The notes beneath the pieces were generated by a model. The model was not told the DNA's origin, ran no database searches, and saw only the letters and a list, made by a program, of their open reading frames with translations. 64,000 bases of DNA from Deltaproteobacteria bacterium (lineage in GTDB: Bacteria; Myxococcota_A; UBA9160; SMWR01): assembly GCA_031405455.1 (NCBI GenBank), contig JANNIY010000151.1, positions 440 to 64,439 of the forward strand, in the 5' to 3' direction. The number at the start of each line of letters is the position of its first letter. Within the stretch, counting starts at the first letter, position 1. Of this stretch, positions 1 to 64,000 are shown one piece after another. The position numbers were made by a program, and so were the translations under genes.

Positions 1-1
1 T

Positions 2-100
2 GCAGCCGAACTGCGCTCCCTCGGTCTCCCGCGCCGCGCGCTGATGACCACCTGGATGGAGCACATGCGCGGCCGCTTCGAGGCGGCGGAGAAACTCTAG
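2..100 (+). CDS. 3' end of an unidentified CDS entering from upstream of the window (...AAELRSLGLPRRALMTTWMEHMRGRFEAAEKL*)
   Basis: The frame is open from the window edge to TAG at 98-100 and has strong G/C third-position bias. It is too short to identify and is not in the ORF track. Confidence 0.3.
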   Translation, partial: AAELRSLGLPRRALMTTWMEHMRGRFEAAEKL

Positions 101-106
101 GCGGGT

Positions 107-1000
107 TCAGACCAGCCCGACGACGTAGGCGATCCAGGCCGGATCGTCGGGGGCGTGTTCACGGCACGTGAAGACGTCGTTGCCGCGGCCGGTGTCCGAA
201 TCCGTGCCTTCCCAGTAGACCTCGGAGCGCGAGAAGCCGGCCTCGGCGAGCAGCTCGCGGATCTCGGGAATCGACCACAGCCGCCAGTCGTAGCTGAAGG
301 CGCGCCGGATCCGGCTGCCGTCCTTGAACTCGAAGTCGATGTGGTTGACCACGCGGTTCGTGATCGGGTCGAAGACGTGCTGGTCCCAGACGTAACGAAA
401 ATTTCGCACCCGTCGCCCCTCGCGCATGGTGCGCTGGGCGTCCGCGCCTCCGTAGGCATCGAGCAGCAGCATGCCCTCGGGAAGCAGCGTGGCCCGCGCT
501 CGCTGGAAGTACAGCAGCAGCTCGGCGCGCCGCTGGAAGAGGTAGTAGGAGAAGTTGAGGGCCGCCGTGACGTCGACTTTCGCGTGGCCGACGTCGCGCA
601 CGTCGCCCTCGATCAGCTTGATGCGCGCCGCCTGATCCGGCCGCAGGCGCGTCAGGTTGTGCTCGCGGCCCCAGCTGAGCGGTGCGGGGTCGAGATCGAT
701 CGCATACGCCCGGTTCTCGGCGTGGCGTTCCACCCAGCGGCAGGCGATTGCCGCCGTGCCGCAGAAATCTTCTCGAAACGAACGCGGCAGACGGCCATAG
801 TGCCGGCGAAAGACGCGATCGATCAGCCGGAAGTCGGCTTCCGGCTCCTGGACGCTTTCCTGGTAGAGCTCGTAGACGTTCGCTCGTGCCGCGAGGGTTT
901 GGCGGCGGGAGCGCGGCGGTTGGGAACGGGTGCGCGTCGCGGCGCGCGGATTCTCGCTCGCACGCACTGATTTTCCGACCGGCTCCTGCTTGCGCTTCAT
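107..1000 (-). CDS. Class I SAM-dependent methyltransferase
   Basis: From ORF 107..1171(-). It has a Rossmann-type SAM motif region (REDFCGTAAIACRW...AYAIDLD...IEGDVRDV...LLLDAYGG). I moved the start to ATG 1000 (MKRKQEP) because the Arg-rich upstream extension runs into the neighbouring gene. It lies 68 nt downstream of the DUF2063 gene on the same strand. Confidence 0.85.
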   Translation of the reverse strand: MKRKQEPVGKSVRASENPRAATRTRSQPPRSRRQTLAARANVYELYQESVQEPEADFRLIDRVFRRHYGRLPRSFREDFCGTAAIACRWVERHAENRAYAIDLDPAPLSWGREHNLTRLRPDQAARIKLIEGDVRDVGHAKVDVTAALNFSYYLFQRRAELLLYFQRARATLLPEGMLLLDAYGGADAQRTMREGRRVRNFRYVWDQHVFDPITNRVVNHIDFEFKDGSRIRRAFSYDWRLWSIPEIRELLAEAGFSRSEVYWEGTDSDTGRGNDVFTCREHAPDDPAWIAYVVGLV

Positions 1001-1067
1001 GTCCGGATTCCCGCAACCCATGAGGGGGCGGGCGAGGCTAGCAGATGGCCGCCGTGGCGGGATCGCG

Positions 1068-1895
1068 TCACGCGAGCGCGGCGAGCCAGCCTGCCTGTTG
1101 CCAACGCGCCAGCAGCGCGGCGGCGCGCGCAGGCGCCTGCGCCTCGCCGAGCCGCGCGGCCAGCGCCTCACAGATCTCGCCGAAGCGCGAGCCCGCGCGC
1201 GCGAGCCCGAGCGCCTCCGCCTCGATCGGCTCGAGCGCGCGATGAAAGACGCGCTCGTTCGTTCGCCAGACGCAGATGCATGTCGACTCCGGCGCGAGCT
1301 CGCCGGGGATCTCGGCAGCCTCGCGATCGTACGCGATGCGCACGCGATCGACGGGGAAGGCCAGCGTGAGGAGCGCGAGCGCGGATTGAAAGACGAAGCG
1401 AAGCTCCGCCCAGCGCTCCGGTGCGACTTCGGCGAGCGTCGCCTGCGACAACAGCGGGGCGTCGGCGGCGTCGAAGGCTTCGATCAACGCCCATTCGAGG
1501 CGCGCGAGATCAGCGGCGAACGCAACCCGCCGCCAGGCCCCTGGCGCGACGGCGAGGAAATCGGGCAGCCGCGCGCCCGCGTCGCGCAGCGACGGCTGAT
1601 TCGGCGGGTGCGCGCGCAGATAGGCGCTCACGAGTTCGTCGAAGGCCGGCTCGCCGAGCACGCGCGCGAGTGTGCCGAAATCGTCCGCGAGCACCTCGCG
1701 CAGGCGCTGGAACCAGGCGTGCGCGTAGATCTCGAGCCGCGCAGCCGCCGGCCGCTGCGGATCGCCGCGCAGCAGCGAGGCGACCTCGTTCTCCCGAACC
1801 CCCGCGCCCGTGGCGCTAGGTGCGGTGATCAGCTCGCGCAACCGCTGCTGCAGCTCGCGCAGCGGCGGATCCGGACTCGTTCGCTTCGCGTCCAT
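1068..1895 (-). CDS. DUF2063-family protein, HvfC/BufC-like partner of the MNIO enzyme (RiPP maturation)
   Basis: From ORF 1068..1934(-). The N-terminus LRELQQRLRELI...RLEIYAHAWFQRLREVLADDFGTL is typical of DUF2063 putative DNA-binding-domain proteins that follow DUF692 genes. The start is placed at ATG 1895, which has GAGGGAG upstream. Confidence 0.85.
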   Translation of the reverse strand: MDAKRTSPDPPLRELQQRLRELITAPSATGAGVRENEVASLLRGDPQRPAAARLEIYAHAWFQRLREVLADDFGTLARVLGEPAFDELVSAYLRAHPPNQPSLRDAGARLPDFLAVAPGAWRRVAFAADLARLEWALIEAFDAADAPLLSQATLAEVAPERWAELRFVFQSALALLTLAFPVDRVRIAYDREAAEIPGELAPESTCICVWRTNERVFHRALEPIEAEALGLARAGSRFGEICEALAARLGEAQAPARAAALLARWQQAGWLAALA

Positions 1896-2757
1896 ACTCT
1901 CCCTCGAGCGCTGCGGCCGCGACCGTGCGCGCACGTGCGACCTCCTGCACCAGCACGTCGAATTCGGGGATCAGATCGTCCCACTCGATGAGCGTCGAGA
2001 CGGGGCCCAGCCGGCGGAGCGCGCGCGCATAGAGATCCCAGACTTCGTCGCGCACGGGGTGATCGTGCGTATCGATCAACAGCGCGCCGTTCACGCTGTG
2101 TCCCGCCAGGTGGATCTGGAACACGCGCTCGGGCGGCACGCCATCCACATACGCATTGGCGTCGAAGCCGTGGTTGTGCGCGCTCACGAAGATGTTGTTC
2201 ACGTCGAGCAGCAGGCCGCAATCGGCCGACTCGCAGATCGCGCTGAGAAATTCCCATTCGGGCATCGCGTCGGCGTGGAACGACGCGTAGGAGGAGACGT
2301 TCTCGATCGCGATGCGGCGTCCGAGCGCGTCCTGCACGCGCGCGACGCGCGCGGCGACGTGGCGGACCGCTTCCTCCGTATAGGGAAGCGGGAGCAGATC
2401 GTGGAGGTTCTCACCCTGCACACCCGTCCAGCACAGATGGTCCGAGATCCAGAGGGGCTCGAAGCGCGCCGCGAGTGCCGCGAGTTCGCGCAGATAGGCG
2501 GCGTCGAGGGGATCGGTCGAGCCGAGATTGAGCGAGACGCCGTGCAGCACGAGCGGCGCGTGCGCTCGCACTTCGGCGAGCACGCGCAGCGGTCGGCCGC
2601 CAGCGATCATGTAGTTCTCGCTGATCGCCTCGAACCAATCGCTTTCGAGTTCGCCGCGCTTTGCGCGCGCGAGCACGTCGGGGTAGTGCCTGGGCCGCAG
2701 TCCCACGCCAAAGCCGAGGAACGGGGCGTCATGCGGGCGCGGCGGGAACGGCGGCAT
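1816..2757 (-). CDS. DUF692-family multinuclear non-heme iron oxidase (MNIO; MbnB/TglH/BufB/HvfB-like RiPP maturase)
   Basis: From ORF 1816..2967(-). Conserved DUF692 blocks are present: GFGVGLRPRHY, FEAISENY, LHGVSLNLGS, WISDHLCW, IAIENVSSY, LLLDVNNIFVSAHNHG, IHLAGH and TLIEWD. The start is at ATG 2757 (MPPFPP), 62 nt after the precursor stop. Confidence 0.9.
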   Translation of the reverse strand: MPPFPPRPHDAPFLGFGVGLRPRHYPDVLARAKRGELESDWFEAISENYMIAGGRPLRVLAEVRAHAPLVLHGVSLNLGSTDPLDAAYLRELAALAARFEPLWISDHLCWTGVQGENLHDLLPLPYTEEAVRHVAARVARVQDALGRRIAIENVSSYASFHADAMPEWEFLSAICESADCGLLLDVNNIFVSAHNHGFDANAYVDGVPPERVFQIHLAGHSVNGALLIDTHDHPVRDEVWDLYARALRRLGPVSTLIEWDDLIPEFDVLVQEVARARTVAAAALEGEYGREANESGSAAARAAAAVARADHRT

Positions 2758-2819
2758 GCGGCTCCGATGCGCGGCGGAGCGGACGGCCGCGCCGCCCGCT
2801 CCGCCCGGAAAAACGCGAT

Positions 2820-3077
2820 CTACTTCTTCGCCGCGGCCTTCGCCGCCGTACACTCGTCGGGCGTCATCATCTCGTAGCCCTGGCCCTGGCAGGCATTCTG
2901 GCCGGAGCAGGCGTTGTGCGCGGTCTTGCAGGCGCTCTGGCCCTTGCACTGGTTCACGCCCTCGCACTTCACCGTCGCTTCGCTGCCGGCTTCGGATTCC
3001 GCGAGGGCGTGGCCGGCCGCACCGGCGACGAACAGCGCCGCGGCCGCGGAAGCCAGGACATAGGATCGGGTCTTCAC
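2820..3077 (-). CDS. Exported six-cysteine RiPP precursor peptide (bufferin BufA2 / HvfA-like), 85 aa
   Basis: Buried in ORF 2820..3194(-). GTG at 3077 is preceded by GGAGG with a 7-nt spacer. It has a Sec-type signal peptide (VKTRSYVLASAAAALFVAGAAGHALA). The mature part is ESEAGSEATVKCEGVNQCKGQSACKTAHNACSGQNACQGQGYEMMTPDECTAAKAAAKK, with six Cys. It sits directly upstream of the DUF692 and DUF2063 genes. Confidence 0.8.
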   Translation of the reverse strand: MKTRSYVLASAAAALFVAGAAGHALAESEAGSEATVKCEGVNQCKGQSACKTAHNACSGQNACQGQGYEMMTPDECTAAKAAAKK

Positions 3078-3122
3078 GTAGACACCTCCTCGGGTGATGC
3101 CGGCGGGGGATGGCCCGCGCGG

Positions 3123-3139
3123 CTGCGCATGCTGCGCAG
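3123..3139. promoter_or_regulatory. Perfect 7-3-7 palindrome CTGCGCA-TGC-TGCGCAG in the leader/promoter of the precursor gene
   Basis: Read directly from the sequence. It lies 46-62 nt upstream of the GTG start at 3077. It could be an operator or a 5'-UTR stem-loop. Confidence 0.3.
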
Positions 3140-3212
3140 GGGTTAGATGCAGCAATGCGCGCGGGGATTCAAGCCGCGCGTTCGGGGCGTTCACGCCGGT
3201 TCGGCCGGGAAC

Positions 3213-3239
3213 GCGAAAAGAGCCGCGAATCCGGCGGCT
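3213..3239 (-). terminator. Possible intrinsic terminator of metH
   Basis: On the minus strand the sequence reads AGCCGC-cggattc-GCGGCT followed by CTTTTCGCGTT, about 60 nt after the metH stop. The stem is only 6 bp and the U-tract is imperfect. Confidence 0.35.
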
Positions 3240-3301
3240 TCGCGCGCACAGCCCGACCTACGCAGCGTGTGCCGAGGCGGGCGGGGGGCGGGCTGGCGCG
3301 C

Positions 3302-6988
<3,687 letters not shown>

Positions 6989-7068
6989 GACTCGCTCGCT
7001 CCGGGGGCGGGTTTCGGGACCGACGATCCGAGCAGTCTATCGTATGATCAGCTTATCTCAATAAGGGC

Positions 7069-7089
7069 ATTGATATACGAATGATCAAT
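7069..7089. promoter_or_regulatory. Inverted repeat ATTGAT-N9-ATCAAT inside an AT-rich island upstream of metH
   Basis: The 113-nt metH upstream region (6989-7101) contains the only AT-rich stretch nearby (about 7036-7095). It also has two TGATCA palindromes and, on the minus strand, a TTGAGA-N16-TAGACT candidate promoter. Confidence 0.25.
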
Positions 7090-7101
7090 TCCCCTGGGGG
7101 G

Positions 7102-7743
7102 TTAGAGGAGGTCAGTCTTCCGGTCCGCCAGCGCGAACCCGAGCAGGGCTTCGAGTTCCGCCAGCGCCTGCGCGGGCGCCGCCACTTTGATCGTCGTCAT
7201 GCCGAGCGCCCGCGCGGCTTTGAGGTTGCTGCCGATGTCGTCGAGGAAGATCGCCTCGCGGGCTTCGATTTCGAGGCAGCGGCAGGCGTGCTCGTAGATG
7301 CGCGGATCGGGCTTGCGCAGACCGACCCGCGTCGACTCGACGAAGACGTCGAAATGCGGGCGTAGCACCGCGCTGCCGTCGCCTTCGCCCACCCAGTTGT
7401 TCGTGAGCGCCGCGGCGCGCAAGCCGCGCTCGCGGATCCGGCGCACGGCGGTGAGCATCGCCGGCCGTGGCTGCGATGCCAGCGCGATGCGCTGCATCAA
7501 TCGCTGCGCCGACAGCGCGTGTCCCGCGGCGGCGCACTCCGCGTCGAAGGCCGCGTAGAAGGCCTCCATCGCGAGCTCTCCGCGCTCGAGCCGGGCCCAG
7601 GCGCCCGCCGCCCCGTTCGTCACGACGACGCGATTCACGAAGCCTGCCGGGATGCCCTCGTCGCGCTCGAGCGCGGCAATCGCTTGCAGCGGCGAGCCGA
7701 GCACGACGCCCCCGAGATCGAAGATGACCGCGCGGTGGTCCAG
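7102..7743 (-). CDS. HAD-superfamily hydrolase (subfamily IA; epoxide-hydrolase N-terminal-domain-like phosphatase)
   Basis: ORF 7102..7704(-) carries HAD motifs II-IV (ALTNN, GLRKPDPRIY, FLDDIGSNL). The nucleophile motif I (AVIFDLGGVV) lies in frame upstream of the track's GTG. I extended the gene to CTG 7743, which has GGAG 7 nt upstream. The start codon is uncertain. Confidence 0.8.
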   Translation of the reverse strand: MDHRAVIFDLGGVVLGSPLQAIAALERDEGIPAGFVNRVVVTNGAAGAWARLERGELAMEAFYAAFDAECAAAGHALSAQRLMQRIALASQPRPAMLTAVRRIRERGLRAAALTNNWVGEGDGSAVLRPHFDVFVESTRVGLRKPDPRIYEHACRCLEIEAREAIFLDDIGSNLKAARALGMTTIKVAAPAQALAELEALLGFALADRKTDLL

Positions 7744-7807
7744 GCTCTCGCTCCGCTCCTTGGCCTCGGGTTCGAAGCTCCCGCGCCTCAGCTTCTGCTC
7801 CCGCGTG

Positions 7808-8503
7808 TCAGCGAATTGCCGTCTGCCCGAACAGGATCTTTTTCGCCTCTTCGTCCGGGCCGGCGGACGACGCCTGGCGCAGCTCCTTGGCGGCGTCGAA
7901 GCCGCGCTGCACGCCGGGGCGCGTCTTCAGCTTCTCGTGCCAACGTTTCACGTTCTGGAACTCATCGATGTCGATCGCCTGCCGCTCGTGCAGCACGATC
8001 CACGGCCACGCGGCCATGTCGGCCAGGCTGTAGTCGCCGCAGATGTACTCGCGGTCGGCGAGGCGTCGATCGAGGACGCCATAGAGCCGGTGAGCTTCCT
8101 TGGTGTAGCGATCGATCGCGTAGGGGAGTTTTTCCGGTGCGTACATGCGGAAGTGATGGTTCTGGCCGAGCATCGGCCCGAGACCACCCATCTGCCACAT
8201 CAGCCATTCGCTGACGGCCGTGCGCCCGCGCACGTCGCGCGGCAGGAACTTCCCCGTCTTGTCGCCGAGATAGAGCAAGATCGCGCCGGATTCGAACACC
8301 GGAATCGGTGCGCCGCCGTCGGCCGGATCGTGATCGACGATCGCGGGCATGCGGTTGTTCGGGCTGATCGTCAGGAACTCGGGCTCGAACTGCTCACCCC
8401 GCCCGATGTTCACCGGCACGATGCGGTAGGGAAGCTCCATCTCTTCGAGCGCGATGCTGATCTTCCAGCCGTTCGGTGTGGGCCAATAGTGCAGATCGAT
8501 CAT
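7808..8503 (-). CDS. yfcG: Nu-class glutathione S-transferase / GSH-dependent disulfide-bond oxidoreductase (YfcG-like)
   Basis: The 231-aa sequence MIDLHYWPTPNGWKISIALEE...ISPNNRMPAIVDH...FESGAILLYL...GGLGPMLGQNHHF...PYAIDRY closely parallels E. coli YfcG as I remember it. Confidence 0.88.
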   Translation of the reverse strand: MIDLHYWPTPNGWKISIALEEMELPYRIVPVNIGRGEQFEPEFLTISPNNRMPAIVDHDPADGGAPIPVFESGAILLYLGDKTGKFLPRDVRGRTAVSEWLMWQMGGLGPMLGQNHHFRMYAPEKLPYAIDRYTKEAHRLYGVLDRRLADREYICGDYSLADMAAWPWIVLHERQAIDIDEFQNVKRWHEKLKTRPGVQRGFDAAKELRQASSAGPDEEAKKILFGQTAIR

Positions 8504-8554
8504 GCTGCCTCCTGCGCGCGGGAGGGCAGTGTACCGCGGAGTCGCTGCGCCGGA

Positions 8555-9451
8555 CTATCGGCGCGCGGAAGCTCCGGTGGCGCGCCGCGTGGCGAGCGTG
8601 AACAGCGCCAGCGCCGCCCATACGCACGCGAAGGCGCTGGCCTGGCCCCGCCCGAAGGGCTCGTGGTAGAGGCCCACCCCGATCAGGAACGAGATGCTCG
8701 GCGCGAGGTATTGAAAGAATCCGAGCGTCGAGAGCGGCAGCCTGCGCGCTGCGCTCGTGAAGCACAGCAGCGGCGCCGCGGTGATCACCCCGGCGCCCGC
8801 CAGCAGCGCCTGCACGCCGGCGCTCAGCTGCGGCGCCGCCAACCTGTCGCCCGATCCCAGATGGACCAGAAGCAGCGCGGCCGCCGGAGCCAGCAGAAGC
8901 ACCTCGAGCGTGAAGCCCTCGAGCGGCCCCACCGCTGCGAGCTTCCGCACCAGGCCATAGAGGCCGAAACTCGCGGCGAGCGTGAGCGCGATCCAGGGCG
9001 CCTCGCCGAGACCGATGGCCCACGAAAGCACCCCGGCAGCGCCGATGGCGACGGCGACGAGCTGACCGCGCGTGAGTCGCTCGCCGAGGAACGCGACACC
9101 GAGCAGGACGTTCACGAGCGGATTCAGGAAGTAGCCGAGCGAGGTCGCGAGCACGCGGCCGGTGTTGACCGCATGGATGAAGACGAGCCAGTTGAGACCG
9201 ATCAGCAGGCTCGACGCGACGATCGGCAGGACGTGTCGGCGGGATCGCAATACCGTCCAAAACACCCGCCCGCGCCGCGTCGCGGCGACGAGCAACAGGC
9301 CGACCGCGAGCGAGGCCAGCACCCGATGGGCGAGCAGTTCGCCGGCCGGCAGCGCGCGCAGGAGCTTCCAATAGATCGGCGCGAAACCCCAGAGGCCATA
9401 CGCTGCGATCGCGAAGATCATTCCGCGGGTCGTGTCCGGGCTCTGGTTCAC
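8555..9451 (-). CDS. rarD: EamA/RarD-family (DMT superfamily) transporter
   Basis: This is the C-terminal 298 aa of ORF 8555..9841(-). It has ten hydrophobic segments and RarD-like motifs (AYGLWGFAPIYWK, NWLVFIHAV, GYFLNPL). The start is at GTG 9451, forming a GTGA overlap with the upstream stop. Confidence 0.88.
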   Translation of the reverse strand: MNQSPDTTRGMIFAIAAYGLWGFAPIYWKLLRALPAGELLAHRVLASLAVGLLLVAATRRGRVFWTVLRSRRHVLPIVASSLLIGLNWLVFIHAVNTGRVLATSLGYFLNPLVNVLLGVAFLGERLTRGQLVAVAIGAAGVLSWAIGLGEAPWIALTLAASFGLYGLVRKLAAVGPLEGFTLEVLLLAPAAALLLVHLGSGDRLAAPQLSAGVQALLAGAGVITAAPLLCFTSAARRLPLSTLGFFQYLAPSISFLIGVGLYHEPFGRGQASAFACVWAALALFTLATRRATGASARR

Positions 9452-10095
9452 GTCCCCGCCGCGCGCACCCGGGCCTGCGCGCGGCGCACGATTTCGACGA
9501 TGTGCGGCGGCGCCTTGCTCGGCGATCCCGCGTCGAAGGGAGGCTGGGGGTCGTACTCGATGCTGAGCTGGATCGCCTGCGCGATCTCGGCGTCGGCGAG
9601 GCGCGCCACGAGCGCGAGGGCCATGTCGATGCCGGCCGATACGCCGGCGGCCGTGACGACCTTGCCCTGGAAGACGACACGCTCGGGCGTCGGATCGGCG
9701 CCGAACTCGCGCAGACGCTCGAGCGAGCCCCAGTGGGAAGTCGCACGCAAGCCGCGCAAGACGCCCGCGGCGCCGAGCAGGAGCGAGCCCGTGCAGACGG
9801 AGGTCGTCCACTGCGAGGCCGCGTGCGCGCCGCGGATCCACGCGAGCGTCGCTTCGTCCTGCATCAGGCGTTCGACACCGAAGCCCCCTGGGATCAGCAC
9901 GAGTTCGGGATGCTCACACTCCGCGAGCGCGAAATCGGCGATCAGCGAGAGGCTGCCTTCGTGCGTGCGCACCGGACCTCGGCGCGCGCCGAGCATGCGC
10001 ACGCGCGCGCCGGGCAGGCGCTGCAGGACTTCATAGGGGCCGATGGCATCGAGCGCCGTGATGCCGTCGAAGAGCAGGATGCCGATGTCGGTCAA
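9448..10095 (-). CDS. DJ-1/PfpI-family protein (class I glutamine-amidotransferase-like fold)
   Basis: From ORF 9448..10143(-). It has the nucleophile-elbow motif (SVCTGSLLLGAAG) and the blocks ILLFDGITALDAIGPYEV and VVTAAGVSAGIDMAL. The start is probably TTG 10095, which has GAGG 7 nt upstream. Confidence 0.85.
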   Translation of the reverse strand: MTDIGILLFDGITALDAIGPYEVLQRLPGARVRMLGARRGPVRTHEGSLSLIADFALAECEHPELVLIPGGFGVERLMQDEATLAWIRGAHAASQWTTSVCTGSLLLGAAGVLRGLRATSHWGSLERLREFGADPTPERVVFQGKVVTAAGVSAGIDMALALVARLADAEIAQAIQLSIEYDPQPPFDAGSPSKAPPHIVEIVRRAQARVRAAGT

Positions 10096-10173
10096 GGGAA
10101 CACCTCGCGGGCAGTGTAGGCATGCCGGCGGAGAAGGATACAATGCTGCTCCGGGAAACCGCAGGGAGGCGAA

Positions 10174-10890
10174 ATGACGGATTTCGAGGCAGGGCTTCGT
10201 GGCATGTTCGCGGTCTCGCTGGCAGCGTGTCTGCTGGGCGTGTCGGGAGCGCGCGCTGACGACGATGCGACGCCGATGCGGCGCGTCGATTTCAGCGTGC
10301 AGAGCTCGCGCGAAGTCGCCAACGATTGGGTGCGAGCCGTCGTCGGCGTGACGGATGAGGACGAGAACGCGGCCAAGCTCGCCGATCGCGTCAACCAGGC
10401 GATGACGTGGGCTCTCGAACGATCCCGGACGCGCGCCGGCATCACGGCGAAGAGCGGCGGCTACACGACGTATCCGGTCGACGATCCGCGCAAGGGCGAG
10501 CGGCGCTTCTGGCGCGCGAGCCAGGACCTGCTGCTCGAGGGCGCCGATCCGCGCGCGCTGAGCGATCTGCTCGGCGAGCTCCAGAGCCGCGTGCAGCTGC
10601 GCTCGATCGACTTCACGGTGTCGCCCGCACAGCGACGCAAGGTCGAAGACGAGTTGATCGACGAAGCGCTCACGGCGTTTCTCGCGCGCGCCGATCGCGT
10701 GCGCGCGCGGCTGGCGAGCAGCGGCTACGAGATCGTGCAGATCTCGATCGGAACGTCCGGCGGCTCGCCTCCGGTACCGATGATGCGCGCCGCGATGGAA
10801 ATGGATTCCGCGCGCATGGCGCCCCCGGCCCTCGAGGCAGGGACCAGCGAAATCGTCACCGGCGTGAGCGGTTCGATCGAGCTGAAATAG
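10174..10890 (+). CDS. SIMPL/DUF541-domain periplasmic protein (YggE-like)
   Basis: A 238-aa ORF with a signal peptide and an overall SIMPL pattern (...VRAVVGVTDED...GGYTTYPV...FWRASQDLLLEG...SIDFTVS...). GGGAGG lies before the ATG. Confidence 0.8.
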   Translation: MTDFEAGLRGMFAVSLAACLLGVSGARADDDATPMRRVDFSVQSSREVANDWVRAVVGVTDEDENAAKLADRVNQAMTWALERSRTRAGITAKSGGYTTYPVDDPRKGERRFWRASQDLLLEGADPRALSDLLGELQSRVQLRSIDFTVSPAQRRKVEDELIDEALTAFLARADRVRARLASSGYEIVQISIGTSGGSPPVPMMRAAMEMDSARMAPPALEAGTSEIVTGVSGSIELK

Positions 10891-10950
10891 CGGCGCTCGC
10901 CGCGCCTGGCCCGCGTGCGACGGCGCACGCAGCCCACGCCGCGGCCAGGT

Positions 10951-11742
10951 TCAGTCGGGGTCGACGAAGCGGGGATCGCGCTTCTCGGCGTTCGCGCGCA
11001 CGGCTTCGATCTGGTTGGGCTTGCCGAGCAGCGTCTTTTGGAGCTGCTCTTCGAGCTGCAGGCCGGCTTCGACAGCGATCACGCCGGACGCATCGAGCAG
11101 CCGTTTCCCAGCCCGGATCGCGGACGGAGATTTCGAGGCGATCTCGCGGGCGAGCTCGAACGCGGCCTCGCGCGGGGTGTCGCTCAGATGGGTCGCAAGG
11201 CCCAGCGCGGCCGCCTCCTCGCCGGAGACGATGCGGCCCGTGAAGGTGAGCTCCTTCGCCACGTCGAGGCGAACCAGCCGGCGCAGCGTCTGGCTCCCGG
11301 ACATGTCCGGAATCAAGCCCCACTTGATCTCCATCACCGAGAGTCGCGCGTCGGGGGTCACGAACCGGATGTCGGCGCCGAGCGCGATCTGAAGCCCGCC
11401 GCCGAAGGCGACACCATGGATCGCGGCAATCACGGGAACCGGCAGCTCGGTCCAGATCCAGGCTGCGCGCTGCGCGAAGTTGGCAGGGCTCTCGGCGCTT
11501 CTCTCGAACATGGAGCGGCCGACGCCCGCGCCCATGAAGCTTGCGACGTCGAGACCCGCGCAGAACCCGCGCCCCTCGCCCGAGAGCACGACCGCGCGCA
11601 GGCTGCGCTCGGCGGCGAGCTTGTGGCCGGTGGCGAACAGCGCCTCGAACATGGCGGTGTCGAGGGCGTTCATCTTGTCGGGGCGATTCAGGCGGACATC
11701 GGCGATGCCGTGGGCGAGCGAGACGGTGACGCGATCCTGCAT
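10951..11742 (-). CDS. Enoyl-CoA hydratase/isomerase (crotonase) family protein
   Basis: A 263-aa ORF with the oxyanion-hole blocks GEGRGFCAGLD and AIHGVAFGGGLQIAL. GGAGG lies 5 nt before the ATG. Confidence 0.9.
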   Translation of the reverse strand: MQDRVTVSLAHGIADVRLNRPDKMNALDTAMFEALFATGHKLAAERSLRAVVLSGEGRGFCAGLDVASFMGAGVGRSMFERSAESPANFAQRAAWIWTELPVPVIAAIHGVAFGGGLQIALGADIRFVTPDARLSVMEIKWGLIPDMSGSQTLRRLVRLDVAKELTFTGRIVSGEEAAALGLATHLSDTPREAAFELAREIASKSPSAIRAGKRLLDASGVIAVEAGLQLEEQLQKTLLGKPNQIEAVRANAEKRDPRFVDPD

Positions 11743-11760
11743 GGAAGCCTCCGGGCGAAC

Positions 11761-12525
11761 TCAGCCCGGCGCAGAGGGTAACGCGCCCGCTCGGCGGCCG
11801 CGTGATTCGACGAAACGCAGGTAGGCGGGGGTCGGCAGGAATGCGAGCCACATCGCGATTGCGGCGATCAAGCCGAAGAGGCTCACGACCAGGTTCAGGG
11901 TCGGGATCTCCGCTGCCCCGTAGCCCGTGAGCAGGCGCACTCCAGCGGCCAGCAGCGAGCCAGAGAAGGCGGCGCCCGCGCCGAGACCCCAGAGCCGGAA
12001 GCTTTCGGTCACGACGGGATCGGCGAGTCCGAGCTGCAGGCGGCGGCGCATGATCCGGTGATAACGGAGCGCTTCGAGAGCGCACCAGCCGAGCCCAGAG
12101 AGGCGCATCATGGCGCCGAGCCAGAACCAGCCCCCCGAATTGCGGCGATTCACGAGGCCATTCTCGACCAGGTCGCCGACGTAACCGATGAGCAGCAACG
12201 TGACCGCCATCCAGAACAGTGCCCTGGCCCATACCGCGGTGCGCCGGAAGACCGTCCAGACGAACAAATACTGGGCGATGGATCCGATGCTCATGGCGAG
12301 CAACGCGCTTCCCATCAGGGTGGCGCTCAGCACGAGCGAGTGGCTCGCCAGGTTGAAGGCGAGCATCGAGAGCCCGTAGCCGAACGGCCCGATGCCGAGA
12401 ACGCTGATGCCGATCAGGAACTCCGGGAGCTTGCCCGACTTGCGCGCGAGCAAGAGCAGGCGCACGCCGATCATGGTGCTCGAGGCGAAGAAGGCCCCAA
12501 AGCCGATCCAGCGCAGATACTCCAC
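11761..12525 (-). CDS. Hypothetical integral membrane protein (about 7 TM)
   Basis: A 254-aa ORF with a GTG start and GGAG 7 nt upstream. It is strongly hydrophobic and periodic, with good G/C third-position bias. I do not recognise the family. Confidence 0.7.
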   Translation of the reverse strand: MEYLRWIGFGAFFASSTMIGVRLLLLARKSGKLPEFLIGISVLGIGPFGYGLSMLAFNLASHSLVLSATLMGSALLAMSIGSIAQYLFVWTVFRRTAVWARALFWMAVTLLLIGYVGDLVENGLVNRRNSGGWFWLGAMMRLSGLGWCALEALRYHRIMRRRLQLGLADPVVTESFRLWGLGAGAAFSGSLLAAGVRLLTGYGAAEIPTLNLVVSLFGLIAAIAMWLAFLPTPAYLRFVESRGRRAGALPSAPG

Positions 12526-12671
12526 GGCGATGCTCCGGTCCGGGCGAGCCAGTGGCAGGCTCCCCGGTGACGGATTGAATCGGCCAGCGAGCGCGAGTCT
12601 TGAGCCGGCGCCGCCGCCGGCCCTTATACTGCGTCGCGGCCTTCGCCGCGGCGGACGCGGAACTCGAAGCG

Positions 12672-13592
12672 ATGAATCCGGGGCACGCAGGCAACGGGGC
12701 AGAGGCGCCGGCCCGACGGGCCCGACGCGGCGACCTCGCGATCGAACATCGCGCGGACGTCACGGCCGATCACGTCGTCGAAGCGATCGCCTGCCACCAG
12801 GCGCATGACCGGCTCGGCCGCGATGCCTGCGAGAAGTGGGGCCCTGGCTCCTCGGTGAGCCGCGTTGCGCTCGCGCAGGGAGCTGAAGCGTGCGAGCTGG
12901 CCGTCAAGCTCCACCGCTGGCGCGGCCTGCGCGGGGTGCTCTCCGATGGCTGGCGCGGATCGCGCGCTGTGCGCGCCCGCGCGGGGCTCGCGCGGTTGGC
13001 GCCGTGCGGCATCGACAGCCCCGCGCTGGTGGCGATCGCCGAGCGGCGGCGCGCGGGTCTCGTGCTCGAGAGCTGGGTGCTCTCGGAGTTCCGCGCCGAT
13101 GCGCAACCCCTGCCGGTGGCGCTGGCGGACGCGAACCTGGAGCGGCGCCGTCGTCGGCGGCTGCTCGCGGCGGTCGGCGACCTCGTCGGCGCGTTGCACG
13201 CGGCGGGTGTCGATCACCCGGATCTCAAGCCGAGCAACCTGCTGGTCGGCGCACAAGGAGCGCTCGCGCTGCTGGATCTCGACGCGCTCGTGCCGCCGCG
13301 CCGCCTCACCTGGCGCCGGCGCGTGCGCGCGCTCGGCCAGCTCGAGGCCTACGCGCGCGACCTGCATCCCTGGCTCTCACGCACGGATCGCATGCGTGTG
13401 TTGCGCGCCTATCTCGCTCGCAATCCATCGCTGCACGCACAGCGTCACCGGCTAGCAGGCGCGGCCGTTGCGTGGGCGCTGCGGCGGATCGCGCAATGGT
13501 CGCGACGCGATCGCGGCGAGCGGCGCCAGTTTCCGCTCGCCCCGCGTGCGAAGCGCGAAGCCTCGCGGCCGGCGCCGGATCGTCGCGCCTGA
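12672..13592 (+). CDS. Lipopolysaccharide kinase (Kdo/WaaP/InaA) family protein
   Basis: From ORF 12600..13592(+). It has a kinase catalytic loop (GVDHPDLKPSNLLV), an LDLD motif and the sRA..ew-like block (SRAVRARAGLARL). ATG 12672 is chosen as the start. Its stop overlaps the GT4 gene ATG by 1 nt. Confidence 0.72.
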   Translation: MNPGHAGNGAEAPARRARRGDLAIEHRADVTADHVVEAIACHQAHDRLGRDACEKWGPGSSVSRVALAQGAEACELAVKLHRWRGLRGVLSDGWRGSRAVRARAGLARLAPCGIDSPALVAIAERRRAGLVLESWVLSEFRADAQPLPVALADANLERRRRRRLLAAVGDLVGALHAAGVDHPDLKPSNLLVGAQGALALLDLDALVPPRRLTWRRRVRALGQLEAYARDLHPWLSRTDRMRVLRAYLARNPSLHAQRHRLAGAAVAWALRRIAQWSRRDRGERRQFPLAPRAKREASRPAPDRRA

Positions 13593-14785
13593 TGCGCGTC
13601 GCCCTGCTGCATCCCCGGGCGGCGCTCGTCGGCGGCGTCGAGCGCCAGATCCACGATCTCGGCGCGCGCCTCGCTGATGCCGGCCACGAAGTGCACTGGA
13701 TCTGCGCGACGCGCGACGCGCGAGTCGATGCGCGCATCCGTTGCCACCGCCTGCCGCAGCCGCCGGGATTCTTGCGCGCGCTGCGTGTCGCGCTGTTCGA
13801 TCGTCTCGCCCGGCGCACGCTCGCACGCCTCGGGCCCTTCGATGTCGTGCACGGCTTCGGCAAGACTTCGCGCCAGGACGTCTACCGCGACGGGAGCGGT
13901 TGTCTCGCCGACTCCCAGGCCTGGTCCGGCGAGGGTCGCGACGGGTCGTGGCGGCGCGCGTGGCGCCACCGCAGTCTGTATGCGCGCGTCGTCGCGGGTA
14001 TCGAGCGCGAGCGCTACCGAGCGGGGACTTGCCGCTTCGTGCTTCCGATCTCCGAGCTCGTGCGGGATCAAATCCTGCGCCGCTACGACCTCCCGCCCGA
14101 ACGCGTGCGTGTGCTCTACCCGGCCGTCGATACCGAGCGCTTCACGCCGCTGCTGGCTCCGGCGGCGCGGAGGCAGTTGCGCGACGAACTCGCGCTCCCC
14201 GCCGCGGCGCCGCTGCTGGTTTTCGTCGGCAGCGATTTCCGGCGCAAGGGCCTGCCTTTCCTGCTGGCCGCGCTCCAGAGGCTTCCCAGCGCTCACGTTC
14301 TCGTGCTCGGAAGCGATCACCCCGGGCGCGTGTCCAAGCAACGCGCGCTCGCGGGCGTTCTCGGAGTCGGGGAACGCGTGCACTTTGCCGGGCTGCGCCC
14401 CGATCCCGAGCGCCTGCTCGCAGCGGCCGATTGTCTCGTGTTTCCGAGCCGCTTCGACGCGTTCGGCAACGCCGTGCTCGAAGCGATGGCGTCGGGCCTG
14501 CCGGTGGTGGTGAGTCGTCATGCGGGCAGCGCCGAGCTGGTGATTCCGGGCAAGACCGGCGCGGTCGTCGCTGCGCCGGAGGACGCCGCCGCCCTCGCGG
14601 CTGCGATCCGACCCATTCTCGATCCAGCGTTGCGCGACGCGGCGGGTCGCCTCGCGCGCAGCGAGGCGGAGAAGCACGCCTGGCCGCTCCAGCTCGAGAG
14701 CGTGCTCGCGGTCTACGCGGAGGTCGGCGAGGAAAAGCGTCGCGAGGCCGCGCTCACTCGATCCGGATCAAGCGGCGCGCCGTGA
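13592..14785 (+). CDS. GT4-family glycosyltransferase (WaaG-like)
   Basis: This is the C-terminal 397 aa of ORF 12890..14785(+), starting MRVALLHP. It has the GT-B C-terminal signature (FVGSDFRRKG...PSRFDAFGNAVLEAMASGLPVV). Confidence 0.9.
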   Translation: MRVALLHPRAALVGGVERQIHDLGARLADAGHEVHWICATRDARVDARIRCHRLPQPPGFLRALRVALFDRLARRTLARLGPFDVVHGFGKTSRQDVYRDGSGCLADSQAWSGEGRDGSWRRAWRHRSLYARVVAGIERERYRAGTCRFVLPISELVRDQILRRYDLPPERVRVLYPAVDTERFTPLLAPAARRQLRDELALPAAAPLLVFVGSDFRRKGLPFLLAALQRLPSAHVLVLGSDHPGRVSKQRALAGVLGVGERVHFAGLRPDPERLLAAADCLVFPSRFDAFGNAVLEAMASGLPVVVSRHAGSAELVIPGKTGAVVAAPEDAAALAAAIRPILDPALRDAAGRLARSEAEKHAWPLQLESVLAVYAEVGEEKRREAALTRSGSSGAP

Positions 14786-16376
14786 AGCGTTGCCCGAAAA
14801 CGTCGCGGCTGCGCACTTCGAGCGTGTGCGTGCCCGGCGGCGGATTCGCGGGCAGCGTGCCGCGCCACAAGTGCAGGGAAGCGGCGGCCGGGGGCAGGGG
14901 CCGGCCGAGCGTCGGTCCGAGCGCGGCTTCGCGCGCGAGCAGCTCGACGTAAAACGGATCCGGCCGCTCCACGCGCTCGAGGGTCTGCCACGCGCTGGTG
15001 TCGGACAGCCGCATCTCGACGCGCGAGTCGGTAGAACCCGCGTAGACGTTGACGAAGATCTCGCTGGCGCCCGCCTGCGCGGCGGCGACCGCGGCCGGTG
15101 CGTGGATGCTCATCTGTTCGGACGCCGGTCGCCGCGCCGCCTGGAAGCGCAGCCGGAAGCTTTCGCCGTCGATTTCGAGGATCGACCAGCCGTTGGGAGC
15201 CCCGCAGCGCATCGTCGCATGCGGGATGCCGAGTTCGTCGCGGGCGCCCAGCCACCAACTGCCGGCAACCGCGGCCTGATTGACGTGCAGGTGCGGCGTC
15301 GGACCCGTGAAGCCGGCCTCGGGGCCGAGCCGGAGCAGATACTGCATGTGGGTGTGCGACGAAAACGAGAGCGTGTTCGGGCGGCCAGCGAGCAGCGCGA
15401 GCAGCTCGCGAGATTGATCGAAGCCGAAAGGCTCCGGTCCCGCGAGCGGAATGTGCATCAGCAGCACGACCAGGGCGTCGCGCGGCACGCCCTCGAGATA
15501 GCCGCGCACGAAGGCGAGCGCGTCGGCGGTGAATCCGCCGCGGTAGCTCGGGAGTGTCGCAGCGTCGCCGCGAGCGCCGTCGTGGAGGACGTCGTCGAGC
15601 ACCACGAAATGCGCGCGCGCGTACTCGAAGGCATAGGTCGCAGGGCCGTAGACACGCTCATAGGTTTCGTCGGAGCCCGCGTCGTCGGCGGCGTCCCGGT
15701 TCAGGTCGTGATTGCCGATGACGGGATACCAGGGCACGCCGATGCGGGCGATTGCGCGATTGAGCGGCTCGAACAGCGCGAGATCATCGCCCACCAGATC
15801 GCCGAGCGTGAAGCCGAACGCGGCGTCGCTTCCGATCAATTCGCCGATCACGTCGCGCGAGAGGAAGTCGATCTGCTCGAGGTCGTAGGGTTGGGTATCC
15901 CCGAACACGATCACGCGGAAGGCGTCGCCCTCCGGCTGCGGTGTGAGCGGAAAATCGATCGAGGCCGGCAGCGGCCCGGTGGGAGCGACGCCCGGAAAAT
16001 GCAGGCCGGGCGGCGAGCCCGCCGGCTTGTGGATGTAATGGAAGCGCGGCAGCCGTTCTGGGGAGAGCGGGGTGCGCCATCCGCCCGGTTTCACGACGAA
16101 CAGGATCGTGTCGTCGTCGACCCCGAGGCGGTAGCGTCCCGCCGCGTCGCTGCGCACCACGTCGCGGCCGTTCGAGACCGCGACGCCCGCGATTCCGGGC
16201 TCGTTCGCCGCGCGTTCGCCGTCGCCGTCGAGATCGTGGAAGACGCTTCCCTTCGCCCAGCCGGGCTCCGGCGCAAACGGCTCTTTCGCTGGAAAACCGG
16301 GCGCGTGGCTGCGGCACGCGGCGGCGAGCAGCGCGATCGCGAGTGCGCCGGCGGTGCGTCGTCCCAGTCGACTCAA
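14754..16376 (-). CDS. Calcineurin-like metallophosphoesterase, lipoprotein
   Basis: A 540-aa ORF with a lipobox (LLAAAC). Metallophosphoesterase motifs are present: VFGDTQ, GDLVGDD, VIGNHD and MHIP. Confidence 0.85.
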   Translation of the reverse strand: MSRLGRRTAGALAIALLAAACRSHAPGFPAKEPFAPEPGWAKGSVFHDLDGDGERAANEPGIAGVAVSNGRDVVRSDAAGRYRLGVDDDTILFVVKPGGWRTPLSPERLPRFHYIHKPAGSPPGLHFPGVAPTGPLPASIDFPLTPQPEGDAFRVIVFGDTQPYDLEQIDFLSRDVIGELIGSDAAFGFTLGDLVGDDLALFEPLNRAIARIGVPWYPVIGNHDLNRDAADDAGSDETYERVYGPATYAFEYARAHFVVLDDVLHDGARGDAATLPSYRGGFTADALAFVRGYLEGVPRDALVVLLMHIPLAGPEPFGFDQSRELLALLAGRPNTLSFSSHTHMQYLLRLGPEAGFTGPTPHLHVNQAAVAGSWWLGARDELGIPHATMRCGAPNGWSILEIDGESFRLRFQAARRPASEQMSIHAPAAVAAAQAGASEIFVNVYAGSTDSRVEMRLSDTSAWQTLERVERPDPFYVELLAREAALGPTLGRPLPPAAASLHLWRGTLPANPPPGTHTLEVRSRDVFGQRFTARRLIRIE

Positions 16377-16386
16377 GGCATCGTCG

Positions 16387-17778
16387 TCAGCGCGCGCCCG
16401 GTGCAGGGGAGGGCGGCGGCGTTTCGGATCGCGGTTTCGACGGCGTCGCTTCGGCGAGCGGCAGGAAGACCGTGAAATCCGTGCCCCGTCCCGGCTCGAC
16501 GTTCACCGAAAGGTCGCCACCGCAGCGCTGAAGCAGGCGATAGACGGTGGCGAGCGTCAGCCGGCCCTCCGCATCCGCGCCGTCGGCGAGCGGCTCGAAC
16601 ACGCGTGTGAGCGCGGCGGCGTCGAGCGCGTTGCCAGTGTCGCGAACCGACAGCGTCACGTAGCGGTTGGGCTCGAGGGCCGGGAGGATACCGGGCTCTC
16701 CGGCCGCGACCTCGAGGTTCGCGGTCTCGAGTGTCAGCTTGCCGCCCTCGGGCATGGCGTCGACGGCGTTGCGCACGAGCGAGAGCACGATCGCATCGAG
16801 CGGAAGGCGCGGGTCCTGGGCCTCGCGCAAATCCGGCGCCGTGCGCAGCTCGAGTTCGATGGCCGGTCCGGCCGCCACTTCGAGCTGTCGGCGCACGCGC
16901 CCGAGCACGGCATTCAGATCGACGCTGCGCGCGATGGCGAGCCCGCGTCGCCGCGCCGGGCCGTGGCGCTCGGACGCGCCAGGTCGCGTGCTTCGCAGCG
17001 CTGGCTTGTGCGGTGCGTCGCGGCGCGCGAGCTCGGCGGAAAGCCACTGCGTCATCACGCGCAGCAGATCCTTGTCCGTGGCCGTGAAGGGGTGCTTGCG
17101 CGGCGCGAGACTCGCGAAGCAAAGCGTTCCGTAGTTGCCCTCGCCTCGCGCAACCGCGGTCCCGAGATAGGCCTGGAAGCGGAAGGTGTTTCCGGGCGGA
17201 AGCGCCGAGCGTCCGCCTGCGAACGCGAGCGTGCGAGCGGCGCCGAGTACGCCCGCGCAGCAGGTCTCGGCGAGCGGAAAGACGGCACCCTTGGCGACCG
17301 GGAAGCCCGCCGGCGCGCGGATTGCGACCACCTCGTAGCGCTTGCCGCCCACGCGCGAAATGATCCCCACCTCGACACCGAAACATGCGCAGCCGATCTC
17401 GAGCAGCCGGGCCAGCTTCGTGTCGAAGGCCGCGGTCGGCGCGTCGCCGAGTTCGCCGAGTGCGCGCACGCCTTCCATGGCATCCCAATGCAGCGATTCG
17501 ATGCGGTCGCGTTCGCCGAGCGTGCGCCAGAGCGCCAGGACGACCAACAAGCAGAGCAGGCTCGAGAGCAGGAACGCGGCATCGGCCGCCGTCGCGAGAT
17601 CGAAGCCGGGACTGCGCGCGGGCCCCTGCCAGAGTTCGAGCGCCGGGTGCACGATCAGCAGCGCGAGCACGGCGCCGAGGATTCCGGCGCGCAACTCCCC
17701 GCTGCGGAGAAACAGCAGCAGCGCGGCCCCGAGCGCGCTGGCCAGCGCGACGATGGTGATGAGCGGTAGCACGCTCAC
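16387..17778 (-). CDS. Membrane-anchored GAF-domain protein with a degenerate histidine-kinase-like ATPase domain
   Basis: A 463-aa ORF with N-terminal TM helices, a GAF-like core and an N-box (LVRNAVDAMPEGG). The G1 and G2 boxes are degenerate and no H-box is present. It lies 10 nt upstream of the phosphoesterase gene on the same strand. Confidence 0.8.
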   Translation of the reverse strand: MSVLPLITIVALASALGAALLLFLRSGELRAGILGAVLALLIVHPALELWQGPARSPGFDLATAADAAFLLSSLLCLLVVLALWRTLGERDRIESLHWDAMEGVRALGELGDAPTAAFDTKLARLLEIGCACFGVEVGIISRVGGKRYEVVAIRAPAGFPVAKGAVFPLAETCCAGVLGAARTLAFAGGRSALPPGNTFRFQAYLGTAVARGEGNYGTLCFASLAPRKHPFTATDKDLLRVMTQWLSAELARRDAPHKPALRSTRPGASERHGPARRRGLAIARSVDLNAVLGRVRRQLEVAAGPAIELELRTAPDLREAQDPRLPLDAIVLSLVRNAVDAMPEGGKLTLETANLEVAAGEPGILPALEPNRYVTLSVRDTGNALDAAALTRVFEPLADGADAEGRLTLATVYRLLQRCGGDLSVNVEPGRGTDFTVFLPLAEATPSKPRSETPPPSPAPGAR

Positions 17779-17956
17779 GGGCTAGCCCTTTCCGAGCGCG
17801 ACCCTCCCGTGGATCGATCCCAGGCGGGATGCGCGCGCGAACCATGCATGCAAGCGGGCGCGGCGGCGGCTGCGCGGAGGCTGCGCGGGACCCGCTGACG
17901 CCAGGGACGGCCGAGCCTAGCGGATCCCAAGTCCTTCGGGTAAGTGACCCAACCGG

Positions 17957-18865
17957 ATGCGCATGCACTACCGCCGCGTCGTGGGGCTCGGGCTCAGTGT
18001 CATCGACCATCTCTACGTCGTCGAACACCTGCGCCTCGAAGAGACGCGGCTGCGCTACGGCGAGCGCCTGGTGAGCAGCGGCGGGATGATCGGGACGGCG
18101 CTCGCGCAAGCCGCCCTCCTGGGCTGCGAAGCGCACGTGCTCTCCCTGCACGGCGAAGACGCCGAGGGCCGCTTCGTGCGCCGCGCGCTGCGCGCCGCCG
18201 GCGTGAAAACGGCCCGGATCGTTCGCTCGCGCGACGCGAGCACGACCGTCGCCGTGGTGCTCGTCGAACGACGCGGAGGGGAGCGGCGGTTCCTGGTGCC
18301 GGACCGTCGCGAGCTCGAGCGCCGCGCGCCGCCGTTCGATCTCTCGCTGCTCGATCCCCGCAGCCTGCTGCTCGTCGACGGACACTTTCCCGCGCAGGCC
18401 CTGCGGGCCGTGAAGCGTGCGCGGCGCGTGGGGGCGAAGGTGATCGCCGACCTGAACCGCCCGCGACCGGGTTCACTCGCGCTGCTGCCGTACGTCGACT
18501 ACGCGATCGTTCCCCTCGAATTCGGCGCGCGGTGGGCGGGCGGCGATCCGGAGCGTCTGTTGCGGCGATTGCGCGCCGCAACCCGAGGCATCCCCGTGGT
18601 GACGCTCGGTGCGCGCGGGGGGATCTATCTCGAGGGCGATCGCGTGCGGCGCTACCGCGCACACCGGGTACCCGTCGTCGACACGACCGGGGCGGGCGAC
18701 GCTTTCCACGGCGCCTTCGCGGCGGGCTTGTGCCTGGGGCTCGAACTCGCGGCCGCGCTCGATCTCGCCGCGCACGCGGCCGCCCTGAATTGCGGTGCGC
18801 TCGGAGGGATGGGCCGGCTGATGACGCGCCGCGAGCTGCGCGCGCACCTCAGCGCGAGAGCGTGA
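17957..18865 (+). CDS. PfkB-family carbohydrate/nucleoside kinase
   Basis: A 302-aa ORF with the ribokinase-like signature DTTGAGDAFHGAF and an N-terminal GLGLSVIDHL block. Confidence 0.85.
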   Translation: MRMHYRRVVGLGLSVIDHLYVVEHLRLEETRLRYGERLVSSGGMIGTALAQAALLGCEAHVLSLHGEDAEGRFVRRALRAAGVKTARIVRSRDASTTVAVVLVERRGGERRFLVPDRRELERRAPPFDLSLLDPRSLLLVDGHFPAQALRAVKRARRVGAKVIADLNRPRPGSLALLPYVDYAIVPLEFGARWAGGDPERLLRRLRAATRGIPVVTLGARGGIYLEGDRVRRYRAHRVPVVDTTGAGDAFHGAFAAGLCLGLELAAALDLAAHAAALNCGALGGMGRLMTRRELRAHLSARA

Positions 18866-20903
18866 CCAGATCGGTGAGGATCAGCAGGGCTTCCTGAAAC
18901 TGCGGCGACTGGCTTTCGTCATCCGGGCCGACACTGTCGGCATCTGCATCGGGCGTGAGGTTGCCCGCCGAAGCGCCTTCGCCGACGACACCCGTCGCAC
19001 CCGGCTGCGTGGCGCTCTCGCCGATCGGCGTCGCGGCGGCCCCGGCCTTTGCTTCCTGCTGCTGCTTCAGGATTTCGGAGAGGCGGACGACGCCGTCATT
19101 GGCCTTCGCTTCAGCAATTTTTTCGCGCAGCTCGATGAACTCCGCGTTGGTCGCGACGCGGCGCTTCGAGCGTTCGCTCAGCACGGCCACGGTGCCGGGC
19201 GTGATGCGGTTCCAATGATCGGGGCCGTCAGCGGCGTTCGCGGTATCGCCGAGGAAGGGCGAGATGCTCTCCGGCGGCAACGAATAGGGCTGCGTCTTCT
19301 CGCCGAAATCGTCGTCTGCTCCCGACAGGTACGACGGCATCGGCACGTCGGAAGGAACTCCCGCGTGTTGTGTCGATTGACCGCCCGGCCGGAAGAACAG
19401 ACCGGTCGTGACCTTGAGCGCGCCCTCGCCCGGCGGCAGCGTCGAGACGGTCTGGACCGTGCCCTTTCCGAACGTGTGATCGTCGCCCACGATCACCGCA
19501 CGCTGGAAATCCTTCAGCGCGCCAGCGACGATTTCCGCCGCCGAGGCGCTCGCCCGCGAGATCAGTACGACGAGCGGTCCGGCGTAGTGGATCGACCCAT
19601 CGGGATCCCGCAACACCTGTTTCTGGCCATGTCCGTTCTCGATGGCGACGACCTCACCCTTGCGCACGAAGAAGCCCGAAATTTCGACGGCGTGTTGCAG
19701 GAGTCCGCCGCCATTGCGCGAGAGATCGAGCAGCAGCCCGTCGGCCTTTTCCTGCTTCACCTGCGCGAGCAGACGCGCGATGTCGTCCGTGCATTGCCGG
19801 TTCGTCGGATCGGAATCGCCGTAGAACGAGGGCAGCTCCAGCACGGCGAGCTTCAGCTTCTTGCCGTCCACCTCGCGGGTCTCGAAGCTCAGCTTCGCCG
19901 CCTGGTCTTCCAGATCGATCGTGTCGCGTATGATCTCGATCGAAAAACGCTCGGTCTTCTCGCCCTGCCGCAGCACGGTGAGCCCGACCTTCGTGCCTTT
20001 CTTGCCGCGGATCAGCGCCACGGCGTCGCGCAGCGGCATGTCGATGATGTCGACCGCCTTCCCGTCCGCCTGCGAGACCGCGATGATCTTGTCCTTGGCC
20101 TTGAGTTCCTTCTGCCGGTCCGCTGCCCCGCCCGGAATGATGCGCTCCGCCACCGCATAGCCATCGCGCTCCGCGAGCGCGACGCCGATGCCCTCGAGCG
20201 AGAGCGTCATGCTGATCCGGAAATCCTCGAGCACGTCGCTCGAGAGATAGTTCGAATGCGGGTCGAGCGATGCGGCAAAGGAATCGAGAAAGACGGAATT
20301 GACCTCGGCGGGTGAAACGTCGATCAATTGCTTGAGTCGCCGCTCGTAGCGCTGGATCAGTCGCCGCTTGGCTTCGTCGAGCGCGGTGTCGGCCGCGACG
20401 TAGTTCGAGATCTGGAAGTGGATGAGGCTGCGCTGGAGTTTGTCGCGCTCCTCGGGAGTCGTCGGATAGCCGCGCTTCTCCGGATCGAATACGAGTTCGA
20501 CGCTGGTGTCGATCGTGTAGCCGGGATCGCTCACCGTGGCGCGCACGAATTTCGCCGCCGCCTCGTGATGGCGAATCAGCGTCTTCTGGAGATCGGTGAG
20601 GCGCGTGCAATCGCCCTTCGCCAGGTCGTCGAAGATCCCGCGCAGCGAGGCGCGCATCGCAGCTTCCTCGGACGCGAGCAGCAGCGTCCGCGACGGGTCG
20701 AGACGCCGCACGTAGATCTCGAACGTGCGGCGTTCGATCTCGTCGCTGCGCTCGTTGAAGCGGACGTGGTTCTGGAAATACCCCCGCATCAGATTGGGGA
20801 TCATGTCGCAACGCAGATCCGCCTCGGCCGGCCCGGCCAGCAGCGTCGCGGCGGCGAGGATCGGAGCGAAGCGGATCAGCGCGGAGAAGGTCTTCGAGGT
20901 CAT
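18849..20903 (-). CDS. prc: Tail-specific (C-terminal processing) protease, S41 family
   Basis: A 684-aa ORF with a signal peptide, a PDZ region (GIGVAL...IIPGGAAD) and the S41 catalytic blocks (LDLSRNGGG, SASAAEIVAGAL, GKGTVQ). Confidence 0.93.
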   Translation of the reverse strand: MTSKTFSALIRFAPILAAATLLAGPAEADLRCDMIPNLMRGYFQNHVRFNERSDEIERRTFEIYVRRLDPSRTLLLASEEAAMRASLRGIFDDLAKGDCTRLTDLQKTLIRHHEAAAKFVRATVSDPGYTIDTSVELVFDPEKRGYPTTPEERDKLQRSLIHFQISNYVAADTALDEAKRRLIQRYERRLKQLIDVSPAEVNSVFLDSFAASLDPHSNYLSSDVLEDFRISMTLSLEGIGVALAERDGYAVAERIIPGGAADRQKELKAKDKIIAVSQADGKAVDIIDMPLRDAVALIRGKKGTKVGLTVLRQGEKTERFSIEIIRDTIDLEDQAAKLSFETREVDGKKLKLAVLELPSFYGDSDPTNRQCTDDIARLLAQVKQEKADGLLLDLSRNGGGLLQHAVEISGFFVRKGEVVAIENGHGQKQVLRDPDGSIHYAGPLVVLISRASASAAEIVAGALKDFQRAVIVGDDHTFGKGTVQTVSTLPPGEGALKVTTGLFFRPGGQSTQHAGVPSDVPMPSYLSGADDDFGEKTQPYSLPPESISPFLGDTANAADGPDHWNRITPGTVAVLSERSKRRVATNAEFIELREKIAEAKANDGVVRLSEILKQQQEAKAGAAATPIGESATQPGATGVVGEGASAGNLTPDADADSVGPDDESQSPQFQEALLILTDLVTLSR

Positions 20904-20935
20904 GTCAGGTGGTTCGGGAGCGCCAAGCCATACCT

Positions 20936-22405
20936 TTACCCCAGCTTCGCGAGACCTGCCGGGGGCTCGAAGCCGCCGAGCAGCGCCTCCAGGTGGGCGG
21001 CGAAGGCGATCGCCGTGTGGTCTTCGAGGTGGGGCGCGACGATCTGGACTCCGACGGGCAGGCCGTCCCGGGTGAGGCCGACGGGGGCGACGCTCGCCGG
21101 CAGATGCGCCACGCCGATGAGGCCCGGCCAGGCGAACAGGTCGGTGTAGGGGCGTGCGCCCCCGTTGACTTCGAGCTTGCGGAGCAGCATTGGCTCACGG
21201 TGGTCGTGTCGAATCGCCGGGACGGGCGCGGCGGGGCACAGCAGGACGTCGAAGCCGTCGAAGAAGTCGGCCCAGGCCGCTCGCTGGCGTTCGCGTTCTT
21301 CGTGGAGCAACAGCCAATCGCGATGCCGCAGGCCGAGCTCGCGCAAGGAGCGGGACATTTCGTCGCCTGCGTCGGGTCCCAGCGCGTCGCCACGCGCGCT
21401 GAGAGCCGCGAAGTCTGCGTCGCGCATCACCGTCGCCGCGATCGGGAGCATCAGCCGTCGGTAGAGTCCGACGGCTCGTTCGAGGCTGACAGCCGGGCGG
21501 GCCTGCACAGCGACCGTCACTCCGGCTCCGCGTAGCGCCGCAACGGCGGCCTCGAGCGGTTCGCGCACATCCGACTCGACGGGGCAGGCCGGATCGTCGA
21601 GCCACGCGGCGACCCGGAACCCGCGCAGCGTCGCGTGACGCGCGGGCGGAAGCGCGAGCTTCCAGGCGCGCGCGGGCCCAGGTAGCGGCCCCGCGAGCAC
21701 GGCGAGCGCGAGCGAGAGATCGGCTGCGCTGCGGGCGAGCGGACCCGCGACGTTGATGTCGTCCTCGCGCAGGGCGCCGGGCCAACCGGGGATGTGGCCG
21801 CGCACCGGCACGATGCCCCAGCTCGGTTTGTGGCCGAAGATCCCGCACCAGCTCGCGGGGATGCGAATCGAGCCGCCGATGTCGCTGCCCAACTCGAGCC
21901 CCGAGAGGCCGGCGGCGATGGCGGCAGCCGAGCCTCCCGACGAGCCGCCGGGTGTTCGCGATGTATCCCAGGGGTTGCAGGTCGTTCCGAACAACGGGTT
22001 GTGGGTCTGCCAATCCATCGCCAGCATCGCGGTATTCGTCTTCGCGAAGACGATCGCACCCGCGGCCTCGAGCCGTTCGACGGCGACGGCGCTGCGCGCG
22101 GGCACATGCTCGGCGAGGCTCGGCGCGCCCGCGGTCGTTCGCAGCCCCTGCGTCTCGAAGCAGTCCTTTACGCTGATCGGAAGCCCGTGCAGGGGGCCCC
22201 ACGTCTGGCCGCGTGCGAGTGCGGCATCGGCCTCGTCGGCGCGGCGGCTGGCGCGCTCGACGTCGAGGCTCACGACGGCGCGCAGCGCCGGATTCACGCG
22301 TTCGATGCGTGCGAGGAAGTGCGCGAGCAGCTCCCGGCTCGAGATCTCGCGCTCGCGCAGCGCTCGGAGCAACGCGCTGGCGGAGCGGAACCCGAGCTCG
22401 CCCAT
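20936..22405 (-). CDS. Amidase-signature (AS) family amidase
   Basis: A 489-aa ORF carrying the AS sequence GGSSGGSAAAIAAGLSGLELGSDIGGSIRIPA. Confidence 0.92.
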   Translation of the reverse strand: MGELGFRSASALLRALREREISSRELLAHFLARIERVNPALRAVVSLDVERASRRADEADAALARGQTWGPLHGLPISVKDCFETQGLRTTAGAPSLAEHVPARSAVAVERLEAAGAIVFAKTNTAMLAMDWQTHNPLFGTTCNPWDTSRTPGGSSGGSAAAIAAGLSGLELGSDIGGSIRIPASWCGIFGHKPSWGIVPVRGHIPGWPGALREDDINVAGPLARSAADLSLALAVLAGPLPGPARAWKLALPPARHATLRGFRVAAWLDDPACPVESDVREPLEAAVAALRGAGVTVAVQARPAVSLERAVGLYRRLMLPIAATVMRDADFAALSARGDALGPDAGDEMSRSLRELGLRHRDWLLLHEERERQRAAWADFFDGFDVLLCPAAPVPAIRHDHREPMLLRKLEVNGGARPYTDLFAWPGLIGVAHLPASVAPVGLTRDGLPVGVQIVAPHLEDHTAIAFAAHLEALLGGFEPPAGLAKLG

Positions 22406-22540
22406 CGCCTCACCTCCGCTGGCCCCTTCCGGATGCGGCGGGGATTCTAGGCGGCGAGCGCCCCGCGGCCAGTCGCGCGGGAGCGCGCCGAGCGCTGCCG
22501 CTTTCGGCCGGCGGATTCAGCGCTTCGCTAGCCTGTCCGG

Positions 22541-23209
22541 ATGCCCCCCCGCGCGCCGTGGCTCTTGTTCGTCGTCGTCGGCGCCCTGTTCGTGGCGGGT
22601 CACTACGTACGCAACGGACTGGGCGTCGAGCTCGCCGCGGATTCGTTGCGCGATTGGGTGCGGGGCCTCGGCGTCGCCGCCCCGATCGCCTATGTCGGGC
22701 TCGTGACGTTTCGGCAGTTCCTGCTCGTGCCGTCGTCGCTGCTGCTCGCCGCCGGTGGGCTCGCCTTCGGTGCGGCGCTCGGAACGCTGCTCGGTGGCGT
22801 CGGTATCGTGCTCTCGGCGCTGCTGGGCTTCACGCTCGCGCGCACGCTCGGGCGGGAGTGGCTGCGCCTGCGCATGGGCGAGCGGCTCGCGAGCCTCGAG
22901 CGGCATAGCCAACGTGTGGGGCCGCTCGTCGTCGGGCTCGCGACGGCCCATCCCCTCGGCCCGATGAGCCCGGTTCATTGGGGCGCCGGGCTCGCCTCGA
23001 TGCGTTGGTTGATCTTCTTCGCCGTGGTGGGGATCGCCGGCCCGGCCCGCGCGTTCCTGCTCTCGACCCTCGGCGCATCACTCGTCGAGCCGCGGTCGCC
23101 GGGCTTCTGGGTGGCCGCCGCGCTGGTGGGCGCGGCCCTGGTGCTACCGCTCGCCCACCCGGCGGTGAGGCGGCGGCTGCTCGGCCGCGCGCCCCCCAGC
23201 CAGGGTTAG
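22541..23209 (+). CDS. TVP38/TMEM64 (DedA-related) family membrane protein
   Basis: A 222-aa ORF with multiple TM segments and the block [23 protein letters not shown], typical of the SNARE-associated/DedA-like family. Confidence 0.78.
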
Positions 23210-24657
23210 TAGCGATAGTGATCGGGCTTGTAGGGGCCGTCCGCGGGCACGCCGATGTACTCGGCCTGCTCCGGCGTGAGCCGCGTCAATTTTACGCCGA
23301 GCTGCCCGAGGTGCAGCCTCGCGACTTCCTCGTCGAGATGCTTGGGTAGGACGTAGACCTTCTTCCCATACTTCCCGGCGTTCTGATGCAACTCGAGCTG
23401 CGCCATCACCTGATTGGTGAACGAGGCCGACATCACGAAGCTCGGGTGTCCCGTCGCACAGCCGAGGTTCAGCAGCCGGCCTTCGGCGAGCACCAGCACA
23501 CCGTGGCCGTCCGGGAAGATCCACTCGTCGTATTGCGGCTTGATGTTTTCGCGCCGGATGCCGGCCACCTTGCGCAGGCCGGCCATGTCGATCTCGTTGT
23601 CGAAGTGGCCGATGTTTCCGACGATCGCCTTGTCCTTCATGCGCGCCATGTGCTCGGCCGTGATGATCTGGAAGTTCCCCGTTGCGGTCACGAAGATGTC
23701 GGCCGTTGCGACCACGGCGTCGAGGGTGTTCACCTCGTAGCCTTCCATCGCCGCTTGCAGCGCGCAGATCGGGTCGATCTCCGCGACGATCACGCGGCAG
23801 CCCTGTCCGCGCAGCGCCTGCGCGCAGCCCTTGCCGACTTCGCCGAAGCCGCACACGACGGCGACCTTGCCGCCGAGCATCACGTCGCTCGCCCGCATCA
23901 GGCCGTCGGGCAGGGAGTGCCGGCAACCGTAGATGTTGTCGAATTTGCTCTTGGTGACGGAATCGTTGACGTTGATCGCGGGGAACAGCAGGCTGCCGTT
24001 CTTTTCCATCTGGTAGAGGCGATGCACGCCGGTCGTCGTCTCCTCGGAGACACCGCGGACCTTCGGCGCGATCTTCGTCCAGCGGCCGGGGCTGCGCTTC
24101 TGCTCCTGGCGCAACAGCTGCAACACGACGCCCCATTCCTCGGGATCCGTCTCGGCGTTGAAGTCGGGGATCTTCCCGGCCTTCTCGAACTCGACGCCTT
24201 TGTGGATCAGCATGGTGGCGTCGCCGCCGTCGTCGACGATCAGATCGGGGCCGGAGCCATCGGGCCACTGGAGGGCGACGTCCGTGCACCACCAGTACTC
24301 CTCGAGCGTCTCGCCCTTCCAGGCGAACACGGGAACACCCTTGGGCTTCTCGGGCGTTCCGGTCGGTCCGACGACGGCGGCCGCCGCGGCCGGATCCTGT
24401 GTCGAGAAGATGTTGCAGCTGACCCAGCGCACGTCGGCGCCGAGATCGGTGAGCGTTTCGATCAGCACCGCGGTCTGCACCGTCATGTGCAGGCTGCCCA
24501 TGACCTTGGCACCAGCCAGCGGGCGCTGTCCGCGGTAGCGCGCGCGCAGCGACATCAAGCCGGGCATCTCGTGCTCGGCGAGCCGGATTTCCTTGCGGCC
24601 GAGGGCGGCGAGCTGGATGTCAGCGACTTTGTAGGCGGGGCTGCGATCGGCAGTCAT
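23206..24657 (-). CDS. ahcY: Adenosylhomocysteinase
   Basis: A 483-aa ORF with textbook AhcY blocks: [40 protein letters not shown] and GHFDNEID. Confidence 0.97.
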
Positions 24658-24662
24658 GGTAG

Positions 24663-24686
24663 CTCCATCTGTTTATGCGGATGGAG
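24663..24686 (-). promoter_or_regulatory. 7-bp stem-loop (CTCCATC-N10-GATGGAG) whose 3' arm contains the ahcY Shine-Dalgarno
   Basis: Read directly from the sequence. On the minus strand it reads ...ctccatccgcataaacagatggagctaccATG, so the GGAG lies inside the stem. Confidence 0.3.
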
Positions 24687-24750
24687 TGTTCCAGACTTTA
24701 GCGAAATGTCAATCGGGGCTGGCGCGGTCCGCTGGTCTCCCCCTCGGGGA

Positions 24751-25161
24751 TCAGTGCAGGCTGCCGGATTCGCGCAGCTCGAAGCGGGCGATCTCGACCT
24801 CGATCTCCTCGCCTTTGGGATTGCTGAGCTGGTAGCTGCCGTGCATCGAGCCGTAAGGCGTCGCCAGCGGGCAACCCGAGGTGTACTCGTAGGCGTCGCC
24901 TGGTTCGAGCACGGGCTGCTCCCCCACCACACCGGGGCCGCGCACTTCTTCGATCCGCCCGGTGGCGTCCGTGATGATCCAGTGGCGCGAGAGCAGCTGC
25001 ACGGTTTCCGTCGCTTCGTTCGCGATCTGCACCGTGTAGAGAAAGAACCAGAGATTGCGCTGCGGCTCGGAATGCTCGGGCGAGTAGCGTGCGTTGACCT
25101 CGACGCGGATGCCGTGCGTCACCGCCGAAGAGGAGGAGGCGTCCTTTCCGCCGGCGCTCAT
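24751..25161 (-). CDS. apaG: ApaG (DUF525) protein
   Basis: A 136-aa ORF with the conserved blocks FFLYTVQIANE, LLSRHWIITDA and GVVGEQPVL.PG..YEYTSGCPL. It has an ATGA overlap with the upstream SDR gene. Confidence 0.9.
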   Translation of the reverse strand: MSAGGKDASSSSAVTHGIRVEVNARYSPEHSEPQRNLWFFLYTVQIANEATETVQLLSRHWIITDATGRIEEVRGPGVVGEQPVLEPGDAYEYTSGCPLATPYGSMHGSYQLSNPKGEEIEVEIARFELRESGSLH

Positions 25162-26015
25162 TCCGGCAACCCCACCAGCTCGGCGCTGCGCACCCAGAGG
25201 CGGCGCGCGAGCCCCGGGCGTTGCGAGCGGTGCGACGCCGCGACGGCGCGCTGCTTCACGAAGTATTTTCCGCTCACGTCCGCGAGCTCGTCCGAGGCCG
25301 CGACGAAGATCGAGTTCGCTGCGCCCTGCTCGGCCGTCAGGAAGAAGGGCCGCAACAGCCCGATCAGCAGCTTCGCGAAGCCGCCGTTCTGCTTGCCCAG
25401 GCGCGTGGCGACGGCTCCCGGGTGCAGGGAGTTGGCCGTGACGCCCGATCCGGCGAGCCGCTCGGCGAGCGCCACCGTGAACAGGATGTTGAGCAGCTTC
25501 GATGTGCCGTAGACGCGCATCGCCGCGTAGCGCTTCTCGCTCTGGAGATCGGCGAGATCGATCCGTCCCAGGCGGTGCGCCTCGGAGGCAACATTGACGA
25601 TACGGGCCGGTGCGCTCGCGCGCAGCTTCGGCAAGAGCAGGTTCGTGAGCAGGAAGTAGCCGAGATGATTCACGGCGAACGTCTTCTCGAAGCCATCGAC
25701 GGTCGTCGTGCGCTTCAACTCGACGATACCGGCGTTGTTCACGAGCACGTGCAACGCGGGGTAGGTTGCGAGGAACTCGTTCGCGAGCCCGCGGATTCCC
25801 GCCAGCGAAGAGAGATCGGCGAGCAGCACGTCGACGCGCGGATTGCCGGTCTCCTCGATGATCGCCTTGCGCGCGCTCTCGGCGCGCTCGCGGTCGCGTC
25901 CAACGATCACGACGTGGGCGCCCAGGGCCGCCAGGCCGCGGGCGGTCTCCTGTCCGATGCCGGAGGTTGCGCCGGTGACGAGGCAGGTGCGTCCGTCGAG
26001 TCGCGCGAGGCCCAT
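25158..26015 (-). CDS. SDR-family oxidoreductase (retinol-dehydrogenase-like)
   Basis: A 285-aa ORF with TGATSGIG, NNAG and YGTSK catalytic motifs. Confidence 0.9.
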   Translation of the reverse strand: MGLARLDGRTCLVTGATSGIGQETARGLAALGAHVVIVGRDRERAESARKAIIEETGNPRVDVLLADLSSLAGIRGLANEFLATYPALHVLVNNAGIVELKRTTTVDGFEKTFAVNHLGYFLLTNLLLPKLRASAPARIVNVASEAHRLGRIDLADLQSEKRYAAMRVYGTSKLLNILFTVALAERLAGSGVTANSLHPGAVATRLGKQNGGFAKLLIGLLRPFFLTAEQGAANSIFVAASDELADVSGKYFVKQRAVAASHRSQRPGLARRLWVRSAELVGLPE

Positions 26016-26044
26016 GCTCCCACTCTAGCAGCGGGGCCGCTCCG

Positions 26045-26977
26045 CTAGAACGCGGGCATCACCTTCTCGGCGAACAGCCGGGCGGGAACGCGCGTGTCAC
26101 GGCCGAAGAACTCGATCACGAACAGGCTACAGCCGAGCTTGCGGTGGCGCTCGATGCGCTCGATCACCTGCTCGGGCGCGCCCCAGATTCCATGCTCCTC
26201 GAGGCCCGCGCCCATGTGTCCGCCATAGATCTTCTTGGCCTTTTCGAGCGAGGCTCGGGCGGCGTCCTGCGTCTCGTCGATCACCACCACGCATTGCTGT
26301 GAGATTTCGAGCGTGTCGAAATCACGCCCGAGCTCGTGGCAGCGCCGTCGCAGGGCTTCGATCTTGGCTGCGAGCACGGGCTGGAACACGGCGAGGTTGT
26401 TCCAGATGTCGGCGTGTCGCGCGACGATGCCCATCAGCACGCGTTCGCCGCCGCCGCCGATCAGGATCGGCGGGCGCCGCACGGGCTTCGGTTCACATAC
26501 GGCATCCTTCACCGAGAAGTGTTTCCCTGCGAAGGTCGTTTTCTCCTCGCTCCACAAGCTGCGCAGGATCTGCACCGATTCTTCGAGCGCGCGCATACGC
26601 TCGGGCAGCGGCGGGAAGGCGCAGCCATAGCCCCGGAACTCCGCTTCGAACCAGCCCGAGCCGAGCCCCGCGATCGTGCGGCCATTCGAGACGTGATCGA
26701 TCGTGGCGATCTGCTTCGCGAGCACGGCGGGATTGCGGAAGAAGGGCGGGGTGACGAGCGTGCCGAGCTGGACGCGCTCGGTGACCGCCGCCACGGCGGC
26801 GAGCAGGCTCCAGGCTTCGAAGATCGGAAGGGTCGGGAGGGGAACGCCATAAAGATGATCACACGCCCACAGCGAATCGAAGCCGAGCGCATCGACCAGC
26901 GTCGCGGTGGCGCGCGTCTCCTCCCAGCTGCGTTTGATCTGGGGCAGCGTCACTCCGAAGCGGGCTCGTCGTTGCAT
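26045..26977 (-). CDS. LLM-class (luciferase-like) flavin/F420-dependent oxidoreductase
   Basis: From ORF 26045..27013(-). The start is at ATG 26977 (MQRRARFGV). LLM blocks are GFDSLWACDHL, LGTLVT and GLGSGW. Confidence 0.88.
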   Translation of the reverse strand: MQRRARFGVTLPQIKRSWEETRATATLVDALGFDSLWACDHLYGVPLPTLPIFEAWSLLAAVAAVTERVQLGTLVTPPFFRNPAVLAKQIATIDHVSNGRTIAGLGSGWFEAEFRGYGCAFPPLPERMRALEESVQILRSLWSEEKTTFAGKHFSVKDAVCEPKPVRRPPILIGGGGERVLMGIVARHADIWNNLAVFQPVLAAKIEALRRRCHELGRDFDTLEISQQCVVVIDETQDAARASLEKAKKIYGGHMGAGLEEHGIWGAPEQVIERIERHRKLGCSLFVIEFFGRDTRVPARLFAEKVMPAF

Positions 26978-27045
26978 GCGCGCAGTGTATGAAAGCCGTT
27001 CGCGGGCGCACAAGGCTGGAGAATTCTCGAGCCGGGCCGGAGGCG

Positions 27046-27430
27046 CGGCGCTCGCGTTCGGTGTGACGCACGGCGTGCACGCGGCGGTGCCCTTGCTGCC
27101 GCCCGCTGGCGGATCGATCCTCGATCACGCCGCGATCGACGCGCACCGAGCTGCCCCGGGATCTGCCACCTACGCGGCGATGAAGGCGGCCGTCGCCAGC
27201 CTCACGCGCAGTCTCGCGCTCGAACTCGGCGAGCGCAGGCTTCGCGTCGACTGCATCGCCCCTGACCGGATCCCCACCCCGGGCATCGCTACGGTGCGGG
27301 TAAACACCCCCCCCCGTGAGCGGCTGTGCTGGCGAAGTGGCAGGCGCCCCGGTGTCCCTGGCATCCGATCTCTCCCCGTTCGTGACCGGAGCGACCCTCC
27401 ACGTAGCTGGGCGGTTTCGCGGCTGGGGGC
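27046..27430 (+). pseudogene. Decayed SDR-family gene remnant (5'-truncated, frameshifted, internally shortened)
   Basis: Frame of ORF 26907 reads ...GGSILDHAAIDAHRAAPGSATYAAMKAAVASLTRSLALELGERRLRVDCIAPDRIPTPG, the SDR YxxxK region with the catalytic Ser lost. Frame of ORF 27316 reads ...GEVAGAPVSLASDLSPFVTGATLHVAGR, an SDR C-terminus. The frames switch at a C9 tract (27307-27315). No Rossmann N-terminus is present. Confidence 0.55.
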
Positions 27431-27584
27431 TGGCGCCGGGTGGAAGGAGGCGGTTTCGAGCCATGAGATCGGGGGACGGCAAATCTCGCAATTCCATCTG
27501 GTAGCCCGCCGCGGTCTCCGATACTCTGCGACCGCTTGGCACGCCCGCGGGAGCGGAGCGGCCGCTCGCTTTAAAGGAGAACCG

Positions 27585-28100
27585 ATGCTCGCTCTTCGCC
27601 TGGTCGTAGTCAGCTTGATGGTTTCGCTCGCCGCTGGATGCGCGAGCAACGGTCGACCCAAGTGCAATTTGTTCGGGGACAACCAGACGTGCGATGCCCC
27701 GGCGCCGCCGCCCCCGGCTCCGGCCCCGGTCGCTCCGGCCCCGGCTCCGGCCCCTGACACCTGCGGTCGCATCGTGCTTCGCGGTGTGAACTTCGCGTTC
27801 GACAAGTCCGACATCGACGGGGCGTCGGCGGGCGTGCTCGACGTGGCTGCCGAGCAGCTCGGGAACTGCCCGAACGTGGCGGTGCGCGTCGAAGGCAACA
27901 CGGACTCGGTCGGCACCGACGCCTACAACATGGGCCTCTCGGAGCGCCGCGCGAATGCCGTGCTGAACCACCTCGCCGATCGCGGTGTCCCGGCTTCGCG
28001 GCTCACCGCCATCGGCTACGGCGAGTCGCAGCCGATCGCGAGCAACGACACGGATGAGGGTCGGGCCCTCAACCGCCGGGTCGAGCTGAAGACCCAGTAG
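27585..28100 (+). CDS. OmpA-family (Pal-like) peptidoglycan-binding lipoprotein
   Basis: This is the C-terminal 171 aa of ORF 26907..28100(+). AAAGGAGA precedes ATG 27585. It has a lipobox (LAAGC), a Pro-Ala linker and OmpA_C blocks (FAFDKSDI, VEGNTDSVGTDAYNMGLSERRA, GYGESQP, NRRVEL). Confidence 0.88.
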   Translation: MLALRLVVVSLMVSLAAGCASNGRPKCNLFGDNQTCDAPAPPPPAPAPVAPAPAPAPDTCGRIVLRGVNFAFDKSDIDGASAGVLDVAAEQLGNCPNVAVRVEGNTDSVGTDAYNMGLSERRANAVLNHLADRGVPASRLTAIGYGESQPIASNDTDEGRALNRRVELKTQ

Positions 28101-29025
28101 CGCCAACGCCGCGCGCGAGACCCTGGCATTCCAATGCCAGGGTCTCGCGCAGGCCGTCCAGATGGGGCCGGCAGCGCCAGCCGAGTTCGCGCTGCGCGCG
28201 CCCCGAGTCGTAGACCCGCCGATACGGGAATGGGATGGGCAGCATCAGCCACGGGCTGCGGCCGCCGGCTTGCCGCCACGCGCGTGCGAAATCCCACGCC
28301 GATAGATTCGCGCCCGTGATGTTGTAGGCGCGCCCGATCGCGGCCGGATTCTCGAGCGCGAGCGCCAGCGCATCCGCAACGTCCCCCGCATACACCAGCG
28401 GCAGCCGGAAGAGCGCGGGATACAACGTCAGCTTCGGCCACATCAGCGCGCGGAAGATCGGCATGAAGGTGCCGTCGAAGGCTCCGTAGATTCCGCTCGG
28501 ACGCAGGATCGTGAGATCGAGGCCGTGCTGCTGCGCGAGCTGCAGGGCCGCCTGCTCGGCGAGCGCCTTCGAGAGCGGATAGGCGGTGATCCGCCCGGGC
28601 CGGACACCCGGTCCGTACTGCTCGTGATCCTCGTCGAGCACGCGCTGCTGGCGGCCGCGGTAGACACCGACAGACGACATCTGCACGATGCGACGGACGC
28701 CGGCCGCTGCCGCCGCCTCGCACACGTTCACCGTGCCATCGACGTTCGTGCGCACGTATTCAGCCCAGGGTTGATTGCGCAGTGACAGCAGCGCCGCATT
28801 CGAAACCACGGCGTCGGCGCCGCGAAAGCCCTCGGCGAGGCGCTCGCGTTCGGCGAGATCGGCGCGGCGCAGCTCGACCCCGCGCGCGCGCAGCTCGGGC
28901 ACACGGTCGGGGTTGCGCACGACTCCGATCACATGCGCTCCGCGCCGCAGCAGCCCTTCGACGAGGTGGCGGCCGAGGAAGCCCGTGGCTCCCGTCACCG
29001 CGATCTTGGCTCCGCGCAACTGCAT
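28069..29025 (-). CDS. NAD-dependent epimerase/dehydratase family protein
   Basis: This is the C-terminal 318 aa of ORF 28069..29796(-), starting MQLRGAKIAVTGATGFLGRHLV. It has the extended-SDR YxxxK motif (YPLSKALAE). Confidence 0.85.
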   Translation of the reverse strand: MQLRGAKIAVTGATGFLGRHLVEGLLRRGAHVIGVVRNPDRVPELRARGVELRRADLAERERLAEGFRGADAVVSNAALLSLRNQPWAEYVRTNVDGTVNVCEAAAAAGVRRIVQMSSVGVYRGRQQRVLDEDHEQYGPGVRPGRITAYPLSKALAEQAALQLAQQHGLDLTILRPSGIYGAFDGTFMPIFRALMWPKLTLYPALFRLPLVYAGDVADALALALENPAAIGRAYNITGANLSAWDFARAWRQAGGRSPWLMLPIPFPYRRVYDSGRAQRELGWRCRPHLDGLRETLALECQGLARGVGATGSSARPGG

Positions 29026-29127
29026 ATCCGGCCTCCAGCCTGCGGCACTGTCGCATAGCATCGACCGCTGCTTCCGGCTCGAAGCGAGGGCGTAGTCTAG
29101 ACTCGAGCGGCCGGGGGGGCAGGGCGC

Positions 29128-29841
29128 ATGCGGCCGTTGTTGATCGTGAAGTCCGGCACGACGCTGCCCGCGCTCGCGGCGCGGCGCGGCGACTACGAAG
29201 ACTGGATTGCCGCCGGCATGGGGCTCGATCCCGCGCGCGTTCGCGTGGCGCCCGTCTACGCGGATGCCCCGCTGCCGGCTCCCGCTTCGCTCGCGGGCAT
29301 CGTCGTCACCGGCTCTTCCGCGATGGTGAGCCATCGCGAGGCCTGGAGCGAGCGGACGGCAGCCTGGCTCGCTTCGGCCGCGCTCGCCGGGACGCCGGTG
29401 CTCGGCATCTGTTACGGACATCAGCTGCTCGCGCATGCCCTCGGAGGCCGCGTCGGTGTCAATCCGCGCGGGCGGGAGATCGGCACGGTCGAGGTCCGAG
29501 TACACGCAGCCGCGCGCGACGATGCGCTCTTCGCGGAGCTGCCCGCGAGCGTTCGGATGCAGGTGACCCACGTCGAGTCGGTGCTCGAGCTGCCCGTCGG
29601 AGCGCGTCTGCTGGCCTCGAGCTCGGGGGATCCGCACCAGGCCTTCGCGATTGGCGAGCACGCCTGGGGCGTGCAGTTCCATCCCGAGTTCGACGCCGAC
29701 GTGGTGCGCGCGTACCTGTCCGCGCGCCGCGATCTGGTGCGCGCGGAGGGGCTCGATCCCGATGCGCTGCTGCGCGGTGTGAGCGACAGCCCCCACGGAG
29801 CCACGCTGCTGCAGCGTTTTTCCCGGCAGCTGCGGGACTGA
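29128..29841 (+). CDS. Class I glutamine amidotransferase-like protein
   Basis: A 237-aa ORF with the nucleophile elbow GICYGHQLLA and a C-terminal QFHPE His-Glu motif. Confidence 0.85.
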   Translation: MRPLLIVKSGTTLPALAARRGDYEDWIAAGMGLDPARVRVAPVYADAPLPAPASLAGIVVTGSSAMVSHREAWSERTAAWLASAALAGTPVLGICYGHQLLAHALGGRVGVNPRGREIGTVEVRVHAAARDDALFAELPASVRMQVTHVESVLELPVGARLLASSSGDPHQAFAIGEHAWGVQFHPEFDADVVRAYLSARRDLVRAEGLDPDALLRGVSDSPHGATLLQRFSRQLRD

Positions 29842-29965
29842 GCCTGCGCCGCGCCGGAGAGGCTAGAATCCACGGTTCGCGGGCGGCGACGTGAATGCTC
29901 GAGAACGACCCCGATCGCGACGCACCCGAGGGCTTCGGAAGCCGCTACCGCGACGGTGAGGGCGC

Positions 29966-30919
29966 ATGCAACGGGAGTTTCCCTTCTCACCCTACCCGCG
30001 CGGCTGGTATCGGGTCGCGGACGGCGCCGATCTCGCTCCCGGGATCGTTTTGCGGCTCGACTATTTCGGTCGCCCGCTCGTGGCTGCGCGCTTCGAAGAC
30101 GGCGCGGCGCGGGTCTTCGATGCCCACTGCCCCCACCTCGGCGCCCATCTCGGCCACGGCGGAACCGTCGTCGGAAACACGCTCCAGTGTCCATTTCACG
30201 CCTGGCGCTTCGATGGCGAGGGCCGTTGTGTGGGGATTCCCTACGCGAAACGCATCCCGCCCGCGGCGCGTCTGCGCAGCTGGCCCGTATGCGAACGCAA
30301 TGGGCTCCTGATGGTCTGGTTCGCCGAGGACGGGCGCGGGCCAGAATGGGAAGTGCCGGAGCTGCCGGAGTTCGCGTCGCCGGACTGGACGCCGCCGGAG
30401 CGTCTGCAATGGACGGTGAAGACGCGCCAGCAGGAGATGGCCGAGAACGTCGTCGATCCGGCGCACTTCCGTTACGTGCACGGAACGGTGACGGTGCCCG
30501 AAGCCGAGATCGAAGCCGACGGACACATCTTCCGCGTGGTTTCGCGCTCGGGCATGGCGACGCCGCAGGGTGTCGTCGAGGGCACGATCCGGATCGAGGC
30601 GCACGCCTTCGGTTGGGGCTACACGCGCTTCACCGGCATCGTCGAGACCCTGCTCGTCACCGCGGGAACGCCGATCGACGCGGAGCGCATCGACCTGAAC
30701 CTGCGCTTCTCGGTGCGCCGATTGGCGAATTCCGACGCCACGCGCGGCGTCGGCGCGGCCTTCATCGCCGAGGTGACGCGGCAGTTCACGCAGGACATCC
30801 CGATCTGGGAGAACAAGATCCACCTGGAGCGGCCGCTCTTGTGTGATGGCGATGGTCCGATCCCCGCGCTGCGTCGCTGGGGCCGCCAGTTCTACGCCGC
30901 GAGCGCGAGCCCGGCGTAG
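29966..30919 (+). CDS. Rieske [2Fe-2S] non-heme-iron oxygenase, alpha-subunit-like
   Basis: A 317-aa ORF with the Rieske motif CPHLGAHL...CPFHAWRF and the mononuclear-iron motif ENVVDPAHFRYVHG. Confidence 0.9.
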   Translation: MQREFPFSPYPRGWYRVADGADLAPGIVLRLDYFGRPLVAARFEDGAARVFDAHCPHLGAHLGHGGTVVGNTLQCPFHAWRFDGEGRCVGIPYAKRIPPAARLRSWPVCERNGLLMVWFAEDGRGPEWEVPELPEFASPDWTPPERLQWTVKTRQQEMAENVVDPAHFRYVHGTVTVPEAEIEADGHIFRVVSRSGMATPQGVVEGTIRIEAHAFGWGYTRFTGIVETLLVTAGTPIDAERIDLNLRFSVRRLANSDATRGVGAAFIAEVTRQFTQDIPIWENKIHLERPLLCDGDGPIPALRRWGRQFYAASASPA

Positions 30920-30977
30920 CGCTCTCGCCTTCGCGTCGCCGTGACTCGCGGCGGGCCTGCTTCGCTATCTTCACGAG

Positions 30978-31421
30978 ATGGCCGAGGCCATCGCATCCGC
31001 GCCGCGCGAGCTTCCGCCGCGGCTGGTCCTCTTCGACGGGGTGTGCGGCTTCTGTGACGACGCCGTCCAGTGGCTGCTCGCGCACGATCCCGCCGGCAGG
31101 CTGCATTTCGCGCCCTTGCAGGGCGAGACGGCCGCCCGGCTGCGGCGGCTGCACCCCGAAATCCCCGAGGACATCGATACGATGGTGTTCGTCGCGTCGG
31201 ACGCCCGGGGCTCCCGCGTATTCCTGCGCTCGCAAGCCGTGTGGCAGACCTTTGCGGAACTGACGGGTCCCTGGCGAAGGCTCGCCTGGCTGCGCTGGCT
31301 GCCACGCGCCGTCAGCGATTTCTGCTACGGCGTCTTCGCGCGCAACCGCTATCGCTGGTTCGGAACGCTGGAAGCCTGCCGCATTCCCGACGCACCGGAG
31401 CGTCGCCGCTTCCTGGACTAG
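30978..31421 (+). CDS. DCC-family (DUF393) thiol-disulfide oxidoreductase
   Basis: A 147-aa ORF with the N-terminal LFDGVCGFCD motif. Confidence 0.85.
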   Translation: MAEAIASAPRELPPRLVLFDGVCGFCDDAVQWLLAHDPAGRLHFAPLQGETAARLRRLHPEIPEDIDTMVFVASDARGSRVFLRSQAVWQTFAELTGPWRRLAWLRWLPRAVSDFCYGVFARNRYRWFGTLEACRIPDAPERRRFLD

Positions 31422-31474
31422 ACTGTTCGCCTTCGCCCCGCCGCTGGTTTCGGGGCGTCTGAACCAAGGCCCCC

Positions 31475-31705
31475 TCAGGCCCGGTGCGCGGGGTCGAGAT
31501 CCTGCCAGAGCTTTTGCCATTGGCTCTCGGCGGCGGCCGTCGCTTCCTGCATGCTGGAGCCGAGCGCGATGATGAGCTTGCCGCGCCGCGTGGCCAGCGG
31601 CGGCGTGCGCACGACGGCCACCCAGGCGGTGTTGCCCTTGCCGGGGCTCTGATAGAGCTCGCCGCCCACCTGCCGCAGCCAACTCACCGCCTGCTCGAGC
31701 GTCAT
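31475..31705 (-). CDS. Hypothetical small protein (76 aa)
   Basis: This is the C-terminal part of ORF 31475..32119(-), from ATG 31705 (MTLEQAVSWLRQVGG...). Third-position G/C bias is high. I do not recognise the family. Confidence 0.45.
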   Translation of the reverse strand: MTLEQAVSWLRQVGGELYQSPGKGNTAWVAVVRTPPLATRRGKLIIALGSSMQEATAAAESQWQKLWQDLDPAHRA

Positions 31706-31885
31706 GTGCAGCAGCCTCGACGACGGCTCGCAGCGAGCCTCGCCAGGGAGTGCCCCGACGCAGAGCGCAGGTGACGCGCGCTCGCGAAGGGCGCTTGCGC
31801 AGACTGCGTGCAACTGACGCTGCGAATGTGTGGGCGCGCAGGCGCTTTCAGGCGCGGCCGTGTCTTCGATACGCTCGGGCTCGAG

Positions 31886-32467
31886 ATGCAAACGAACCCG
31901 CCGCAGTGCGTGACGGTCGTGACCGGAGTTCCGCGCTCCGGCACCTCGCTCGTGATGCAGATGCTCGCGGCTGGCGGGCTCCCGGTCCTCTGCGACGGTG
32001 AACGCGGCCCCGACGCCGACAACCCCCGCGGCTACTTCGAGTACGCGCCGGCCATGCGGCTGGCGCGCGACGCCCGCTGGCTTCCGCTCGCTGCGGGCCG
32101 CGCCGTGAAGCTGGTTCACACGCTCGTGACGGCGCTTCCGCCAGATCTACTCTTCCGTGTGTTGATCGTCCGGCGACGCGGGGTCGAGGTGCTCGCCTCG
32201 CAGCGCGTCATGCTCGCGCGCCGGGGCGAGGCCTCCGACGCCGCCGAGGATGCGCGGCTGCTGGCCGCGTTCGAGGCGCAGCTCGCCCGCCTCGAGCGGG
32301 ATCTCGCGGCGCGCGAGGACGTCGCCTGGCTCAGCGTCGAGCATGCCGAACTCGTACGCGAGCCGGCGCTCGCCGCCGCGCGCATGAATCACTTCCTGGG
32401 CGGCGGCCTCGATGCCGTCGCGATGGCGGCCTGCGTCGACCCCGATCTCTACCGCCAGCGGTGTTGA
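31886..32467 (+). CDS. Sulfotransferase-family protein (putative)
   Basis: From ORF 31808..32467(+), starting at ATG 31886. It has a P-loop-like PAPS 5'-phosphosulfate-binding motif (VVTGVPRSGTSL). Similarity beyond that is only general. Confidence 0.65.
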   Translation: MQTNPPQCVTVVTGVPRSGTSLVMQMLAAGGLPVLCDGERGPDADNPRGYFEYAPAMRLARDARWLPLAAGRAVKLVHTLVTALPPDLLFRVLIVRRRGVEVLASQRVMLARRGEASDAAEDARLLAAFEAQLARLERDLAAREDVAWLSVEHAELVREPALAAARMNHFLGGGLDAVAMAACVDPDLYRQRC

Positions 32468-32552
32468 GAGCGAGGTCCGAATCCGGAAGTGCAAGCCTTC
32501 GGAGGGAGCCCACCCCCCGCCGCCTGCCTCCGTTCGCAGCTCGATTTTCAGA

Positions 32553-33299
32553 TCAGAGTGGGTTCGGCTTCTCCGCCGGCTCGAGATGGCTCGCGAACAG
32601 CTCGCGCATGCGCGCCGTGAGATCCTCGACGGATTCGTCGGCAAACGAAGCAGGCGGCACCTCGTCGAGAATCGTGATGCGAATCCGATGCCGGCCCCGA
32701 AGCACGACGCCGCGCTTGGGCAGCGCGTTGGCCGTGCCTTCGACGAGAATCGGCAGGATCGGTATGCCAGCGGATTTCGCCAGTTCGAAGGCGCCCGGCT
32801 TGAAGGCGCGCAGGCGGCCATCGGGAGAACGCGTCCCTTCCGGAAACATCATGATCGAGTTGCCGTCCGCCAGTGTTTTTCGGCACTCCTGCATCATCCG
32901 GACCACGCTCGCACGATCGCCGCGCTTGAGCTTGATGTAGCGGTTGAGCGACATGTTCCAGCCGATCAGCGGCAACCGGAAGTTCTCCAGCTTCGAGACC
33001 CACTTGAAGTGCGCGAAGATGCGAAAGAGCACCAGGATGTCGAGCAGCGACTGGTGGTTCGCGACCATCACGTAGGTGACATCCGCGCGGATCTTCTCGC
33101 GGCCGGTGAGCGTCACCGGCCAGGCGGGATTGAACCAGGTGTAGAGGGAGCCCCAGACACTGGTGAATTGGTGCAACAGGCGGCGGCGCGGATCGAAGGG
33201 CGACGTCACGGCCCAGATCACGACCGCGATCGGGAACATCACGAACGAGCTGAGCGTCAGGAAGGCCCAGAAGAGCGCCGACGCCGTCCAACGGAACAT
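32553..33299 (-). CDS. Lysophospholipid (1-acyl-sn-glycerol-3-phosphate) acyltransferase family
   Basis: From ORF 32553..33332(-). It has the HX4D motif (ANHQSLLD) and the FPEGTRS block. The start could be ATG 33299 or GTG 33332. Confidence 0.88.
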   Translation of the reverse strand: MFRWTASALFWAFLTLSSFVMFPIAVVIWAVTSPFDPRRRLLHQFTSVWGSLYTWFNPAWPVTLTGREKIRADVTYVMVANHQSLLDILVLFRIFAHFKWVSKLENFRLPLIGWNMSLNRYIKLKRGDRASVVRMMQECRKTLADGNSIMMFPEGTRSPDGRLRAFKPGAFELAKSAGIPILPILVEGTANALPKRGVVLRGRHRIRITILDEVPPASFADESVEDLTARMRELFASHLEPAEKPNPL

Positions 33300-33306
33300 G
33301 GGCGTA

Positions 33307-34038
33307 TTATTCCCCGGAGCTTCCGGCGCCACCAGCGGCCCGGGCTCGGGCCGCCGCGACGAAGCCGCTGAAGAGCCGCTGGCGATGCTCGGGCGGCATC
33401 CGTTCCGGATGCCACTGCACGCCGATGCAGAAGCTCGGCTCGTCGCACTCGAAGGCTTCGATCAGCCCGTCCTCCGCCCGCGCACAGACCCGCTGCCCGC
33501 GCCCGACCTCGGCGACACCCTGATGGTGCTGGCTGTTCACGGGCCCGGCGGCGTCGCCCAAAAGCCGGGCGAGCTGCGAGTTTTTTTCGAGCACGAGGCC
33601 GTGGCGTTCGTCGCTTCCCGCGAGACGGTGGGGGCCCGCGTGGGGGATGTCGGTCGGGATGTCGAAAATGAGCTTGCCGCCGCGTTCGAGGGCCAGTAGC
33701 TGCATGCCATAGCAGATCCCGAGCACGGGCAGCCGGAGCGCGAGCGCAGCCGCGAGCAACGCCTGGTCGAACGCGAGCTGACGCTGCGGTACGAGTTCGA
33801 AGCGGATCTGCGCGGGATATTCGCGCGGGGGAGCGAAATCATCGCCGCCCGGGATCAGCAGTCCCGAGAGGCGATCGACGAGCGCCGCGACGTCCTCCTG
33901 AATCGGCAGCAGGATCGGTATGGCACCGGATTCGGCGAGCGCGCGGGCATACGTCGTCTCGAGGTAGGCGTATTCGCGTGTCGGGTGCCGACGGCCCCGC
34001 TCATCGAGACATTGCGAGATGCCGATGAGCGGTCGCAT
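33307..34038 (-). CDS. Gamma-glutamyl-gamma-aminobutyrate hydrolase-like amidotransferase (peptidase C26, PuuD-like)
   Basis: This is the C-terminal 243 aa of ORF 33307..35487(-), starting MRPLIGIS. It has GICYGMQLL and VQWHPE motifs. Confidence 0.88.
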   Translation of the reverse strand: MRPLIGISQCLDERGRRHPTREYAYLETTYARALAESGAIPILLPIQEDVAALVDRLSGLLIPGGDDFAPPREYPAQIRFELVPQRQLAFDQALLAAALALRLPVLGICYGMQLLALERGGKLIFDIPTDIPHAGPHRLAGSDERHGLVLEKNSQLARLLGDAAGPVNSQHHQGVAEVGRGQRVCARAEDGLIEAFECDEPSFCIGVQWHPERMPPEHRQRLFSGFVAAARARAAGGAGSSGE

Positions 34039-34089
34039 CCGCGCGAGTATACCCTCGCGAGGTCGAGCGCCGAGAGGGGAGGGGCGAGC

Positions 34090-34944
34090 ATGGCTCGATG
34101 CTTGATCGCCGGTTGCGGCTATGTGGGAGAAGCCCTCGGTGTGCGGCTCGCCAGCGAGGGGCACACGGTGTTCGGTCTGCGACGCCGCGTGCTGAGCCCG
34201 CCGCCGGGGATCGTGCCGCTCGAAGCCGATCTCGGCGTTCCGGCGAGCCTGGGCGATCTGCCCGACGGCCTCGATTTCATCTTCTATTTGGCGTCGCCCG
34301 GCGGCGCCGAGGATGCGCTCTACCGCAGCGCCTACGTCGCCGGGCAGCGCCACCTCTATGAGGCGCTCGCGCACGCGGGCCAGCGGCCGCGCCGCGTGCT
34401 CTTCGCCTCGAGCACGGCGGTCTACGGCCAGCAGGGCGGCGAGTGGCTCGACGAGAACTCGCCGACCGAGCCCGCCGATTTTCGGGGCCGTCGCCTGCTC
34501 GAGGCCGAGTCCCTGCTCGCGAACGCCGCGTTCATTCCGGGCGTCACGATTCGCTTTGGCGGCATCTACGGCCCGCGGCGCAGCAGCCTGATCGAGCCCG
34601 TGCGCGCGGGCCGTGCCGTGTTGCGCGCGGAAGCCCACTTTACGAACCGCATCCACCGCGACGACTGTGTCGGCGTGCTGCGCCACCTGATGCTGCACGA
34701 AGCTCCCGAGCCGCTCTATCTCGGCGTCGATAGCGAGCCGGCCGACGAGGCGGCGGTGCTGTGCTGGCTCGCGGGGGTGCTCGGCGCTCCCGAACCGCGC
34801 GCGGCGGCCGCTGGCGCGCGCGGCCCGCGCAGGCGCGGCGGCAGCAAGCGCTGCCGCAACGACCGCCTGCTCGCGAGCGGGTATGCGTTTCGCTACCCCA
34901 GCTTCCGCGACGGCTATCGGGCGATCCTCGCCGAACCCGTCTGA
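34090..34944 (+). CDS. NAD(P)-binding SDR/epimerase-like protein
   Basis: From ORF 33985..34944(+). ATG 34090 has GGAGG upstream. It has the Rossmann motif IAGCGYVG. Confidence 0.8.
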   Translation: MARCLIAGCGYVGEALGVRLASEGHTVFGLRRRVLSPPPGIVPLEADLGVPASLGDLPDGLDFIFYLASPGGAEDALYRSAYVAGQRHLYEALAHAGQRPRRVLFASSTAVYGQQGGEWLDENSPTEPADFRGRRLLEAESLLANAAFIPGVTIRFGGIYGPRRSSLIEPVRAGRAVLRAEAHFTNRIHRDDCVGVLRHLMLHEAPEPLYLGVDSEPADEAAVLCWLAGVLGAPEPRAAAAGARGPRRRGGSKRCRNDRLLASGYAFRYPSFRDGYRAILAEPV

Positions 34945-35030
34945 GCGGCGGCGCGGCCCGCCCGTGTAGACTGGCCGCGGAGGATCTGCGCCTGCCGCGT
35001 CCGCCGTTCTGCTCGCCGGCCGTGTCCGAG

Positions 35031-36140
35031 ATGCCGGGCGCCGTGTTCGCGCCGGTTGCGCATCGGCTCGCCGATCTACGCAATTCCGTGTGCCCGCTCC
35101 ACGTCGGCGATACCTGGCTGCAACCCTTCGCGGGCTCGCGCATGCAGGATCTGCTCGAAGCCGAGCATCCGGATCTGCATCGCTACAGCGAGACCCAGGG
35201 CCAGCCGGCCCTGGTTTCGGCGTTGCTCGAAAAGGTCCGCACGCGCAACCGGATTCCCTGCGAGCGCGGATCCGTGCTCGTCTCTGCCGGCGCCACCGGC
35301 GCGCTGGGTGCGGCCGTGGGGATGTGCTCGGCGCCCGGCGAAGAAGTGCTCGTGCTGGCGCCCTTCTGGCCGCTGATCCGCGGGATCGTGCAGGCCTTTC
35401 GCGCGACGCCGGTCGAAGTTCCGTTCTACGACCGCGTGGATTCCGCGGAGTCGGCCGTGGCGGCCGTGCGCGCGCGCATGACGCCAAAGAGCGTCGCCCT
35501 CTACGTCTCGACTCCCTCGAATCCGACGGGCCGCGTGCTGCCGGCGAGCTGGCTCGAGGCGCTGGCCGCGTTCGCGCAGCGCGAGGGTCTCTGGTTGATC
35601 TCCGACGAGGTCTACGAGGACTACGTCTTCCGCGGCGAGCACGTCTCGATCGCGCGCTTCGCGCCCGAGCGCACGCTCACGGCCTTCTCGTTCTCGAAGG
35701 CCTACGGCATGGCCGGCCATCGCACGGGCTACCTCGTGGGCCCCCCTGCGGCCGTGGCGCAGGCGCTGAAAGTCTCGACCCACACTTTCTATGCAGCGCC
35801 AACAGCCGGCCAGCAGGCGGCCCAGCGCGCGCTCGCAGCGGGCGCGGCCTGGGTCGAGCAGGCGCGCGCGGCCTACCGCGAAATCGGAGAGCGCGTCGCC
35901 GCCGAGCTGGGCATCCCCGCGCCCGAGGGCGGCGCGTTCTTGTTCGTCGACGTCAGCGCGCGGCTCGATGCGCGCGGCATCTGGGGCTTTCTCGAAGATT
36001 GCCTCGACGACGGCGTCGCGCTCGCCCCCGGCCCCTCGTGCGGCGAGGCCTACACCGGCTGGGTGCGCCTTTGCTACACGGCTGCGCCGCCGGATGCGGT
36101 GCTCGAGGCAGCGCGCAAGCTTGCCAAGCGGCTGCGCTGA
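35031..36140 (+). CDS. Class I/II pyridoxal-phosphate-dependent aminotransferase
   Basis: From ORF 34761..36140(+). It has the PLP-lysine block SFSKAYGMAGHRTGY and the SNPTG block. The start at ATG 35031 is tentative. Confidence 0.9.
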   Translation: MPGAVFAPVAHRLADLRNSVCPLHVGDTWLQPFAGSRMQDLLEAEHPDLHRYSETQGQPALVSALLEKVRTRNRIPCERGSVLVSAGATGALGAAVGMCSAPGEEVLVLAPFWPLIRGIVQAFRATPVEVPFYDRVDSAESAVAAVRARMTPKSVALYVSTPSNPTGRVLPASWLEALAAFAQREGLWLISDEVYEDYVFRGEHVSIARFAPERTLTAFSFSKAYGMAGHRTGYLVGPPAAVAQALKVSTHTFYAAPTAGQQAAQRALAAGAAWVEQARAAYREIGERVAAELGIPAPEGGAFLFVDVSARLDARGIWGFLEDCLDDGVALAPGPSCGEAYTGWVRLCYTAAPPDAVLEAARKLAKRLR

Positions 36141-36187
36141 GCCTCCACCGGGCCGCCGTCGGCCGTCGTCGCGGTGGAGCGCGCAGG

Positions 36188-36622
36188 CTAGCCGTGGCCC
36201 ACCGGCAGGCTTGCGAGGAACGCGATCCAAGCGTCGGGCAACGCGTGCTCGCGCGCGCCTGCCAGCATCAGCGCCTTGTACCACGGCGCGGCGCGCAGGC
36301 CCGTCTCGCGCTGCTCACAGAGATAGGTCTGCGCCTCGCAAGCGCCGCCCGCGCGCAGATTCACCGATACCGGGATGCGCGAATAGCCCGGCTCGAAGCG
36401 GTCGAGCGCCGCGATCTCCGCCTCGTCGATTCGGAAGACGGCGCCCCAGACGCTCGCCCCCGCCTCGCGCGCGAGGTTCACCTTCCCCGAGCCGTCGACG
36501 GAGCGCTTGTCGAGGCAGAGTCGAAAGCCCGCGAGCTGCGCGGCGCCGAGCGTCTGCGCGGAGGGCGCGCGCTCGCGCAGGCGCGCACTCGGCAGGTTCG
36601 ACCCGAAGGCGAAGTATTCGAT
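36188..36622 (-). CDS. Gamma-glutamylcyclotransferase (AIG2/GGACT-like) family protein
   Basis: This is the C-terminal part of ORF 36188..37339(-). The family N-terminus YFAFGSNL is present, but no ATG/GTG/TTG lies between it and the PPIase stop. ATC 36622, with GAGG 5 nt upstream, is proposed as the start. Confidence 0.72.
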   Translation of the reverse strand: MEYFAFGSNLPSARLRERAPSAQTLGAAQLAGFRLCLDKRSVDGSGKVNLAREAGASVWGAVFRIDEAEIAALDRFEPGYSRIPVSVNLRAGGACEAQTYLCEQRETGLRAAPWYKALMLAGAREHALPDAWIAFLASLPVGHG

Positions 36623-36651
36623 CGTGGCCTCGGCGCCCGGGCGCGGCGCGG

Positions 36652-37257
36652 CTACTTCCGGCGCGCCGACTTGATCAGCACCGGTTCGGTCGGCACGTTC
36701 TGGTGGCCGCCGCGCGTGAGCGTCGGCACGGCTGCGATCTTCTTGGCCACATCCACGCCGCCGGTCACTTTTCCGAAGACGGCGTAGCCGAAATCGCGGC
36801 CGCTGTGATTCAGGAAATCGTTGTCCTTCAGGTTGATGAAGAACTGCGCCGTGGCGCTGTCCTTCACCGAAGTGCGCGCCATCGCGATCGTCCAGCTGTC
36901 GTTCGCGAGGCCGTTGTCCGCTTCGTTCTTGATCGGGGGCTGGGTCGGCTTCTGCGACATGTCCGTCGCGAAGCCTCCCCCCTGGATCATGAAGTCGGGG
37001 ATCACGCGGTGGAAGATCGTGCCGTCGAAGAAGCCGCTGTCCACGTAGGACAGGAAGTTCGCCACCGTGACGGGGGCCTTGGCGGAATCGAGCTCGAGCT
37101 GGATCTCGCCGAGAGAGGTTACGAGGATCACCACGGGTTTCTTCGCCTCCGGCTGGGTTGGGGCTTTGGGCTGCGCGTCGGACTGGGCGCCCGCCGGCAG
37201 CGCCGCGAACGCGAGCAACAGGACGAGCGAGACGAGTCGGGATTGGAGCTTTTTCAT
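36652..37257 (-). CDS. Periplasmic cyclophilin-type peptidyl-prolyl cis-trans isomerase
   Basis: This is the C-terminal 201 aa of ORF 36652..37692(-), starting MKKLQSRL with a signal peptide. It has the cyclophilin blocks [14 protein letters not shown] and SWTIAMA...ATAQFFIN. Confidence 0.93.
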
Positions 37258-37326
37258 GGCGGCGGACTTTAGCGAATCGTCCCGCCGGCGCGACGGGAAT
37301 CCTGGCGGATTCGCTAGCCTCGGCGC

Positions 37327-38613
37327 ATGGCAGGAGCAAAGGTCGCGGTACTGAGGACGTCCCCCCGGACGGTGTTCGAGGACTACCACCGGGTGATGAA
37401 TCTGGGCGGCTACCAGGAGGCGCTTCCCAAGAGCGCCGAGACGGCCCTCAAGATCAACATTTCCTGGCATTTCTTCTACCCGGGCAGCTCCACCACGCCC
37501 TGGCAACTCGATGGCGTCATCCGCGCGCTGCTGCGCGACGGTTACTCGCGCGATCGCATCCACGGCTGCCACAACCGCACGGTCGTGATCGACGCCCACC
37601 TGGGCGAGCGCGAGAACAAGCAGATCAACGTGACGAGCGCCCATGGTCTGCGCAACATCCACCTCTATGAGGGCGACGAGGAATGGATCCACATCCGCGA
37701 CGCGGTGGGGTCGCTCGCCGATGATTTCCTATGCCTGAACGACGTCTATCCCGAAGGCTTCTCGATCCCCAAGCGCTTCATCGGTGAGAACATCCTGCAT
37801 CTGCCGACGGTGAAGACGCACGTCTTCACCACCACCACGGGCGCGATGAAGAACGCCTTCGGGGGGTTGCTGAACGAGAAGCGCCACTGGACCCACCCGG
37901 TCATTCACCAGACGCTCGTCGACCTGTTGATGGTCCAGAAGAAGATCCACTCCGGCATCTTTGCCGTGATGGATGGCACGTTCGCGGGAGACGGCCCCGG
38001 GCCGCGTTGCATGATTCCGCACGTGAAGAACGTGCTGCTCGCGAGCGCCGACCAGGTGGCGATCGATGCCACCGCGGCAAGGCTGATGGGTTTCGACCCG
38101 ATGTCGATCGATTACATCCGGCTGGCGCACGAGCGCGGGCTCGGCTGTGGAGATCCGCGCGACATCGAGATCGTTGGCGACGAGGACGCGGCGCGCGAGA
38201 ACTGGAACTTCGTCGGCCCCTTCAAGCGCATGACCTTCGCCTCGCGCATGCAGCACCTGATCTACTGGGGGCCGCTCAAGAAGCCGATCGAATGGTCGCT
38301 GAAGACGGTGCTCGCGCCCTGGGCCTATCTGGCGAGCGTCGCCTACCACGACAGCCTCTGGTACCCGCTCGTCGCGAAGCGCCGTATGCGGGAGGTGCTC
38401 GCGAGCAATTGGGGGCGGCTCTTCGCGAGCTGGGAGAACCTGACGCCCGACGAGCGCGGCTTCGCCGATCTGGGCGACGTCACGCCCGAGCTTCAGCGCT
38501 CGGGGTTCTCCGCCTTCCTGACCTCGCTGGGCGTGCTGTTCACCTGCCTGACGGAAGCGCCGGAGTTTGCTGCGCGCCGCCGCACGAAGCGGCTCGGCAG
38601 CGGAGCTTCCTGA
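37327..38613 (+). CDS. DUF362-domain protein
   Basis: A 428-aa ORF. Its overall pattern ([13 protein letters not shown]...[23 protein letters not shown]...[10 protein letters not shown]) matches my memory of DUF362. The function is unknown. Confidence 0.8.
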
Positions 38614-38627
38614 AACAGGCGCGGGTG

Positions 38628-39098
38628 CTACTCGTGGATCTGCTCGGCGAGGTAGCGCTCCTTGCCGATTTCTCCGACGATGTGCAGCTGGCTCTCGAGC
38701 CAATCGGCGCCCGACTCCTCGCCGGCGAGGATCCTCTCGAGCAGCTCGCGCGTGCCGTTGTCGCCCTTCGCGACGCAAACCGCGATGCCCTTGTTGAGCC
38801 GATCGATGGCGTCGCGCTCGAGCGCGAGATCGAGCTTGTGCTGTTCGATCGCGTCCTCTCCGACACCGACGGGGTTCAGTCGCTGCATGTTGGGGACGCC
38901 CTCGAGATAGAGGATCCGATCGATCACGGCGTCGGCATCCTTCATCTCACCGATCGACTCTTCGCGCTTCTTGTGCGAAAGGCGCGCATAGCCCCAGTTC
39001 TCACACATCTTGTGATGGATGAAATACTGGTTCACCGCGGTGAGCTCGGCGGTGAGAACGGCGTTCAGCAGCTCGAGGATCTGGGGGTCGCCCTGCAT
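38628..39098 (-). CDS. bfr: Bacterioferritin
   Basis: A 156-aa ORF. The sequence MQGDPQILELLNAVLTAELTAVNQYFIHHKM...EESIGEMKDAD...ILYLEG includes the heme-ligand Met and the ferroxidase Glu/His residues. Confidence 0.95.
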   Translation of the reverse strand: MQGDPQILELLNAVLTAELTAVNQYFIHHKMCENWGYARLSHKKREESIGEMKDADAVIDRILYLEGVPNMQRLNPVGVGEDAIEQHKLDLALERDAIDRLNKGIAVCVAKGDNGTRELLERILAGEESGADWLESQLHIVGEIGKERYLAEQIHE

Positions 39099-39163
39099 CG
39101 GAATCTCCTTGGCGTTCGAATGGGTTACAGCCTAACCGCGAGCGGCGCAGCGGCCAGCGAAAC

Positions 39164-39183
39164 GAAAATGAACTCGAAGTTCA
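39164..39183. promoter_or_regulatory. Candidate iron-regulator (Fur-like) box upstream of bfr: GAAAATGAACTCGAAGTTCA
   Basis: It lies 66-85 nt upstream of the bfr ATG. It contains a perfect TGAACT-N3-AGTTCA inverted repeat and is 17/20 identical to the box upstream of bfd. Confidence 0.4.
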
Positions 39184-39209
39184 GCGGGACTCGCGCGCTG
39201 CGCGGCGCG

Positions 39210-39425
39210 TCAGCCCGCGGTGGCGAGGTCGGGCAGGCTTTGCAGCGCCGGGGCGGCAGCCTGCTCGAGTTCGCTACGCAGGATCTTGTCGATGGCGAGC
39301 GTGCAGCCGCCGCAGCTGCGGCCGGCGGAACACGCGCGTGCGATGGAGCGACGGCAGTGGGCGCCTTCGCGAATGGCGCTGCGGATCGTGCGCTCGGAGA
39401 CGGCCTGGCAGTGGCAGACGATCAC
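39210..39425 (-). CDS. bfd: Bacterioferritin-associated ferredoxin ((2Fe-2S)-binding, BFD-like)
   Basis: A 71-aa ORF starting MIVCHCQAVSERTIRSAI with the Cys pattern C-x-C...C-x2-C. Confidence 0.9.
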   Translation of the reverse strand: MIVCHCQAVSERTIRSAIREGAHCRRSIARACSAGRSCGGCTLAIDKILRSELEQAAAPALQSLPDLATAG

Positions 39426-39495
39426 TTTCCGGCTCCTTCGAGCACGCGCCGGCCCCGCTGGCCAGGCTGCGACTGTGCGCCGATTCTACTCATCT

Positions 39496-39519
39496 GAAAA
39501 TGAAGTTCAAGTTCATTTT
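39496..39519. promoter_or_regulatory. Candidate iron-regulator (Fur-like) box upstream of bfd: GAAAATGAAGTTCAAGTTCATTTT
   Basis: It lies 71-94 nt upstream of the bfd ATG. It contains an AAAATGAA-N8-TTCATTTT inverted repeat and reads as hexamers GAAAAT GAAGTT CAAGTT CATTTT. It matches the E. coli Fur consensus at about 11 of 19 positions. Confidence 0.45.
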
Positions 39520-39693
39520 GAGGGTCGGGGCGCGGCCGAAAGCGCTTCTGGCCGCGAGTTATTCCCGTAAGTAATCGTTATTAAAGTCATTTCTTGATTT
39601 TCCGTAAATTTTCGAGCCGTGCCTCGAGACGTGACCGGCGCTGACGCGCTGGCCCCGTAGAATGCCTCCGACCCGACAGGTGGGGGAGGCGAC

Positions 39694-42600
39694 GTGGTCG
39701 AGACCGTCGAGGAGAGCGCCGATCTGGCCGTCGCCGTGATGACGGCGCGGGGCCCGCGCGCGGTCGAGGCGCAGCTTCTCGAGCGGGTCGCCTGGCACGT
39801 CGCCGAGGCGCGCGGCGACGCGCGCCGTCTCGCGCTTCCGATCCGGATCATCGTTCCATCGCGCAGCCTCGCGGATCACGTCGGCGAGCGCCTCGTGACA
39901 CACGCCGGACATTCGCTGGCGGGCGTCCTCGTGCAGACGCTCCACGCGCTCGCGCTCGAATTGCTCGAACGCGTCGGCGAGCCCTTGCCCGCCGACGACG
40001 CGTTCTTCCCCGTGCTCGTGCGCCGGCTCGCAGCCGGCGAGCCGCTCTTGCGCGATGCCCTCGCCGGGCTCGTCGATGGCTACGCCGGGATCGAGGCGGC
40101 GGTCGCGGACCTGCTCGACGCGGGCTTCGACGCGGGCAGCGCGGAGGCGGTGATCGACGCGCTCGCCGCCGCACCCGGCGACACGGCGGCGCTGGCGCGC
40201 GCACTCGCCGTGGCGCGCGTGGCGCAGCGCTGTCTCGCGGCGCTGGCGGATGTGGGCGTGGGACATCGCGCGCTGCTGTTGGGAGCGGCGCGCGATGCGC
40301 TGCTGCGCGATCCCGACGCAGCGCTCCCCGCGCGCGCGGTTCTCATCCACGGCTTTGCCGATGCCACGGGCCTGCGTGCGGAGCTGATCGAGGCGCTCGC
40401 CCGCTATCGCCGCGCCACGGTTTTCATGGACGAACCGCCGGATCCCGCCAGGCCCGGCGAGCCCGATGCCGGGCGCCGCTTCACCGAGCGCCTGCGCGCG
40501 CGCCTGCTCGGCGTGGCGGCGGAGCGTGTCATCACAGCCGGCACGGCGCCCGCGAGCGAGATCGCGTGGGTCGAGGCCGTGAATCCCGACGCCGAAGTGC
40601 GCGAAGTGGCGACGCGTGTGCGCACGGCGCTCGCGAGCGGCATGCCGCCAGAGCGCATCGGCGTGGTGGCGCGCGAGCTCTCGGGCTATCGCAGCGCGTT
40701 GCGCCTGCATTTCCGCCGACTCGGGATTCCCTTCTCCGGAGACAGCCCCGGTGGCGTCGGTCCGCTCGCGCGGCGCGCGGGAGCGCTCGACGCGCTGTTG
40801 CGCGAAGGGGTGCTTTGCCGCGCCGATCGCTGGCTCGCTGCGTCGGCGGCGCCCGCAAAGGCGCAGGCCGTGAACGAGGTGCGGGTTGCGCTGCGCCGTG
40901 GCGGCCTGCTGCGCCTGCGGGATCTCGCCAACCACGAGCCCGAGCGAGGGGAGCTTCGCGACAGCGTAACGGCGGCGCGCGCGACGCGTGCGGCCCTCGA
41001 GCGCATGGCCGACACGCGGGATGGGCGCGAGTCGTTCGCCGCGCTCGAGGCTCTGCTGCAAGCCGGCCTCGGTTGGCAGCCGGAGTCCGAAGAGCTCGCG
41101 CCGCTATGGCGCGAGATCGAAAGCCTGCGGGCGGCGCTGCCTCCCGAGTTCCCGTTGGCGATCGACGATCTCGCGCTGCTGCTGCGCCGCCGCTTCGCAC
41201 GGGTGCTCGCCGAGCCGCTCGGCGGCGGCGGCGGCGGCGTGCAGGTTCTCGATGCGACGCAGGCGCGCGCCCGGACTTTCGATGCGCTCTTCCTGCTGGG
41301 GCTGTCGCGCGACGTCTTCCCGCGCAGTGTGCGCGAAGAATCGCTGCTCCCGGATTTCGTGCGCGAGAGCCTGCGGGCCATTCTTCCGGACGTTCCGCTC
41401 AAGCTGCGCGGCCACGATGAAGAGCGTTTCCTGTTCGCCCAGCTCGTCGCTGCGAGCCCGCGTGTGACGCTGTGCTGGCCGATCGCGACGGACGACGGGC
41501 GTCCCCGCTCGCGTTCGAGCTTCGTCGAGCGTCTGCGCTGGGGCGCCGCGCCGTTCGAGCCGGTGCGCGCGCTTTCGATCCTGGCGTTGCCGGATGCGTC
41601 GACACCGAAGGCCGAGATTCCCGTTCGTTGTCTGAGCGAGCACGCGCTCGTCGCCGCCCTGCAGGCTTCGCCTCGCCGGTTGGCGCAGGTGCTGCCGCTC
41701 GCGTTGCGAGAGATCCCGCTCCGCGTGGCCAGCGCCGATCCGAAAGCCCTGGCCGAAGCGCGCTTGCAAGTGCTTCGCGAGGTGGAATCCGGAGGGTCTC
41801 CGGTCCCGCGGCTGGGTCCGTATTTCGGCTTCGTGGGCGCCGCCCGCACGTCCACCGATCCGCGCGCGCGCCCGCTCTACATCACGAGTCTTGAGAAGCT
41901 GGCGCGCTGTGGCTGGCAGACCTTCGTGGAAAGGCTGCTCGCAATCAAACCGCAACCGGATTCACAGCGGATGTTGCCGGGTAGCGACGCGCGCCTGCTC
42001 GGCACGACGGTGCACGGCGTGCTCGCTGCGCTGGTTCCCGATGCTTGCGATCCGACGGTCGGTGTCACCCTCTCCTGGCCCGACAGGGCGGGGCTCGAAG
42101 CGCTCGCGCGCGCGCAAGCCGCCCGCGTGCTCGCTGACGAGAAGGTCTTCCTGCCCGGGCTCGCGCGCGTCCTCGCGCTGCAGGCGCTGCCACTGCTCGA
42201 ACGCGCGCGCGAGCTCGACGCGCTCGCAGGCGATCAGCTGCGCGTCACGGGAGCGGAGAGCCTGCGCTCGGCCACGATCGTGGATTCGCAGGGACGCGCG
42301 CGCGAGCTGCACTTCCGCGTGGATCGCAGCGAACGGCTCGACGGCGTCGAGCGGCTGACCGATTTCAAGACCGGCCGAGCGCTGTCGACGGCCGTCAAGG
42401 CGGAGACGCGCGCGCGGCGCTTTCGCAGCGCGGTGGCGAGCGGAACGGCGCTTCAGCCCGTCGCCTATGCGCTCGCGGCCGGGGATGAAGGCTCGGGGCG
42501 GCTTCTCTATCTGGATCCCGATCTCGCTCCGGACGGCGAGGCTGCAAATTTCATTGCGCGGCGCGCAGACCCGGAGCTCGCGAGCGCCTTCGAAACCGCG

Positions 42601-42858
42601 GTGCATGCGCTGCTCGGCGCCTGGGACGCCGGCAGTTTCGGGCCGCGGCTGGTGAAGCCAGATTCGGAGGAAGCGGCGGACGTGTGCGAGCGCTGCGAGG
42701 TTGCGCAGGCGTGCCTGCAAGGTGACACTGGATCGCGTCAGCGCCTGGCCGCCTGGCTCGCGGAAACGGGCGAAGGGCTTTCCGCTGGCGAGCAGGCGCT
42801 GCGTGCGTCCCTGAGCCTGGGTGCCAGCGCGGCGAAGCCCGCCGCGGAGGCCGAATGA
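39694..42858 (+). CDS. addB: AddB-type helicase-nuclease subunit (PD-(D/E)XK nuclease with Fe-S staple; inactive helicase-like N-terminus)
   Basis: A 1054-aa ORF with a GTG start and GGGGGAGG upstream. The C-terminus has DFK (LTDFKTGRA) and the Cys pattern C...C-x2-C-x5-C (LARCGW...CERCEVAQAC). No intact Walker A is present. It has an ATGA overlap with addA. Confidence 0.85.
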   Translation: MVETVEESADLAVAVMTARGPRAVEAQLLERVAWHVAEARGDARRLALPIRIIVPSRSLADHVGERLVTHAGHSLAGVLVQTLHALALELLERVGEPLPADDAFFPVLVRRLAAGEPLLRDALAGLVDGYAGIEAAVADLLDAGFDAGSAEAVIDALAAAPGDTAALARALAVARVAQRCLAALADVGVGHRALLLGAARDALLRDPDAALPARAVLIHGFADATGLRAELIEALARYRRATVFMDEPPDPARPGEPDAGRRFTERLRARLLGVAAERVITAGTAPASEIAWVEAVNPDAEVREVATRVRTALASGMPPERIGVVARELSGYRSALRLHFRRLGIPFSGDSPGGVGPLARRAGALDALLREGVLCRADRWLAASAAPAKAQAVNEVRVALRRGGLLRLRDLANHEPERGELRDSVTAARATRAALERMADTRDGRESFAALEALLQAGLGWQPESEELAPLWREIESLRAALPPEFPLAIDDLALLLRRRFARVLAEPLGGGGGGVQVLDATQARARTFDALFLLGLSRDVFPRSVREESLLPDFVRESLRAILPDVPLKLRGHDEERFLFAQLVAASPRVTLCWPIATDDGRPRSRSSFVERLRWGAAPFEPVRALSILALPDASTPKAEIPVRCLSEHALVAALQASPRRLAQVLPLALREIPLRVASADPKALAEARLQVLREVESGGSPVPRLGPYFGFVGAARTSTDPRARPLYITSLEKLARCGWQTFVERLLAIKPQPDSQRMLPGSDARLLGTTVHGVLAALVPDACDPTVGVTLSWPDRAGLEALARAQAARVLADEKVFLPGLARVLALQALPLLERARELDALAGDQLRVTGAESLRSATIVDSQGRARELHFRVDRSERLDGVERLTDFKTGRALSTAVKAETRARRFRSAVASGTALQPVAYALAAGDEGSGRLLYLDPDLAPDGEAANFIARRADPELASAFETAVHALLGAWDAGSFGPRLVKPDSEEAADVCERCEVAQACLQGDTGSRQRLAAWLAETGEGLSAGEQALRASLSLGASAAKPAAEAE

Positions 42859-45800
42859 GCACGGCGCTCACGAGTGAAGCGCTTCGCGAGCGTGACGCCG
42901 GCGTCTGGGAACGCGCGTTGCGTGTCTTCGATCGACCGTTCGTGGTGGAGGCGGGCGCGGGCACCGGCAAGACGACGCTGCTCGTGGCCCGCTGCCTCGC
43001 CTGGACGCTCGGTGAGGGCTGGGATCTCGCAGTCCGGCGGTTGCCCGAAGCCGCCGATGACCGCATCGCAGCAGAAGTGCTCTCGCGCGTTGCCGCGCTC
43101 ACCTTCACCGAGGCCGCGGCATCCGAAATGGCGGAGCGGGTGGGGGTCGCCCTCGCGGCGGTCGTCGATGGCCGCTGGCCCGATGGGATCGACGCCGGAG
43201 CGCTGCCGGAATCCGGAGCGCTCCGATCCGCACGCGCCAGCGCGCTGCTCGGCGCGCTCGACCGGCTGCTCGTGCGGACGATCCACGCCTTTTGTCGCCG
43301 GCTGCTCGCGCAGTACGCGATCGAAGCCGGGCTGCACCCGGATTTCGAGGTCGACGCGGATGAACGCGGCTGCCAGACGGCTGCGCATGCCGCAGTCGAG
43401 GCCGCGGTGGCCGTGGGCTACGGCGATCCGGGCGATCCGGATCTGCTCGCGCTCGCGCTCGACGGCTTCGGGCCGCCCGAACTCGAGGAGGCGCTCGCGG
43501 CGCTGCTCGCCTCGGGGCTCGCTCCGGCTGCGCTCACGGCCGATCCGTTCGGCGCGAAGGCGATCCGCGCCTGGCTCGCCGAGCTGGACGCTTTATTGCG
43601 TCGATTCGATGCTGCCGCGGGCGAACGCCTCGCGACGACCGCAAAGAGATCCGCGCGGACGCATGAGACGCTCGCCGCGCTCGCGGCGACGGCGCGGCTC
43701 GTGGCAGCTGGAGCGGAGGACGTCGAAGCGCTCGAGAGCCTCGCGGCGGATCTGCGCGACGTGTGGAACCCGAAGGTCTTCGCTCGGCTGGCTCAGTGGA
43801 GCCGCGAAGACTATGGAGCCTCGGAGCAAACCGCGCTCGGCGAAGCCGGTGCGAGCGCCGCGCAGGCCGCGAGTGCGCTTCGCGGCGCGCTCCAGCATGC
43901 GACGCAGCTTCAGCCCAGGCGTCTCGATCACGCGCGTCGCGTGCTCGGGCCCCTGCTGGCGACCGCCCGCGAGCGCATGCGGGTGCGCGGCGAAGTCGGC
44001 TACATGGAACTCCTGCGCGGTGCGCGCGATTTGCTGCGCGATCACCCGGACGTGCGCACGCGCGTGCGCGGCGGGCTCGATCAGCTGCTGATCGACGAGT
44101 TCCAGGATACGGACCGCGTGCAGTGCGAGATCCTGCGCTGGCTCGCGCTCGCTGGACCCGGCCCCGAACGTCCGGGCCTCTTCCTGGTCGGCGATCCGAA
44201 GCAATCGATCTATGGCTGGCGCGAGGCCGATCTCGAGGCCTACGAGGAGTTCGTGCGCGAGGCGCTCGGCGCGGGCAATCCACCCGAGCGCCTCAGCGTG
44301 AATCGACGCTCGACGCCCCCCATCCTGGCCGAGGTCGCGCGCGTGATTGCGCCGGTGATGGTCGAGCGCGGCGGTCTGCAACCCGCATTCCAACCGCTGG
44401 TCGCGAGCGAGAAGCGCGAGGCGGAGCCCGGCTATGCGAGCGAGGGGCGAGCCGCCGTCGAGCATTGGATCTCCTGGCTCTGGGACGAGGAGGGCGGCAC
44501 GGCCCGGAGTCCGCTGGCGCGCGATGCCGCGCGTCTCGAGGCGCGGGCGGTGGCGCAGGATCTCGCCAGGCTCCGGAGCAGCGAGTCGCTCGCGTGGCGC
44601 GATGCGGGTGTGCTCGTGCGTTCGCGCGGCGATCTCGAGGTCTATCTGCAAGCGCTGCGCGCGGCGGGCGTCCCCTATGCCGTCGAGCGTGATCGCAGCT
44701 ACTACCGACGTCGTGAGGTGATCGATGCGAGCGCGCTCGTGAGCTGCGTGCTCGATCCGGCCGATACCCTCGCCCTGCTCACCTGGTTGCGGTCGCCTTC
44801 GGTCGGCGTGCCCGACGCGGCGCTGCTGCCGCTCTGGGCGTGCCAGTTCCCCGCGCTGGTGTCGGCACTCACGAGCGAGGAGCCGGAGCCGCTCGCCGCA
44901 CTCGACCGTGCGATCGACGCGGCCCTGGCGCTGCTGCCGAGCGACGTCCCGGGGCTCGATCGTATCGCTGGCTGGGAGCGCGCCTTGCGTTTCGCGCTCG
45001 CGGGGCTGGCCGCGTTGCGCGCGAGTTTCACGGTCGACGCGGCCGATGAATTCGTCGAGAAGCTCCGCTCGCTCACGCTCATCGAGGTGACCGAGTCGGC
45101 GCGCTATCTGGGCGCCTACCGACTCGCGAATCTCGAGCGTTTCTTCCGGGATCTGCGCGCGGATCTCGAAGCCGAGGACGTCGACGTGCAGGCGCTGCTG
45201 CGCCGCTTGCGCAGCGACGTCGTCAGCGCGCGCGCCGCCGAGGATGCGCGCCCGCGCGAAGCCGCCGAGGACGCCGTGCGCGTGATGACGATCCACCAGG
45301 CGAAGGGGCTCGAGTTCCGACACTGCTATCTGGTGCAGCTCCACAAGTCCCCGCCCGGTTCGGTCGCGCAGCCTGCTTTCGAGGCGCGGGAGATCGACGG
45401 CGTGCTCGAGTATCGCGTCTGCGGCGCCGCGACCCTCGGCTTTGCACGTCTGGCAGCCTACCGAGATCGCGTCGGCGCGGCGGAACGGGTGCGCTCGCTC
45501 TACGTCGCCATGACGCGCGCGCGCGATCGTCTGGTCTTGCTGGGAAATTGGGGGGATGAGGGGTCCGAGCTCACGCCCCCGGAGCAGGCCACCACCTACA
45601 CGCAGCTCGTGGCGGCGCGAAGCGGCGAGCGTCCCGAACTCGCGGCCGCGATGCAGCGCGCGCGGCGCGAGGGGCGCGACGGCGAGCGGGGCGGCGATGG
45701 GGTGCGCTGGGCATTCCCGGCGCTGCGGAGTGAACCGGAAGCCGCAGCGTCCGGCCCGCGAGCGGCTGCGTCTCTTCCGAGTGTCGCTGTGCTCGAGGCG

Positions 45801-46499
45801 GAAGCGGCGCGCCTGGCGGAATGGCGCGCGGCGGCTTCTCGGCGGATGGCGCGTCCGTTTCGCGCGGCGGCTTCGGCGGATTCACACGCGGGCGCGCGCG
45901 AAGAGGACGCGGAGCGCCGCTATGCGGGTTCCGACGCTTCCAGATCCGGGAACCCGGGCGGTCTCGACGCCGAAATCGCGAAGGCGGCCGGGACGGCGGT
46001 GCACCGAGTGCTCGAGTCGTTGCGGTTCGGCGACGACTGGCGCGAGGATCTGGCCGCACACTTCACGCGGCTCCCCGCGCTGCTCGAGCGTCTCGCTCCG
46101 CCGCCGGCGCGTCCGGCCGCGCTCGAGCGCGCGAGGTCGCTGCTCGAGCGCCTCGCGCAGGGGCCGCTGGCCGCGCGGTTCGCCGGTTTGTGCGACAGCG
46201 TGATCGCGCGCGAGCTTCCGGTCTTGCTTCCGGCGGAACCCGCCGGGGAGGGCCCGGTTGGATTCGTCGCCGGCGCCATCGATCTGCTGTATCGGGATGC
46301 TGCGACGAGTGAACTCGTGATCGTCGACTACAAGACCGACCGCGTCGAGGCTGACGCCAGACTCGCGGAGTACGCACGGCGTTATGCCGGTCAGGCGGCG
46401 CACTACCGGCGCGCGATCCAGGAAGCGCTCGCGCTCGCATCTCCACCGCGCTTCGAACTGTGGTTCTTGCACGCAGGCGCGGTCGTGCGCATCGCTTGA
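42855..46499 (+). CDS. addA: AddA-type UvrD/Rep-family helicase-nuclease subunit
   Basis: A 1214-aa ORF with Walker A (AGAGTGKTT), DEFQDT, SF1 motifs and a C-terminal RecB-type nuclease (IDLLYRD...VIVDYKTD). Confidence 0.9.
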   Translation: MSTALTSEALRERDAGVWERALRVFDRPFVVEAGAGTGKTTLLVARCLAWTLGEGWDLAVRRLPEAADDRIAAEVLSRVAALTFTEAAASEMAERVGVALAAVVDGRWPDGIDAGALPESGALRSARASALLGALDRLLVRTIHAFCRRLLAQYAIEAGLHPDFEVDADERGCQTAAHAAVEAAVAVGYGDPGDPDLLALALDGFGPPELEEALAALLASGLAPAALTADPFGAKAIRAWLAELDALLRRFDAAAGERLATTAKRSARTHETLAALAATARLVAAGAEDVEALESLAADLRDVWNPKVFARLAQWSREDYGASEQTALGEAGASAAQAASALRGALQHATQLQPRRLDHARRVLGPLLATARERMRVRGEVGYMELLRGARDLLRDHPDVRTRVRGGLDQLLIDEFQDTDRVQCEILRWLALAGPGPERPGLFLVGDPKQSIYGWREADLEAYEEFVREALGAGNPPERLSVNRRSTPPILAEVARVIAPVMVERGGLQPAFQPLVASEKREAEPGYASEGRAAVEHWISWLWDEEGGTARSPLARDAARLEARAVAQDLARLRSSESLAWRDAGVLVRSRGDLEVYLQALRAAGVPYAVERDRSYYRRREVIDASALVSCVLDPADTLALLTWLRSPSVGVPDAALLPLWACQFPALVSALTSEEPEPLAALDRAIDAALALLPSDVPGLDRIAGWERALRFALAGLAALRASFTVDAADEFVEKLRSLTLIEVTESARYLGAYRLANLERFFRDLRADLEAEDVDVQALLRRLRSDVVSARAAEDARPREAAEDAVRVMTIHQAKGLEFRHCYLVQLHKSPPGSVAQPAFEAREIDGVLEYRVCGAATLGFARLAAYRDRVGAAERVRSLYVAMTRARDRLVLLGNWGDEGSELTPPEQATTYTQLVAARSGERPELAAAMQRARREGRDGERGGDGVRWAFPALRSEPEAAASGPRAAASLPSVAVLEAEAARLAEWRAAASRRMARPFRAAASADSHAGAREEDAERRYAGSDASRSGNPGGLDAEIAKAAGTAVHRVLESLRFGDDWREDLAAHFTRLPALLERLAPPPARPAALERARSLLERLAQGPLAARFAGLCDSVIARELPVLLPAEPAGEGPVGFVAGAIDLLYRDAATSELVIVDYKTDRVEADARLAEYARRYAGQAAHYRRAIQEALALASPPRFELWFLHAGAVVRIA

Positions 46500-46533
46500 G
46501 GTGCACGCGGATTCGAAATCGAAAGCGAAAGCG

Positions 46534-47112
46534 CTAGCGCGAAGTCCGGAGCGCGTACTCGCGCAGCGCGCGCGCGTCGGTGAACGTGAGTTCGACGTGC
46601 CCGAGCCGTACGTTGTCGCCGGGCTTGAGACGTCGCGACGGTCCCGCGCCGCTGGTCAGCACCGATTCAGCGTTCACGGTGGTGCCGTTGGTCGAGCCGG
46701 CATCCTGAAGCAGGAGCGCGCCGTCCGGGCCCGGCTTGGCGAAGGCGTGAAAACGCGAAACGCTCATGTCCGGAATCACGACGTCCTGACGCGGCTCGCG
46801 GCCGAGCGTGATCATGTTCCCCTTGGCAGCGTCCTTGGGCCGCATCGGAAACACCACCACCGCGAGGTTCGCCGTGCGCCCGGCCGGCTCGTCATCGTCC
46901 CCATCGAGCAGCAGCTTGGTGCTGTTCGTGCTCTCGGGACCGTCGAGGCGCTTGGCCGTGAACAGCAGAAAGCCGTTGCCGTGCTTTTCCGCGAACGCGT
47001 CGGGCGAGAGCCCGCGCGCATCGCCAGCGAGGGTTTCGAGCGGAATCGCCGTTCCCAACGAGGCTTGCGCCCCACTCTTGCGTATCTCGCTGCCCGGGTG
47101 TCGCGTTTCCAT
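46534..47112 (-). CDS. FHA-domain protein
   Basis: A 192-aa ORF with a C-terminal FHA core (ITLGREPRQDVVIPDMSVSRFHA...DAGSTNGTTVN). Confidence 0.85.
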   Translation of the reverse strand: METRHPGSEIRKSGAQASLGTAIPLETLAGDARGLSPDAFAEKHGNGFLLFTAKRLDGPESTNSTKLLLDGDDDEPAGRTANLAVVVFPMRPKDAAKGNMITLGREPRQDVVIPDMSVSRFHAFAKPGPDGALLLQDAGSTNGTTVNAESVLTSGAGPSRRLKPGDNVRLGHVELTFTDARALREYALRTSR

Positions 47113-47213
47113 CTACGCTTTGAGTCGGCGAGCGGAGCCCGAGCTTGAGTTTGGCCGATAGCTTCAGGGGTCCGAAGCGATTCGAAGCGTCGTCGATGGG
47201 GGACGGGAGTCCA

Positions 47214-48059
47214 ATGCGGTCGATTGCCCTGGCCTTCCTGCTGGTTTTGGGGGTCGCGAGCGCCGCGTCGGCCGCCCCGCTCGCCATCACCAACCCGGGG
47301 TTCGAGGACCTCTACTTCGGGAGCAATCTCCCCGCCCAGTACGCGGGCAACGTGCCGCCGGGCGCGTTTCCGTTCGGCCCGCCGCCAGCGGGTTGGACCG
47401 CCTACTACGAGGGCGGGAGCCCCTTCGCCGGCCTCTCGATCGGCGTGATCAATCCAGGCACCCAGGCCGATTACGGCCCGGATCCCGCGGCGTTCCCGGC
47501 GGGTGCTCCCGAGGCTGAAAACGCGGTGCTCCTCTACATGGACGGCGACGCCGGCGGCAACGAGTTCGGCGTCGTGCAACAGCTCGCAGCCACGCTCGCG
47601 GCGAACACCCGCTACACGCTCTCGGTGGAAGTGGGCAACATCGCGAGCGGCTCGGCGCTGGTTCAGCCTTTCCTCGGCTTCGGGTTCTTCAATCTCGCTG
47701 GCTTTCCGGGTTACCGCCTCCAGCTTCTCGCCGCTGGGCAGGTGATCGCCGAGGACACGGGATCGATCCTGCCGGGCGAGGGTGTGTTCCAGCGGGCCAG
47801 CCTCCAGCTGACGACGGGTGATGCTCCGCCCCAGCTCGGACAGGCTCTCGGGATTCGGCTCGTCAATCGCAACGAAGCCGACGTGCCCGGCGTGCGGGGG
47901 CTGGAGGTCGACTTCGACGACGTCCAGCTGGATGCCGCGCCGGCTTTGCCGGCCGTGCCGCTGTCTGCGAGCACGGCCTGGCTGCTGGCGTTGACGCTGC
48001 TCGCAAGCGGATTCTGGATCGCACGCGCGCGACGCGTCAGCGGGTTGCTGCGGAGCTAG
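47214..48059 (+). CDS. Secreted protein with a PEP-CTERM/IPTL-CTERM-like C-terminal sorting signal
   Basis: From ORF 47145..48059(+). ATG 47214 has GGGAG upstream, followed by the signal peptide MRSIALAFLLVLGVASAASA. The C-terminus is AVPLSAS, a TM segment (TAWLLALTLLASGFWIA) and RARR. Confidence 0.75.
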   Translation: MRSIALAFLLVLGVASAASAAPLAITNPGFEDLYFGSNLPAQYAGNVPPGAFPFGPPPAGWTAYYEGGSPFAGLSIGVINPGTQADYGPDPAAFPAGAPEAENAVLLYMDGDAGGNEFGVVQQLAATLAANTRYTLSVEVGNIASGSALVQPFLGFGFFNLAGFPGYRLQLLAAGQVIAEDTGSILPGEGVFQRASLQLTTGDAPPQLGQALGIRLVNRNEADVPGVRGLEVDFDDVQLDAAPALPAVPLSASTAWLLALTLLASGFWIARARRVSGLLRS

Positions 48060-48068
48060 GCGCGCGGC

Positions 48069-48575
48069 TCAACTCCGCGTGGGCGCCGTCCGCTCCTCGC
48101 GTGGGCGCCGGCTCGCGATCAGCAGGGTGCAGACGCCCGCCACGACGGCCAGATCGGCGACGTTGAAGATGCCGGTGCGGAAGCTGCCGAGGCCGATGCT
48201 GACGAAATCGGTGACGGCACCGTCGTTGAGCACACGGTCGAGCCAATTGCCGATGCCGCCGCCGGCGACGAGGGCGAGCGCGAAGCGCTGGGCGCGCGAG
48301 GTTCGCTCCGACGTTGCGAAGCTTAGACACACAAATGCAATCAAGAGCGGGACCACTCCGATCAGGAGCACCTGTCGCACGGGCTCCGGAAGGCTCGCGC
48401 CGAGGCTGAGAAAGGCTCCCTGATTGAAGGCGAGTTGTAACTGGATCGTGTCGCCTGCCAGCGCGAGCCCGCTCGTGCCGGTCAGCAGGGCCTCGGCGGC
48501 CCGCTTGGAGACGTGATCGCAACCCACGCAGGTGGCGAGCACGAGCAGGAACGCAAGGCCGTGGCGTCGATTCAC
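48069..48575 (-). CDS. lspA: Lipoprotein signal peptidase (signal peptidase II)
   Basis: From ORF 48069..48626(-). LspA blocks are present: FNQGAFLSLG, GGGIGNWLDR, VTDFV and FNVADL. The start at GTG 48575 is tentative. Confidence 0.85.
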   Translation of the reverse strand: MNRRHGLAFLLVLATCVGCDHVSKRAAEALLTGTSGLALAGDTIQLQLAFNQGAFLSLGASLPEPVRQVLLIGVVPLLIAFVCLSFATSERTSRAQRFALALVAGGGIGNWLDRVLNDGAVTDFVSIGLGSFRTGIFNVADLAVVAGVCTLLIASRRPREERTAPTRS

Positions 48576-48627
48576 GTGCTGCCAACTCCGCGGCGCGGCC
48601 CGTGTGCCGGCATTCGGAACACCCATT

Positions 48628-49278
48628 TCACGTCACGCCACCCGGCTTTCCGGCCGCGCGCGGCGCGCCATCGAAAAACTCGACGACCCCCGTCTCGAGG
48701 GAGTATTCCGCCCCGACGACGAGCAGGCCATCGTCACGGATCAGCTGTTCGAGCAGCTGCGAGCCGTGCCGCAGGTGGTTCGCCGAGGCGCGCACGTTGG
48801 CCCGCACCGCCTGGCGCGTCAGGGCGTCCGGATCGTGGCGGACGTCGGTCGCGAGCAGGCCTTCGACGGAGGGTCGCACGCGGTCGATGATCGCCCGGAT
48901 GTTCGCGCTTTGGCTCTCCGTCGACCGCTGAAGTTCTTCGAGCGTGGCCAGGATTGCCCCGCACTGGGAGTGGCCGAGGACGATCACCAGCCGCGTGCCG
49001 AAGCGCGCCGCGGCGAATTCGACACTACCGACGAGAGAGGGGGCCACGATGTTTCCGGCGACGCGAATCACGAACAGATCCCCGAGGCCCTGATCGAACA
49101 CGATCTCCGCGGGGACGCGCGAATCGGAGCAACCGAGAATGATCGCGAAGGGCTCCTGGCCCGACGCCAGCTCGGCGCGACGGTTGTGCGTCAGCAACGA
49201 ATCGGCGCCGCGCACGTTCGCGGCGAACCGGATGTTTCCCTCGCGCAACCGTTCGAAGGCTTCACTGGCTGAAAGCAT
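48628..49278 (-). CDS. Beta-class carbonic anhydrase
   Basis: From ORF 48628..49317(-). The zinc ligands are in CSDSR and GHSQCGA. The start is at ATG 49278 (MLSASEAFERL). Confidence 0.9.
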   Translation of the reverse strand: MLSASEAFERLREGNIRFAANVRGADSLLTHNRRAELASGQEPFAIILGCSDSRVPAEIVFDQGLGDLFVIRVAGNIVAPSLVGSVEFAAARFGTRLVIVLGHSQCGAILATLEELQRSTESQSANIRAIIDRVRPSVEGLLATDVRHDPDALTRQAVRANVRASANHLRHGSQLLEQLIRDDGLLVVGAEYSLETGVVEFFDGAPRAAGKPGGVT

Positions 49279-49345
49279 GCGCCGGACGGTACCACGCCAG
49301 CGGGGCGCAACGCGCATCTCGCGCTCGAACTCGTGCCTCGTGTGC

Positions 49346-52300
49346 CTACGCCGTCGTGATGCGCCGTCGCCCGCGCCAGAGTTCGCCGCGGCTGAACTGT
49401 GCCCAGCCCCAGCGCAGCCAGCGCAGCAGCGCCATGGCGAGCCACAATGCCCAGGCGAGCATCAACCCGCGGTACGCCAGCAGCGGAACGGAGAGCACCG
49501 ACGGCCGCGGCAGCGTCGCGTCCGCGCGGTCCTGGTACCAACGCAGCTCGTTCGCGAACGAGCCATTGCCGGCGACCTGCATCTCCGGTTGTCCGAGCAG
49601 TCCCTGCTGGATCGAATAGAGAAGCACGCTGAGGGCAGCGAACGTGAGAAGTGCGAGCGCGAGCTGCAGCGCGTCGAACCAGCGGCCGCGTACGCCCGCG
49701 CCGTTTTCGCCTCGCCAGGCGAGCGCGAGCAGCCAGACCGCGACGATCGCGGCTGCCTCGAACGGCACCTGCGTGAGGCCGAGCCCGAGCAGGAACCAGT
49801 CATGCATGCGCAATGGCGTGTAGCGCGTACGGCCGATCCCCACGGCCACCGCGGCCAACAGCGCGAGCAGTGGCCAGAACAAGACGGCCGGGCCCAGGCG
49901 CGGCCCGCTCGCCCACAACACCCAGCGGTCCGGCGACAGGGAAAGCGCCGTTTCCGCGTTCACGCTCGGCGCGCGCAGATCGACCTCCGGTGCTTCGAAG
50001 CGCGTCGTGATCCCGCGCGGCTCGCGCCATGCGAGCGAGAGGGTGCGCGTCCCCGGCGCGAGCGGCAGGGTCACCTCGCGCCCCTCCTGGCGGATCGGTT
50101 GTTCGGCGCCGTCGATCGTCACCCGCTCGAGCACGGCGCCCTCCGGTAACGCGATGGCGTGTTGACCGCCCAGCGAGCTGCGCAGCCGCAACTCGAGTGA
50201 AGCATCGGTGGCGCGCAGTCCCGGCGAGATCTCGATGCGGCTGCCGTCGAACGTGAGCGTCGGGCCCTCGACGCCCTCGGGCCGCGTCGCGCGTACGCTC
50301 ACGCGCTCGCCCGGCCAGGGCCGCCACACGCGCAGGCGCGTGCCGCTCGCGTCCTGGTAAATCACCGGGATGCCCTCGGCCTCGATGTGCCAGATGGGGC
50401 TCGCGTCGAGGATCCAGGTCTCGATCCAGTTCGTGGCGTCGGGCGCGCGCAGCTCGATGCTCGCTGCGATCGCGAGCGCCGAGATCCACGTCACCTGCGA
50501 GACGCCGGGGCTGAGGCTCACGAACGCGGCGCCGTTCTCGGAGCGCACGCCAGCCGTCGTCACCGATTCGCCCGCGAGCAGCGGCACCTCGAGCGCCAGC
50601 GTCGCGTCGGAAGGCGTGAGCCGCGTGACGGTCGTCTCGATCTGCCAGCTGATGCCGAGGCGCAGCGTGCGCGTGACGCTCGCAAATGGCGGCAGCGAGG
50701 AAGCCTCGAGAGTCGGGTGTGTCGCGGTGTTCACGTCGCGGATACGTGCGAGTCGGAGATTATCCTCCGGCACACCGTCTTCGCCGATGCCCTGCACGAT
50801 CCAGCCGCGGCTAATCGCTTCCGCGCGGTGGGGTTTGAGCGGCAGGGGTAATTCGATCGTGTCGCGCTCGGGGAGCGCGCCCGAAATCACCACCTGATGC
50901 GCACCGGGTTCGAGCTGGAGCCACAGGACGCCGTCCTGGGCGAGGCGCAGCCCCGCAGCGGCTTCGCCATCGACGATCACCTGCTCGGGCACCCAGTCGC
51001 GCGCGCTGCCGGGGAGCGGGACGGCCGTCGCAACCGCCGCGTCGAGTTCGAAGCGCAGCACGAGCCTGGCGGGCTCGACCTCGAGGCGCAGCCGCGGGCT
51101 CGCAGCGCAATCCGGGAGGCATGCCGGTGATTCGAGCAGCCGCACGCGCAATCGCTCGAGCAGTTCCTCGCTCGGAAAATCCGCGCGCGCAGGCGGAGCC
51201 GGAGCCGCGAGCAGCACGCCCGCGAGCGCAGCGGCCGCGCTCACCGCCTTCTGCCACGGGAAGACCGCTCGCGGGAGCGCGGGCCGTAGAACGCGCAGGA
51301 GCAGCGCCGCGAGCAGCGCCACGCGCAACACGGCGAGCAGCCCGTTGAGCCACGGCGGTGCCAGCAGGAGCAGCAGGGTCTGGCCGCGTTCGACGGGTCC
51401 GCGCCAGCGCAGCGAGACGGATCTCCAGCTCCAGGTCGGAAGCCCCGGGCCGGTGGTGATGCGCGCCTTGGGATCGGGCGCCCAGCTCGAGGCGTAGCTC
51501 GATATGGCGTTCGATCGCTTCCGGGCTTCGTGCTCTTTCGCGAGATACCCGAGCGCGCGAAGTGGCTGCGATGCCGGCTGTTGAAACTCGCGCGCTTCCG
51601 CCTGGTCCATCGCCGGTGCGACTTCGCCCGCCAGCGACCCTTCCTCCGTGTGCCCGGCGATCGCGGGGCGGGGCGCCTCGAATCCAGGATTTTCGAGCGC
51701 AGGGAAGAAGCCGCTGCGCAGTTGCAGCAGTGCGAAGGGGAGGGCGAGCAATACGAGCACGGCGAGCGCGAGCTGCCATAGCGTGCGCACCGCTGCGGCG
51801 AGCGACCCGCGCACGACCGCACGGCGGAGCGCTTCGCCCGAAAGCACGGCGATCCATACCCAGCGCGGCGCTCCGGGTTCGGTGTAGGTGAGCGCGAGGC
51901 CCGCGAGCGCGAGTGCTGCCCAGCCGGGGCCGAAAAGTCTCAGGAACGCCATCGCCACCACGAGCACGACGAAGAGATCGAGCAGCGACCAGCGCGTCAC
52001 CCAGGTGTAGGACGCGACGTCGACGCCCGAGGCGTAGAGCAGCCGCCAGCCCGGCGGGAGCTGAAGTTCTGCCGAGACGCTCTGGAAGTCCGCGTCCCAG
52101 CCGACGGCGGGGACGCGCGAGCCCGCGTCCGGAATCCGGCTGTCGGCCGAGACCGAGATCTCACCGCGCGGGATCTCGACGCCCGTGCCCTCCTCGCCGG
52201 GGAGGCGCGTGATGAACTGGTCGCGGCCGTTCACCGCGACACGGCCGAGCTCGGTGCCGGGCGCCATCGCGAGGCGGTCGCTGCGGACGACGGCTCCGCG

Positions 52301-53446
52301 GATGCGATCCGATACGGTGTAACCCTGGCCATCGAAATCGAGCCACCAGCTGCGCACGAGCTCGAGCCGGTCCGGCGCGGGGTCGGCGTCCCCTCGGCGC
52401 TTGGTCACGAAGCGCAGCGCCGAGCCGGGCTCGAGCGCGAAGGCCGGCAGCGCGCGCCAGTCGTCGGGGAGCTCCGTCTGCTGTGGATCGATGGCAGCCG
52501 CGCCCTCGACCGAGACCTGGCGCAGGCTCGGCCGCGCATCGAAGACCCACTCCTCGCGCTCGTCCCACGGCCCGTCGGGCGCCGCCAGCAAGAGCGAATC
52601 GACGGGACCCGGCAGCCGCGCCTCGATCTCGACGAAGTACGTGCCGGGTCGCACCTGCACGCGCAGTTTTCCGTCCGGGTCGATCCGCGCCGGGAGCGGC
52701 GCGGACAGGGACATCGCGACGGCGCCTGCGGGCAGGGCGCGCCCGAGCACGACCTCGCGCGCCGGGCCCGAAATCTCGAGCCGGATTCGCGTCGTGATGC
52801 GCAAGGGAATCTCATCGACGATGCGGCGGAACACGCTGATTTCGAGATGGCTCTCGGCGCCCACGTTTCCGGCGCTCGCCGTGCGCAGCCACACGCGCCC
52901 CTGCGCATCGCGCCTCGGAAACGCAATCGGCTCCCCTGCGAGCGAAACGGCGAGCAGGCCGGTCTCGGCGGGAATCTGGAGCAACTCGGGCGGCGCGTCC
53001 CAGGCGAACTCGCCGCGCACGTCGCGAAGGCCAGGCAGCAGGCGAACGCTCGGGCGCCCGGCGTATTCGATCACGGGGGCTGGCCGGCCGTCCACCTGGA
53101 CGGCTTGCGGCCAGTGCTTCGCATCGCCCGGCAGCGGCACCCAGGCGTTGGCGTGCACGCGCCAGCGCTGCACGAAGCTGCCCTGGCGTGCACCGAGCGC
53201 GAGTTCGAGGCGGCCCGGCCAGACACATTCGCGGCCGCCCTGCCCGCCGTGCAAGAACGGACAACGTTCGGATTCGTTTCCGTACAGGACCCAGTCGACC
53301 CACGGGCGAAGCGGTTCGGGGACGCGCTCGGGCGTGAGCGGCTCGGCGCCCGCGACCGCGGCGAGGCATGCGCAGAGCAGGCCGGCCACGCGGGCGACTC
53401 GCCACTGAAACACGCCGGACATGCGGTGACGCGCGTTTTCCAGCAT
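49346..53446 (-). CDS. Very large (1366 aa) multi-pass membrane protein of unknown function with an internal tandem duplication
   Basis: A single uninterrupted ORF. AGGAGGAG lies 4 nt before ATG 53446. It has an N-terminal signal peptide, two large non-hydrophobic domains and three hydrophobic clusters. I do not recognise the family. Confidence 0.85.
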   Translation of the reverse strand: MLENARHRMSGVFQWRVARVAGLLCACLAAVAGAEPLTPERVPEPLRPWVDWVLYGNESERCPFLHGGQGGRECVWPGRLELALGARQGSFVQRWRVHANAWVPLPGDAKHWPQAVQVDGRPAPVIEYAGRPSVRLLPGLRDVRGEFAWDAPPELLQIPAETGLLAVSLAGEPIAFPRRDAQGRVWLRTASAGNVGAESHLEISVFRRIVDEIPLRITTRIRLEISGPAREVVLGRALPAGAVAMSLSAPLPARIDPDGKLRVQVRPGTYFVEIEARLPGPVDSLLLAAPDGPWDEREEWVFDARPSLRQVSVEGAAAIDPQQTELPDDWRALPAFALEPGSALRFVTKRRGDADPAPDRLELVRSWWLDFDGQGYTVSDRIRGAVVRSDRLAMAPGTELGRVAVNGRDQFITRLPGEEGTGVEIPRGEISVSADSRIPDAGSRVPAVGWDADFQSVSAELQLPPGWRLLYASGVDVASYTWVTRWSLLDLFVVLVVAMAFLRLFGPGWAALALAGLALTYTEPGAPRWVWIAVLSGEALRRAVVRGSLAAAVRTLWQLALAVLVLLALPFALLQLRSGFFPALENPGFEAPRPAIAGHTEEGSLAGEVAPAMDQAEAREFQQPASQPLRALGYLAKEHEARKRSNAISSYASSWAPDPKARITTGPGLPTWSWRSVSLRWRGPVERGQTLLLLLAPPWLNGLLAVLRVALLAALLLRVLRPALPRAVFPWQKAVSAAAALAGVLLAAPAPPARADFPSEELLERLRVRLLESPACLPDCAASPRLRLEVEPARLVLRFELDAAVATAVPLPGSARDWVPEQVIVDGEAAAGLRLAQDGVLWLQLEPGAHQVVISGALPERDTIELPLPLKPHRAEAISRGWIVQGIGEDGVPEDNLRLARIRDVNTATHPTLEASSLPPFASVTRTLRLGISWQIETTVTRLTPSDATLALEVPLLAGESVTTAGVRSENGAAFVSLSPGVSQVTWISALAIAASIELRAPDATNWIETWILDASPIWHIEAEGIPVIYQDASGTRLRVWRPWPGERVSVRATRPEGVEGPTLTFDGSRIEISPGLRATDASLELRLRSSLGGQHAIALPEGAVLERVTIDGAEQPIRQEGREVTLPLAPGTRTLSLAWREPRGITTRFEAPEVDLRAPSVNAETALSLSPDRWVLWASGPRLGPAVLFWPLLALLAAVAVGIGRTRYTPLRMHDWFLLGLGLTQVPFEAAAIVAVWLLALAWRGENGAGVRGRWFDALQLALALLTFAALSVLLYSIQQGLLGQPEMQVAGNGSFANELRWYQDRADATLPRPSVLSVPLLAYRGLMLAWALWLAMALLRWLRWGWAQFSRGELWRGRRRITTA

Positions 53447-53488
53447 CCTGCTCCTCCTGTCCGTGCCTTCCTCTTCGGTGGGAGAGAC

Positions 53489-54919
53489 ATGCTACAGAAG
53501 AACTACCCCTACTATCTCGGCAACCGTCCGGTGTTGGCGGATTCGACGCTCGCCGTCACGGACAAGTTCACTGGTGAAATCGCCACGCGGGTGGCGATGG
53601 CCGATGCCGCCGCGATCGATCGGGCGATCGAGCTCGCGGTGCAGGCTGCGAAGCCGATGCGCGAACTCGCCGCCTACGAGCGGAAACAGGTGCTCCAGCA
53701 CTGCGTTACCCGTTTCTCAGAACGCGCCGAAGAGCTCGCGATGGCGCTGTGCATCGAGGCGGGCAAGCCCATCCAGGATGCGCGCGGCGAGGTCGGGCGG
53801 CTCGTCGACACCTTCCGTATCGCGGCCGAAGAATCGGTGCGCATCACGGGCGAAGTACTTCCGCTCGACATCAACCCGCGAGCCCGTGGGTACACGGGCA
53901 TGTGGAAGCGCGTGCCGATCGGGCCCTGCTCCTTCATTTCGCCCTTCAATTTTCCCTTGAATCTCGCTGCGCACAAGATCGCGCCGGCGATCGCCGCCGG
54001 CTGTTCGTTCGTCTTGAAGCCCGCGAGCCTGACACCGGTCGGCGCAATCCTCATCGGCGAGGTGCTCGCCGAGACCGATCTCCCGATCGGCGCCTTCTCG
54101 ATTCTGCCCGTGCCCCGAGACCAGGCCGATCGCTTTGCGACGGATGAGCGGCTGAAGCTGCTGTCCTTCACCGGGTCGCCGGGGGTTGGCTGGGCGCTCA
54201 AGGCCAAGGCCGGCCGCAAGAAGGTGGTGCTCGAGCTCGGCGGCAACGCCGCCGTGATCGTCGATTGCGATGCCGACCTCGCCGACGCCACCCGCCGGAT
54301 CATCTTCGGCGCCTTCTATCAATCCGGACAGAGCTGCATCGGGGTCCAGCGCATCCTGGCGCATGAAGAGATCTACGAAGAGTTGCGCGGTCGACTCGTG
54401 GCGGCGACCGCAGCGCTGCGCATGGGCGACCCGAAGGATCCGGAGAACTTCATCGGGCCCATGATCTCCGAGACGGAGGCGAAGCGCCTCGAGGCCTGGA
54501 TCGCCGCGGCGCTGCATGCGGGCGGCAAGCTGCTCGTCGGCGGCAAGCGCAAGGGAGCGCTGCACGAGGCGACGCTGCTCGAGGATGTGCCCGCCGATCA
54601 GGACGTCGTGTGTCAGGAGGCCTTCGGGCCGGTCGCCGTGCTCTCGCGCTTCCGCGATTTCGATGCGGCGCTCGCGCAGGTGAACGAGAGCGTCTACGGG
54701 CTGCAGGCTGGCATTTTTACCCGCGATCTCTACAAGGCACAGCGCGCCTGGAATGAGCTCGAGGTGGGCGGCGTCGTGATCGGCGACGTGCCCTCCTGGC
54801 GCGTCGATCACATGCCCTACGGAGGCGTCAAGGAGAGCGGTCTCGGCCGCGAGGGTGTGCGCTTCGCGATCGAAGACATGACGGAGATCCGTCTCATGAT
54901 CGTGCGCACGCCGCAATGA
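53489..54919 (+). CDS. NAD(P)-dependent aldehyde dehydrogenase family protein
   Basis: This is the C-terminal 476 aa of ORF 52847..54919(+), starting MLQKNYPYYL with GGGAG upstream. It has the ALDH Glu block (VVLELGGNA) and Cys block (FYQSGQSCIGVQR). Confidence 0.92.
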   Translation: MLQKNYPYYLGNRPVLADSTLAVTDKFTGEIATRVAMADAAAIDRAIELAVQAAKPMRELAAYERKQVLQHCVTRFSERAEELAMALCIEAGKPIQDARGEVGRLVDTFRIAAEESVRITGEVLPLDINPRARGYTGMWKRVPIGPCSFISPFNFPLNLAAHKIAPAIAAGCSFVLKPASLTPVGAILIGEVLAETDLPIGAFSILPVPRDQADRFATDERLKLLSFTGSPGVGWALKAKAGRKKVVLELGGNAAVIVDCDADLADATRRIIFGAFYQSGQSCIGVQRILAHEEIYEELRGRLVAATAALRMGDPKDPENFIGPMISETEAKRLEAWIAAALHAGGKLLVGGKRKGALHEATLLEDVPADQDVVCQEAFGPVAVLSRFRDFDAALAQVNESVYGLQAGIFTRDLYKAQRAWNELEVGGVVIGDVPSWRVDHMPYGGVKESGLGREGVRFAIEDMTEIRLMIVRTPQ

Positions 54920-56301
54920 ACACGCCGATCCGGGAGATCCTGGCCCAGAAGTCAGCAGGCGGAACGTTGCGGGTGCAGGGCTGGCTGCGCACGGCGCGGC
55001 ATGCGAAGGAGGTTTCGTTCCTCGAGTTGAACGACGGCTCCTGCCTCGCCGGACTCCAGCTCGTGGCGGCGCCGGAGCTCGCGAACTACGAGTCCGAGAT
55101 CCGGCGCTTGCGGACGGGTTGCGCGGTTGCGGCGACCGGGACGCTCGTCGAGTCGCCGGGCAGCGAGCAGAGCGTCGAGCTGCGCGTGGCGACGCTCACG
55201 TGCGTGGGGGACGTCGGCGACGATTATCCGCTCCAGAAGAAGCGCCATGGCTTCGAGTTCCTGCGCACGATTGCGCACTTGCGCCCGCGCACGAACACGC
55301 TCGGGGCGGTGCTGCGCGTGCGCAGCGCCGCAGCGCACGCGATCCACGATTTCTTCCGCAAGCGCGGCTTCGTGCTGCTGCATTCGCCGATCATCACGGC
55401 CGCCGACGCCGAGGGCGCAGGCCAGCTTTTCCGCGTGACGACGCTCGCTGCGAACGCGCCGCCGCGAGACGCGAGCGGGCAGGTCGATTTCGCGCAGGAC
55501 TTCTTCGGTCGCGAGACGTTCTTGACCGTGTCGGGTCAGCTCGAAGCCGAGATCGCAGCGCTCGCCCTCAGCAACGTCTATACGTTCGGCCCGACCTTTC
55601 GCGCCGAGAACTCGAATACCAGCCGGCATCTGGCCGAGTTCTGGATGGTCGAGCCGGAGATGGCTTTCTGCGATCTCGCCGGCAACGTCGAAGTCGCCGA
55701 AGCCTTCTTGAAGTCGCTGTTCCGCGACGTGCTCGAAGCCTGCCCGGAGGACATGGCCTTTTTCGACGAGCGCATCGACAACAGCGTGCTCGCGACGCTG
55801 CGCCATGTGATCGAGGAACCCTTCGAGCGGATGACGTATACGGAGGCGGTCGAACGCCTCCAGCGCAGCGGCAAGGCGTTCGAGTTCCCCGTCGAATGGG
55901 GCCGCGATCTCCAGAGTGAGCACGAGCGTTGGCTCGCCGAAGAGCACGTGCGCCGACCGGTGATCGTCACGGACTATCCGATCGGCATCAAGGCGTTCTA
56001 CATGTATCGCAACGACGACGGCCGCAGCGTGCGTGCGATGGACGTGCTCGTTCCGAAGCTGGGGGAGATCATCGGCGGCTCGCAGCGCGAGCACCGGCTC
56101 GACGTATTGCGCGAACGCATGCGCGATGTGGGGCTCTCCGAGGATCGCTACGCCTGGTACCTGGATCTGCGCCGGCATGGCTCCGTTCCACATGCGGGTT
56201 TCGGCCTGGGCTTCGAACGTGCGATCCAGTTCATGACCGGAATGACGAACATCCGCGATGTGATTCCCTTTCCGCGCGTTCCGGGATCGGCGGAGTTCTA
56301 G
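54916..56301 (+). CDS. asnS: Asparagine--tRNA ligase
   Basis: A 461-aa ORF with the AsnS-specific block [24 protein letters not shown] and class II motifs. It has an ATGA overlap with the ALDH gene. Confidence 0.95.
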
Positions 56302-56397
56302 CGGAACTCGGCTGGCGCCCGGCGACGGAGCCCGATGGCTCGACGCGCTCGCCGGAAGTGGCGTAGACTCCCACCGCGCGCGCCACCGGGAGCTGGA

Positions 56398-57096
56398 TTG
56401 ATCGAGATCGAGAACGTCTCTCGGGTGTACCGACGCGGCGCCGACGAGGTGCACGCGCTCCAGAACGTGACGCTCCGGATACCGGGCGGGCGCTTCGTGG
56501 CGCTGATGGGACCCTCGGGTTCGGGCAAATCGACCCTGCTCAATCTGCTGGCGGGGCTCGATCGGCCGAGCGCAGGCAGCGTCACGGTGGCCGGCCGGCG
56601 CCTGAATGATCTCTCCGAGGACGAACTCGCCAAGTTCCGTTCGCAGCACGTGGGCTTCGTCTTCCAGTTCTTCAACCTGATCCCGGTGCTGTCCGCGCGA
56701 GCCAACGTCGAGCTTCCGCTCCTGCTCACATCGCTCAAGAAAGAACAGCGGCGCGAGCGGGCGGAGACGGCGCTTCGGATCGTGGGGCTCGTCGAGCGTG
56801 GCGATCACATGCCGAACCAGCTTTCGGGAGGTGAGCAACAGCGCGTGGCGATCGCGCGGGCGATCGTGACGGATCCCGAGATCGTGGTGGCCGACGAGCC
56901 GACGGGGGATCTCGACGCGAAGAACGCCGTCGATGTGCTCACGCTGCTGCGTGTCCTGAGGGTCGAGTTCGGCAAGACCGTCGTGATGGTGACGCACGAT
57001 CCGCGCGGCGAAGCCTACGTCGATGAGATCCACCATCTCGACAAGGGGCTTCTGATCGATTCCGTCGCAGGCGGCGTCGCGCTGACCGGCTCATGA
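56398..57096 (+). CDS. ABC transporter ATP-binding protein (MacB/LolD/FtsE-like)
   Basis: From ORF 56335..57096(+). It has Walker A (GPSGSGKST), the signature LSGGEQQR and Walker B (VVADEPT). The start is moved to TTG 56398 (LIEIENV), which has GGGAG 5 nt upstream. Confidence 0.9.
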
Positions 57097-58262
57097 AGTT
57101 CTTCCCGTTCATCTGGCGCAACCTCACCCGCAACAAGCTTCGCAGTTTTCTCACCGGCGGAGCCATCGCGCTCGCCATCTCGCTCGTCTGCTTGTTGCAG
57201 ACGATGCCGGAGGGGCTCAACCGCCTGGTCGAGGACGTCGCCTCCAACTCGCGCGTCGTGGTCCACAACGAAGCCGGCCTCGTCTACCCGTTGCCCTACG
57301 CCTATCTCCAGAAGGTGCGCGCGCTGTCCGGAGTGGTGGGCGCGGCGAGCTGGACCTGGTTCGGCGGCGTCTTCGAAATCGAGAAGGGCGTCACCTTCCC
57401 GAATTTCGCGGTCGAACCCGATGCGATCGGCATCGTGTGGGCCGACTGGGAGATCGACCCGAAGGCGCTCGAAGATTTTCGGCGCTACCGCGATGGCGCA
57501 ATCGTCGGCCGCGGCACGCTCGAAAAGTACGGCTGGAAGGTCGGCGATCTCGTGACGCTCAAGGGCACGCTCTACCCCATCGATCTGAGCTTCCGGATCG
57601 TGGGAGAGATTCCCAGTGCGCGCGCGCCCCACTTCTGGTTCCAGCGCGAGTACCTCGAGCAGGCGCTGCGCGCTGCGGGATCGAGCCTCGATGTGCTCGG
57701 AACCATCTGGCTCCGGGTGGACGATCGCACGCGCGTCGATCCTTTGATGAGCGAAATCGACGCCATGTTCCGCAACAGCGAGGCGGAGACGGCGTCCGAA
57801 ACCGAGAAGAGCTACTTCAAGAGCTTCTTCACGCTGCTCGAGGGCTTCGTCGTCGTGATCCTGCTCGTGACCGGGGTCGTGGCGCTGTGCATCGTCTTCA
57901 TCGCCGCGAACACCGCGAGCATGGCCGTCCGCGAGCGCTATGGAGAGATTGCGATCCTGAAGGCACTGGGTTTCAGCCGGCGCCTGATTTTCTCGACGCT
58001 GGTCGTGGAGGCGATGCTGTTGTGCACGCTCGCCGGCGTCGTGGGCGCGTTTGCGTCGCTCGGCCTCACGCTCCTCATGCGTACGCTGGCGGAGGGAAGC
58101 TGGAACTCGCAGCTCGGTCCGCTCGGAAGCTTCATCGTGACGCGCTCGATCCTGGTGCAGGGACTCTTTCTCGCGCTTTTCGTGGGGATGGTCTCGGGGG
58201 TGGTGCCGTCCTGGGGCGCGGCGCGCCGCAACGTCGCGGCGACGCTGCGCGAGGTTTTCTGA
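57093..58262 (+). CDS. ABC transporter permease, FtsX/MacB-type (permease 1)
   Basis: A 389-aa ORF with an N-terminal TM helix, a periplasmic domain and a C-terminal FtsX block (EIAILKALGFSRRLIF). It has an ATGA overlap with the ATPase gene. Confidence 0.88.
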   Translation: MKFFPFIWRNLTRNKLRSFLTGGAIALAISLVCLLQTMPEGLNRLVEDVASNSRVVVHNEAGLVYPLPYAYLQKVRALSGVVGAASWTWFGGVFEIEKGVTFPNFAVEPDAIGIVWADWEIDPKALEDFRRYRDGAIVGRGTLEKYGWKVGDLVTLKGTLYPIDLSFRIVGEIPSARAPHFWFQREYLEQALRAAGSSLDVLGTIWLRVDDRTRVDPLMSEIDAMFRNSEAETASETEKSYFKSFFTLLEGFVVVILLVTGVVALCIVFIAANTASMAVRERYGEIAILKALGFSRRLIFSTLVVEAMLLCTLAGVVGAFASLGLTLLMRTLAEGSWNSQLGPLGSFIVTRSILVQGLFLALFVGMVSGVVPSWGAARRNVAATLREVF

Positions 58263-58265
58263 GAC

Positions 58266-59438
58266 GTGCTCCCGTTGCGCTATCCGCTGGGCAATCTCGC
58301 CGCGCGCCGCCTGCGCACGGGTCTCACGGTCGGCGTGATCGCGCTCGTGGTGCTCGCCACCACGCTGTTCGCAGGGCTCGTCTCGAGTCTCGACCGCACG
58401 CTCGTCACGACGGGTTCGGAGCGCAATCTCATCGTGATGCGCAAGGGTGCAACCAACGACGGTTCGAGCGCGGTGACGCTCGACGCCTACCAGACCGTGC
58501 GTTATTTCGAGGGCATCGCGCGCGATGCCGCCGGTAACCCGCTGGTGTCGCCCGAGCTCGTCGTGCAGCCATTCTTCCGGACCCCCAGCGGACGCGAGAA
58601 CGTGCTGGTGCGCGGCGTGGAGCCGGTTGCGCTCGCGGTGCACGATGAAGTGAAGATCGTCGAAGGGCGGATGTTCGAACCCTCGAGCAACGAAGTGATC
58701 GTCGGTCGCAGCGTCGCAGGCCGCTACGTCGGCGCACAGCTCGGCTCGGCGCTCGAATTCGGGCGCGGCACCTGGCGGGTCGTGGGCATCTTCGAAAGCG
58801 GCGGCACCTCGACCGAGAGCGAAGTTTGGTGCGACGTGCGCATGCTCGGCAACGACGCCAAGCGCTCGGTGCCATATTCGGGGCTGCGCGTGCGCGTCGC
58901 GCCGGAGGCCGACATGGACGCGCTCGCGCGGCGCATCGGAGACGACCCGCGCTATGCCCTCGAAGCGACACCCGAGCGGGAGTACTACGCGAAGCAGACG
59001 GAATCTTCGAGCGTGCTCTACTTCATCGTCGTGGCGCTGGCCGTGCTCGCCGGAACGGGCGCGGCCTTCGGCGCGACGAACACGTTGTATGCCGCTGTCC
59101 AGGCGCGCACCGCCGAGATCGGCACCCTGCGCGCGCTCGGCTTCTCCCGCGCGACGATTCTCGGATCGTTTCTGATCGAGTCGCTGAGCGTCGCGTTGCT
59201 CGGTTTCGTATTGGGCGGTGCCCTCGCCTGGGGGCTCGGCCGCCTGCTCTCGTACCTTCTCGGCGGCGTGGGGTTCGCGTCACAAACATTCACGACCAAT
59301 GTGATCCAGCTCCGCGTCGGCCTGGCGGACCTCGCGATGGCTCTCGGCCTGGCTCTCTTCATCGGCCTCGTCGGCGGAATCTTCCCCGCGTTGCGCGCCT
59401 CACGGCTGCGGCCCGTCGAAGCCTTGCGGAAGGCTTGA
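58266..59438 (+). CDS. ABC transporter permease, FtsX/MacB-type (permease 2)
   Basis: A 390-aa ORF with a GTG start. It has the same architecture as permease 1 (EIGTLRALGFSRATIL) and lies 3 nt after it. Confidence 0.88.
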   Translation: MLPLRYPLGNLAARRLRTGLTVGVIALVVLATTLFAGLVSSLDRTLVTTGSERNLIVMRKGATNDGSSAVTLDAYQTVRYFEGIARDAAGNPLVSPELVVQPFFRTPSGRENVLVRGVEPVALAVHDEVKIVEGRMFEPSSNEVIVGRSVAGRYVGAQLGSALEFGRGTWRVVGIFESGGTSTESEVWCDVRMLGNDAKRSVPYSGLRVRVAPEADMDALARRIGDDPRYALEATPEREYYAKQTESSSVLYFIVVALAVLAGTGAAFGATNTLYAAVQARTAEIGTLRALGFSRATILGSFLIESLSVALLGFVLGGALAWGLGRLLSYLLGGVGFASQTFTTNVIQLRVGLADLAMALGLALFIGLVGGIFPALRASRLRPVEALRKA

Positions 59439-59443
59439 GCCGC

Positions 59444-60658
59444 ATGGAGAACGAGCAGAAGCGTTCGGTGCGCGACGAGCTTTCCGCGCTGCGCCTCGAT
59501 CGCAGCCAGCGCACCCCTGCGCCGCGACCGCCCTGGGTGAAACCCGTCGTCGCGGGCGCACTCGCGCTGGTGCTGCTGCTCGCCGGCACGTTCATCTGGC
59601 GCGCGACGATCGGTCACACTCCGCGAGTGCAGGTCGCGCATGCCACGCGCACGACTCCCGGCGCGAGCCAGGCCGGCGCGGTGCTCACGGGGTCTGGTTA
59701 CGTGGTCACGGGCGATCGCTACATCTCTCTCGGCGTGCGCGTGCCCGGACGCATCGAGGAGTATCTCGTCGACGAGGGCGAACTCGTGAAGGCGGGCCAG
59801 CCGCTCGTGCGACTCGACGACCGCAACTACGCCGCCGCGCTTCGGGAGGCGCGTGCGAGCCTGCACCTCGCGCGCGCGAACCTCGATCTGCGCCGCAAGG
59901 AGATGGCGCGGTCCGAGGAGCTGCGTCGCCGCAACGTCGCTTCACAAGCCGACCTCGACGTGAAGCAGAACCAGCTCCGCGTCGCGCAGGCCGAGATCGA
60001 GAGGCTCGCCGCGCGCATCGCGCAGCTCGAGCTCGACCTCGATGATGCGGTGCTGCGCGCGCCGGCGGACGGCATGGTGCTCGAGAAGTTCAAGGAAGTC
60101 GGAGAGATCGCGGTGCCCGGCGGTTTCGCCGGTTCGGGCGAGCTGATCCGACTTGCGAACATGAGCGAGTTGCGCGCGGAGATCGACGTCAACGAATCAG
60201 ATCTCTCGAAGATCGAGATCGGTCAGCCCGCCGAGGTGGTTCCCGACGCCTACTCCGATCACAAGTACCGCGCTGCCGTGGTGAAGTTGTATCCGCAGAT
60301 CAACCGCCAGAAGGGCACCCTCAAGGTCGAGGTGAAGATCCTCGAGCCGGATGCGAAGCTGCGCCCGGACATGAGCGTGAGGATCACCTTCCTGCGCGAG
60401 GCGCAGGCCGACCCGGGCGGCGGCGGCTCCGTGTTGGCTGCGCGCTCGGCAGTGCGCAGCGAAGACGGCGCTTCCTATGTGTGGATCGTCACGCAAAGCC
60501 GCTTGCGGCGGCAGGTGGTCGAGACGGGCGGCGAAGCGGGCTCGGGACAGACGATCGTCACGCAGGGACTCGCGGGAGGCGAGGCGCTCGTAGTGGGCGA
60601 TGCAGAGGGTCTCGCCGAGGGTCGCGCGGTCGAGGTCGTCGCGGCATCGCAACCCTGA
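59444..60658 (+). CDS. HlyD/MacA-type periplasmic adaptor (membrane-fusion protein)
   Basis: This is the C-terminal 404 aa of ORF 58826..60658(+), starting MENEQKRS. It has an N-terminal TM helix, a lipoyl-like hairpin (GRIEEYLVDEGELVKAGQPLVRLD), a coiled coil and a beta-barrel. Confidence 0.88.
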   Translation: MENEQKRSVRDELSALRLDRSQRTPAPRPPWVKPVVAGALALVLLLAGTFIWRATIGHTPRVQVAHATRTTPGASQAGAVLTGSGYVVTGDRYISLGVRVPGRIEEYLVDEGELVKAGQPLVRLDDRNYAAALREARASLHLARANLDLRRKEMARSEELRRRNVASQADLDVKQNQLRVAQAEIERLAARIAQLELDLDDAVLRAPADGMVLEKFKEVGEIAVPGGFAGSGELIRLANMSELRAEIDVNESDLSKIEIGQPAEVVPDAYSDHKYRAAVVKLYPQINRQKGTLKVEVKILEPDAKLRPDMSVRITFLREAQADPGGGGSVLAARSAVRSEDGASYVWIVTQSRLRRQVVETGGEAGSGQTIVTQGLAGGEALVVGDAEGLAEGRAVEVVAASQP

Positions 60659-60840
60659 CGAGGCGCTGCGGTCGCTCGGGCGGTTTCGACACAGGGGGTT
60701 GGCAGTGCACGGGAGCTAGCAGCAGAACGGGCGTTGTTCTCCGGCGTCCGATTTTTTTGCGAGCGGCCGCACGGGCGCGATGCCGACGAATCCTCGCAGG
60801 AAGTATCGCAGGGCGCGCGCCGCGGATCGCAGTCGCTGGC

Positions 60841-62873
<2,033 letters not shown>

Positions 62874-62877
<4 letters not shown>

Positions 62878-64000
62878 GGCAAACGCTCCTCGGGTACGGG
62901 AGGCACGCGTCCCCCCGCACGCCGCGCTCTCACGGCGAGCAGCGCTGGCAGGAACACCAGATTCGCGAGCAGCATGATGCACATCGATAGGACGAGCAAG
63001 ACGCCGAGCGAGCGGATGCCGCGGTGTCCGGAGATCGCCAGGTTCCCGAAGCTCACGATCGTCGTCGCAGCGCTGAAGAATGCGGCGCGGGCCGTCACCG
63101 TGGCGAGCAGCTCATCACCGCTCGTCACCGTCTTCGAGCGGTGCATCAGATGAATCCCCGTGTCGACTCCGATGCCGAGCAACAGCGGGATCACGACGAT
63201 GTTTGCGAAGTTGAACGAGAGCCCGAACAGCGCCATCGCCCCCAGCGTCAACAGCGCGCCGAGCAGCAGCGGCAGCAGCACGAAGAGCGTGTCGCCGAGG
63301 TTTCGCCAGAGCAGCCAAACGATGATTGCGATTGCCAGCAACGCGACGAGGAGGGCCTGTCGCAGTGCAGCCGCGGTGGTTCGCGCGAACTCGACCAGAT
63401 CGACCGCCATGCCGGTCGCCCGCGGAAGGATCGCGCTCGTGGAATCCACGAAGCGGACGAGCGAGCCCTGGTTCTCGAGGTTCTCGCTGGCGAATACCTG
63501 GACGCGCGCCTGGCCAGTGGGCGCGCGCATGCGGTGCACGATCTCCGCGGGAAGATCGGCGAACGCGAGCGGGCCTGGGGCGAGCGCGCCGCGCAGGCGC
63601 GTGATCTGCTGTGGGAAGCTTCCGAGCAGGATCTGTTCGAGACGCGCGAGTGCGCCCGCCGGATCGTGCTCGCGATCGACGCGCTCGAGGAATTCATCGA
63701 GCTTGTGTTTCAGCAACCGGATGCTGCGTCGCAGCGGCGAGCGTTTCGTGTCGACCAGCGACCTCTCGAGAAAATCGCGCAGCTCCCGCAGTGCGGCGAC
63801 CTGTACGTCGGGACTCTCGGGAAGCGTGCTCTCGCCCTCGCGCTGCATCGGCTCGAGAATCAGCTCGAGGTCCGCCAGGATCGCGAGCTTCTCGTCCTGC
63901 TCGCTGGGAACGAAATCCGCGAGCGTGAGGGCGCGCTTCACGGTCGGGAGCGCGCGCAGTTGCTGCGCCTTTGTCACCGCGGTCGCGAGATCGGGGGCGA
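62874..64000 (-). CDS. MMPL/RND-superfamily exporter (HpnN-like), C-terminal part; gene continues beyond the window
   Basis: From ORF 62874..63977(-). The frame stays open to the window edge. The C-terminal TM bundle has the block NFANIVVIPLLLGIGVDTGIHLMHR. Confidence 0.8.

Follow-up and report, generated by a model that had tools for sequence, protein, structure and literature searches.

Four genes encoding a small cysteine-rich peptide, an MNIO enzyme, a DUF2063-type protein and a methyltransferase follow one another on the minus strand of a 64-kb stretch of DNA (here called the window) from an uncultured Myxococcota lineage. The initial annotation described them as a bufferin-type RiPP locus in which the methyltransferase is a non-canonical fourth gene. 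The question raised by this locus is whether the methyltransferase belongs to the bufferin cluster or is simply its neighbor. We consider it very probable that the locus is a Buf2-type bufferin operon, bufA2-bufB-bufC, that consists of the canonical three genes and was inserted, in one lineage of uncultured Myxococcota, between metH and a methyltransferase gene that was already in place.

Organization of the locus

All four open reading frames are present as originally described, are co-directional, and together span positions 107-3077 (Table 1). The 62-nt gap between the peptide gene and the MNIO gene runs from 2758 to 2819 and is followed by the bufB ATG at 2757. As proposed, bufC overlaps bufB, and the overlap is 80 nt when counted from its most likely start, an ATG at 1895 (275 aa; stop at 1068). 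GTG 1934 and TTG 1841 are alternative starts, and the similarity of BufC to its relatives reaches into the bufB overlap. On a public contig with an identical BufB, a separate gene call yields proteins of 85, 313, 257 and 297 aa. The methyltransferase gene is indeed the next gene, starting with an ATG at 1000 (the MKRK start is conserved in relatives), and the gap that precedes it is 67 nt, not 68 nt as first given. The gene beyond the methyltransferase is convergent, and the block has nothing further downstream. On the opposite side, a spacer of 224 nt separates metH from bufA2.

Table 1. Positions of genes and sequence elements at the bufferin locus (window numbering)
Feature	Position	Strand	Basis
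bufA2, bufferin-2 precursor, 85 aa	2820..3077	-	NF050166 BufA2 equivalog and six-Cys pattern
bufB, MNIO/DUF692 (multinuclear non-haem iron oxidase) bufferin maturase, 313 aa	1816..2757	-	NF050167, PF05114
bufC, DUF2063 partner with RRE-like C-terminal domain, 275 aa	1068..1895	-	PF09836, PF22106
Class I SAM-dependent methyltransferase, 297 aa, judged to lie outside the bufferin cluster	107..1000	-	Neighborhood counts
metH, cobalamin-dependent methionine synthase, upstream flank, outside the cluster	3302..6988	-	1228-aa ORF
Promoter-like two-part motif, likely bufA2BC promoter	3142..3173	-	Conservation in clade
Palindrome CTGCGCA-GCA-TGCGCAG	3123..3139	-	Read from sequence
12-mer CTGCTAGCCTCG, likely promoter of the methyltransferase	1033..1044	-	Conservation, rarity in window

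The bufA2, bufB and bufC genes

The peptide scores 84 bits on the NF050166 BufA2 equivalog model (cut-off 60; E 6.4e-24; positions 3-76 of 79), which places it in the six-Cys, BufA2-like class that had been suggested for it. Its gene begins with a GTG located 7 nt after a GAGGAGG ribosome-binding site. The precursor has the expected 85 aa, six cysteines (positions 38, 44, 50, 57, 63 and 76) and a signal-like N-terminus. By inspection, residues 1-26 (3000-3077) constitute a Sec-type signal peptide, in which MKTR is followed by an 18-residue Ala/Leu/Val-rich stretch and then A-L-A/E, with no lipobox Cys. Residues 27-85 (2823-2999) make up a 59-aa core that carries all six cysteines. Within the signal region, a 49-sequence alignment shows conservation of at least 90% at A9, A11-13 and F16; in the core, C38, C44, C50 and C76 never vary, and at least 90% of the sequences keep C57 and C63. 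The six-Cys pattern is likewise kept in the translated neighbors of related bufB genes, and homologs of the peptide already carry the BufA2 name in NCBI and UniRef. A low-confidence AlphaFold model shows a two-strand sheet followed by a helix at the C-terminus; strand 1 carries C38 and the helix carries C76, a placement that agrees with bufferins as described (PMC11626156). The peptide matches no Pfam family at E <= 0.01, including DUF2282 (PF10048), and contains no EGKCG motif.

The MNIO protein contains each of the DUF692 blocks by which it had been recognized (GVGLRPRHY, WISDHLCW, IENVSSY, HLAGH and LIEWD), and of the 60 positions with at least 97% conservation among 82 homologs it keeps every one. 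It passes the curated NF050167 MNIO_BufB model over its full length (372.7 bits against a cut-off of 310, 8.4e-112, 1-262 of 262). It also matches PF05114 (1.4e-108), and its best PDB relative is 3BWW (E 1.6e-46). BufC exceeds the cut-offs of both PF09836 (70.6 bits, cut-off 27.2, 1.4e-19) and PF22106 NGO1945_C (29.1 bits, cut-off 27), in agreement with its identification as the DUF2063 partner.

The peptide is conserved beside MNIO homologs: bufA2 adjoins bufB in 69 of 80 related loci, bufC is the gene that follows bufB in 76 of the 80, and the gene order is A-B-C in 63 of the 65 loci where order could be scored. With the equivalog models passed and the linkage conserved, the three genes are members of the bufferin families, and the initial assignment to a bufferin-type RiPP locus with an MNIO maturase and a DUF2063 partner stands. 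To a family that already counts thousands of members and has curated NCBIfam models, the locus contributes one from Myxococcota, which matters little except for annotation.

Two absences had been read as departures from the described examples, and neither sets this locus apart. Five DoxX proteins taken from related loci, one of them checked against PF07681, served as tblastn queries and found no DoxX gene in the window at E below 0.1. However, a DoxX homolog was detected within 7 kb in only 19 of the 80 relatives, and the founding buf2 operon of C. vibrioides is bufA2B2C2 without DoxX/bufD (PMC11626156). DoxX is dispensable for Buf1 (PMC11626156) and optional in the bufferin family. As for the missing sigma/anti-sigma pair, sigma/NrsF genes have been reported from Buf1 clusters, not from Buf2 clusters (PMC12452194).

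The methyltransferase gene

One explanation for the four-gene arrangement is that the methyltransferase was recruited in this clade and methylates the bufferin, for example through S-methylation of a thiooxazole thiol or N-methylation of the new N-terminus, to produce a methylated variant. The gene is co-directional with bufC, and there is no recognizable terminator between the two. Their adjacency is kept in 9 of 9 close-clade loci, and throughout the close clade the methyltransferase starts 33-170 nt after bufC and on the same strand. Fold relatives of the methyltransferase include CypM, the N-methyltransferase of the RiPP cypemycin, and there is a weak sequence match to the methyltransferase of daptide RiPPs (19 bits; cut-off 175). 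However, the fold is generic, being that of small-molecule and peptide N/C-methyltransferases; matches to sugar, glycine and small-molecule methyltransferases are equally good, and the family has more than 6000 members.

Gene neighborhoods argue against recruitment. The methyltransferase does not recur near MNIO homologs, being present in 0 of the 80 other bufB loci. Conversely, buf genes are located upstream of it in all nine loci of the close clade and in 0 of the 57 loci whose methyltransferase is less than 79% identical. The linkage is thus limited to a single narrow clade with common metH-buf-methyltransferase-ADC synteny, and synteny explains it: in buf-less relatives the methyltransferase sits beside metH and ADC/mla genes. 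In many buf-less loci metH is directly upstream, encoding a MetH that is 68-76% identical. As for the identity of metH, its syntenic counterpart in locus L001 carries five MetH Pfam domains. Among the loci, the percentage identity of the methyltransferase follows that of MetH, in keeping with vertical descent.

The methyltransferase is also preceded by a conserved element. The 12-mer CTGCTAGCCTCG, located 33 nt upstream of its ATG, is shaped like an extended -10 (TGnTAnnnT) and occurs once in the window, where 0.01 occurrences are expected. Of the 20 loci that have it ahead of the methyltransferase, 14 lack buf genes; it is thus conserved regardless of buf. It is likely the methyltransferase's own promoter.

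Taken together, the counts among bufB loci and among methyltransferase loci, the adjacency to metH, and the presence of the 12-mer with or without buf make it most likely that bufABC was inserted between metH and its older methyltransferase neighbor in one Myxococcota lineage. We therefore judge the methyltransferase to be a separate, vertically inherited neighbor of metH that predates the buf insertion and has no role in bufferin production, and we do not retain it as a fourth gene of the cluster. Chemistry and literature point the same way. The methyltransferase is cytoplasmic, and S-methylation would abolish function, since copper is bound through the thiooxazole thiols. A published survey finds extra conserved genes in bufferin clusters only at extremely low proportions and does not mention methyltransferases in its text (PMC12452194). 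A methylated variant produced by a four-gene cluster is accordingly very unlikely.

Read-through transcription from bufC into the methyltransferase gene may occur, given the shared direction, the short spacing in the close clade and the lack of a recognizable terminator. A scenario in which the bufABC insertion created such a read-through transcript, and the methyltransferase (CypM/TylM1/GNMT-like fold) was co-opted to methylate the precursor under a clade-specific, non-SigF-type promoter and operator, strikes us as highly improbable; if true, it would give the first methylated bufferin. For genome mining, the locus carries a caution, namely that a co-directional and closely spaced "tailoring" gene beside a RiPP core can be a bystander that synteny has placed there, and that homologs of the neighbor itself, not only those of the core enzyme, quickly settle the question.

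Promoter-like elements upstream of bufA2

The spacer between metH and bufA2 contains a two-part motif, CTTGAATCC-N14-GCATCTAAC. When five upstream regions are aligned, CTTGAATCC and GCATCTAAC alone are invariant and the rest diverges. The 64-kb window contains a single match to the pattern TTGAATC-N13-18-GCATCWAA (expected, 0); the pattern is present in 5 of the 5 clade loci with upstream DNA and in no other locus. This conservation suggests that the motif is likely the bufA2BC promoter. The palindrome just downstream of it may serve as an operator or form a hairpin in the 5' UTR; a GC-rich dyad of different sequence is found at the same place in loci L001, L087, L091 and L002. The metH/methyltransferase site is a clean example of insertion, in which the three genes bufABC moved together as a self-contained unit and brought a promoter-like element of their own.

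The operon might instead be a silent or decaying remnant, its genes unexpressed or its peptide unmodified. It stands alone among housekeeping genes, without a linked regulator, and a consensus scan found no sigma-70-type promoter. However, the three reading frames are intact and have a good ribosome-binding site, BufB retains every near-invariant residue, the promoter-like motif is conserved, and the proteins stay conserved within the clade (60-91% identity for BufA2, 77-84% for BufB and 61-75% for BufC) while intergenic DNA diverges. Decay is thus extremely unlikely, and we favor a functional operon.

Predicted maturation and function of the bufferin

For this functional operon, we infer the chemistry, export, metal specificity and regulation of the bufferin from its relatives and from the upstream DNA. 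The clade-conserved two-part motif suggests that the operon would be transcribed from its own promoter in the metH-bufA2 spacer. In the cytoplasm, BufC, which has a DUF2063 and an RRE-like domain, would bind the 85-aa precursor and hand it to BufB. This O2-dependent multi-iron oxidase is predicted to carry out a four-electron oxidation of each central cysteine (C44, C50, C57 and C63), and, by homology to C. vibrioides Buf2, each of the four would become a 5-thiooxazole. Mature C. vibrioides Buf2 is lighter by 18 Da, a loss that equals four changes of -4 Da and one disulfide combined (PMC11626156), and the 5-thiooxazoles of bufferins have been confirmed (10.64898/2025.12.15.693703; PMC13097082). 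The peptide would then be exported by Sec and cleaved by signal peptidase after Ala26, and a disulfide would presumably form between the first and last cysteines, C38 and C76. The resulting 59-aa periplasmic product would chelate excess copper and thereby act as a copper buffer. The C. vibrioides buf2 operon is induced by copper and protects against it, and Buf1 binds Cu2+ with a KD of about 6e-15 M (PMC11626156).

Alternatively, a functional bufferin-2 system could have a target other than copper, either another thiophilic metal or redox/sulfur stress, and perhaps be regulated unlike the SigF-dependent Caulobacter operons. The literature describes fusions of bufferins with MerC and raises the possibility that other metals are involved (PMC12452194). 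The first 31 kb of the window yielded no copper-resistance, ECF-sigma or DoxX gene, and the upstream motif, which is specific to the clade, does not resemble the ECF-type TGAAAC...CGTA motifs present in some relatives. On the other hand, all characterized members of the MNIO/DUF2063 group bind copper and are stress-induced (PMC11626156; PMC13097082), and the peptide nowhere departs from the Buf2 consensus. We regard a target other than copper as unlikely.

Comparison with known systems

The closest described system is buf2 of C. vibrioides (bufA2-bufB2-bufC2, CCNA_03001-02999; Leprevost et al., PNAS 2024, PMC11626156), which has the same three genes in the same order, likewise without DoxX. 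Both precursors have a Sec signal and a six-Cys core, of 59 aa here and 61 aa in Caulobacter; cysteines of Caulobacter Buf2 are quoted as Cys24/Cys50. For the present peptide the chemistry is a prediction. C. vibrioides is an alphaproteobacterium and its operon occupies a different genomic site from the one between metH and the methyltransferase gene. A SigF/NrsF-type regulator was not identified here, and the upstream motif is specific to the clade.

The buf1ABCD operon (DUF2282 bufferin 1, with a DoxX BufD and neighboring sigF/nrsF) has the same type of MNIO and DUF2063 pair and an exported Cys-rich precursor, and 5-thiooxazole chemistry, predicted here, is common to both. Its precursor has four conserved cysteines rather than six and belongs to DUF2282, which our peptide does not match, and its DoxX gene and sigma/anti-sigma pair have no counterpart here.

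The MNIO subfamily of hvfABC(X)/oxazolin and other EGKCG-repeat peptides (fontiphorin, bulbicupramide and gonophorin; proposed "captophorins") is related. HvfB is the second-best model for BufB, the best PDB match, 3BWW, belongs to the Hvf group, both systems have a DUF2063/HvfC-type partner, and Hvf products are copper-binding thiooxazole peptides. However, the HvfB (262.4 bits, cut-off 360) and HvfC (66.9 bits, cut-off 142) matches both fall below their cut-offs, and our precursor lacks EGKCG repeats.

Methanobactin (MbnA/MbnB/MbnC) is a more distant relative. There too, an enzyme of the MNIO superfamily acts on Cys of a ribosomal peptide to create a copper ligand, but the MbnB model scores 69 bits against 325 (PDB E about 1e-10), the partner is MbnC rather than a DUF2063 protein, and the chemistry is oxazolone/thioamide. 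Methanobactin is a secreted small chalkophore made with a leader peptide, whereas a bufferin is a periplasmic mini-protein with a Sec signal.

The locus encodes a bufferin system of the BufA2 class

All four co-directional minus-strand ORFs proposed in the initial annotation are present in the sequence, as are the quoted MNIO motifs in the 313-aa ORF and its spacing from the peptide gene (Table). The BufA2 precursor reads MKTRSYVLASAAAALFVAGAAGHALA followed by ESEAGSEATVKCEGVNQCKGQSACKTAHNACSGQNACQGQGYEMMTPDECTAAKAAAKK, with the predicted cleavage point between them. Its N-terminus is basic, then hydrophobic, and leads to an A-L-A cleavage motif, and the 59-aa core contains six Cys residues. 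For bufC, which overlaps bufB, we prefer a start that is backed by a Pfam domain beginning 14 residues after the Met, and similarity to relatives reaches into the bufB overlap. In a public Logan contig that encodes an identical BufB, the gene caller gives proteins of 85, 313, 257 and 297 aa and places a convergent gene after them. Synteny with L001, L002 and L166 (L numbers denote related loci fetched for comparison by BufB or by the methyltransferase) puts the window start inside the 3' end of a convergently oriented gene; in L001 and L002 this gene belongs to the acetoacetate decarboxylase (ADC; PF06314) family; the mla operon lies past the window edge.

Features of the locus in window coordinates
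Feature	Position	Strand	Details
3' end of convergent gene	1-100	+	assigned by synteny
Methyltransferase gene	107-1000	-	297 aa; 67 nt after bufC; MKRK N-terminus kept in relatives
12-mer CTGCTAGCYTSG (also given as CTGCTAGCCTCG)	1033-1044	-	extended -10 shape, TGnTAnnnT; 33 nt before methyltransferase ATG
bufC (DUF2063)	1068-1895	-	ATG start at 1895; GGGAG ribosome-binding site; 275 aa
bufB (MNIO)	1816-2757	-	313 aa; 62 nt after bufA2
bufA2	2820-3077	-	GTG start 7 nt 3' of GAGGAGG ribosome-binding site; 85 aa
GC-rich palindrome CTGCGCA-GCA-TGCGCAG	3139-3123	-	after two-part motif, upstream of bufA2
Two-part motif CTTGAATCC-N14-GCATC(T/A)AA	3173-3142	-	in 224-nt spacer between metH and bufA2
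metH	3302-6988	-	
AdoHcy hydrolase gene	23206-24657		

The peptide scored 84 bits against NCBIfam NF050166, "BufA2 family periplasmic bufferin-type metallophore" (cut-off, 60), and matched no Pfam model, DUF2282 included. The enzyme matched NF050167, "MNIO family bufferin maturase", over its full length (372.7 bits; cut-off, 310) and PF05114 (1.4e-108), and scored under the cut-off of each of the HvfB, ApyH, MbnB and ChrH models. The profile-HMM check proposed in the initial annotation thus places it in the RiPP-associated BufB group. Its closest solved structure is 3BWW (1.6e-46), and it retains 60/60 columns of 97% or higher conservation in a comparison with 81 homologues, His, Asp, Glu and Asn positions among them. 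Both PF09836 (DUF2063) and PF22106 (NGO1945_C) were matched over cut-off by the partner protein; we dismissed its score under the HvfC equivalog cut-off as a problem, since that model recognises the Hvf subfamily specifically and the protein clears both Pfam thresholds. An AlphaFold model of BufA2, of moderate confidence only (pLDDT 60), has two strands and a C-terminal helix, with the first Cys on strand 1 and the last on the helix, a predicted topology that is the one described for bufferins (PMC11626156). NCBI and UniRef already use the name BufA2 for homologues of the peptide in the protein collection, and no second BufA2 copy was found in the window.

The bufA2-bufB-bufC core is conserved

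A BufB scan of a genome collection gave 80 loci with 52-74% identity, mostly from Myxococcota, "delta proteobacterium" and Gammaproteobacteria MAGs, the closest matches being from Myxococcaceae and Myxococcota MAGs. BufC adjoins BufB in 76 of these 80 loci, a BufA2-like ORF is detected by tblastn in 69, and the A-B-C order holds in 63 of the 65 loci in which order could be scored. Nearly all of the translated peptides carry the pattern C-x5-CKG-x3-C-x6-C-x-G-x-N-x-C-x-G...C. Both the family membership of bufA2, bufB and bufC and their conserved linkage are direct observations, and together they support the core reading of a bufferin RiPP locus of the six-Cys BufA2 class. Loss of the peptide beside MNIO homologues, or an enzyme outside the RiPP-associated clades, had been named as findings that would count against that reading; since the peptide is kept and the enzyme falls in the BufB group, neither was obtained. 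Variants of the core also occur: L006 and L007 have the order bufB-bufC-bufA2, L019 and L024 carry DoxX between bufA2 and bufB, and double-domain precursors with 12-14 Cys are found in L067, L069, L079 and L083.

The methyltransferase gene probably belongs to a separate synteny

The downstream methyltransferase gene had been taken for a non-canonical fourth gene of the cluster, a proposal that the comparison of loci does not bear out. No methyltransferase homologue lies within 7 kb of the related bufB in any of the 80 loci, 65 of which extend 2 kb or more past the 3' end of bufC. The genes that follow bufC vary: 19 gammaproteobacterial loci have gcvP there, a few have DoxX, and the rest have unrelated genes. 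The gcvP (glycine dehydrogenase) genes, found within L032-L061, lie on the same strand at a median of about 150 nt 3' of bufC, and are a further case in which a housekeeping gene might pass for a fourth member of the cluster.

The methyltransferase family is itself large and well conserved (6091 matches), and we examined 85 loci that encode it. Upstream buf genes occur in 9/9 loci whose protein shares 79% identity or more, and in 0/57 loci below 79% identity that have at least 300 nt of upstream sequence. In seven buf-less loci (L105, L112, L116, L123, L124, L126 and L129), metH lies directly upstream of the methyltransferase gene at a distance of 127-182 nt, and in 11 more it lies farther upstream; at least one of the genes in between (DUF3179) is read from the other strand. 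Buf-linked and buf-less loci share the ADC and mla genes downstream. Identities of the methyltransferase and MetH run in parallel (88/87% for L001, 69/76% for L003 and 60/73% for L123), which, together with the synteny, fits vertical descent of a metH...methyltransferase...ADC...mla backbone. The gene order fits an insertion of bufABC into this backbone in one lineage, and we conclude that the methyltransferase gene is most probably a syntenic bystander.

A search for repeats on either side of the buf block found none in the window. GC-rich repeats of 40-73 nt (core CTCCGCTCGCCTGCGGCTCGCTGCGCGCTCCGCTTGC) stand in tandem on both sides of the block in L002, at 794-944 and 2982-3054, and related repeats are seen only between bufC and the methyltransferase gene in L091 (4202-4331) and L093 (about 2067-2125). 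These could be REP-like intergenic elements or the trace of an insertion.

If the methyltransferase had instead been recruited to the cluster, its product would be a methylated bufferin. Read-through from bufC could still occur, as no terminator was recognisable in a consensus scan. That scan is uninformative on co-transcription of the two genes, since in window positions 1-3500 it found no sigma-70 promoter and a single terminator-like site, inside metH. Given the missing linkage in related bufB loci, we regard recruitment as very improbable. The methyltransferase gene also carries its own upstream element, a 12-mer that occurs once in the 64-kb window against 0.01 expected and stands upstream of the gene in 20 fetched loci, 14 of them without buf genes, spanning 55-88% protein identity.

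The predicted methyltransferase structure (pLDDT 88.7) is equally near, by Foldseek, to an uncharacterised Pyrococcus methyltransferase, C-methyltransferases, CypM, CcbJ, TylM1 and glycine N-methyltransferase, at 14-19% identity. Because sugar-N-, glycine-N-, C- and peptide-N-methyltransferases are evenly represented among the matches, the fold singles out no substrate. We considered the CypM match as a sign of a peptide substrate and rejected it as resemblance rather than evidence, since other methyltransferase classes match equally. The family is characterised by an N-terminal tail rich in Lys/Arg and by a fold like those of GNMT, TylM1 and CypM, and the gene is a conserved neighbour of metH. 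The methyltransferase may act in the methyl cycle; AdoHcy hydrolase is also encoded in the window.

The spacer upstream of bufA2

The two-part motif in the metH-bufA2 spacer, also written TTGAATC-N15-GCATCTAA, is clade-specific and forms the main invariant block when five upstream regions that otherwise diverge are compared; the window has a single copy. The motif departs from the sigma-70 consensus, and its likeness to ECF promoters is loose. Its conservation points to a transcription start within the spacer. An Rfam scan of the whole window found no RNA family, so that neither bufA2 nor metH has a riboswitch or leader ahead of it. The insertion site and this upstream motif are the only lineage-specific features of the locus.

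Absence of DoxX and of a linked regulator

The missing DoxX and sigma/anti-sigma genes had been read as a departure from described systems. On the literature and our own sample, their absence is normal for Buf2. In C. vibrioides, the founding buf2 operon (CCNA_02999-03001) "lacks a bufD1-like gene", and in buf1 DoxX is dispensable both for modification and for copper protection (PMC11626156). A 2025 survey found sigma and NrsF genes in Buf1 clusters and not in Buf2 clusters, and six Cys in 90% of Buf2 precursors (PMC12452194). DoxX was detected within 7 kb in only 19 of our 80 bufB loci. In the window, tblastn gave no match below E = 0.1 for DoxX or for an ECF sigma factor, the latter with an approximate RpoE query of limited sensitivity. 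No copper-resistance gene was detected by tblastn of the whole window or by Pfam in 20 ORFs (first 31 kb and 38.6-39.1 kb), where the neighbours were all housekeeping genes (HAD hydrolase, GST, DJ-1, SIMPL, enoyl-CoA hydratase, S41 protease, amidase, AdoHcy hydrolase and similar). The usual Buf2 state is therefore an ABC-only cluster with no linked regulator. With an approximate E. coli RpoE query, an ECF-sigma-like gene was seen within 7 kb of about 24 of the 80 Buf2-type loci, including L009, L012, L017, L021-L026, L028, L029, L060 and L062; a stricter cluster definition in the survey (PMC12452194) may account for this mismatch.

Proposed maturation and relation to known bufferins

How the peptide may mature is suggested by its homology to the Buf2 system of C. 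vibrioides and to related ones (PMC11626156; 10.64898/2025.12.15.693703; PMC13097082). The precursor would be bound by BufC, and BufB, using O2 and a multi-iron site, would convert the central C44, C50, C57 and C63 to 5-thiooxazoles with a loss of 4 Da each. The peptide would then be exported by Sec and cut by signal peptidase after Ala26, and a C38-C76 disulfide would bring the total mass shift to -18 Da. The resulting periplasmic mini-protein would take up excess copper.

The locus has every feature of a Buf2 bufferin that can be tested from sequence, and it adds a member of this known family in an uncultured Myxococcota lineage. In contrast, it does not qualify as a Buf1/DUF2282, an Hvf/oxazolin or a DoxX-bearing four-gene cluster. 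In function, it is likened to the Buf2 bufferin family represented by C. vibrioides Buf2, whose chemistry it would share by homology.

Follow-up and report, generated by a model that had tools for sequence, protein, structure and literature searches.

A GTG-initiated bufferin-2-type precursor gene, bufA2, with adjacent bufB and bufC genes in an uncultured GC-rich bacterium

The locus described here raises two linked questions: where translation of a small reading frame begins, and what kind of protein that frame encodes. The window, that is the whole stretch of 64,000 nt of DNA that was analysed, carries the frame on the minus strand, and the mechanical list of open reading frames gives it as 2820..3194, with a length of 124 aa. 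A first-pass annotation, made from the letters of the sequence, had called this frame mis-delimited and had proposed in its place an 85-aa frame with a GTG start at 3077 and a 7-nt Shine-Dalgarno spacer. That shorter frame was borne out by direct reading of the minus strand, where the GTG occupies 3077-3075, the spacer preceding it is TGTCTAC (7 nt) and the TAG stop lies at 2822-2820. At a probability of about 0.9, we take the feature to be bufA2, the gene of a bufferin-2-type RiPP metallophore precursor and the first gene of a bufA2-bufB-bufC operon. The elements of the gene itself are the following.

2820..3077, minus strand: bufA2 coding sequence, GTG start, 85 codons plus a TAG stop (from the sequence, its translation and a match to NF050166)
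3085..3090, minus strand: Shine-Dalgarno sequence AGGAGG, 7 nt before the GTG, invariant in the related loci L081, L082, L083 and L084
3000..3077, minus strand: Sec-type signal peptide, residues 1-26 (MKTR / SYVLASAAAALFVAGAAG / HALA), assigned by rules, with predicted cleavage after Ala26
2823..2999, minus strand: core peptide of 59 residues with six Cys (38/44/50/57/63/76)

In translation the product reads V/M-KTRSYVLASAAAALFVAGAAGHALA up to the proposed cleavage point and ESEAGSEATVKCEGVNQCKGQSACKTAHNACSGQNACQGQGYEMMTPDECTAAKAAAKK beyond it; written without this division, the full pre-peptide is MKTRSYVLASAAAALFVAGAAGHALA-ESEAGSEATVKCEGVNQCKGQSACKTAHNACSGQNACQGQGYEMMTPDECTAAKAAAKK.

Two further start candidates lie in frame upstream of the GTG at 3077, namely a TTG at 3155, which would give a 111-aa form, and the codon at 3194, which is a GTG and not the ATG that had been reported for it. 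To compare the starts, the DNA of L081, L082, L083 and L084, four independent related loci with a BufA2 protein identity of 79-88%, was aligned over the interval between the metH stop codon and the start of bufB. The bufA2 GTG and the GAGGAGGTGTC(T/C)AC preceding it were unchanged in all four. The region upstream of the GTG was partly conserved as DNA, and its lengths (117, 115, 116 and 124 nt) were not multiples of three apart. Variable sites among the relatives were distributed over the three codon positions as 17/15/32 within bufA2 and as 19/19/19 upstream. The GC3 value was 0.89 in the 85 bufA2 codons and 0.72 in the 39 upstream codons, the neighbouring genes having values of 0.82-0.90. 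In L082, L083 and L084 the stretch that leads from the upstream in-frame stop to the conserved GTG contains no ATG, GTG, TTG or CTG, so the long form cannot exist in these three loci. Counted on the short form, the match to the BufA2 profile begins near residue 5, and the Logan assembly of run SRR20217200, in which this DNA is also present, has an 85-aa gene call starting at the GTG of 3077.

A product of 124 aa from GTG 3194, or one of 111 aa from TTG 3155, whose N-terminus would be extended by a Pro/Arg-rich stretch before the hydrophobic segment, is extremely unlikely. The open frame does reach 3194 in the window, and nine of the 119 BufA2 homologues are recorded in over-extended form. However, the three relatives without any start codon in the equivalent frame, the frame-breaking length differences, the absence of codon periodicity among the upstream variable sites, the lower upstream GC3 and the beginning of the profile match all speak against the extension; moreover, no Shine-Dalgarno-like sequence was noted before 3194 or 3155, and the 43-residue n-region of the long form would be atypical for a Sec signal. 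The long form is already largely refuted, and translation of bufA2 can start only at GTG 3077, behind the strong AGGAGG. Since the upstream indels break the frame and no other start is available in L082, L083 and L084, the 124-aa frame is an artefact of longest-ORF listing, which takes the first start after a stop, and not an annotation error. The complaint that the frame was mis-delimited is therefore right in that the 124-aa ORF is not the true gene, but it overlooks that a list built on the first start after a stop must report such a form. The accompanying remark that small GTG-started genes are routinely missed or mis-started was too strong. About 10% of the homologues were affected (9 over-extended and 3 apparently truncated records out of 119), and about 90%, including GTG-started ones, stood at the family length. 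The gene thus makes a clean worked example of how the start of a small gene can be fixed, as an in-frame stop with no alternative start in the relatives corrects the longest-ORF list.

The 85-aa protein belongs to the BufA2 family. It scored 84 bits (E = 6.4e-24; cut-off 60 bits) with NCBIfam NF050166, the equivalog model for BufA2 family periplasmic bufferin-type metallophores, profile positions 3-76 of 79 being aligned to residues 7-81. A search of 5.8 billion proteins returned 120 homologues at E <= 0.001 (best 7.5e-37), most of them 83-90 aa long; the nearest recorded homologue is 88% identical, and two are named BufA2 by NCBI/UniRef. In view of the E value with the BufA2 model, the 120 homologues and the GC3 and codon-position signals, the observation lies far beyond chance. 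The six Cys codons begin at 2966, 2948, 2930, 2909, 2891 and 2852 (Cys38, 44, 50, 57, 63 and 76, respectively). The spacing claimed for them, C-x5-C-x5-C-x6-C-x5-C-x12-C (5-5-6-5-12), matched the translation exactly, and the claimed N-(Q/A)-C-x-G-Q repeats were found as three units (NQCKGQ, NACSGQ and NACQGQ), followed by a tail that is, as had also been said, rich in Lys. Conservation of the Cys positions, which had been expected, was found as well: all six Cys are invariant in an alignment of 51 homologous sequences, as are N42, G46, G59, N61 and G65, and the same spacing is common to 116 of 120 sequences (119 homologues and the query).

Structure comparisons added little. An AF2 model built from the 51 sequences places strands at residues 36-45 and 66-71 and a helix at 73-84, with a mean pLDDT of 59.6, which is of low confidence; this layout appears compatible with published BufA models as a loose match of secondary structure only. 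A sequence search of the PDB with the BufA2 family profile gave a chance match only (E = 0.97), and Foldseek of the AF2 model against the PDB returned nothing meaningful (best E = 8.6).

For the signal peptide, a set of simple rules was applied, covering charge, hydropathy and the -3/-1 residues. By these rules the n-region MKTR has a net charge of +2, the h-region consists of 18 uncharged residues with a maximum Kyte-Doolittle(11) value of 2.45, and A-L-A (residues 24-26) stands at -3/-1 before Glu27; several other sites with small residues at -3/-1 lie near the proposed cleavage point. The charged n-region and hydrophobic core that had been described are consequently recognizable, and the same architecture recurs across the family, in which the median h-region is 18 residues long, the n-region charge is +2 in 85 of 120 sequences and a median of 36 residues precede CysI (37 in the window protein). 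The end of the signal peptide, given previously as AHA-LA, reads G-H-A-L-A. Bufferins of Caulobacter were shown by mass spectrometry to be cleaved at the predicted signal-peptidase site, and the signal peptide of BufA1 exported a beta-lactamase fusion in that organism (PMC11626156). Lipoprotein-type Buf2 proteins, about 16% of the Buf2 family, are distinguished by a lipobox with Cys at +1 of the mature protein. The window BufA2 is not of that type, as it has no lipobox, no Cys before residue 38, and T-V-K at residues 35-37. A BufA2-like protein with the lipobox LGGC, and so a lipoprotein variant, was seen elsewhere (L028:1803-2087).

Two genes on the same strand follow bufA2.

1816..2757, minus strand: bufB, MNIO (DUF692) maturase of 313 aa, ATG preceded by GGAG (NF050167 and PF05114)
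1068..1841, minus strand: bufC, DUF2063 / RRE-type partner, 257 aa as recorded, TTG start (DUF2063 and NGO1945_C)

The gap between the bufA2 stop and bufB is 62 nt, and bufC overlaps the end of bufB by 26 nt. The bufB product scored 372.8 bits with NF050167 (MNIO_BufB; cut-off 310) and 1.4e-108 with Pfam PF05114 (MbnB_TglH_ChrH), and an identical 313-aa BufB is already on record. It carries the motif IEWDD with Asp-Asp at 260-261; the specificity position after the catalytic Asp is likewise Asp in 49 of 57 BufA2-linked MNIOs. The bufC product matched Pfam DUF2063 (1.4e-19) and NGO1945_C (1.4e-6), and with HvfC, the sole curated partner model used, it reached 67 bits, below the cut-off of 142. 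The start of bufC is uncertain, as it is recorded at TTG 1841 (257 aa), the longest ORF begins at GTG 1934 (288 aa) and the homologue in L081 is called at 211 aa. In the set of 84 related loci, a BufB gene stands after BufA2 in 59 and a BufC gene in 54. The family check that had been suggested for the precursor was answered in favour of the first-pass interpretation, with a match to the NCBI equivalog model and with BufB and a DUF2063 partner adjacent, as were the checks of start codon, signal peptide and Cys positions. No ECF sigma factor, anti-sigma factor, copper-responsive regulator, DoxX gene or second BufA2 copy was found in the window.

A methyltransferase-like gene (107..1000, minus strand; class I SAM, 297 aa) begins 67 nt downstream of bufC, and the interval contains no hairpin. 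Its product showed weak, sub-threshold RiPP matches (daptide MTase, E = 6e-4; ApyS, E = 0.012). As a fourth member of the operon it was considered and rejected, since it occurs only in L081 and L061 among the 84 loci, both of which also keep metH, and it is probably a mere neighbour.

On the model of the characterised Caulobacter vibrioides system and of related captophorins, a course of maturation can be proposed for the product. In the cytoplasm, a BufB/BufC complex would oxidise Cys44, 50, 57 and 63, each within N-x-C-x-G, to 5-thiooxazoles with a loss of 4 Da each, and the Lys residues after Cys44 and Cys50 would be read by Asp261 of BufB, as in the 'Cys-Lys' class of substrates. The peptide would then be exported by the Sec machinery and cut by signal peptidase I after Ala26. 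A Cys38-Cys76 disulfide would close a small fold of beta-sheet plus helix, and the resulting 59-residue product, lighter by about 18 Da overall, may bind excess copper in the periplasm. Heterocycles, disulfide, export and copper binding are all inferred here by analogy. In C. vibrioides, Buf2 shows a shift of -18 Da, the four central Cys lose 4 Da each and are reported as 5-thiooxazoles, and a CysI-CysVI disulfide is likely; bufferins bind copper and protect against copper stress, and Buf2 is induced by Cu and exported by Sec (PMC11626156). In the case of Buf1, BufB and BufC were both required and together enough, and modification did not depend on the signal peptide (PMC11626156). The identity of the heterocycle has been debated between 5-thiooxazole and oxazolone-thioamide, and recent work favours 5-thiooxazole. 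BufA2-type precursors are placed in the 'Cys-Lys' repeat class of captophorins, with NACKG as a common 5-mer, and the substrate Lys has been proposed to be recognized by an Asp beside the catalytic one in the MNIO (PMC13097082). The window locus shows both halves of this pairing, with Lys after Cys44 and Cys50 in the precursor and IEWDD in BufB. Iterative recognition of the repeat units by the maturase, suggested in the first-pass annotation, agrees with this published repeat class (PMC13097082), and as an idea it is already in published thinking and not new.

The residues directly after Cys44, Cys50, Cys57 and Cys63 of the window protein are Lys, Lys, Ser and Gln. The last of these sets it apart from the version in the Logan assembly of SRR20217200; in a comparison of 571 nt, position 2888 (L085:1150) was the single difference between the two assemblies. 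The codon concerned, 2886-2888, encodes residue 64, directly after CysV, and is CAG (Gln64) in the window and AAG (Lys64) in the Logan assembly. Among 119 homologues this residue is Lys in 88 and Gln in one. The Q64/K64 difference is due either to polymorphism between strains or to a mistake in assembly. Because Lys is the family norm after CysV, full four-fold modification is less certain for the Q64 allele.

The Q64 allele, in weakening one Cys-Lys motif, bears on the view that the protein is merely BufA2-like, a Cys-rich protein that reaches the periplasm without heterocycles and binds metal through plain thiols or disulfides. Stand-alone BufA2-like precursors may be unmodified according to the literature (PMC12452194), and no MNIO gene lies within 5 kb in 25 of the 84 BufA2-like loci (L002, L008, L020, L021, L032 and L044 among them). 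The window locus, however, is not of that kind: bufB and bufC follow closely in the same orientation and no T-run of a terminator intervenes, BufB scores above the cut-off of the curated maturase model with its catalytic Asp motif intact, and in Caulobacter an operon of the same three genes yields fully modified Buf2. An unmodified product is accordingly improbable here. There is even less to be said for a precursor of another MNIO-RiPP class, whether of the HvfA/oxazolin/fontiphorin type with EGKCG ('Lys-Cys') repeats, a DUF2282 BufA1 or a methanobactin-like peptide, and we give such an assignment hardly any probability. The window MNIO does also match the HvfB (262 bits), ApyH and MbnB models, the best curated match of its partner is HvfC, and about a third of the BufA2 homologues carry precomputed DUF2282 matches. 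Yet all matches of the MNIO to other classes fell below their cut-offs (HvfB 262 against 360, MbnB 69 against 325), whereas the BufB model was passed; the precursor has six Cys and not four, it lacks the EGKCG repeat, its Lys follows Cys and does not precede it, Pfam DUF2282 (PF10048) was absent from it even at E <= 10, and none of the other NCBIfam precursor models scored.

Six to eight of the 25 loci without MNIO adjoin genes for an ECF-type sigma factor, a putative anti-sigma factor and a DoxX-like membrane protein; a published survey placed sigma/anti-sigma genes in Buf1 clusters and not in Buf2 clusters, and stand-alone bufferin precursors have already been noted in the literature. In an uncultured Steroidobacter MAG (L010:4929-5991), bufA2 is followed by a bufC-like DUF2063 gene and then by a convergent MarR-like gene, and no MNIO gene was found within the 6.9 kb examined. 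Two BufA2-like genes stand in tandem at L027:4601-5249.

The non-coding DNA on both sides of bufA2 was also compared.

3100..3173, minus strand: conserved non-coding block, candidate promoter, operator or 5' leader (5' UTR), recognized by DNA conservation with frame-breaking indels
2773..2806, minus strand: GC-rich stem-loop after the bufA2 stop and before the bufB start, recognized by folding and by comparison of loci

The upstream block is conserved in L081 and in L082/L083, and partly in L084. It contains TTGAAT (3172-3167), CATCTAA (3149-3143), an inverted repeat CTGCGCA-GCA-TGCGCAG (3139-3123) and a second small hairpin, the first two elements being spaced as TTGAAT-N17-CATCTA. The consensus fold of the block has two small hairpins, and in L082 one of them shows a compensatory change (G>A / C>T). 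A scan of 2600-3400 with the sigma-70 consensus detected no promoter; to regard TGAATC-N16-CATC as an ECF-like promoter would be a guess. Further upstream, AGCCGC-CGGATTC-GCGGCT followed by CTTTTC (3215..3239, minus strand) is a possible weak intrinsic terminator after metH, although its T residues are too few for the terminator scan to have called it. If a terminator does stand there, bufA2 would have its own promoter.

The stem-loop between bufA2 and bufB has an MFE of -41.1 kcal/mol (z = -2.67 against dinucleotide shuffles) and is unique in the window. Its stem sequence is changed in close relatives with the pairing kept, and of 59 bufA2-bufB loci drawn from many lineages, 57 have a hairpin at the equivalent position, without conservation of sequence. 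Over these 59 loci, the 70 nt that follow the bufA2 stop had a median MFE of -30.8 kcal/mol, compared with -21.0 inside bufB and -20.1 upstream (paired Wilcoxon p ~1e-10). A T-rich run follows the hairpin in 16 of the bufA2-bufB loci; in the window there is no U-tract after it, a terminator consensus scan of 2600-3400 gave nothing, and no part of the whole window matched Rfam at gathering thresholds. Strong intercistronic stem-loops also occur in other RiPP, bacteriocin and pilin operons, where they separate a short first gene of high expression, the structural one, from the genes for the enzymes. The stem-loop after bufA2 probably either limits read-through or lends stability to the precursor mRNA, with the effect that precursor would be made in excess of enzyme. 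The wider proposal, that it is a family-wide regulator conserved in structure and free in sequence, acting as a partial terminator or as an mRNA-stabilising 3' end, and that it sets a high precursor-to-maturase ratio across the bufferin-2 operons of many phyla, is tentative, and we rate its chances at somewhat below even. Should it be true, the stem-loop and the structured, conserved 5' leader would together provide post-transcriptional tuning of bufferin output, a layer of control unmentioned in the bufferin papers searched, where neither a hairpin (in this sense) nor a stem-loop nor a terminator is spoken of. The near-universal hairpin between precursor and maturase is in any case a testable hint about operon stoichiometry, and it may be the sole element of the bufA2 locus that adds something new.

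The coding sequence itself is a new sequence in a family that was described in 2024 and is covered by a curated NCBI model, of which it is an ordinary member. Its correct annotation is an 85-aa, GTG-initiated BufA2 precursor, and that of the locus a bufA2BC copper-defence RiPP cluster of an uncultured GC-rich bacterium; beyond this correction the significance of the gene is small.

Three known systems invite comparison. The Lys-Cys captophorins, that is oxazolin/HvfA of Haemophilus influenzae, fontiphorin and gonophorin, resemble the window locus in their pair of MNIO and DUF2063 'PME1' proteins, in the proposed 5-thiooxazole chemistry and in a copper-related role. They differ in having EGKCG-type repeats, with Lys before Cys, and in an MNIO with Phe where the window BufB has Asp; FonBC leaves NACKG substrates unprocessed (PMC13097082). 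BufA1, or bufferin 1 (DUF2282, PF10048; the gig operon of Cupriavidus metallidurans), is also comparable as a Sec-exported, copper-binding small protein modified by MNIO and DUF2063 proteins, with a similar predicted fold, a disulfide from the outer Cys and 5-thiooxazoles from the inner Cys. It has four Cys, however, and usually a DoxX gene (bufD) and sigma/anti-sigma genes near it, and its DUF2282 domain is not matched by the window protein. The closest counterpart is BufA2, or bufferin 2, of Caulobacter vibrioides (CCNA_03001; buf2ABC; Buf_6/12Cys family; NF050166), to which the window protein is tied through the curated profile and not by direct alignment. Unlike that system, the window represents a different lineage on a metagenome-assembled contig of 69% GC, its assembly has Gln and not Lys after CysV, and no SigF/NrsF-type regulator was detected in it. 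What the two share is a small Sec-signal precursor with six conserved Cys and a core of similar size (59 residues in the window, 61 in Caulobacter), the bufA-bufB-bufC layout without DoxX, a BufB-type MNIO, and Cys-Lys motifs in the precursor together with an Asp after the catalytic Asp of the MNIO.

Follow-up and report, generated by a model that had tools for sequence, protein, structure and literature searches.

LptF/LptG and SecD/SecF are paired homologous membrane units with periplasmic domains. They are pseudo-symmetric and sometimes encoded by one fused gene. FbcH of Bradyrhizobium is a fused cytochrome b-c1 precursor, which is split at an internal signal peptide into two subunits of one complex. 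For Ost1 (ribophorin I, RPN1; PF04597), subunit 1 of the eukaryotic oligosaccharyltransferase (OST), a role in holding or guiding substrates beside the translocon has been proposed. Helix-pair motifs in a two-fold repeat are common in channels. Sequence searches have found OST1 in eukaryotes and, outside them, only in TACK and Asgard archaea (PMC11417166). The gene product analysed here is a large inner-membrane protein with two copies of one unit. It represents a widespread bacterial family that has not been described before.

Gene and protein architecture

The gene lies on the minus strand of the window, the whole stretch of 64,000 nucleotides that was analysed. As noted in a preliminary description of this DNA, it is a single ORF that starts with ATG behind a ribosome-binding site and has no internal stop (Table 1). 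Every sequence element quoted in that description was found in the protein; the coordinates given for its two motifs span only the PLPG...VDG core of each. Hydrophobic clusters at residues 482-577, 698-726, 731-751, 1182-1286 and 1322-1344 had the same positions in the protein and in the family-averaged hydropathy profile.

Table 1. Features of the gene and the encoded protein (positions in the window; residues of the protein)
Feature	Residues	Position	Strand	Basis
Complete CDS, 1366 aa + stop codon	1-1366	49346..53446	-	Single ORF without internal stop
Ribosome-binding site AGGAGGAG, 4 nt 5' of ATG		53451..53458	-	Read from sequence
N-terminal Sec-type signal peptide, predicted cut A-G-A/E-P	1-34	53345..53446	-	Basic n-region, hydrophobic core
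Module 1 N-terminal cap, Cys pair C62/C74	35-74	53225..53344	-	Cys invariance
Module 1 all-beta arm, Ost1/ribophorin I-like	75-480	52007..53224	-	AlphaFold, Foldseek
Module 1 membrane block	481-582	51701..52006	-	Hydropathy, modelled helices, alignment with module 2 block (E = 1e-17)
Low-complexity variable linker	583-657	51476..51700	-	Identity, pLDDT
D-P...Q-T-G-P-G-L-P-x-W-x-W segment and module 1 TM-D	658-726	51269..51475	-	Conservation, hydropathy
Internal signal peptide, predicted cut A-R-A/D-F-P	727-755	51182..51268	-	Basic n-region, Ala/Leu core, Pro-rich c-region
Module 2 N-terminal cap, Cys pair C776/C780	756-780	51107..51181	-	P758, C776, C780 invariant
Module 2 all-beta arm, Ost1/ribophorin I-like	781-1181	49904..51106	-	AlphaFold, Foldseek
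Module 2 membrane block	1182-1284	49595..49903	-	Hydropathy, modelled helices
M-Q-I-x-G-N-G-S beta-hairpin, module 2 TM-D, Arg/Trp-rich tail	1285-1366	49349..49594	-	Model, conservation

Duplication

The halves are homologous. BLASTP of one half against the other yielded 26.6% identity over 414 columns (E = 8e-5), and hhalign of the family profiles of the two halves yielded E = 4.9e-8 over 431 columns. With 32 diverse members, the hhalign probability was 98.9% with E = 1e-17 over 483 columns. Both methods place the repeat far beyond chance. The alignment with E = 1e-17 extends through the second TM helix. The duplicated unit exceeds the soluble domain: the signal peptide belongs to it, as does the greater part of the membrane block. 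The membrane blocks of modules 1 and 2 compared alone had no significant similarity (E = 0.38). A joint alignment of eight copies of each module was collinear, and both cysteines, L and G of the PLPG motif and W-P are among the residues invariant in both modules.

The modules are 23-27% identical. A survey of single-module versus fused forms found exactly two modules in all 270 family proteins fetched, so the duplication is older than the radiation of the family into different phyla. These sequence comparisons support the earlier proposal of an ancient tandem duplication of an envelope protein.

Family distribution and gene neighbourhood

A sequence search yielded more than 2000 matches, and the best 120 were all full length. 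The family comprises at least 3,072 representative clusters at 50% identity. Full-length homologues of 1330-1600 aa are encoded in at least 529 species genomes of several phyla, with a range that includes Myxococcota, Acidobacteriota, Elusimicrobiota, Methylococcales and others. Conservation is high, with 41-53% identity between phyla. The preliminary description had not assigned the protein to a family: the 1366-aa protein had no match in Pfam and NCBIfam at E<=1, and searches of Pfam, NCBIfam and PDB sequences were empty for the protein and for 32 diverse relatives. Every source annotates it as "hypothetical protein".

Genes for a beta-carbonic anhydrase and LspA are located downstream on the minus strand with gaps of 67 and 52 nt, given the starts ATG 49278 and GTG 48575. 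The three same-strand genes with short gaps and without a terminator-like site in between resemble an operon, and a second, independently made assembly of this organism has the identical arrangement. That the gene serves CO2/bicarbonate handling or lipoprotein processing, as the preliminary description had hinted, is extremely improbable. In relatives with 73-75% identity, synteny is retained upstream, but the downstream side is occupied by a transposase or Coq4/NMO. Clustering of the neighbours at 83 loci revealed nothing conserved apart from the gene itself, and neither carbonic anhydrase nor LspA recurred at any of the 83 other loci. The signal peptides have A-x-A sites and lack a conserved lipobox; most relatives have neither Cys25 nor Cys27. 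The arrangement is private to the source genome.

Periplasmic arms

Each arm follows a small cap with two cysteines. C62 and C74 are invariant among 50 relatives and among 32 diverse members, and they align with C776 and C780 of module 2 (PACLPDC). Both Cys pairs had been recognised before and probably form disulfides. The AlphaFold models had an overall pLDDT of 82.3 and 83.7. Both arms were modelled mostly with pLDDT 85-96, arm 1 with strands only.

The arms had Ost1/ribophorin I as the best fold match in the PDB. For arm 1, the best three Foldseek matches were yeast Ost1 chains (6ezn_A, 8agb_E and 7oci_A; E 2e-5 to 1e-4). For arm 2, the best eight were RPN1/Ost1 chains (E 2.3e-9 to 2.9e-7, prob 1.00, 370-526 columns), with confirmed chain identity. 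The TM-scores to Ost1/RPN1 were low (0.14-0.26), and the arm 2 matches also include integrin and pilin. The modelled likeness is one of fold level only, and tandem beta-sandwich arrays attract such matches.

Each module could be a true but very distant OST1/ribophorin I homologue; the protein would then act on nascent exported proteins next to the Sec translocon or a bacterial oligosaccharyltransferase. Besides the ranking of the fold matches, the identical order of signal peptide, beta-sandwich domains and TM helix is consistent with this, as is a permissive profile alignment in which module 2 is collinear with nearly all of Ost1 (347 columns). Such a descent is nevertheless quite improbable. 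The profile-profile comparison with 26 diverse ribophorins was not significant (Prob 0.04-0.7%, best E = 0.088), and homology is thus unproven. Pfam Ribophorin_I matched none of the family members even at E<=10. The protein has no counterpart of the helical bundle that RPN1 and Asgard OST1 carry in the cytosol, STT3/PglB is not among the conserved neighbours, and the distribution of OST1 by sequence (PMC11417166) does not include bacteria.

Part of one arm repeatedly matched the fold of the N-terminal beta domain found in M1 aminopeptidases and in leukotriene A4 hydrolase (~100-180 columns, rmsd 5-7 A). Together with the numerous invariant Asp, Glu and Arg residues of the arms, this would suit a periplasmic peptidase or glycosidase with catalytic arms. 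The matched domain is, however, the non-catalytic one. A scan for enzyme signatures found no HExxH or other known catalytic motif and no cysteine outside the signal peptide and the two pairs, and Pfam and NCBIfam indicated no enzyme family. Conservation is lower in the arms than at the membrane interface. An enzyme is very improbable.

Signal peptides

The N-terminal signal peptide ends with LLCACLAAVAGA before EP. Among 50 relatives, alanine is present at -3 in 37 and at -1 in 43. The identity of 0.24 is low, as is typical of signal peptides, and residues 32-34 have a pLDDT <50.

The second signal-like segment, AVSAAAALAGVLLAAPAPPARA before DF, comprises residues 733-755 at nt 51182-51250, as first described. 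Behind a basic n-region and a short hydrophobic core, it carries an A-x-A site followed by D/E that is kept in the family: the 50 relatives have Ala at -3 (39/50), Ala at -1 (49/50), D/E at +1 (49/50) and Pro at +3 (45/50), and 32 diverse relatives have Ala at -3 (29/32) and A/G at -1 (28/32). With an identity of 0.26, the segment resembles the N-terminal signal peptide and not the true TM blocks (0.38-0.49). In the AlphaFold models, both predicted cut sites are non-helical with pLDDT <50 and directly follow a helix; in the internal segment this applies to residues 748-757. In these features the segment acts like a genuine signal peptide.

Alternatively, the internal segment may be a permanent transmembrane helix (a reverse signal-anchor) in one two-armed chain of ~150 kDa. 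Its h- and c-regions (median 22, range 17-32) suffice to span the membrane and would suit an uncleaved helix equally well, and the fusion of the halves in 270 of 270 members indicates that fusion is useful, which is less obvious for a protein that is always cut. This reading is possible but on the unlikely side: the residues kept around the site across phyla, -1 A/G, -3 A and the following D/E and Pro, are needless in a plain TM helix. Neither the low identity nor the non-helical Pro/Gly-rich c-region fits one. The conserved internal A-x-A site suggests cleavage into two subunits, and because A-x-A sites are conserved at both signal peptides, signal peptidase I is proposed to cut both.

Membrane blocks and topology

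Both membrane blocks consist of TM-A, a short helix pair with a polar tip and TM-C. The tip is the conserved E523-P-G-A-P in module 1 (modelled helices 488-505, 507-520, 528-543 and 548-580) and T-Q1226-V-P in module 2 (1190-1205, 1214-1224, 1229-1251 and 1255-1284). The short helix pairs may be re-entrant, as judged only from hydrophobic lengths and charge counts. The linker behind the first block is the least conserved segment (mean pairwise identity 0.15), and its residues 583-600 have a pLDDT <50. The following segment holds the 12-mer with the highest conservation in the protein (663-674, with invariant T665, G666, G668 and W672) and, after the hydrophobic span 698-726, ends in a basic stretch. 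The C-terminal part was modelled as strands 1300-1308 and 1316-1321, helix 1322-1351 and a basic tail; residues 1285-1366 are the most conserved block (identity 0.49). The other top conserved 12-mers are 1326-1337, 461-472, 1180-1191 and 1282-1293. The best conservation is located at the membrane-periplasm interface and not at the arm tips.

The tail and short loops have a median of ~10 Lys+Arg inside versus 2 outside. By the positive-inside rule, this favours a location of both arms outside the cytoplasm. Together with the A-x-A signal segments and the invariant Cys pairs, it speaks for the two periplasmic domains on TM bundles that had been proposed.

A channel or transporter would place the pore in the membrane blocks with the E523-P and Q1226-V-P tips, and the arms would be receptor, funnel or gate. 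The strongest conservation in and beside the membrane, the polar or charged residues kept inside hydrophobic spans (D490, R503, Q575, R708, Q1226, Q1261 and R1326), the frequency of two-fold helix-pair repeats in channels and the high identity between phyla would also fit this. It is unlikely: Pfam and NCBIfam revealed no similarity to a transporter family, the PDB fold matches include no transporter, there are only ~6 full TM helices, a conserved ATPase or other energy-coupling partner is absent, and the re-entrant loops are putative.

Working model and comparison with known systems

The tentative best explanation is a stand-alone two-unit inner-membrane protein, which forms a cleaved pair and holds substrates without catalysis. 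One chain with two homologous units is synthesised. Each unit would consist of a Sec-type signal peptide, a Cys-pair cap, a periplasmic arm of ~400 aa with an Ost1/ribophorin I-like beta-sandwich fold and a membrane block. The block would start with a TM helix, a polar-tipped short helix pair and a second TM helix, and continue with a conserved periplasmic beta-hairpin and a last TM helix whose end is a basic stretch in the cytoplasm. The N-terminal signal peptide would export arm 1, and the internal one would restart export for arm 2 after the first membrane block. Cuts by signal peptidase I at both sites would yield homologous subunits of ~77 and 67 kDa, which may stay together as a pseudo-symmetric pair. 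On the periplasmic side of the inner membrane, the pair may hold or guide a substrate in extended form; candidates are a polypeptide that has just been exported or a polymer linked to the membrane.

A non-catalytic job is most likely because of the conservation of the interface, the scant cytoplasmic mass and the absence of a catalytic motif and of a conserved partner. The best guess is a binding platform in the periplasm, at the surface of the membrane. The functional analogy to Ost1 is weak, since the role of Ost1 is poorly defined. For the "envelope machine" of the preliminary description, the fold resemblance to Ost1/ribophorin I is the sole structural lead; a conserved partner gene is absent, and the term remains a hedge.

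Ost1/RPN1 shares with the bacterial protein a signal peptide, a run of non-cytoplasmic beta-sandwiches, a transmembrane helix and the absence of a catalytic motif. It has one helix, whereas the bacterial protein has two tandem units with at least three membrane elements each, no significant sequence or profile similarity to Ost1/RPN1 and no conserved OST partner gene. From M1 aminopeptidases and leukotriene A4 hydrolase, the bacterial protein differs by its membrane anchor and by the missing thermolysin-like catalytic domain. LptF/LptG and SecD/SecF depend on an ABC ATPase or SecYEG, and no such partner is linked to the present gene. Neither sequence nor fold searches matched these families, and the TM counts differ; common to all are two homologous membrane units, each with a periplasmic domain. 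FbcH is unrelated in sequence and function, its halves are not paralogues, and cleavage in the present protein is a prediction. Like FbcH, it would be a membrane polyprotein of bacteria whose internal Sec-type signal peptide starts export anew and is probably removed.

Distribution and identity of the family

The 1366-aa protein belongs to a large and widespread family. A protein search returned more than 2000 matches; the best 120 of these have 1303-1624 aa and at least 49% identity, are called "hypothetical protein" wherever they have a name and lack a Pfam domain save for one apparent fusion. A profile search of 1.84 billion representatives yielded 3,072 clusters at E<=1e-3 and 1,661 at E<=1e-30. 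Scanning one genome per species confirmed a homologue in at least 529 genomes. Members occur in Myxococcota, Acidobacteriota (Thermoanaerobaculia, Polarisedimenticolia), Elusimicrobiota, Desulfuromonadales and Spirochaetales, and many are gammaproteobacterial (Methylobacter luteus, Methylomicrobium, Thiomargarita, Zobellella maritima). The megaplasmid of Azoarcus sp. KH32C codes for a 1364-aa homologue (WP_015452075.1), again labelled "hypothetical protein". Cultured hosts include M. luteus, Z. maritima, Azoarcus sp. KH32C and myxobacteria.

Two records deserve a comment. One homologue (P0013) is recorded with 1624 aa and a Coq4 domain. Since a close relative has Coq4 as a gene of its own directly 3' of the homologue (locus L085, 10302-10931), P0013 is probably a read-through or a mis-called fusion. 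A full-length homologue with 40% identity is located on a 5.5-kb contig of very low coverage binned as Promethearchaeota (Asgard; JAIWHJ010000146.1), most likely a mis-binned bacterial sequence. If real, an archaeal origin would be notable in view of the Ost1-like fold described below.

The preliminary description had placed the protein in no known family, and the searches agree. Scans with Pfam (2025 copy) and NCBIfam (June 2026) gave no match for the 1366-aa protein, Pfam at E<=10 gave no meaningful match for 32 diverse members, and the family profile returned only noise from the PDB sequences (E>1). BiPBP_C appeared weakly in four of the 32 (best E=0.006) and was taken as a generic beta-sandwich echo. 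DUF2207/YciQ proteins share the layout of signal peptide, beta domain and C-terminal transmembrane (TM) helices; Pfam DUF2207 matched none of the 32 members, and hhalign of a module profile with Escherichia coli YciQ (Prob 0.12, E=0.47) did not support kinship. A literature search found no paper on the two-module family and nothing usable on bacterial ribophorin-like proteins.

Internal duplication

The protein had been described as two paralogous modules, and this repeat proved to be significant, collinear and conserved in the family: all 270 family proteins fetched have exactly two modules. A mixed-module profile search of the 1.84 billion representatives revealed no single-module relative among the best 150 matches listed, which were all two-module proteins. 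BLASTP of one half against the other aligned residues 103-474 with 809-1181 (26.6% identity, E=8e-5). Profile comparison by hhalign was stronger: module profiles from the 50-member family alignment gave Prob 94.8% and E=4.9e-8 over 431 columns, and those from 32 more diverse members Prob 98.9% and E=1e-17 over 483 columns. The latter alignment spans about residues 69-580 and 775-1283 and covers the periplasmic arm together with the first two TM helices and the short helix pair between them. The repeat is thus larger than the soluble domain. Compared alone, the membrane blocks were not significantly similar (E=0.38); their similarity was significant only inside the whole-module alignment. Beyond the last shared helix, the likeness is one of pattern only: Q-T-G-P-G-L-P-x-W-x-W plus a TM helix in module 1, M-Q-I-x-G-N-G-S...W plus a TM helix in module 2.

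Aligned together, eight sequences of module 1 and eight of module 2 were collinear with 23-27% identity. Both cysteines, the L and G of a PLPG motif and a W-P are among the positions invariant in both modules. Two acidic loops of module 1, E-K-R-R-G-D-A-D-P-A-P-D and W-L-D-F-D-G-G-G-Y, are near-invariant. In module 2, the first loop is missing altogether (7-residue gap), and the position of the second is not conserved. The loops may be a site for binding a cation or ligand; this would hint at a functional divergence of the two arms.

Membrane topology and conservation

AlphaFold2 models were calculated separately for residues 1-600 and 655-1366 with 74 homologues each (mean pLDDT 82.3 and 83.7). 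Both arms are modelled as all-beta, with strands at 75-462 and 781-1180. Helices follow at 488-505, 507-520, 528-543 and 548-580 in module 1 and at 1190-1205, 1214-1224, 1229-1251 and 1255-1284 in module 2, which continues with a beta-hairpin (1300-1321) and a helix (1322-1351). We infer a periplasmic position of both arms and the hairpins: an invariant Cys pair opens each arm, each module has its own export signal, basic residues precede the internal one, the C-terminal tail is rich in Arg and Trp, and the charge counts agree. Apart from the two pairs, the protein has cysteines only in its signal peptide, which contains two of them.

The middle hydrophobic element of each membrane block is a short helix pair with a conserved polar tip (E523-P-G-A-P in module 1, T-Q1226-V-P in module 2). 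Each helix is too short for a lone membrane crossing. In module 2, a cytoplasm-side re-entrant hairpin places about 10 Lys+Arg inside and 2 outside, versus 4 inside and 8 outside for four crossings. The pair is therefore predicted, from these charges, to form a cytoplasm-side re-entrant hairpin.

The most conserved 12-mers are membrane-proximal (663-674, 1326-1337, 461-472, 1180-1191 and 1282-1293). Conserved polar residues in or near the membrane are D490, R503, E523, Q575, R708, R1206, Q1226, R1245, Q1261, N1294, D1306 and R1326.

Signal peptides and processing

Module 2 starts with a signal-peptide-like internal segment. In 50 relatives, this junction consists of a basic stretch, 13-18 uncharged residues, a Pro/Gly-rich stretch and the motif A-x-A|D/E-hydrophobic-P. 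At the predicted internal cut, position -3 is Ala in 39 of the 50 (a small residue in 45) and position -1 is Ala in 49 and Gly in one; Asp/Glu occupies +1 in 49 and Pro +3 in 45. The N-terminal signal peptides of 50 relatives have Ala at -3 in 37 and at -1 in 43. Among 32 diverse members, the internal site has Ala at -3 in 29 and Ala/Gly at -1 in 28. N-terminal and internal segments both show the features of a Sec/signal peptidase I signal peptide, with a basic n-region (median of 2 Lys/Arg) before a hydrophobic h-region, and with small residues at -3 and -1.

Mean pairwise identity is low for both signals (0.24 N-terminal, 0.26 internal). The TM blocks reach 0.38-0.49 and the arms 0.40-0.42, and the linker has 0.15. 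Both predicted cut sites are non-helical with a pLDDT below 50. The A-x-A pattern, the low identity and the non-helical cut sites argue for a working internal export signal, which is probably removed by signal peptidase I. Such a cut would yield two subunits. The main alternative for this step is a protein that stays an uncleaved single chain. Bradyrhizobium provides a bacterial precedent for an internal signal peptide, the cytochrome b-c1 precursor FbcH; a literature search on FbcH-type internal signal peptides found nothing usable. If processed, the family would be among very few bacterial membrane polyproteins cut by a signal peptidase.

The N-terminal signal peptide contains a lipobox-like L-C-A-C (L-I-A-C in close relatives), and an lspA gene is nearby. 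The hydrophobic stretch before it is very short. Cys25 and Cys27 are present in the closest relatives only and absent from most of the family, where A-x-A|E-P is the conserved motif; a conserved lipobox [LVI][ASTVI][GAS]C at the signal-peptide end is absent. A lipoprotein reading of the N-terminus was rejected because these cysteines are not conserved.

Gene and neighbourhood

All sequence elements quoted in the preliminary description were found at their positions, and the gaps to the downstream carbonic anhydrase and LspA genes are 67 and 52 nt provided that the starts listed in the table are correct. Upstream, an aldehyde dehydrogenase gene is divergent, so the 1366-aa gene is the first in its transcription direction. 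Given the short distance between the two start codons, both promoters must sit within neighbouring coding sequence; a scan of this gap showed no sigma-70-like site.

Features of the two-module protein gene and its surroundings (window positions)
Feature	Position	Strand	Remarks
1054-aa PD-(D/E)XK nuclease-domain protein and adjacent 1214-aa UvrD-like helicase	39694-46499	+	
254-aa ORF	46384-47148	+	no Pfam match
192-aa FHA/Yop-YscD_cpl protein	46534-47112	-	gene call of an independent assembly
304-aa HpiC1-like (Stig cyclase) protein	47145-48059	+	E=1.5e-45
LspA, signal peptidase II	48069-48575	-	E=7.5e-25; GTG start at 48575; 3' of carbonic anhydrase gene
beta-Carbonic anhydrase	48628-49278	-	Pro_CA, E=2e-38; ATG start at 49278; directly downstream of 1366-aa gene
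Two-module protein	49346-53446	-	one ORF, 1366 codons, ATG start
Second acidic loop, module 1	52319-52351		residues 366-376
First acidic loop, module 1	52367-52402		residues 349-360
Lipobox-like L-C-A-C	53366-53374		residues 25-27
Gap between divergent start codons	53447-53488		42 bp
AGGAGGAG	53451-53458		4 bases 5' of ATG of two-module protein
Aldehyde dehydrogenase	53489-54919	+	divergent

An operon-level role with carbonic anhydrase and LspA would fit the short gaps and the lack of a terminator-like site between the three genes. Upstream, relatives with 73-75% identity have the same genes (aldehyde dehydrogenase, tRNA synthetase, ABC and FtsX); downstream, a transposase or Coq4/NMO stands in place of carbonic anhydrase/LspA. 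The order recurs in a second assembly of the same organism. This arrangement is thus private to the source organism; the suggested link to carbonic anhydrase and LspA was dropped as a family feature, and an operon-level role is unlikely.

Contig look-ups (3+3) and all-against-all ORF clustering of 83 loci were used for the wider neighbourhood. Three distant loci shared no neighbours, and clustering revealed no conserved partner gene: only the gene itself and its antisense shadow ORFs recurred in most loci. The next-largest cluster comprised generic receiver and kinase domains in 14 of the 83 loci. Neighbours beyond the gene itself were lineage-local only, with no conserved neighbour of any kind, including an STT3-type oligosaccharyltransferase.

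In Methylococcales (L035, L045, L048, L061, L065, L067 and L071), a gene for a SAM-dependent methyltransferase of about 240 aa is located 3' on the same strand, in some loci after a gap of 19-42 nt, and an FtsX/MacB-type permease is nearby; this synteny is lineage-specific only. In three myxococcotal loci (L019, L027 and L047), a divergent hybrid histidine kinase gene adjoins the homologue. On the Azoarcus sp. KH32C plasmid (L088), the homologue shares 4 nt with an overlapping 3' gene for an isoaspartyl peptidase/asparaginase and faces a gene for an FKBP-type isomerase. Another FKBP gene lies 2.4 kb from the homologue in L001.

Other genes in the window were also of interest. The nuclease-domain protein and helicase look like an AddB/AddA-type helicase-nuclease. 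The 254-aa ORF is probably a high-GC shadow ORF, overlapping a gene called on the opposite strand. HpiC1-like Stig cyclases are known from cyanobacterial hapalindole biosynthesis, so the strong match was unexpected in a high-GC, probably myxobacterial genome.

Function and comparison with OST1/ribophorin I

Foldseek searches of the PDB with the modelled arms revealed a familiar fold. The best eight matches of arm 2 were RPN1/Ost1 chains (E 2.3e-9 to 2.9e-7, prob 1.00, 370-526 columns); integrin leg domains came next, along with the N-terminal, non-catalytic domain of M1 aminopeptidases/LTA4H. The best three matches of arm 1 were yeast Ost1 chains (E 2e-5 to 1e-4). The top chains were verified as OST subunit 1. 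TM-scores to Ost1/RPN1 are low (0.14-0.26), as expected for flexible multi-domain chains, and warn that the likeness of the models is perhaps only a match of general architecture. An M1 aminopeptidase/LTA4 hydrolase identity was rejected: only the non-catalytic N-terminal domain of these enzymes resembles part of an arm, HExxH is absent from the 1366-aa protein and Peptidase_M1 did not match.

At the sequence level, homology to ribophorin I was not supported. Pfam Ribophorin_I (PF04597) matched neither the 1366-aa protein at E<=1 nor any of the 32 diverse members at E<=10. Alignment by hhalign with 10 ribophorin I sequences gave Prob 0.04, and with 26 diverse fungal and vertebrate sequences a best E=0.088 and Prob 0.7, which is not significant; the comparison of the two modules, which served as positive control, reached E=1e-17. 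Absence from Pfam, NCBIfam and PDB and negative results in all sequence tests against the nearest structural relative classify the family as an undescribed kind of protein with a familiar fold rather than a variant of a known one. Proteins of 1366 aa with 40-50% identity across several phyla and hundreds of species, yet without a covering model, a solved relative or a name, represent a sizeable blind spot in the knowledge of the bacterial envelope. Even without a function, a domain definition would group thousands of "hypothetical proteins".

The architecture of the protein is well supported. It has hardly any cytoplasmic mass and neither a catalytic signature nor a conserved partner; together with the two Ost1-like arms and a conservation peak at the membrane-periplasm interface, this points to a putative non-catalytic role on the periplasmic side of the inner membrane. 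The protein may serve there to hold or guide an extended substrate. The main functional alternative is a channel or transporter formed by the two membrane blocks: it would accommodate the polar residues conserved in and near the membrane. An enzymatic role is unlikely in the light of the missing catalytic signature.

A more far-reaching reading sees in the family the bacterial counterpart of OST1/ribophorin I: a polyprotein that signal peptidase I would cut at the conserved internal signal peptide, and whose two paralogous subunits would act on newly exported chains at the periplasmic face of the inner membrane. We consider this improbable. OST1 is reported in eukaryotes and, outside them, only in TACK and Asgard archaea (PMC11417166). 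RPN1 and Asgard OST1 have a cytosolic C-terminal ribosome-binding helical bundle (PMC11417166), whereas in each module of the bacterial protein only a short basic stretch comes after the last TM helix. Like Ost1/ribophorin I, the modules have a row of beta-sandwich domains outside the cytoplasm, with a TM helix after it. If this fold reflects common descent, the family bears on the origin of the accessory subunits of the eukaryotic translocon and OST.
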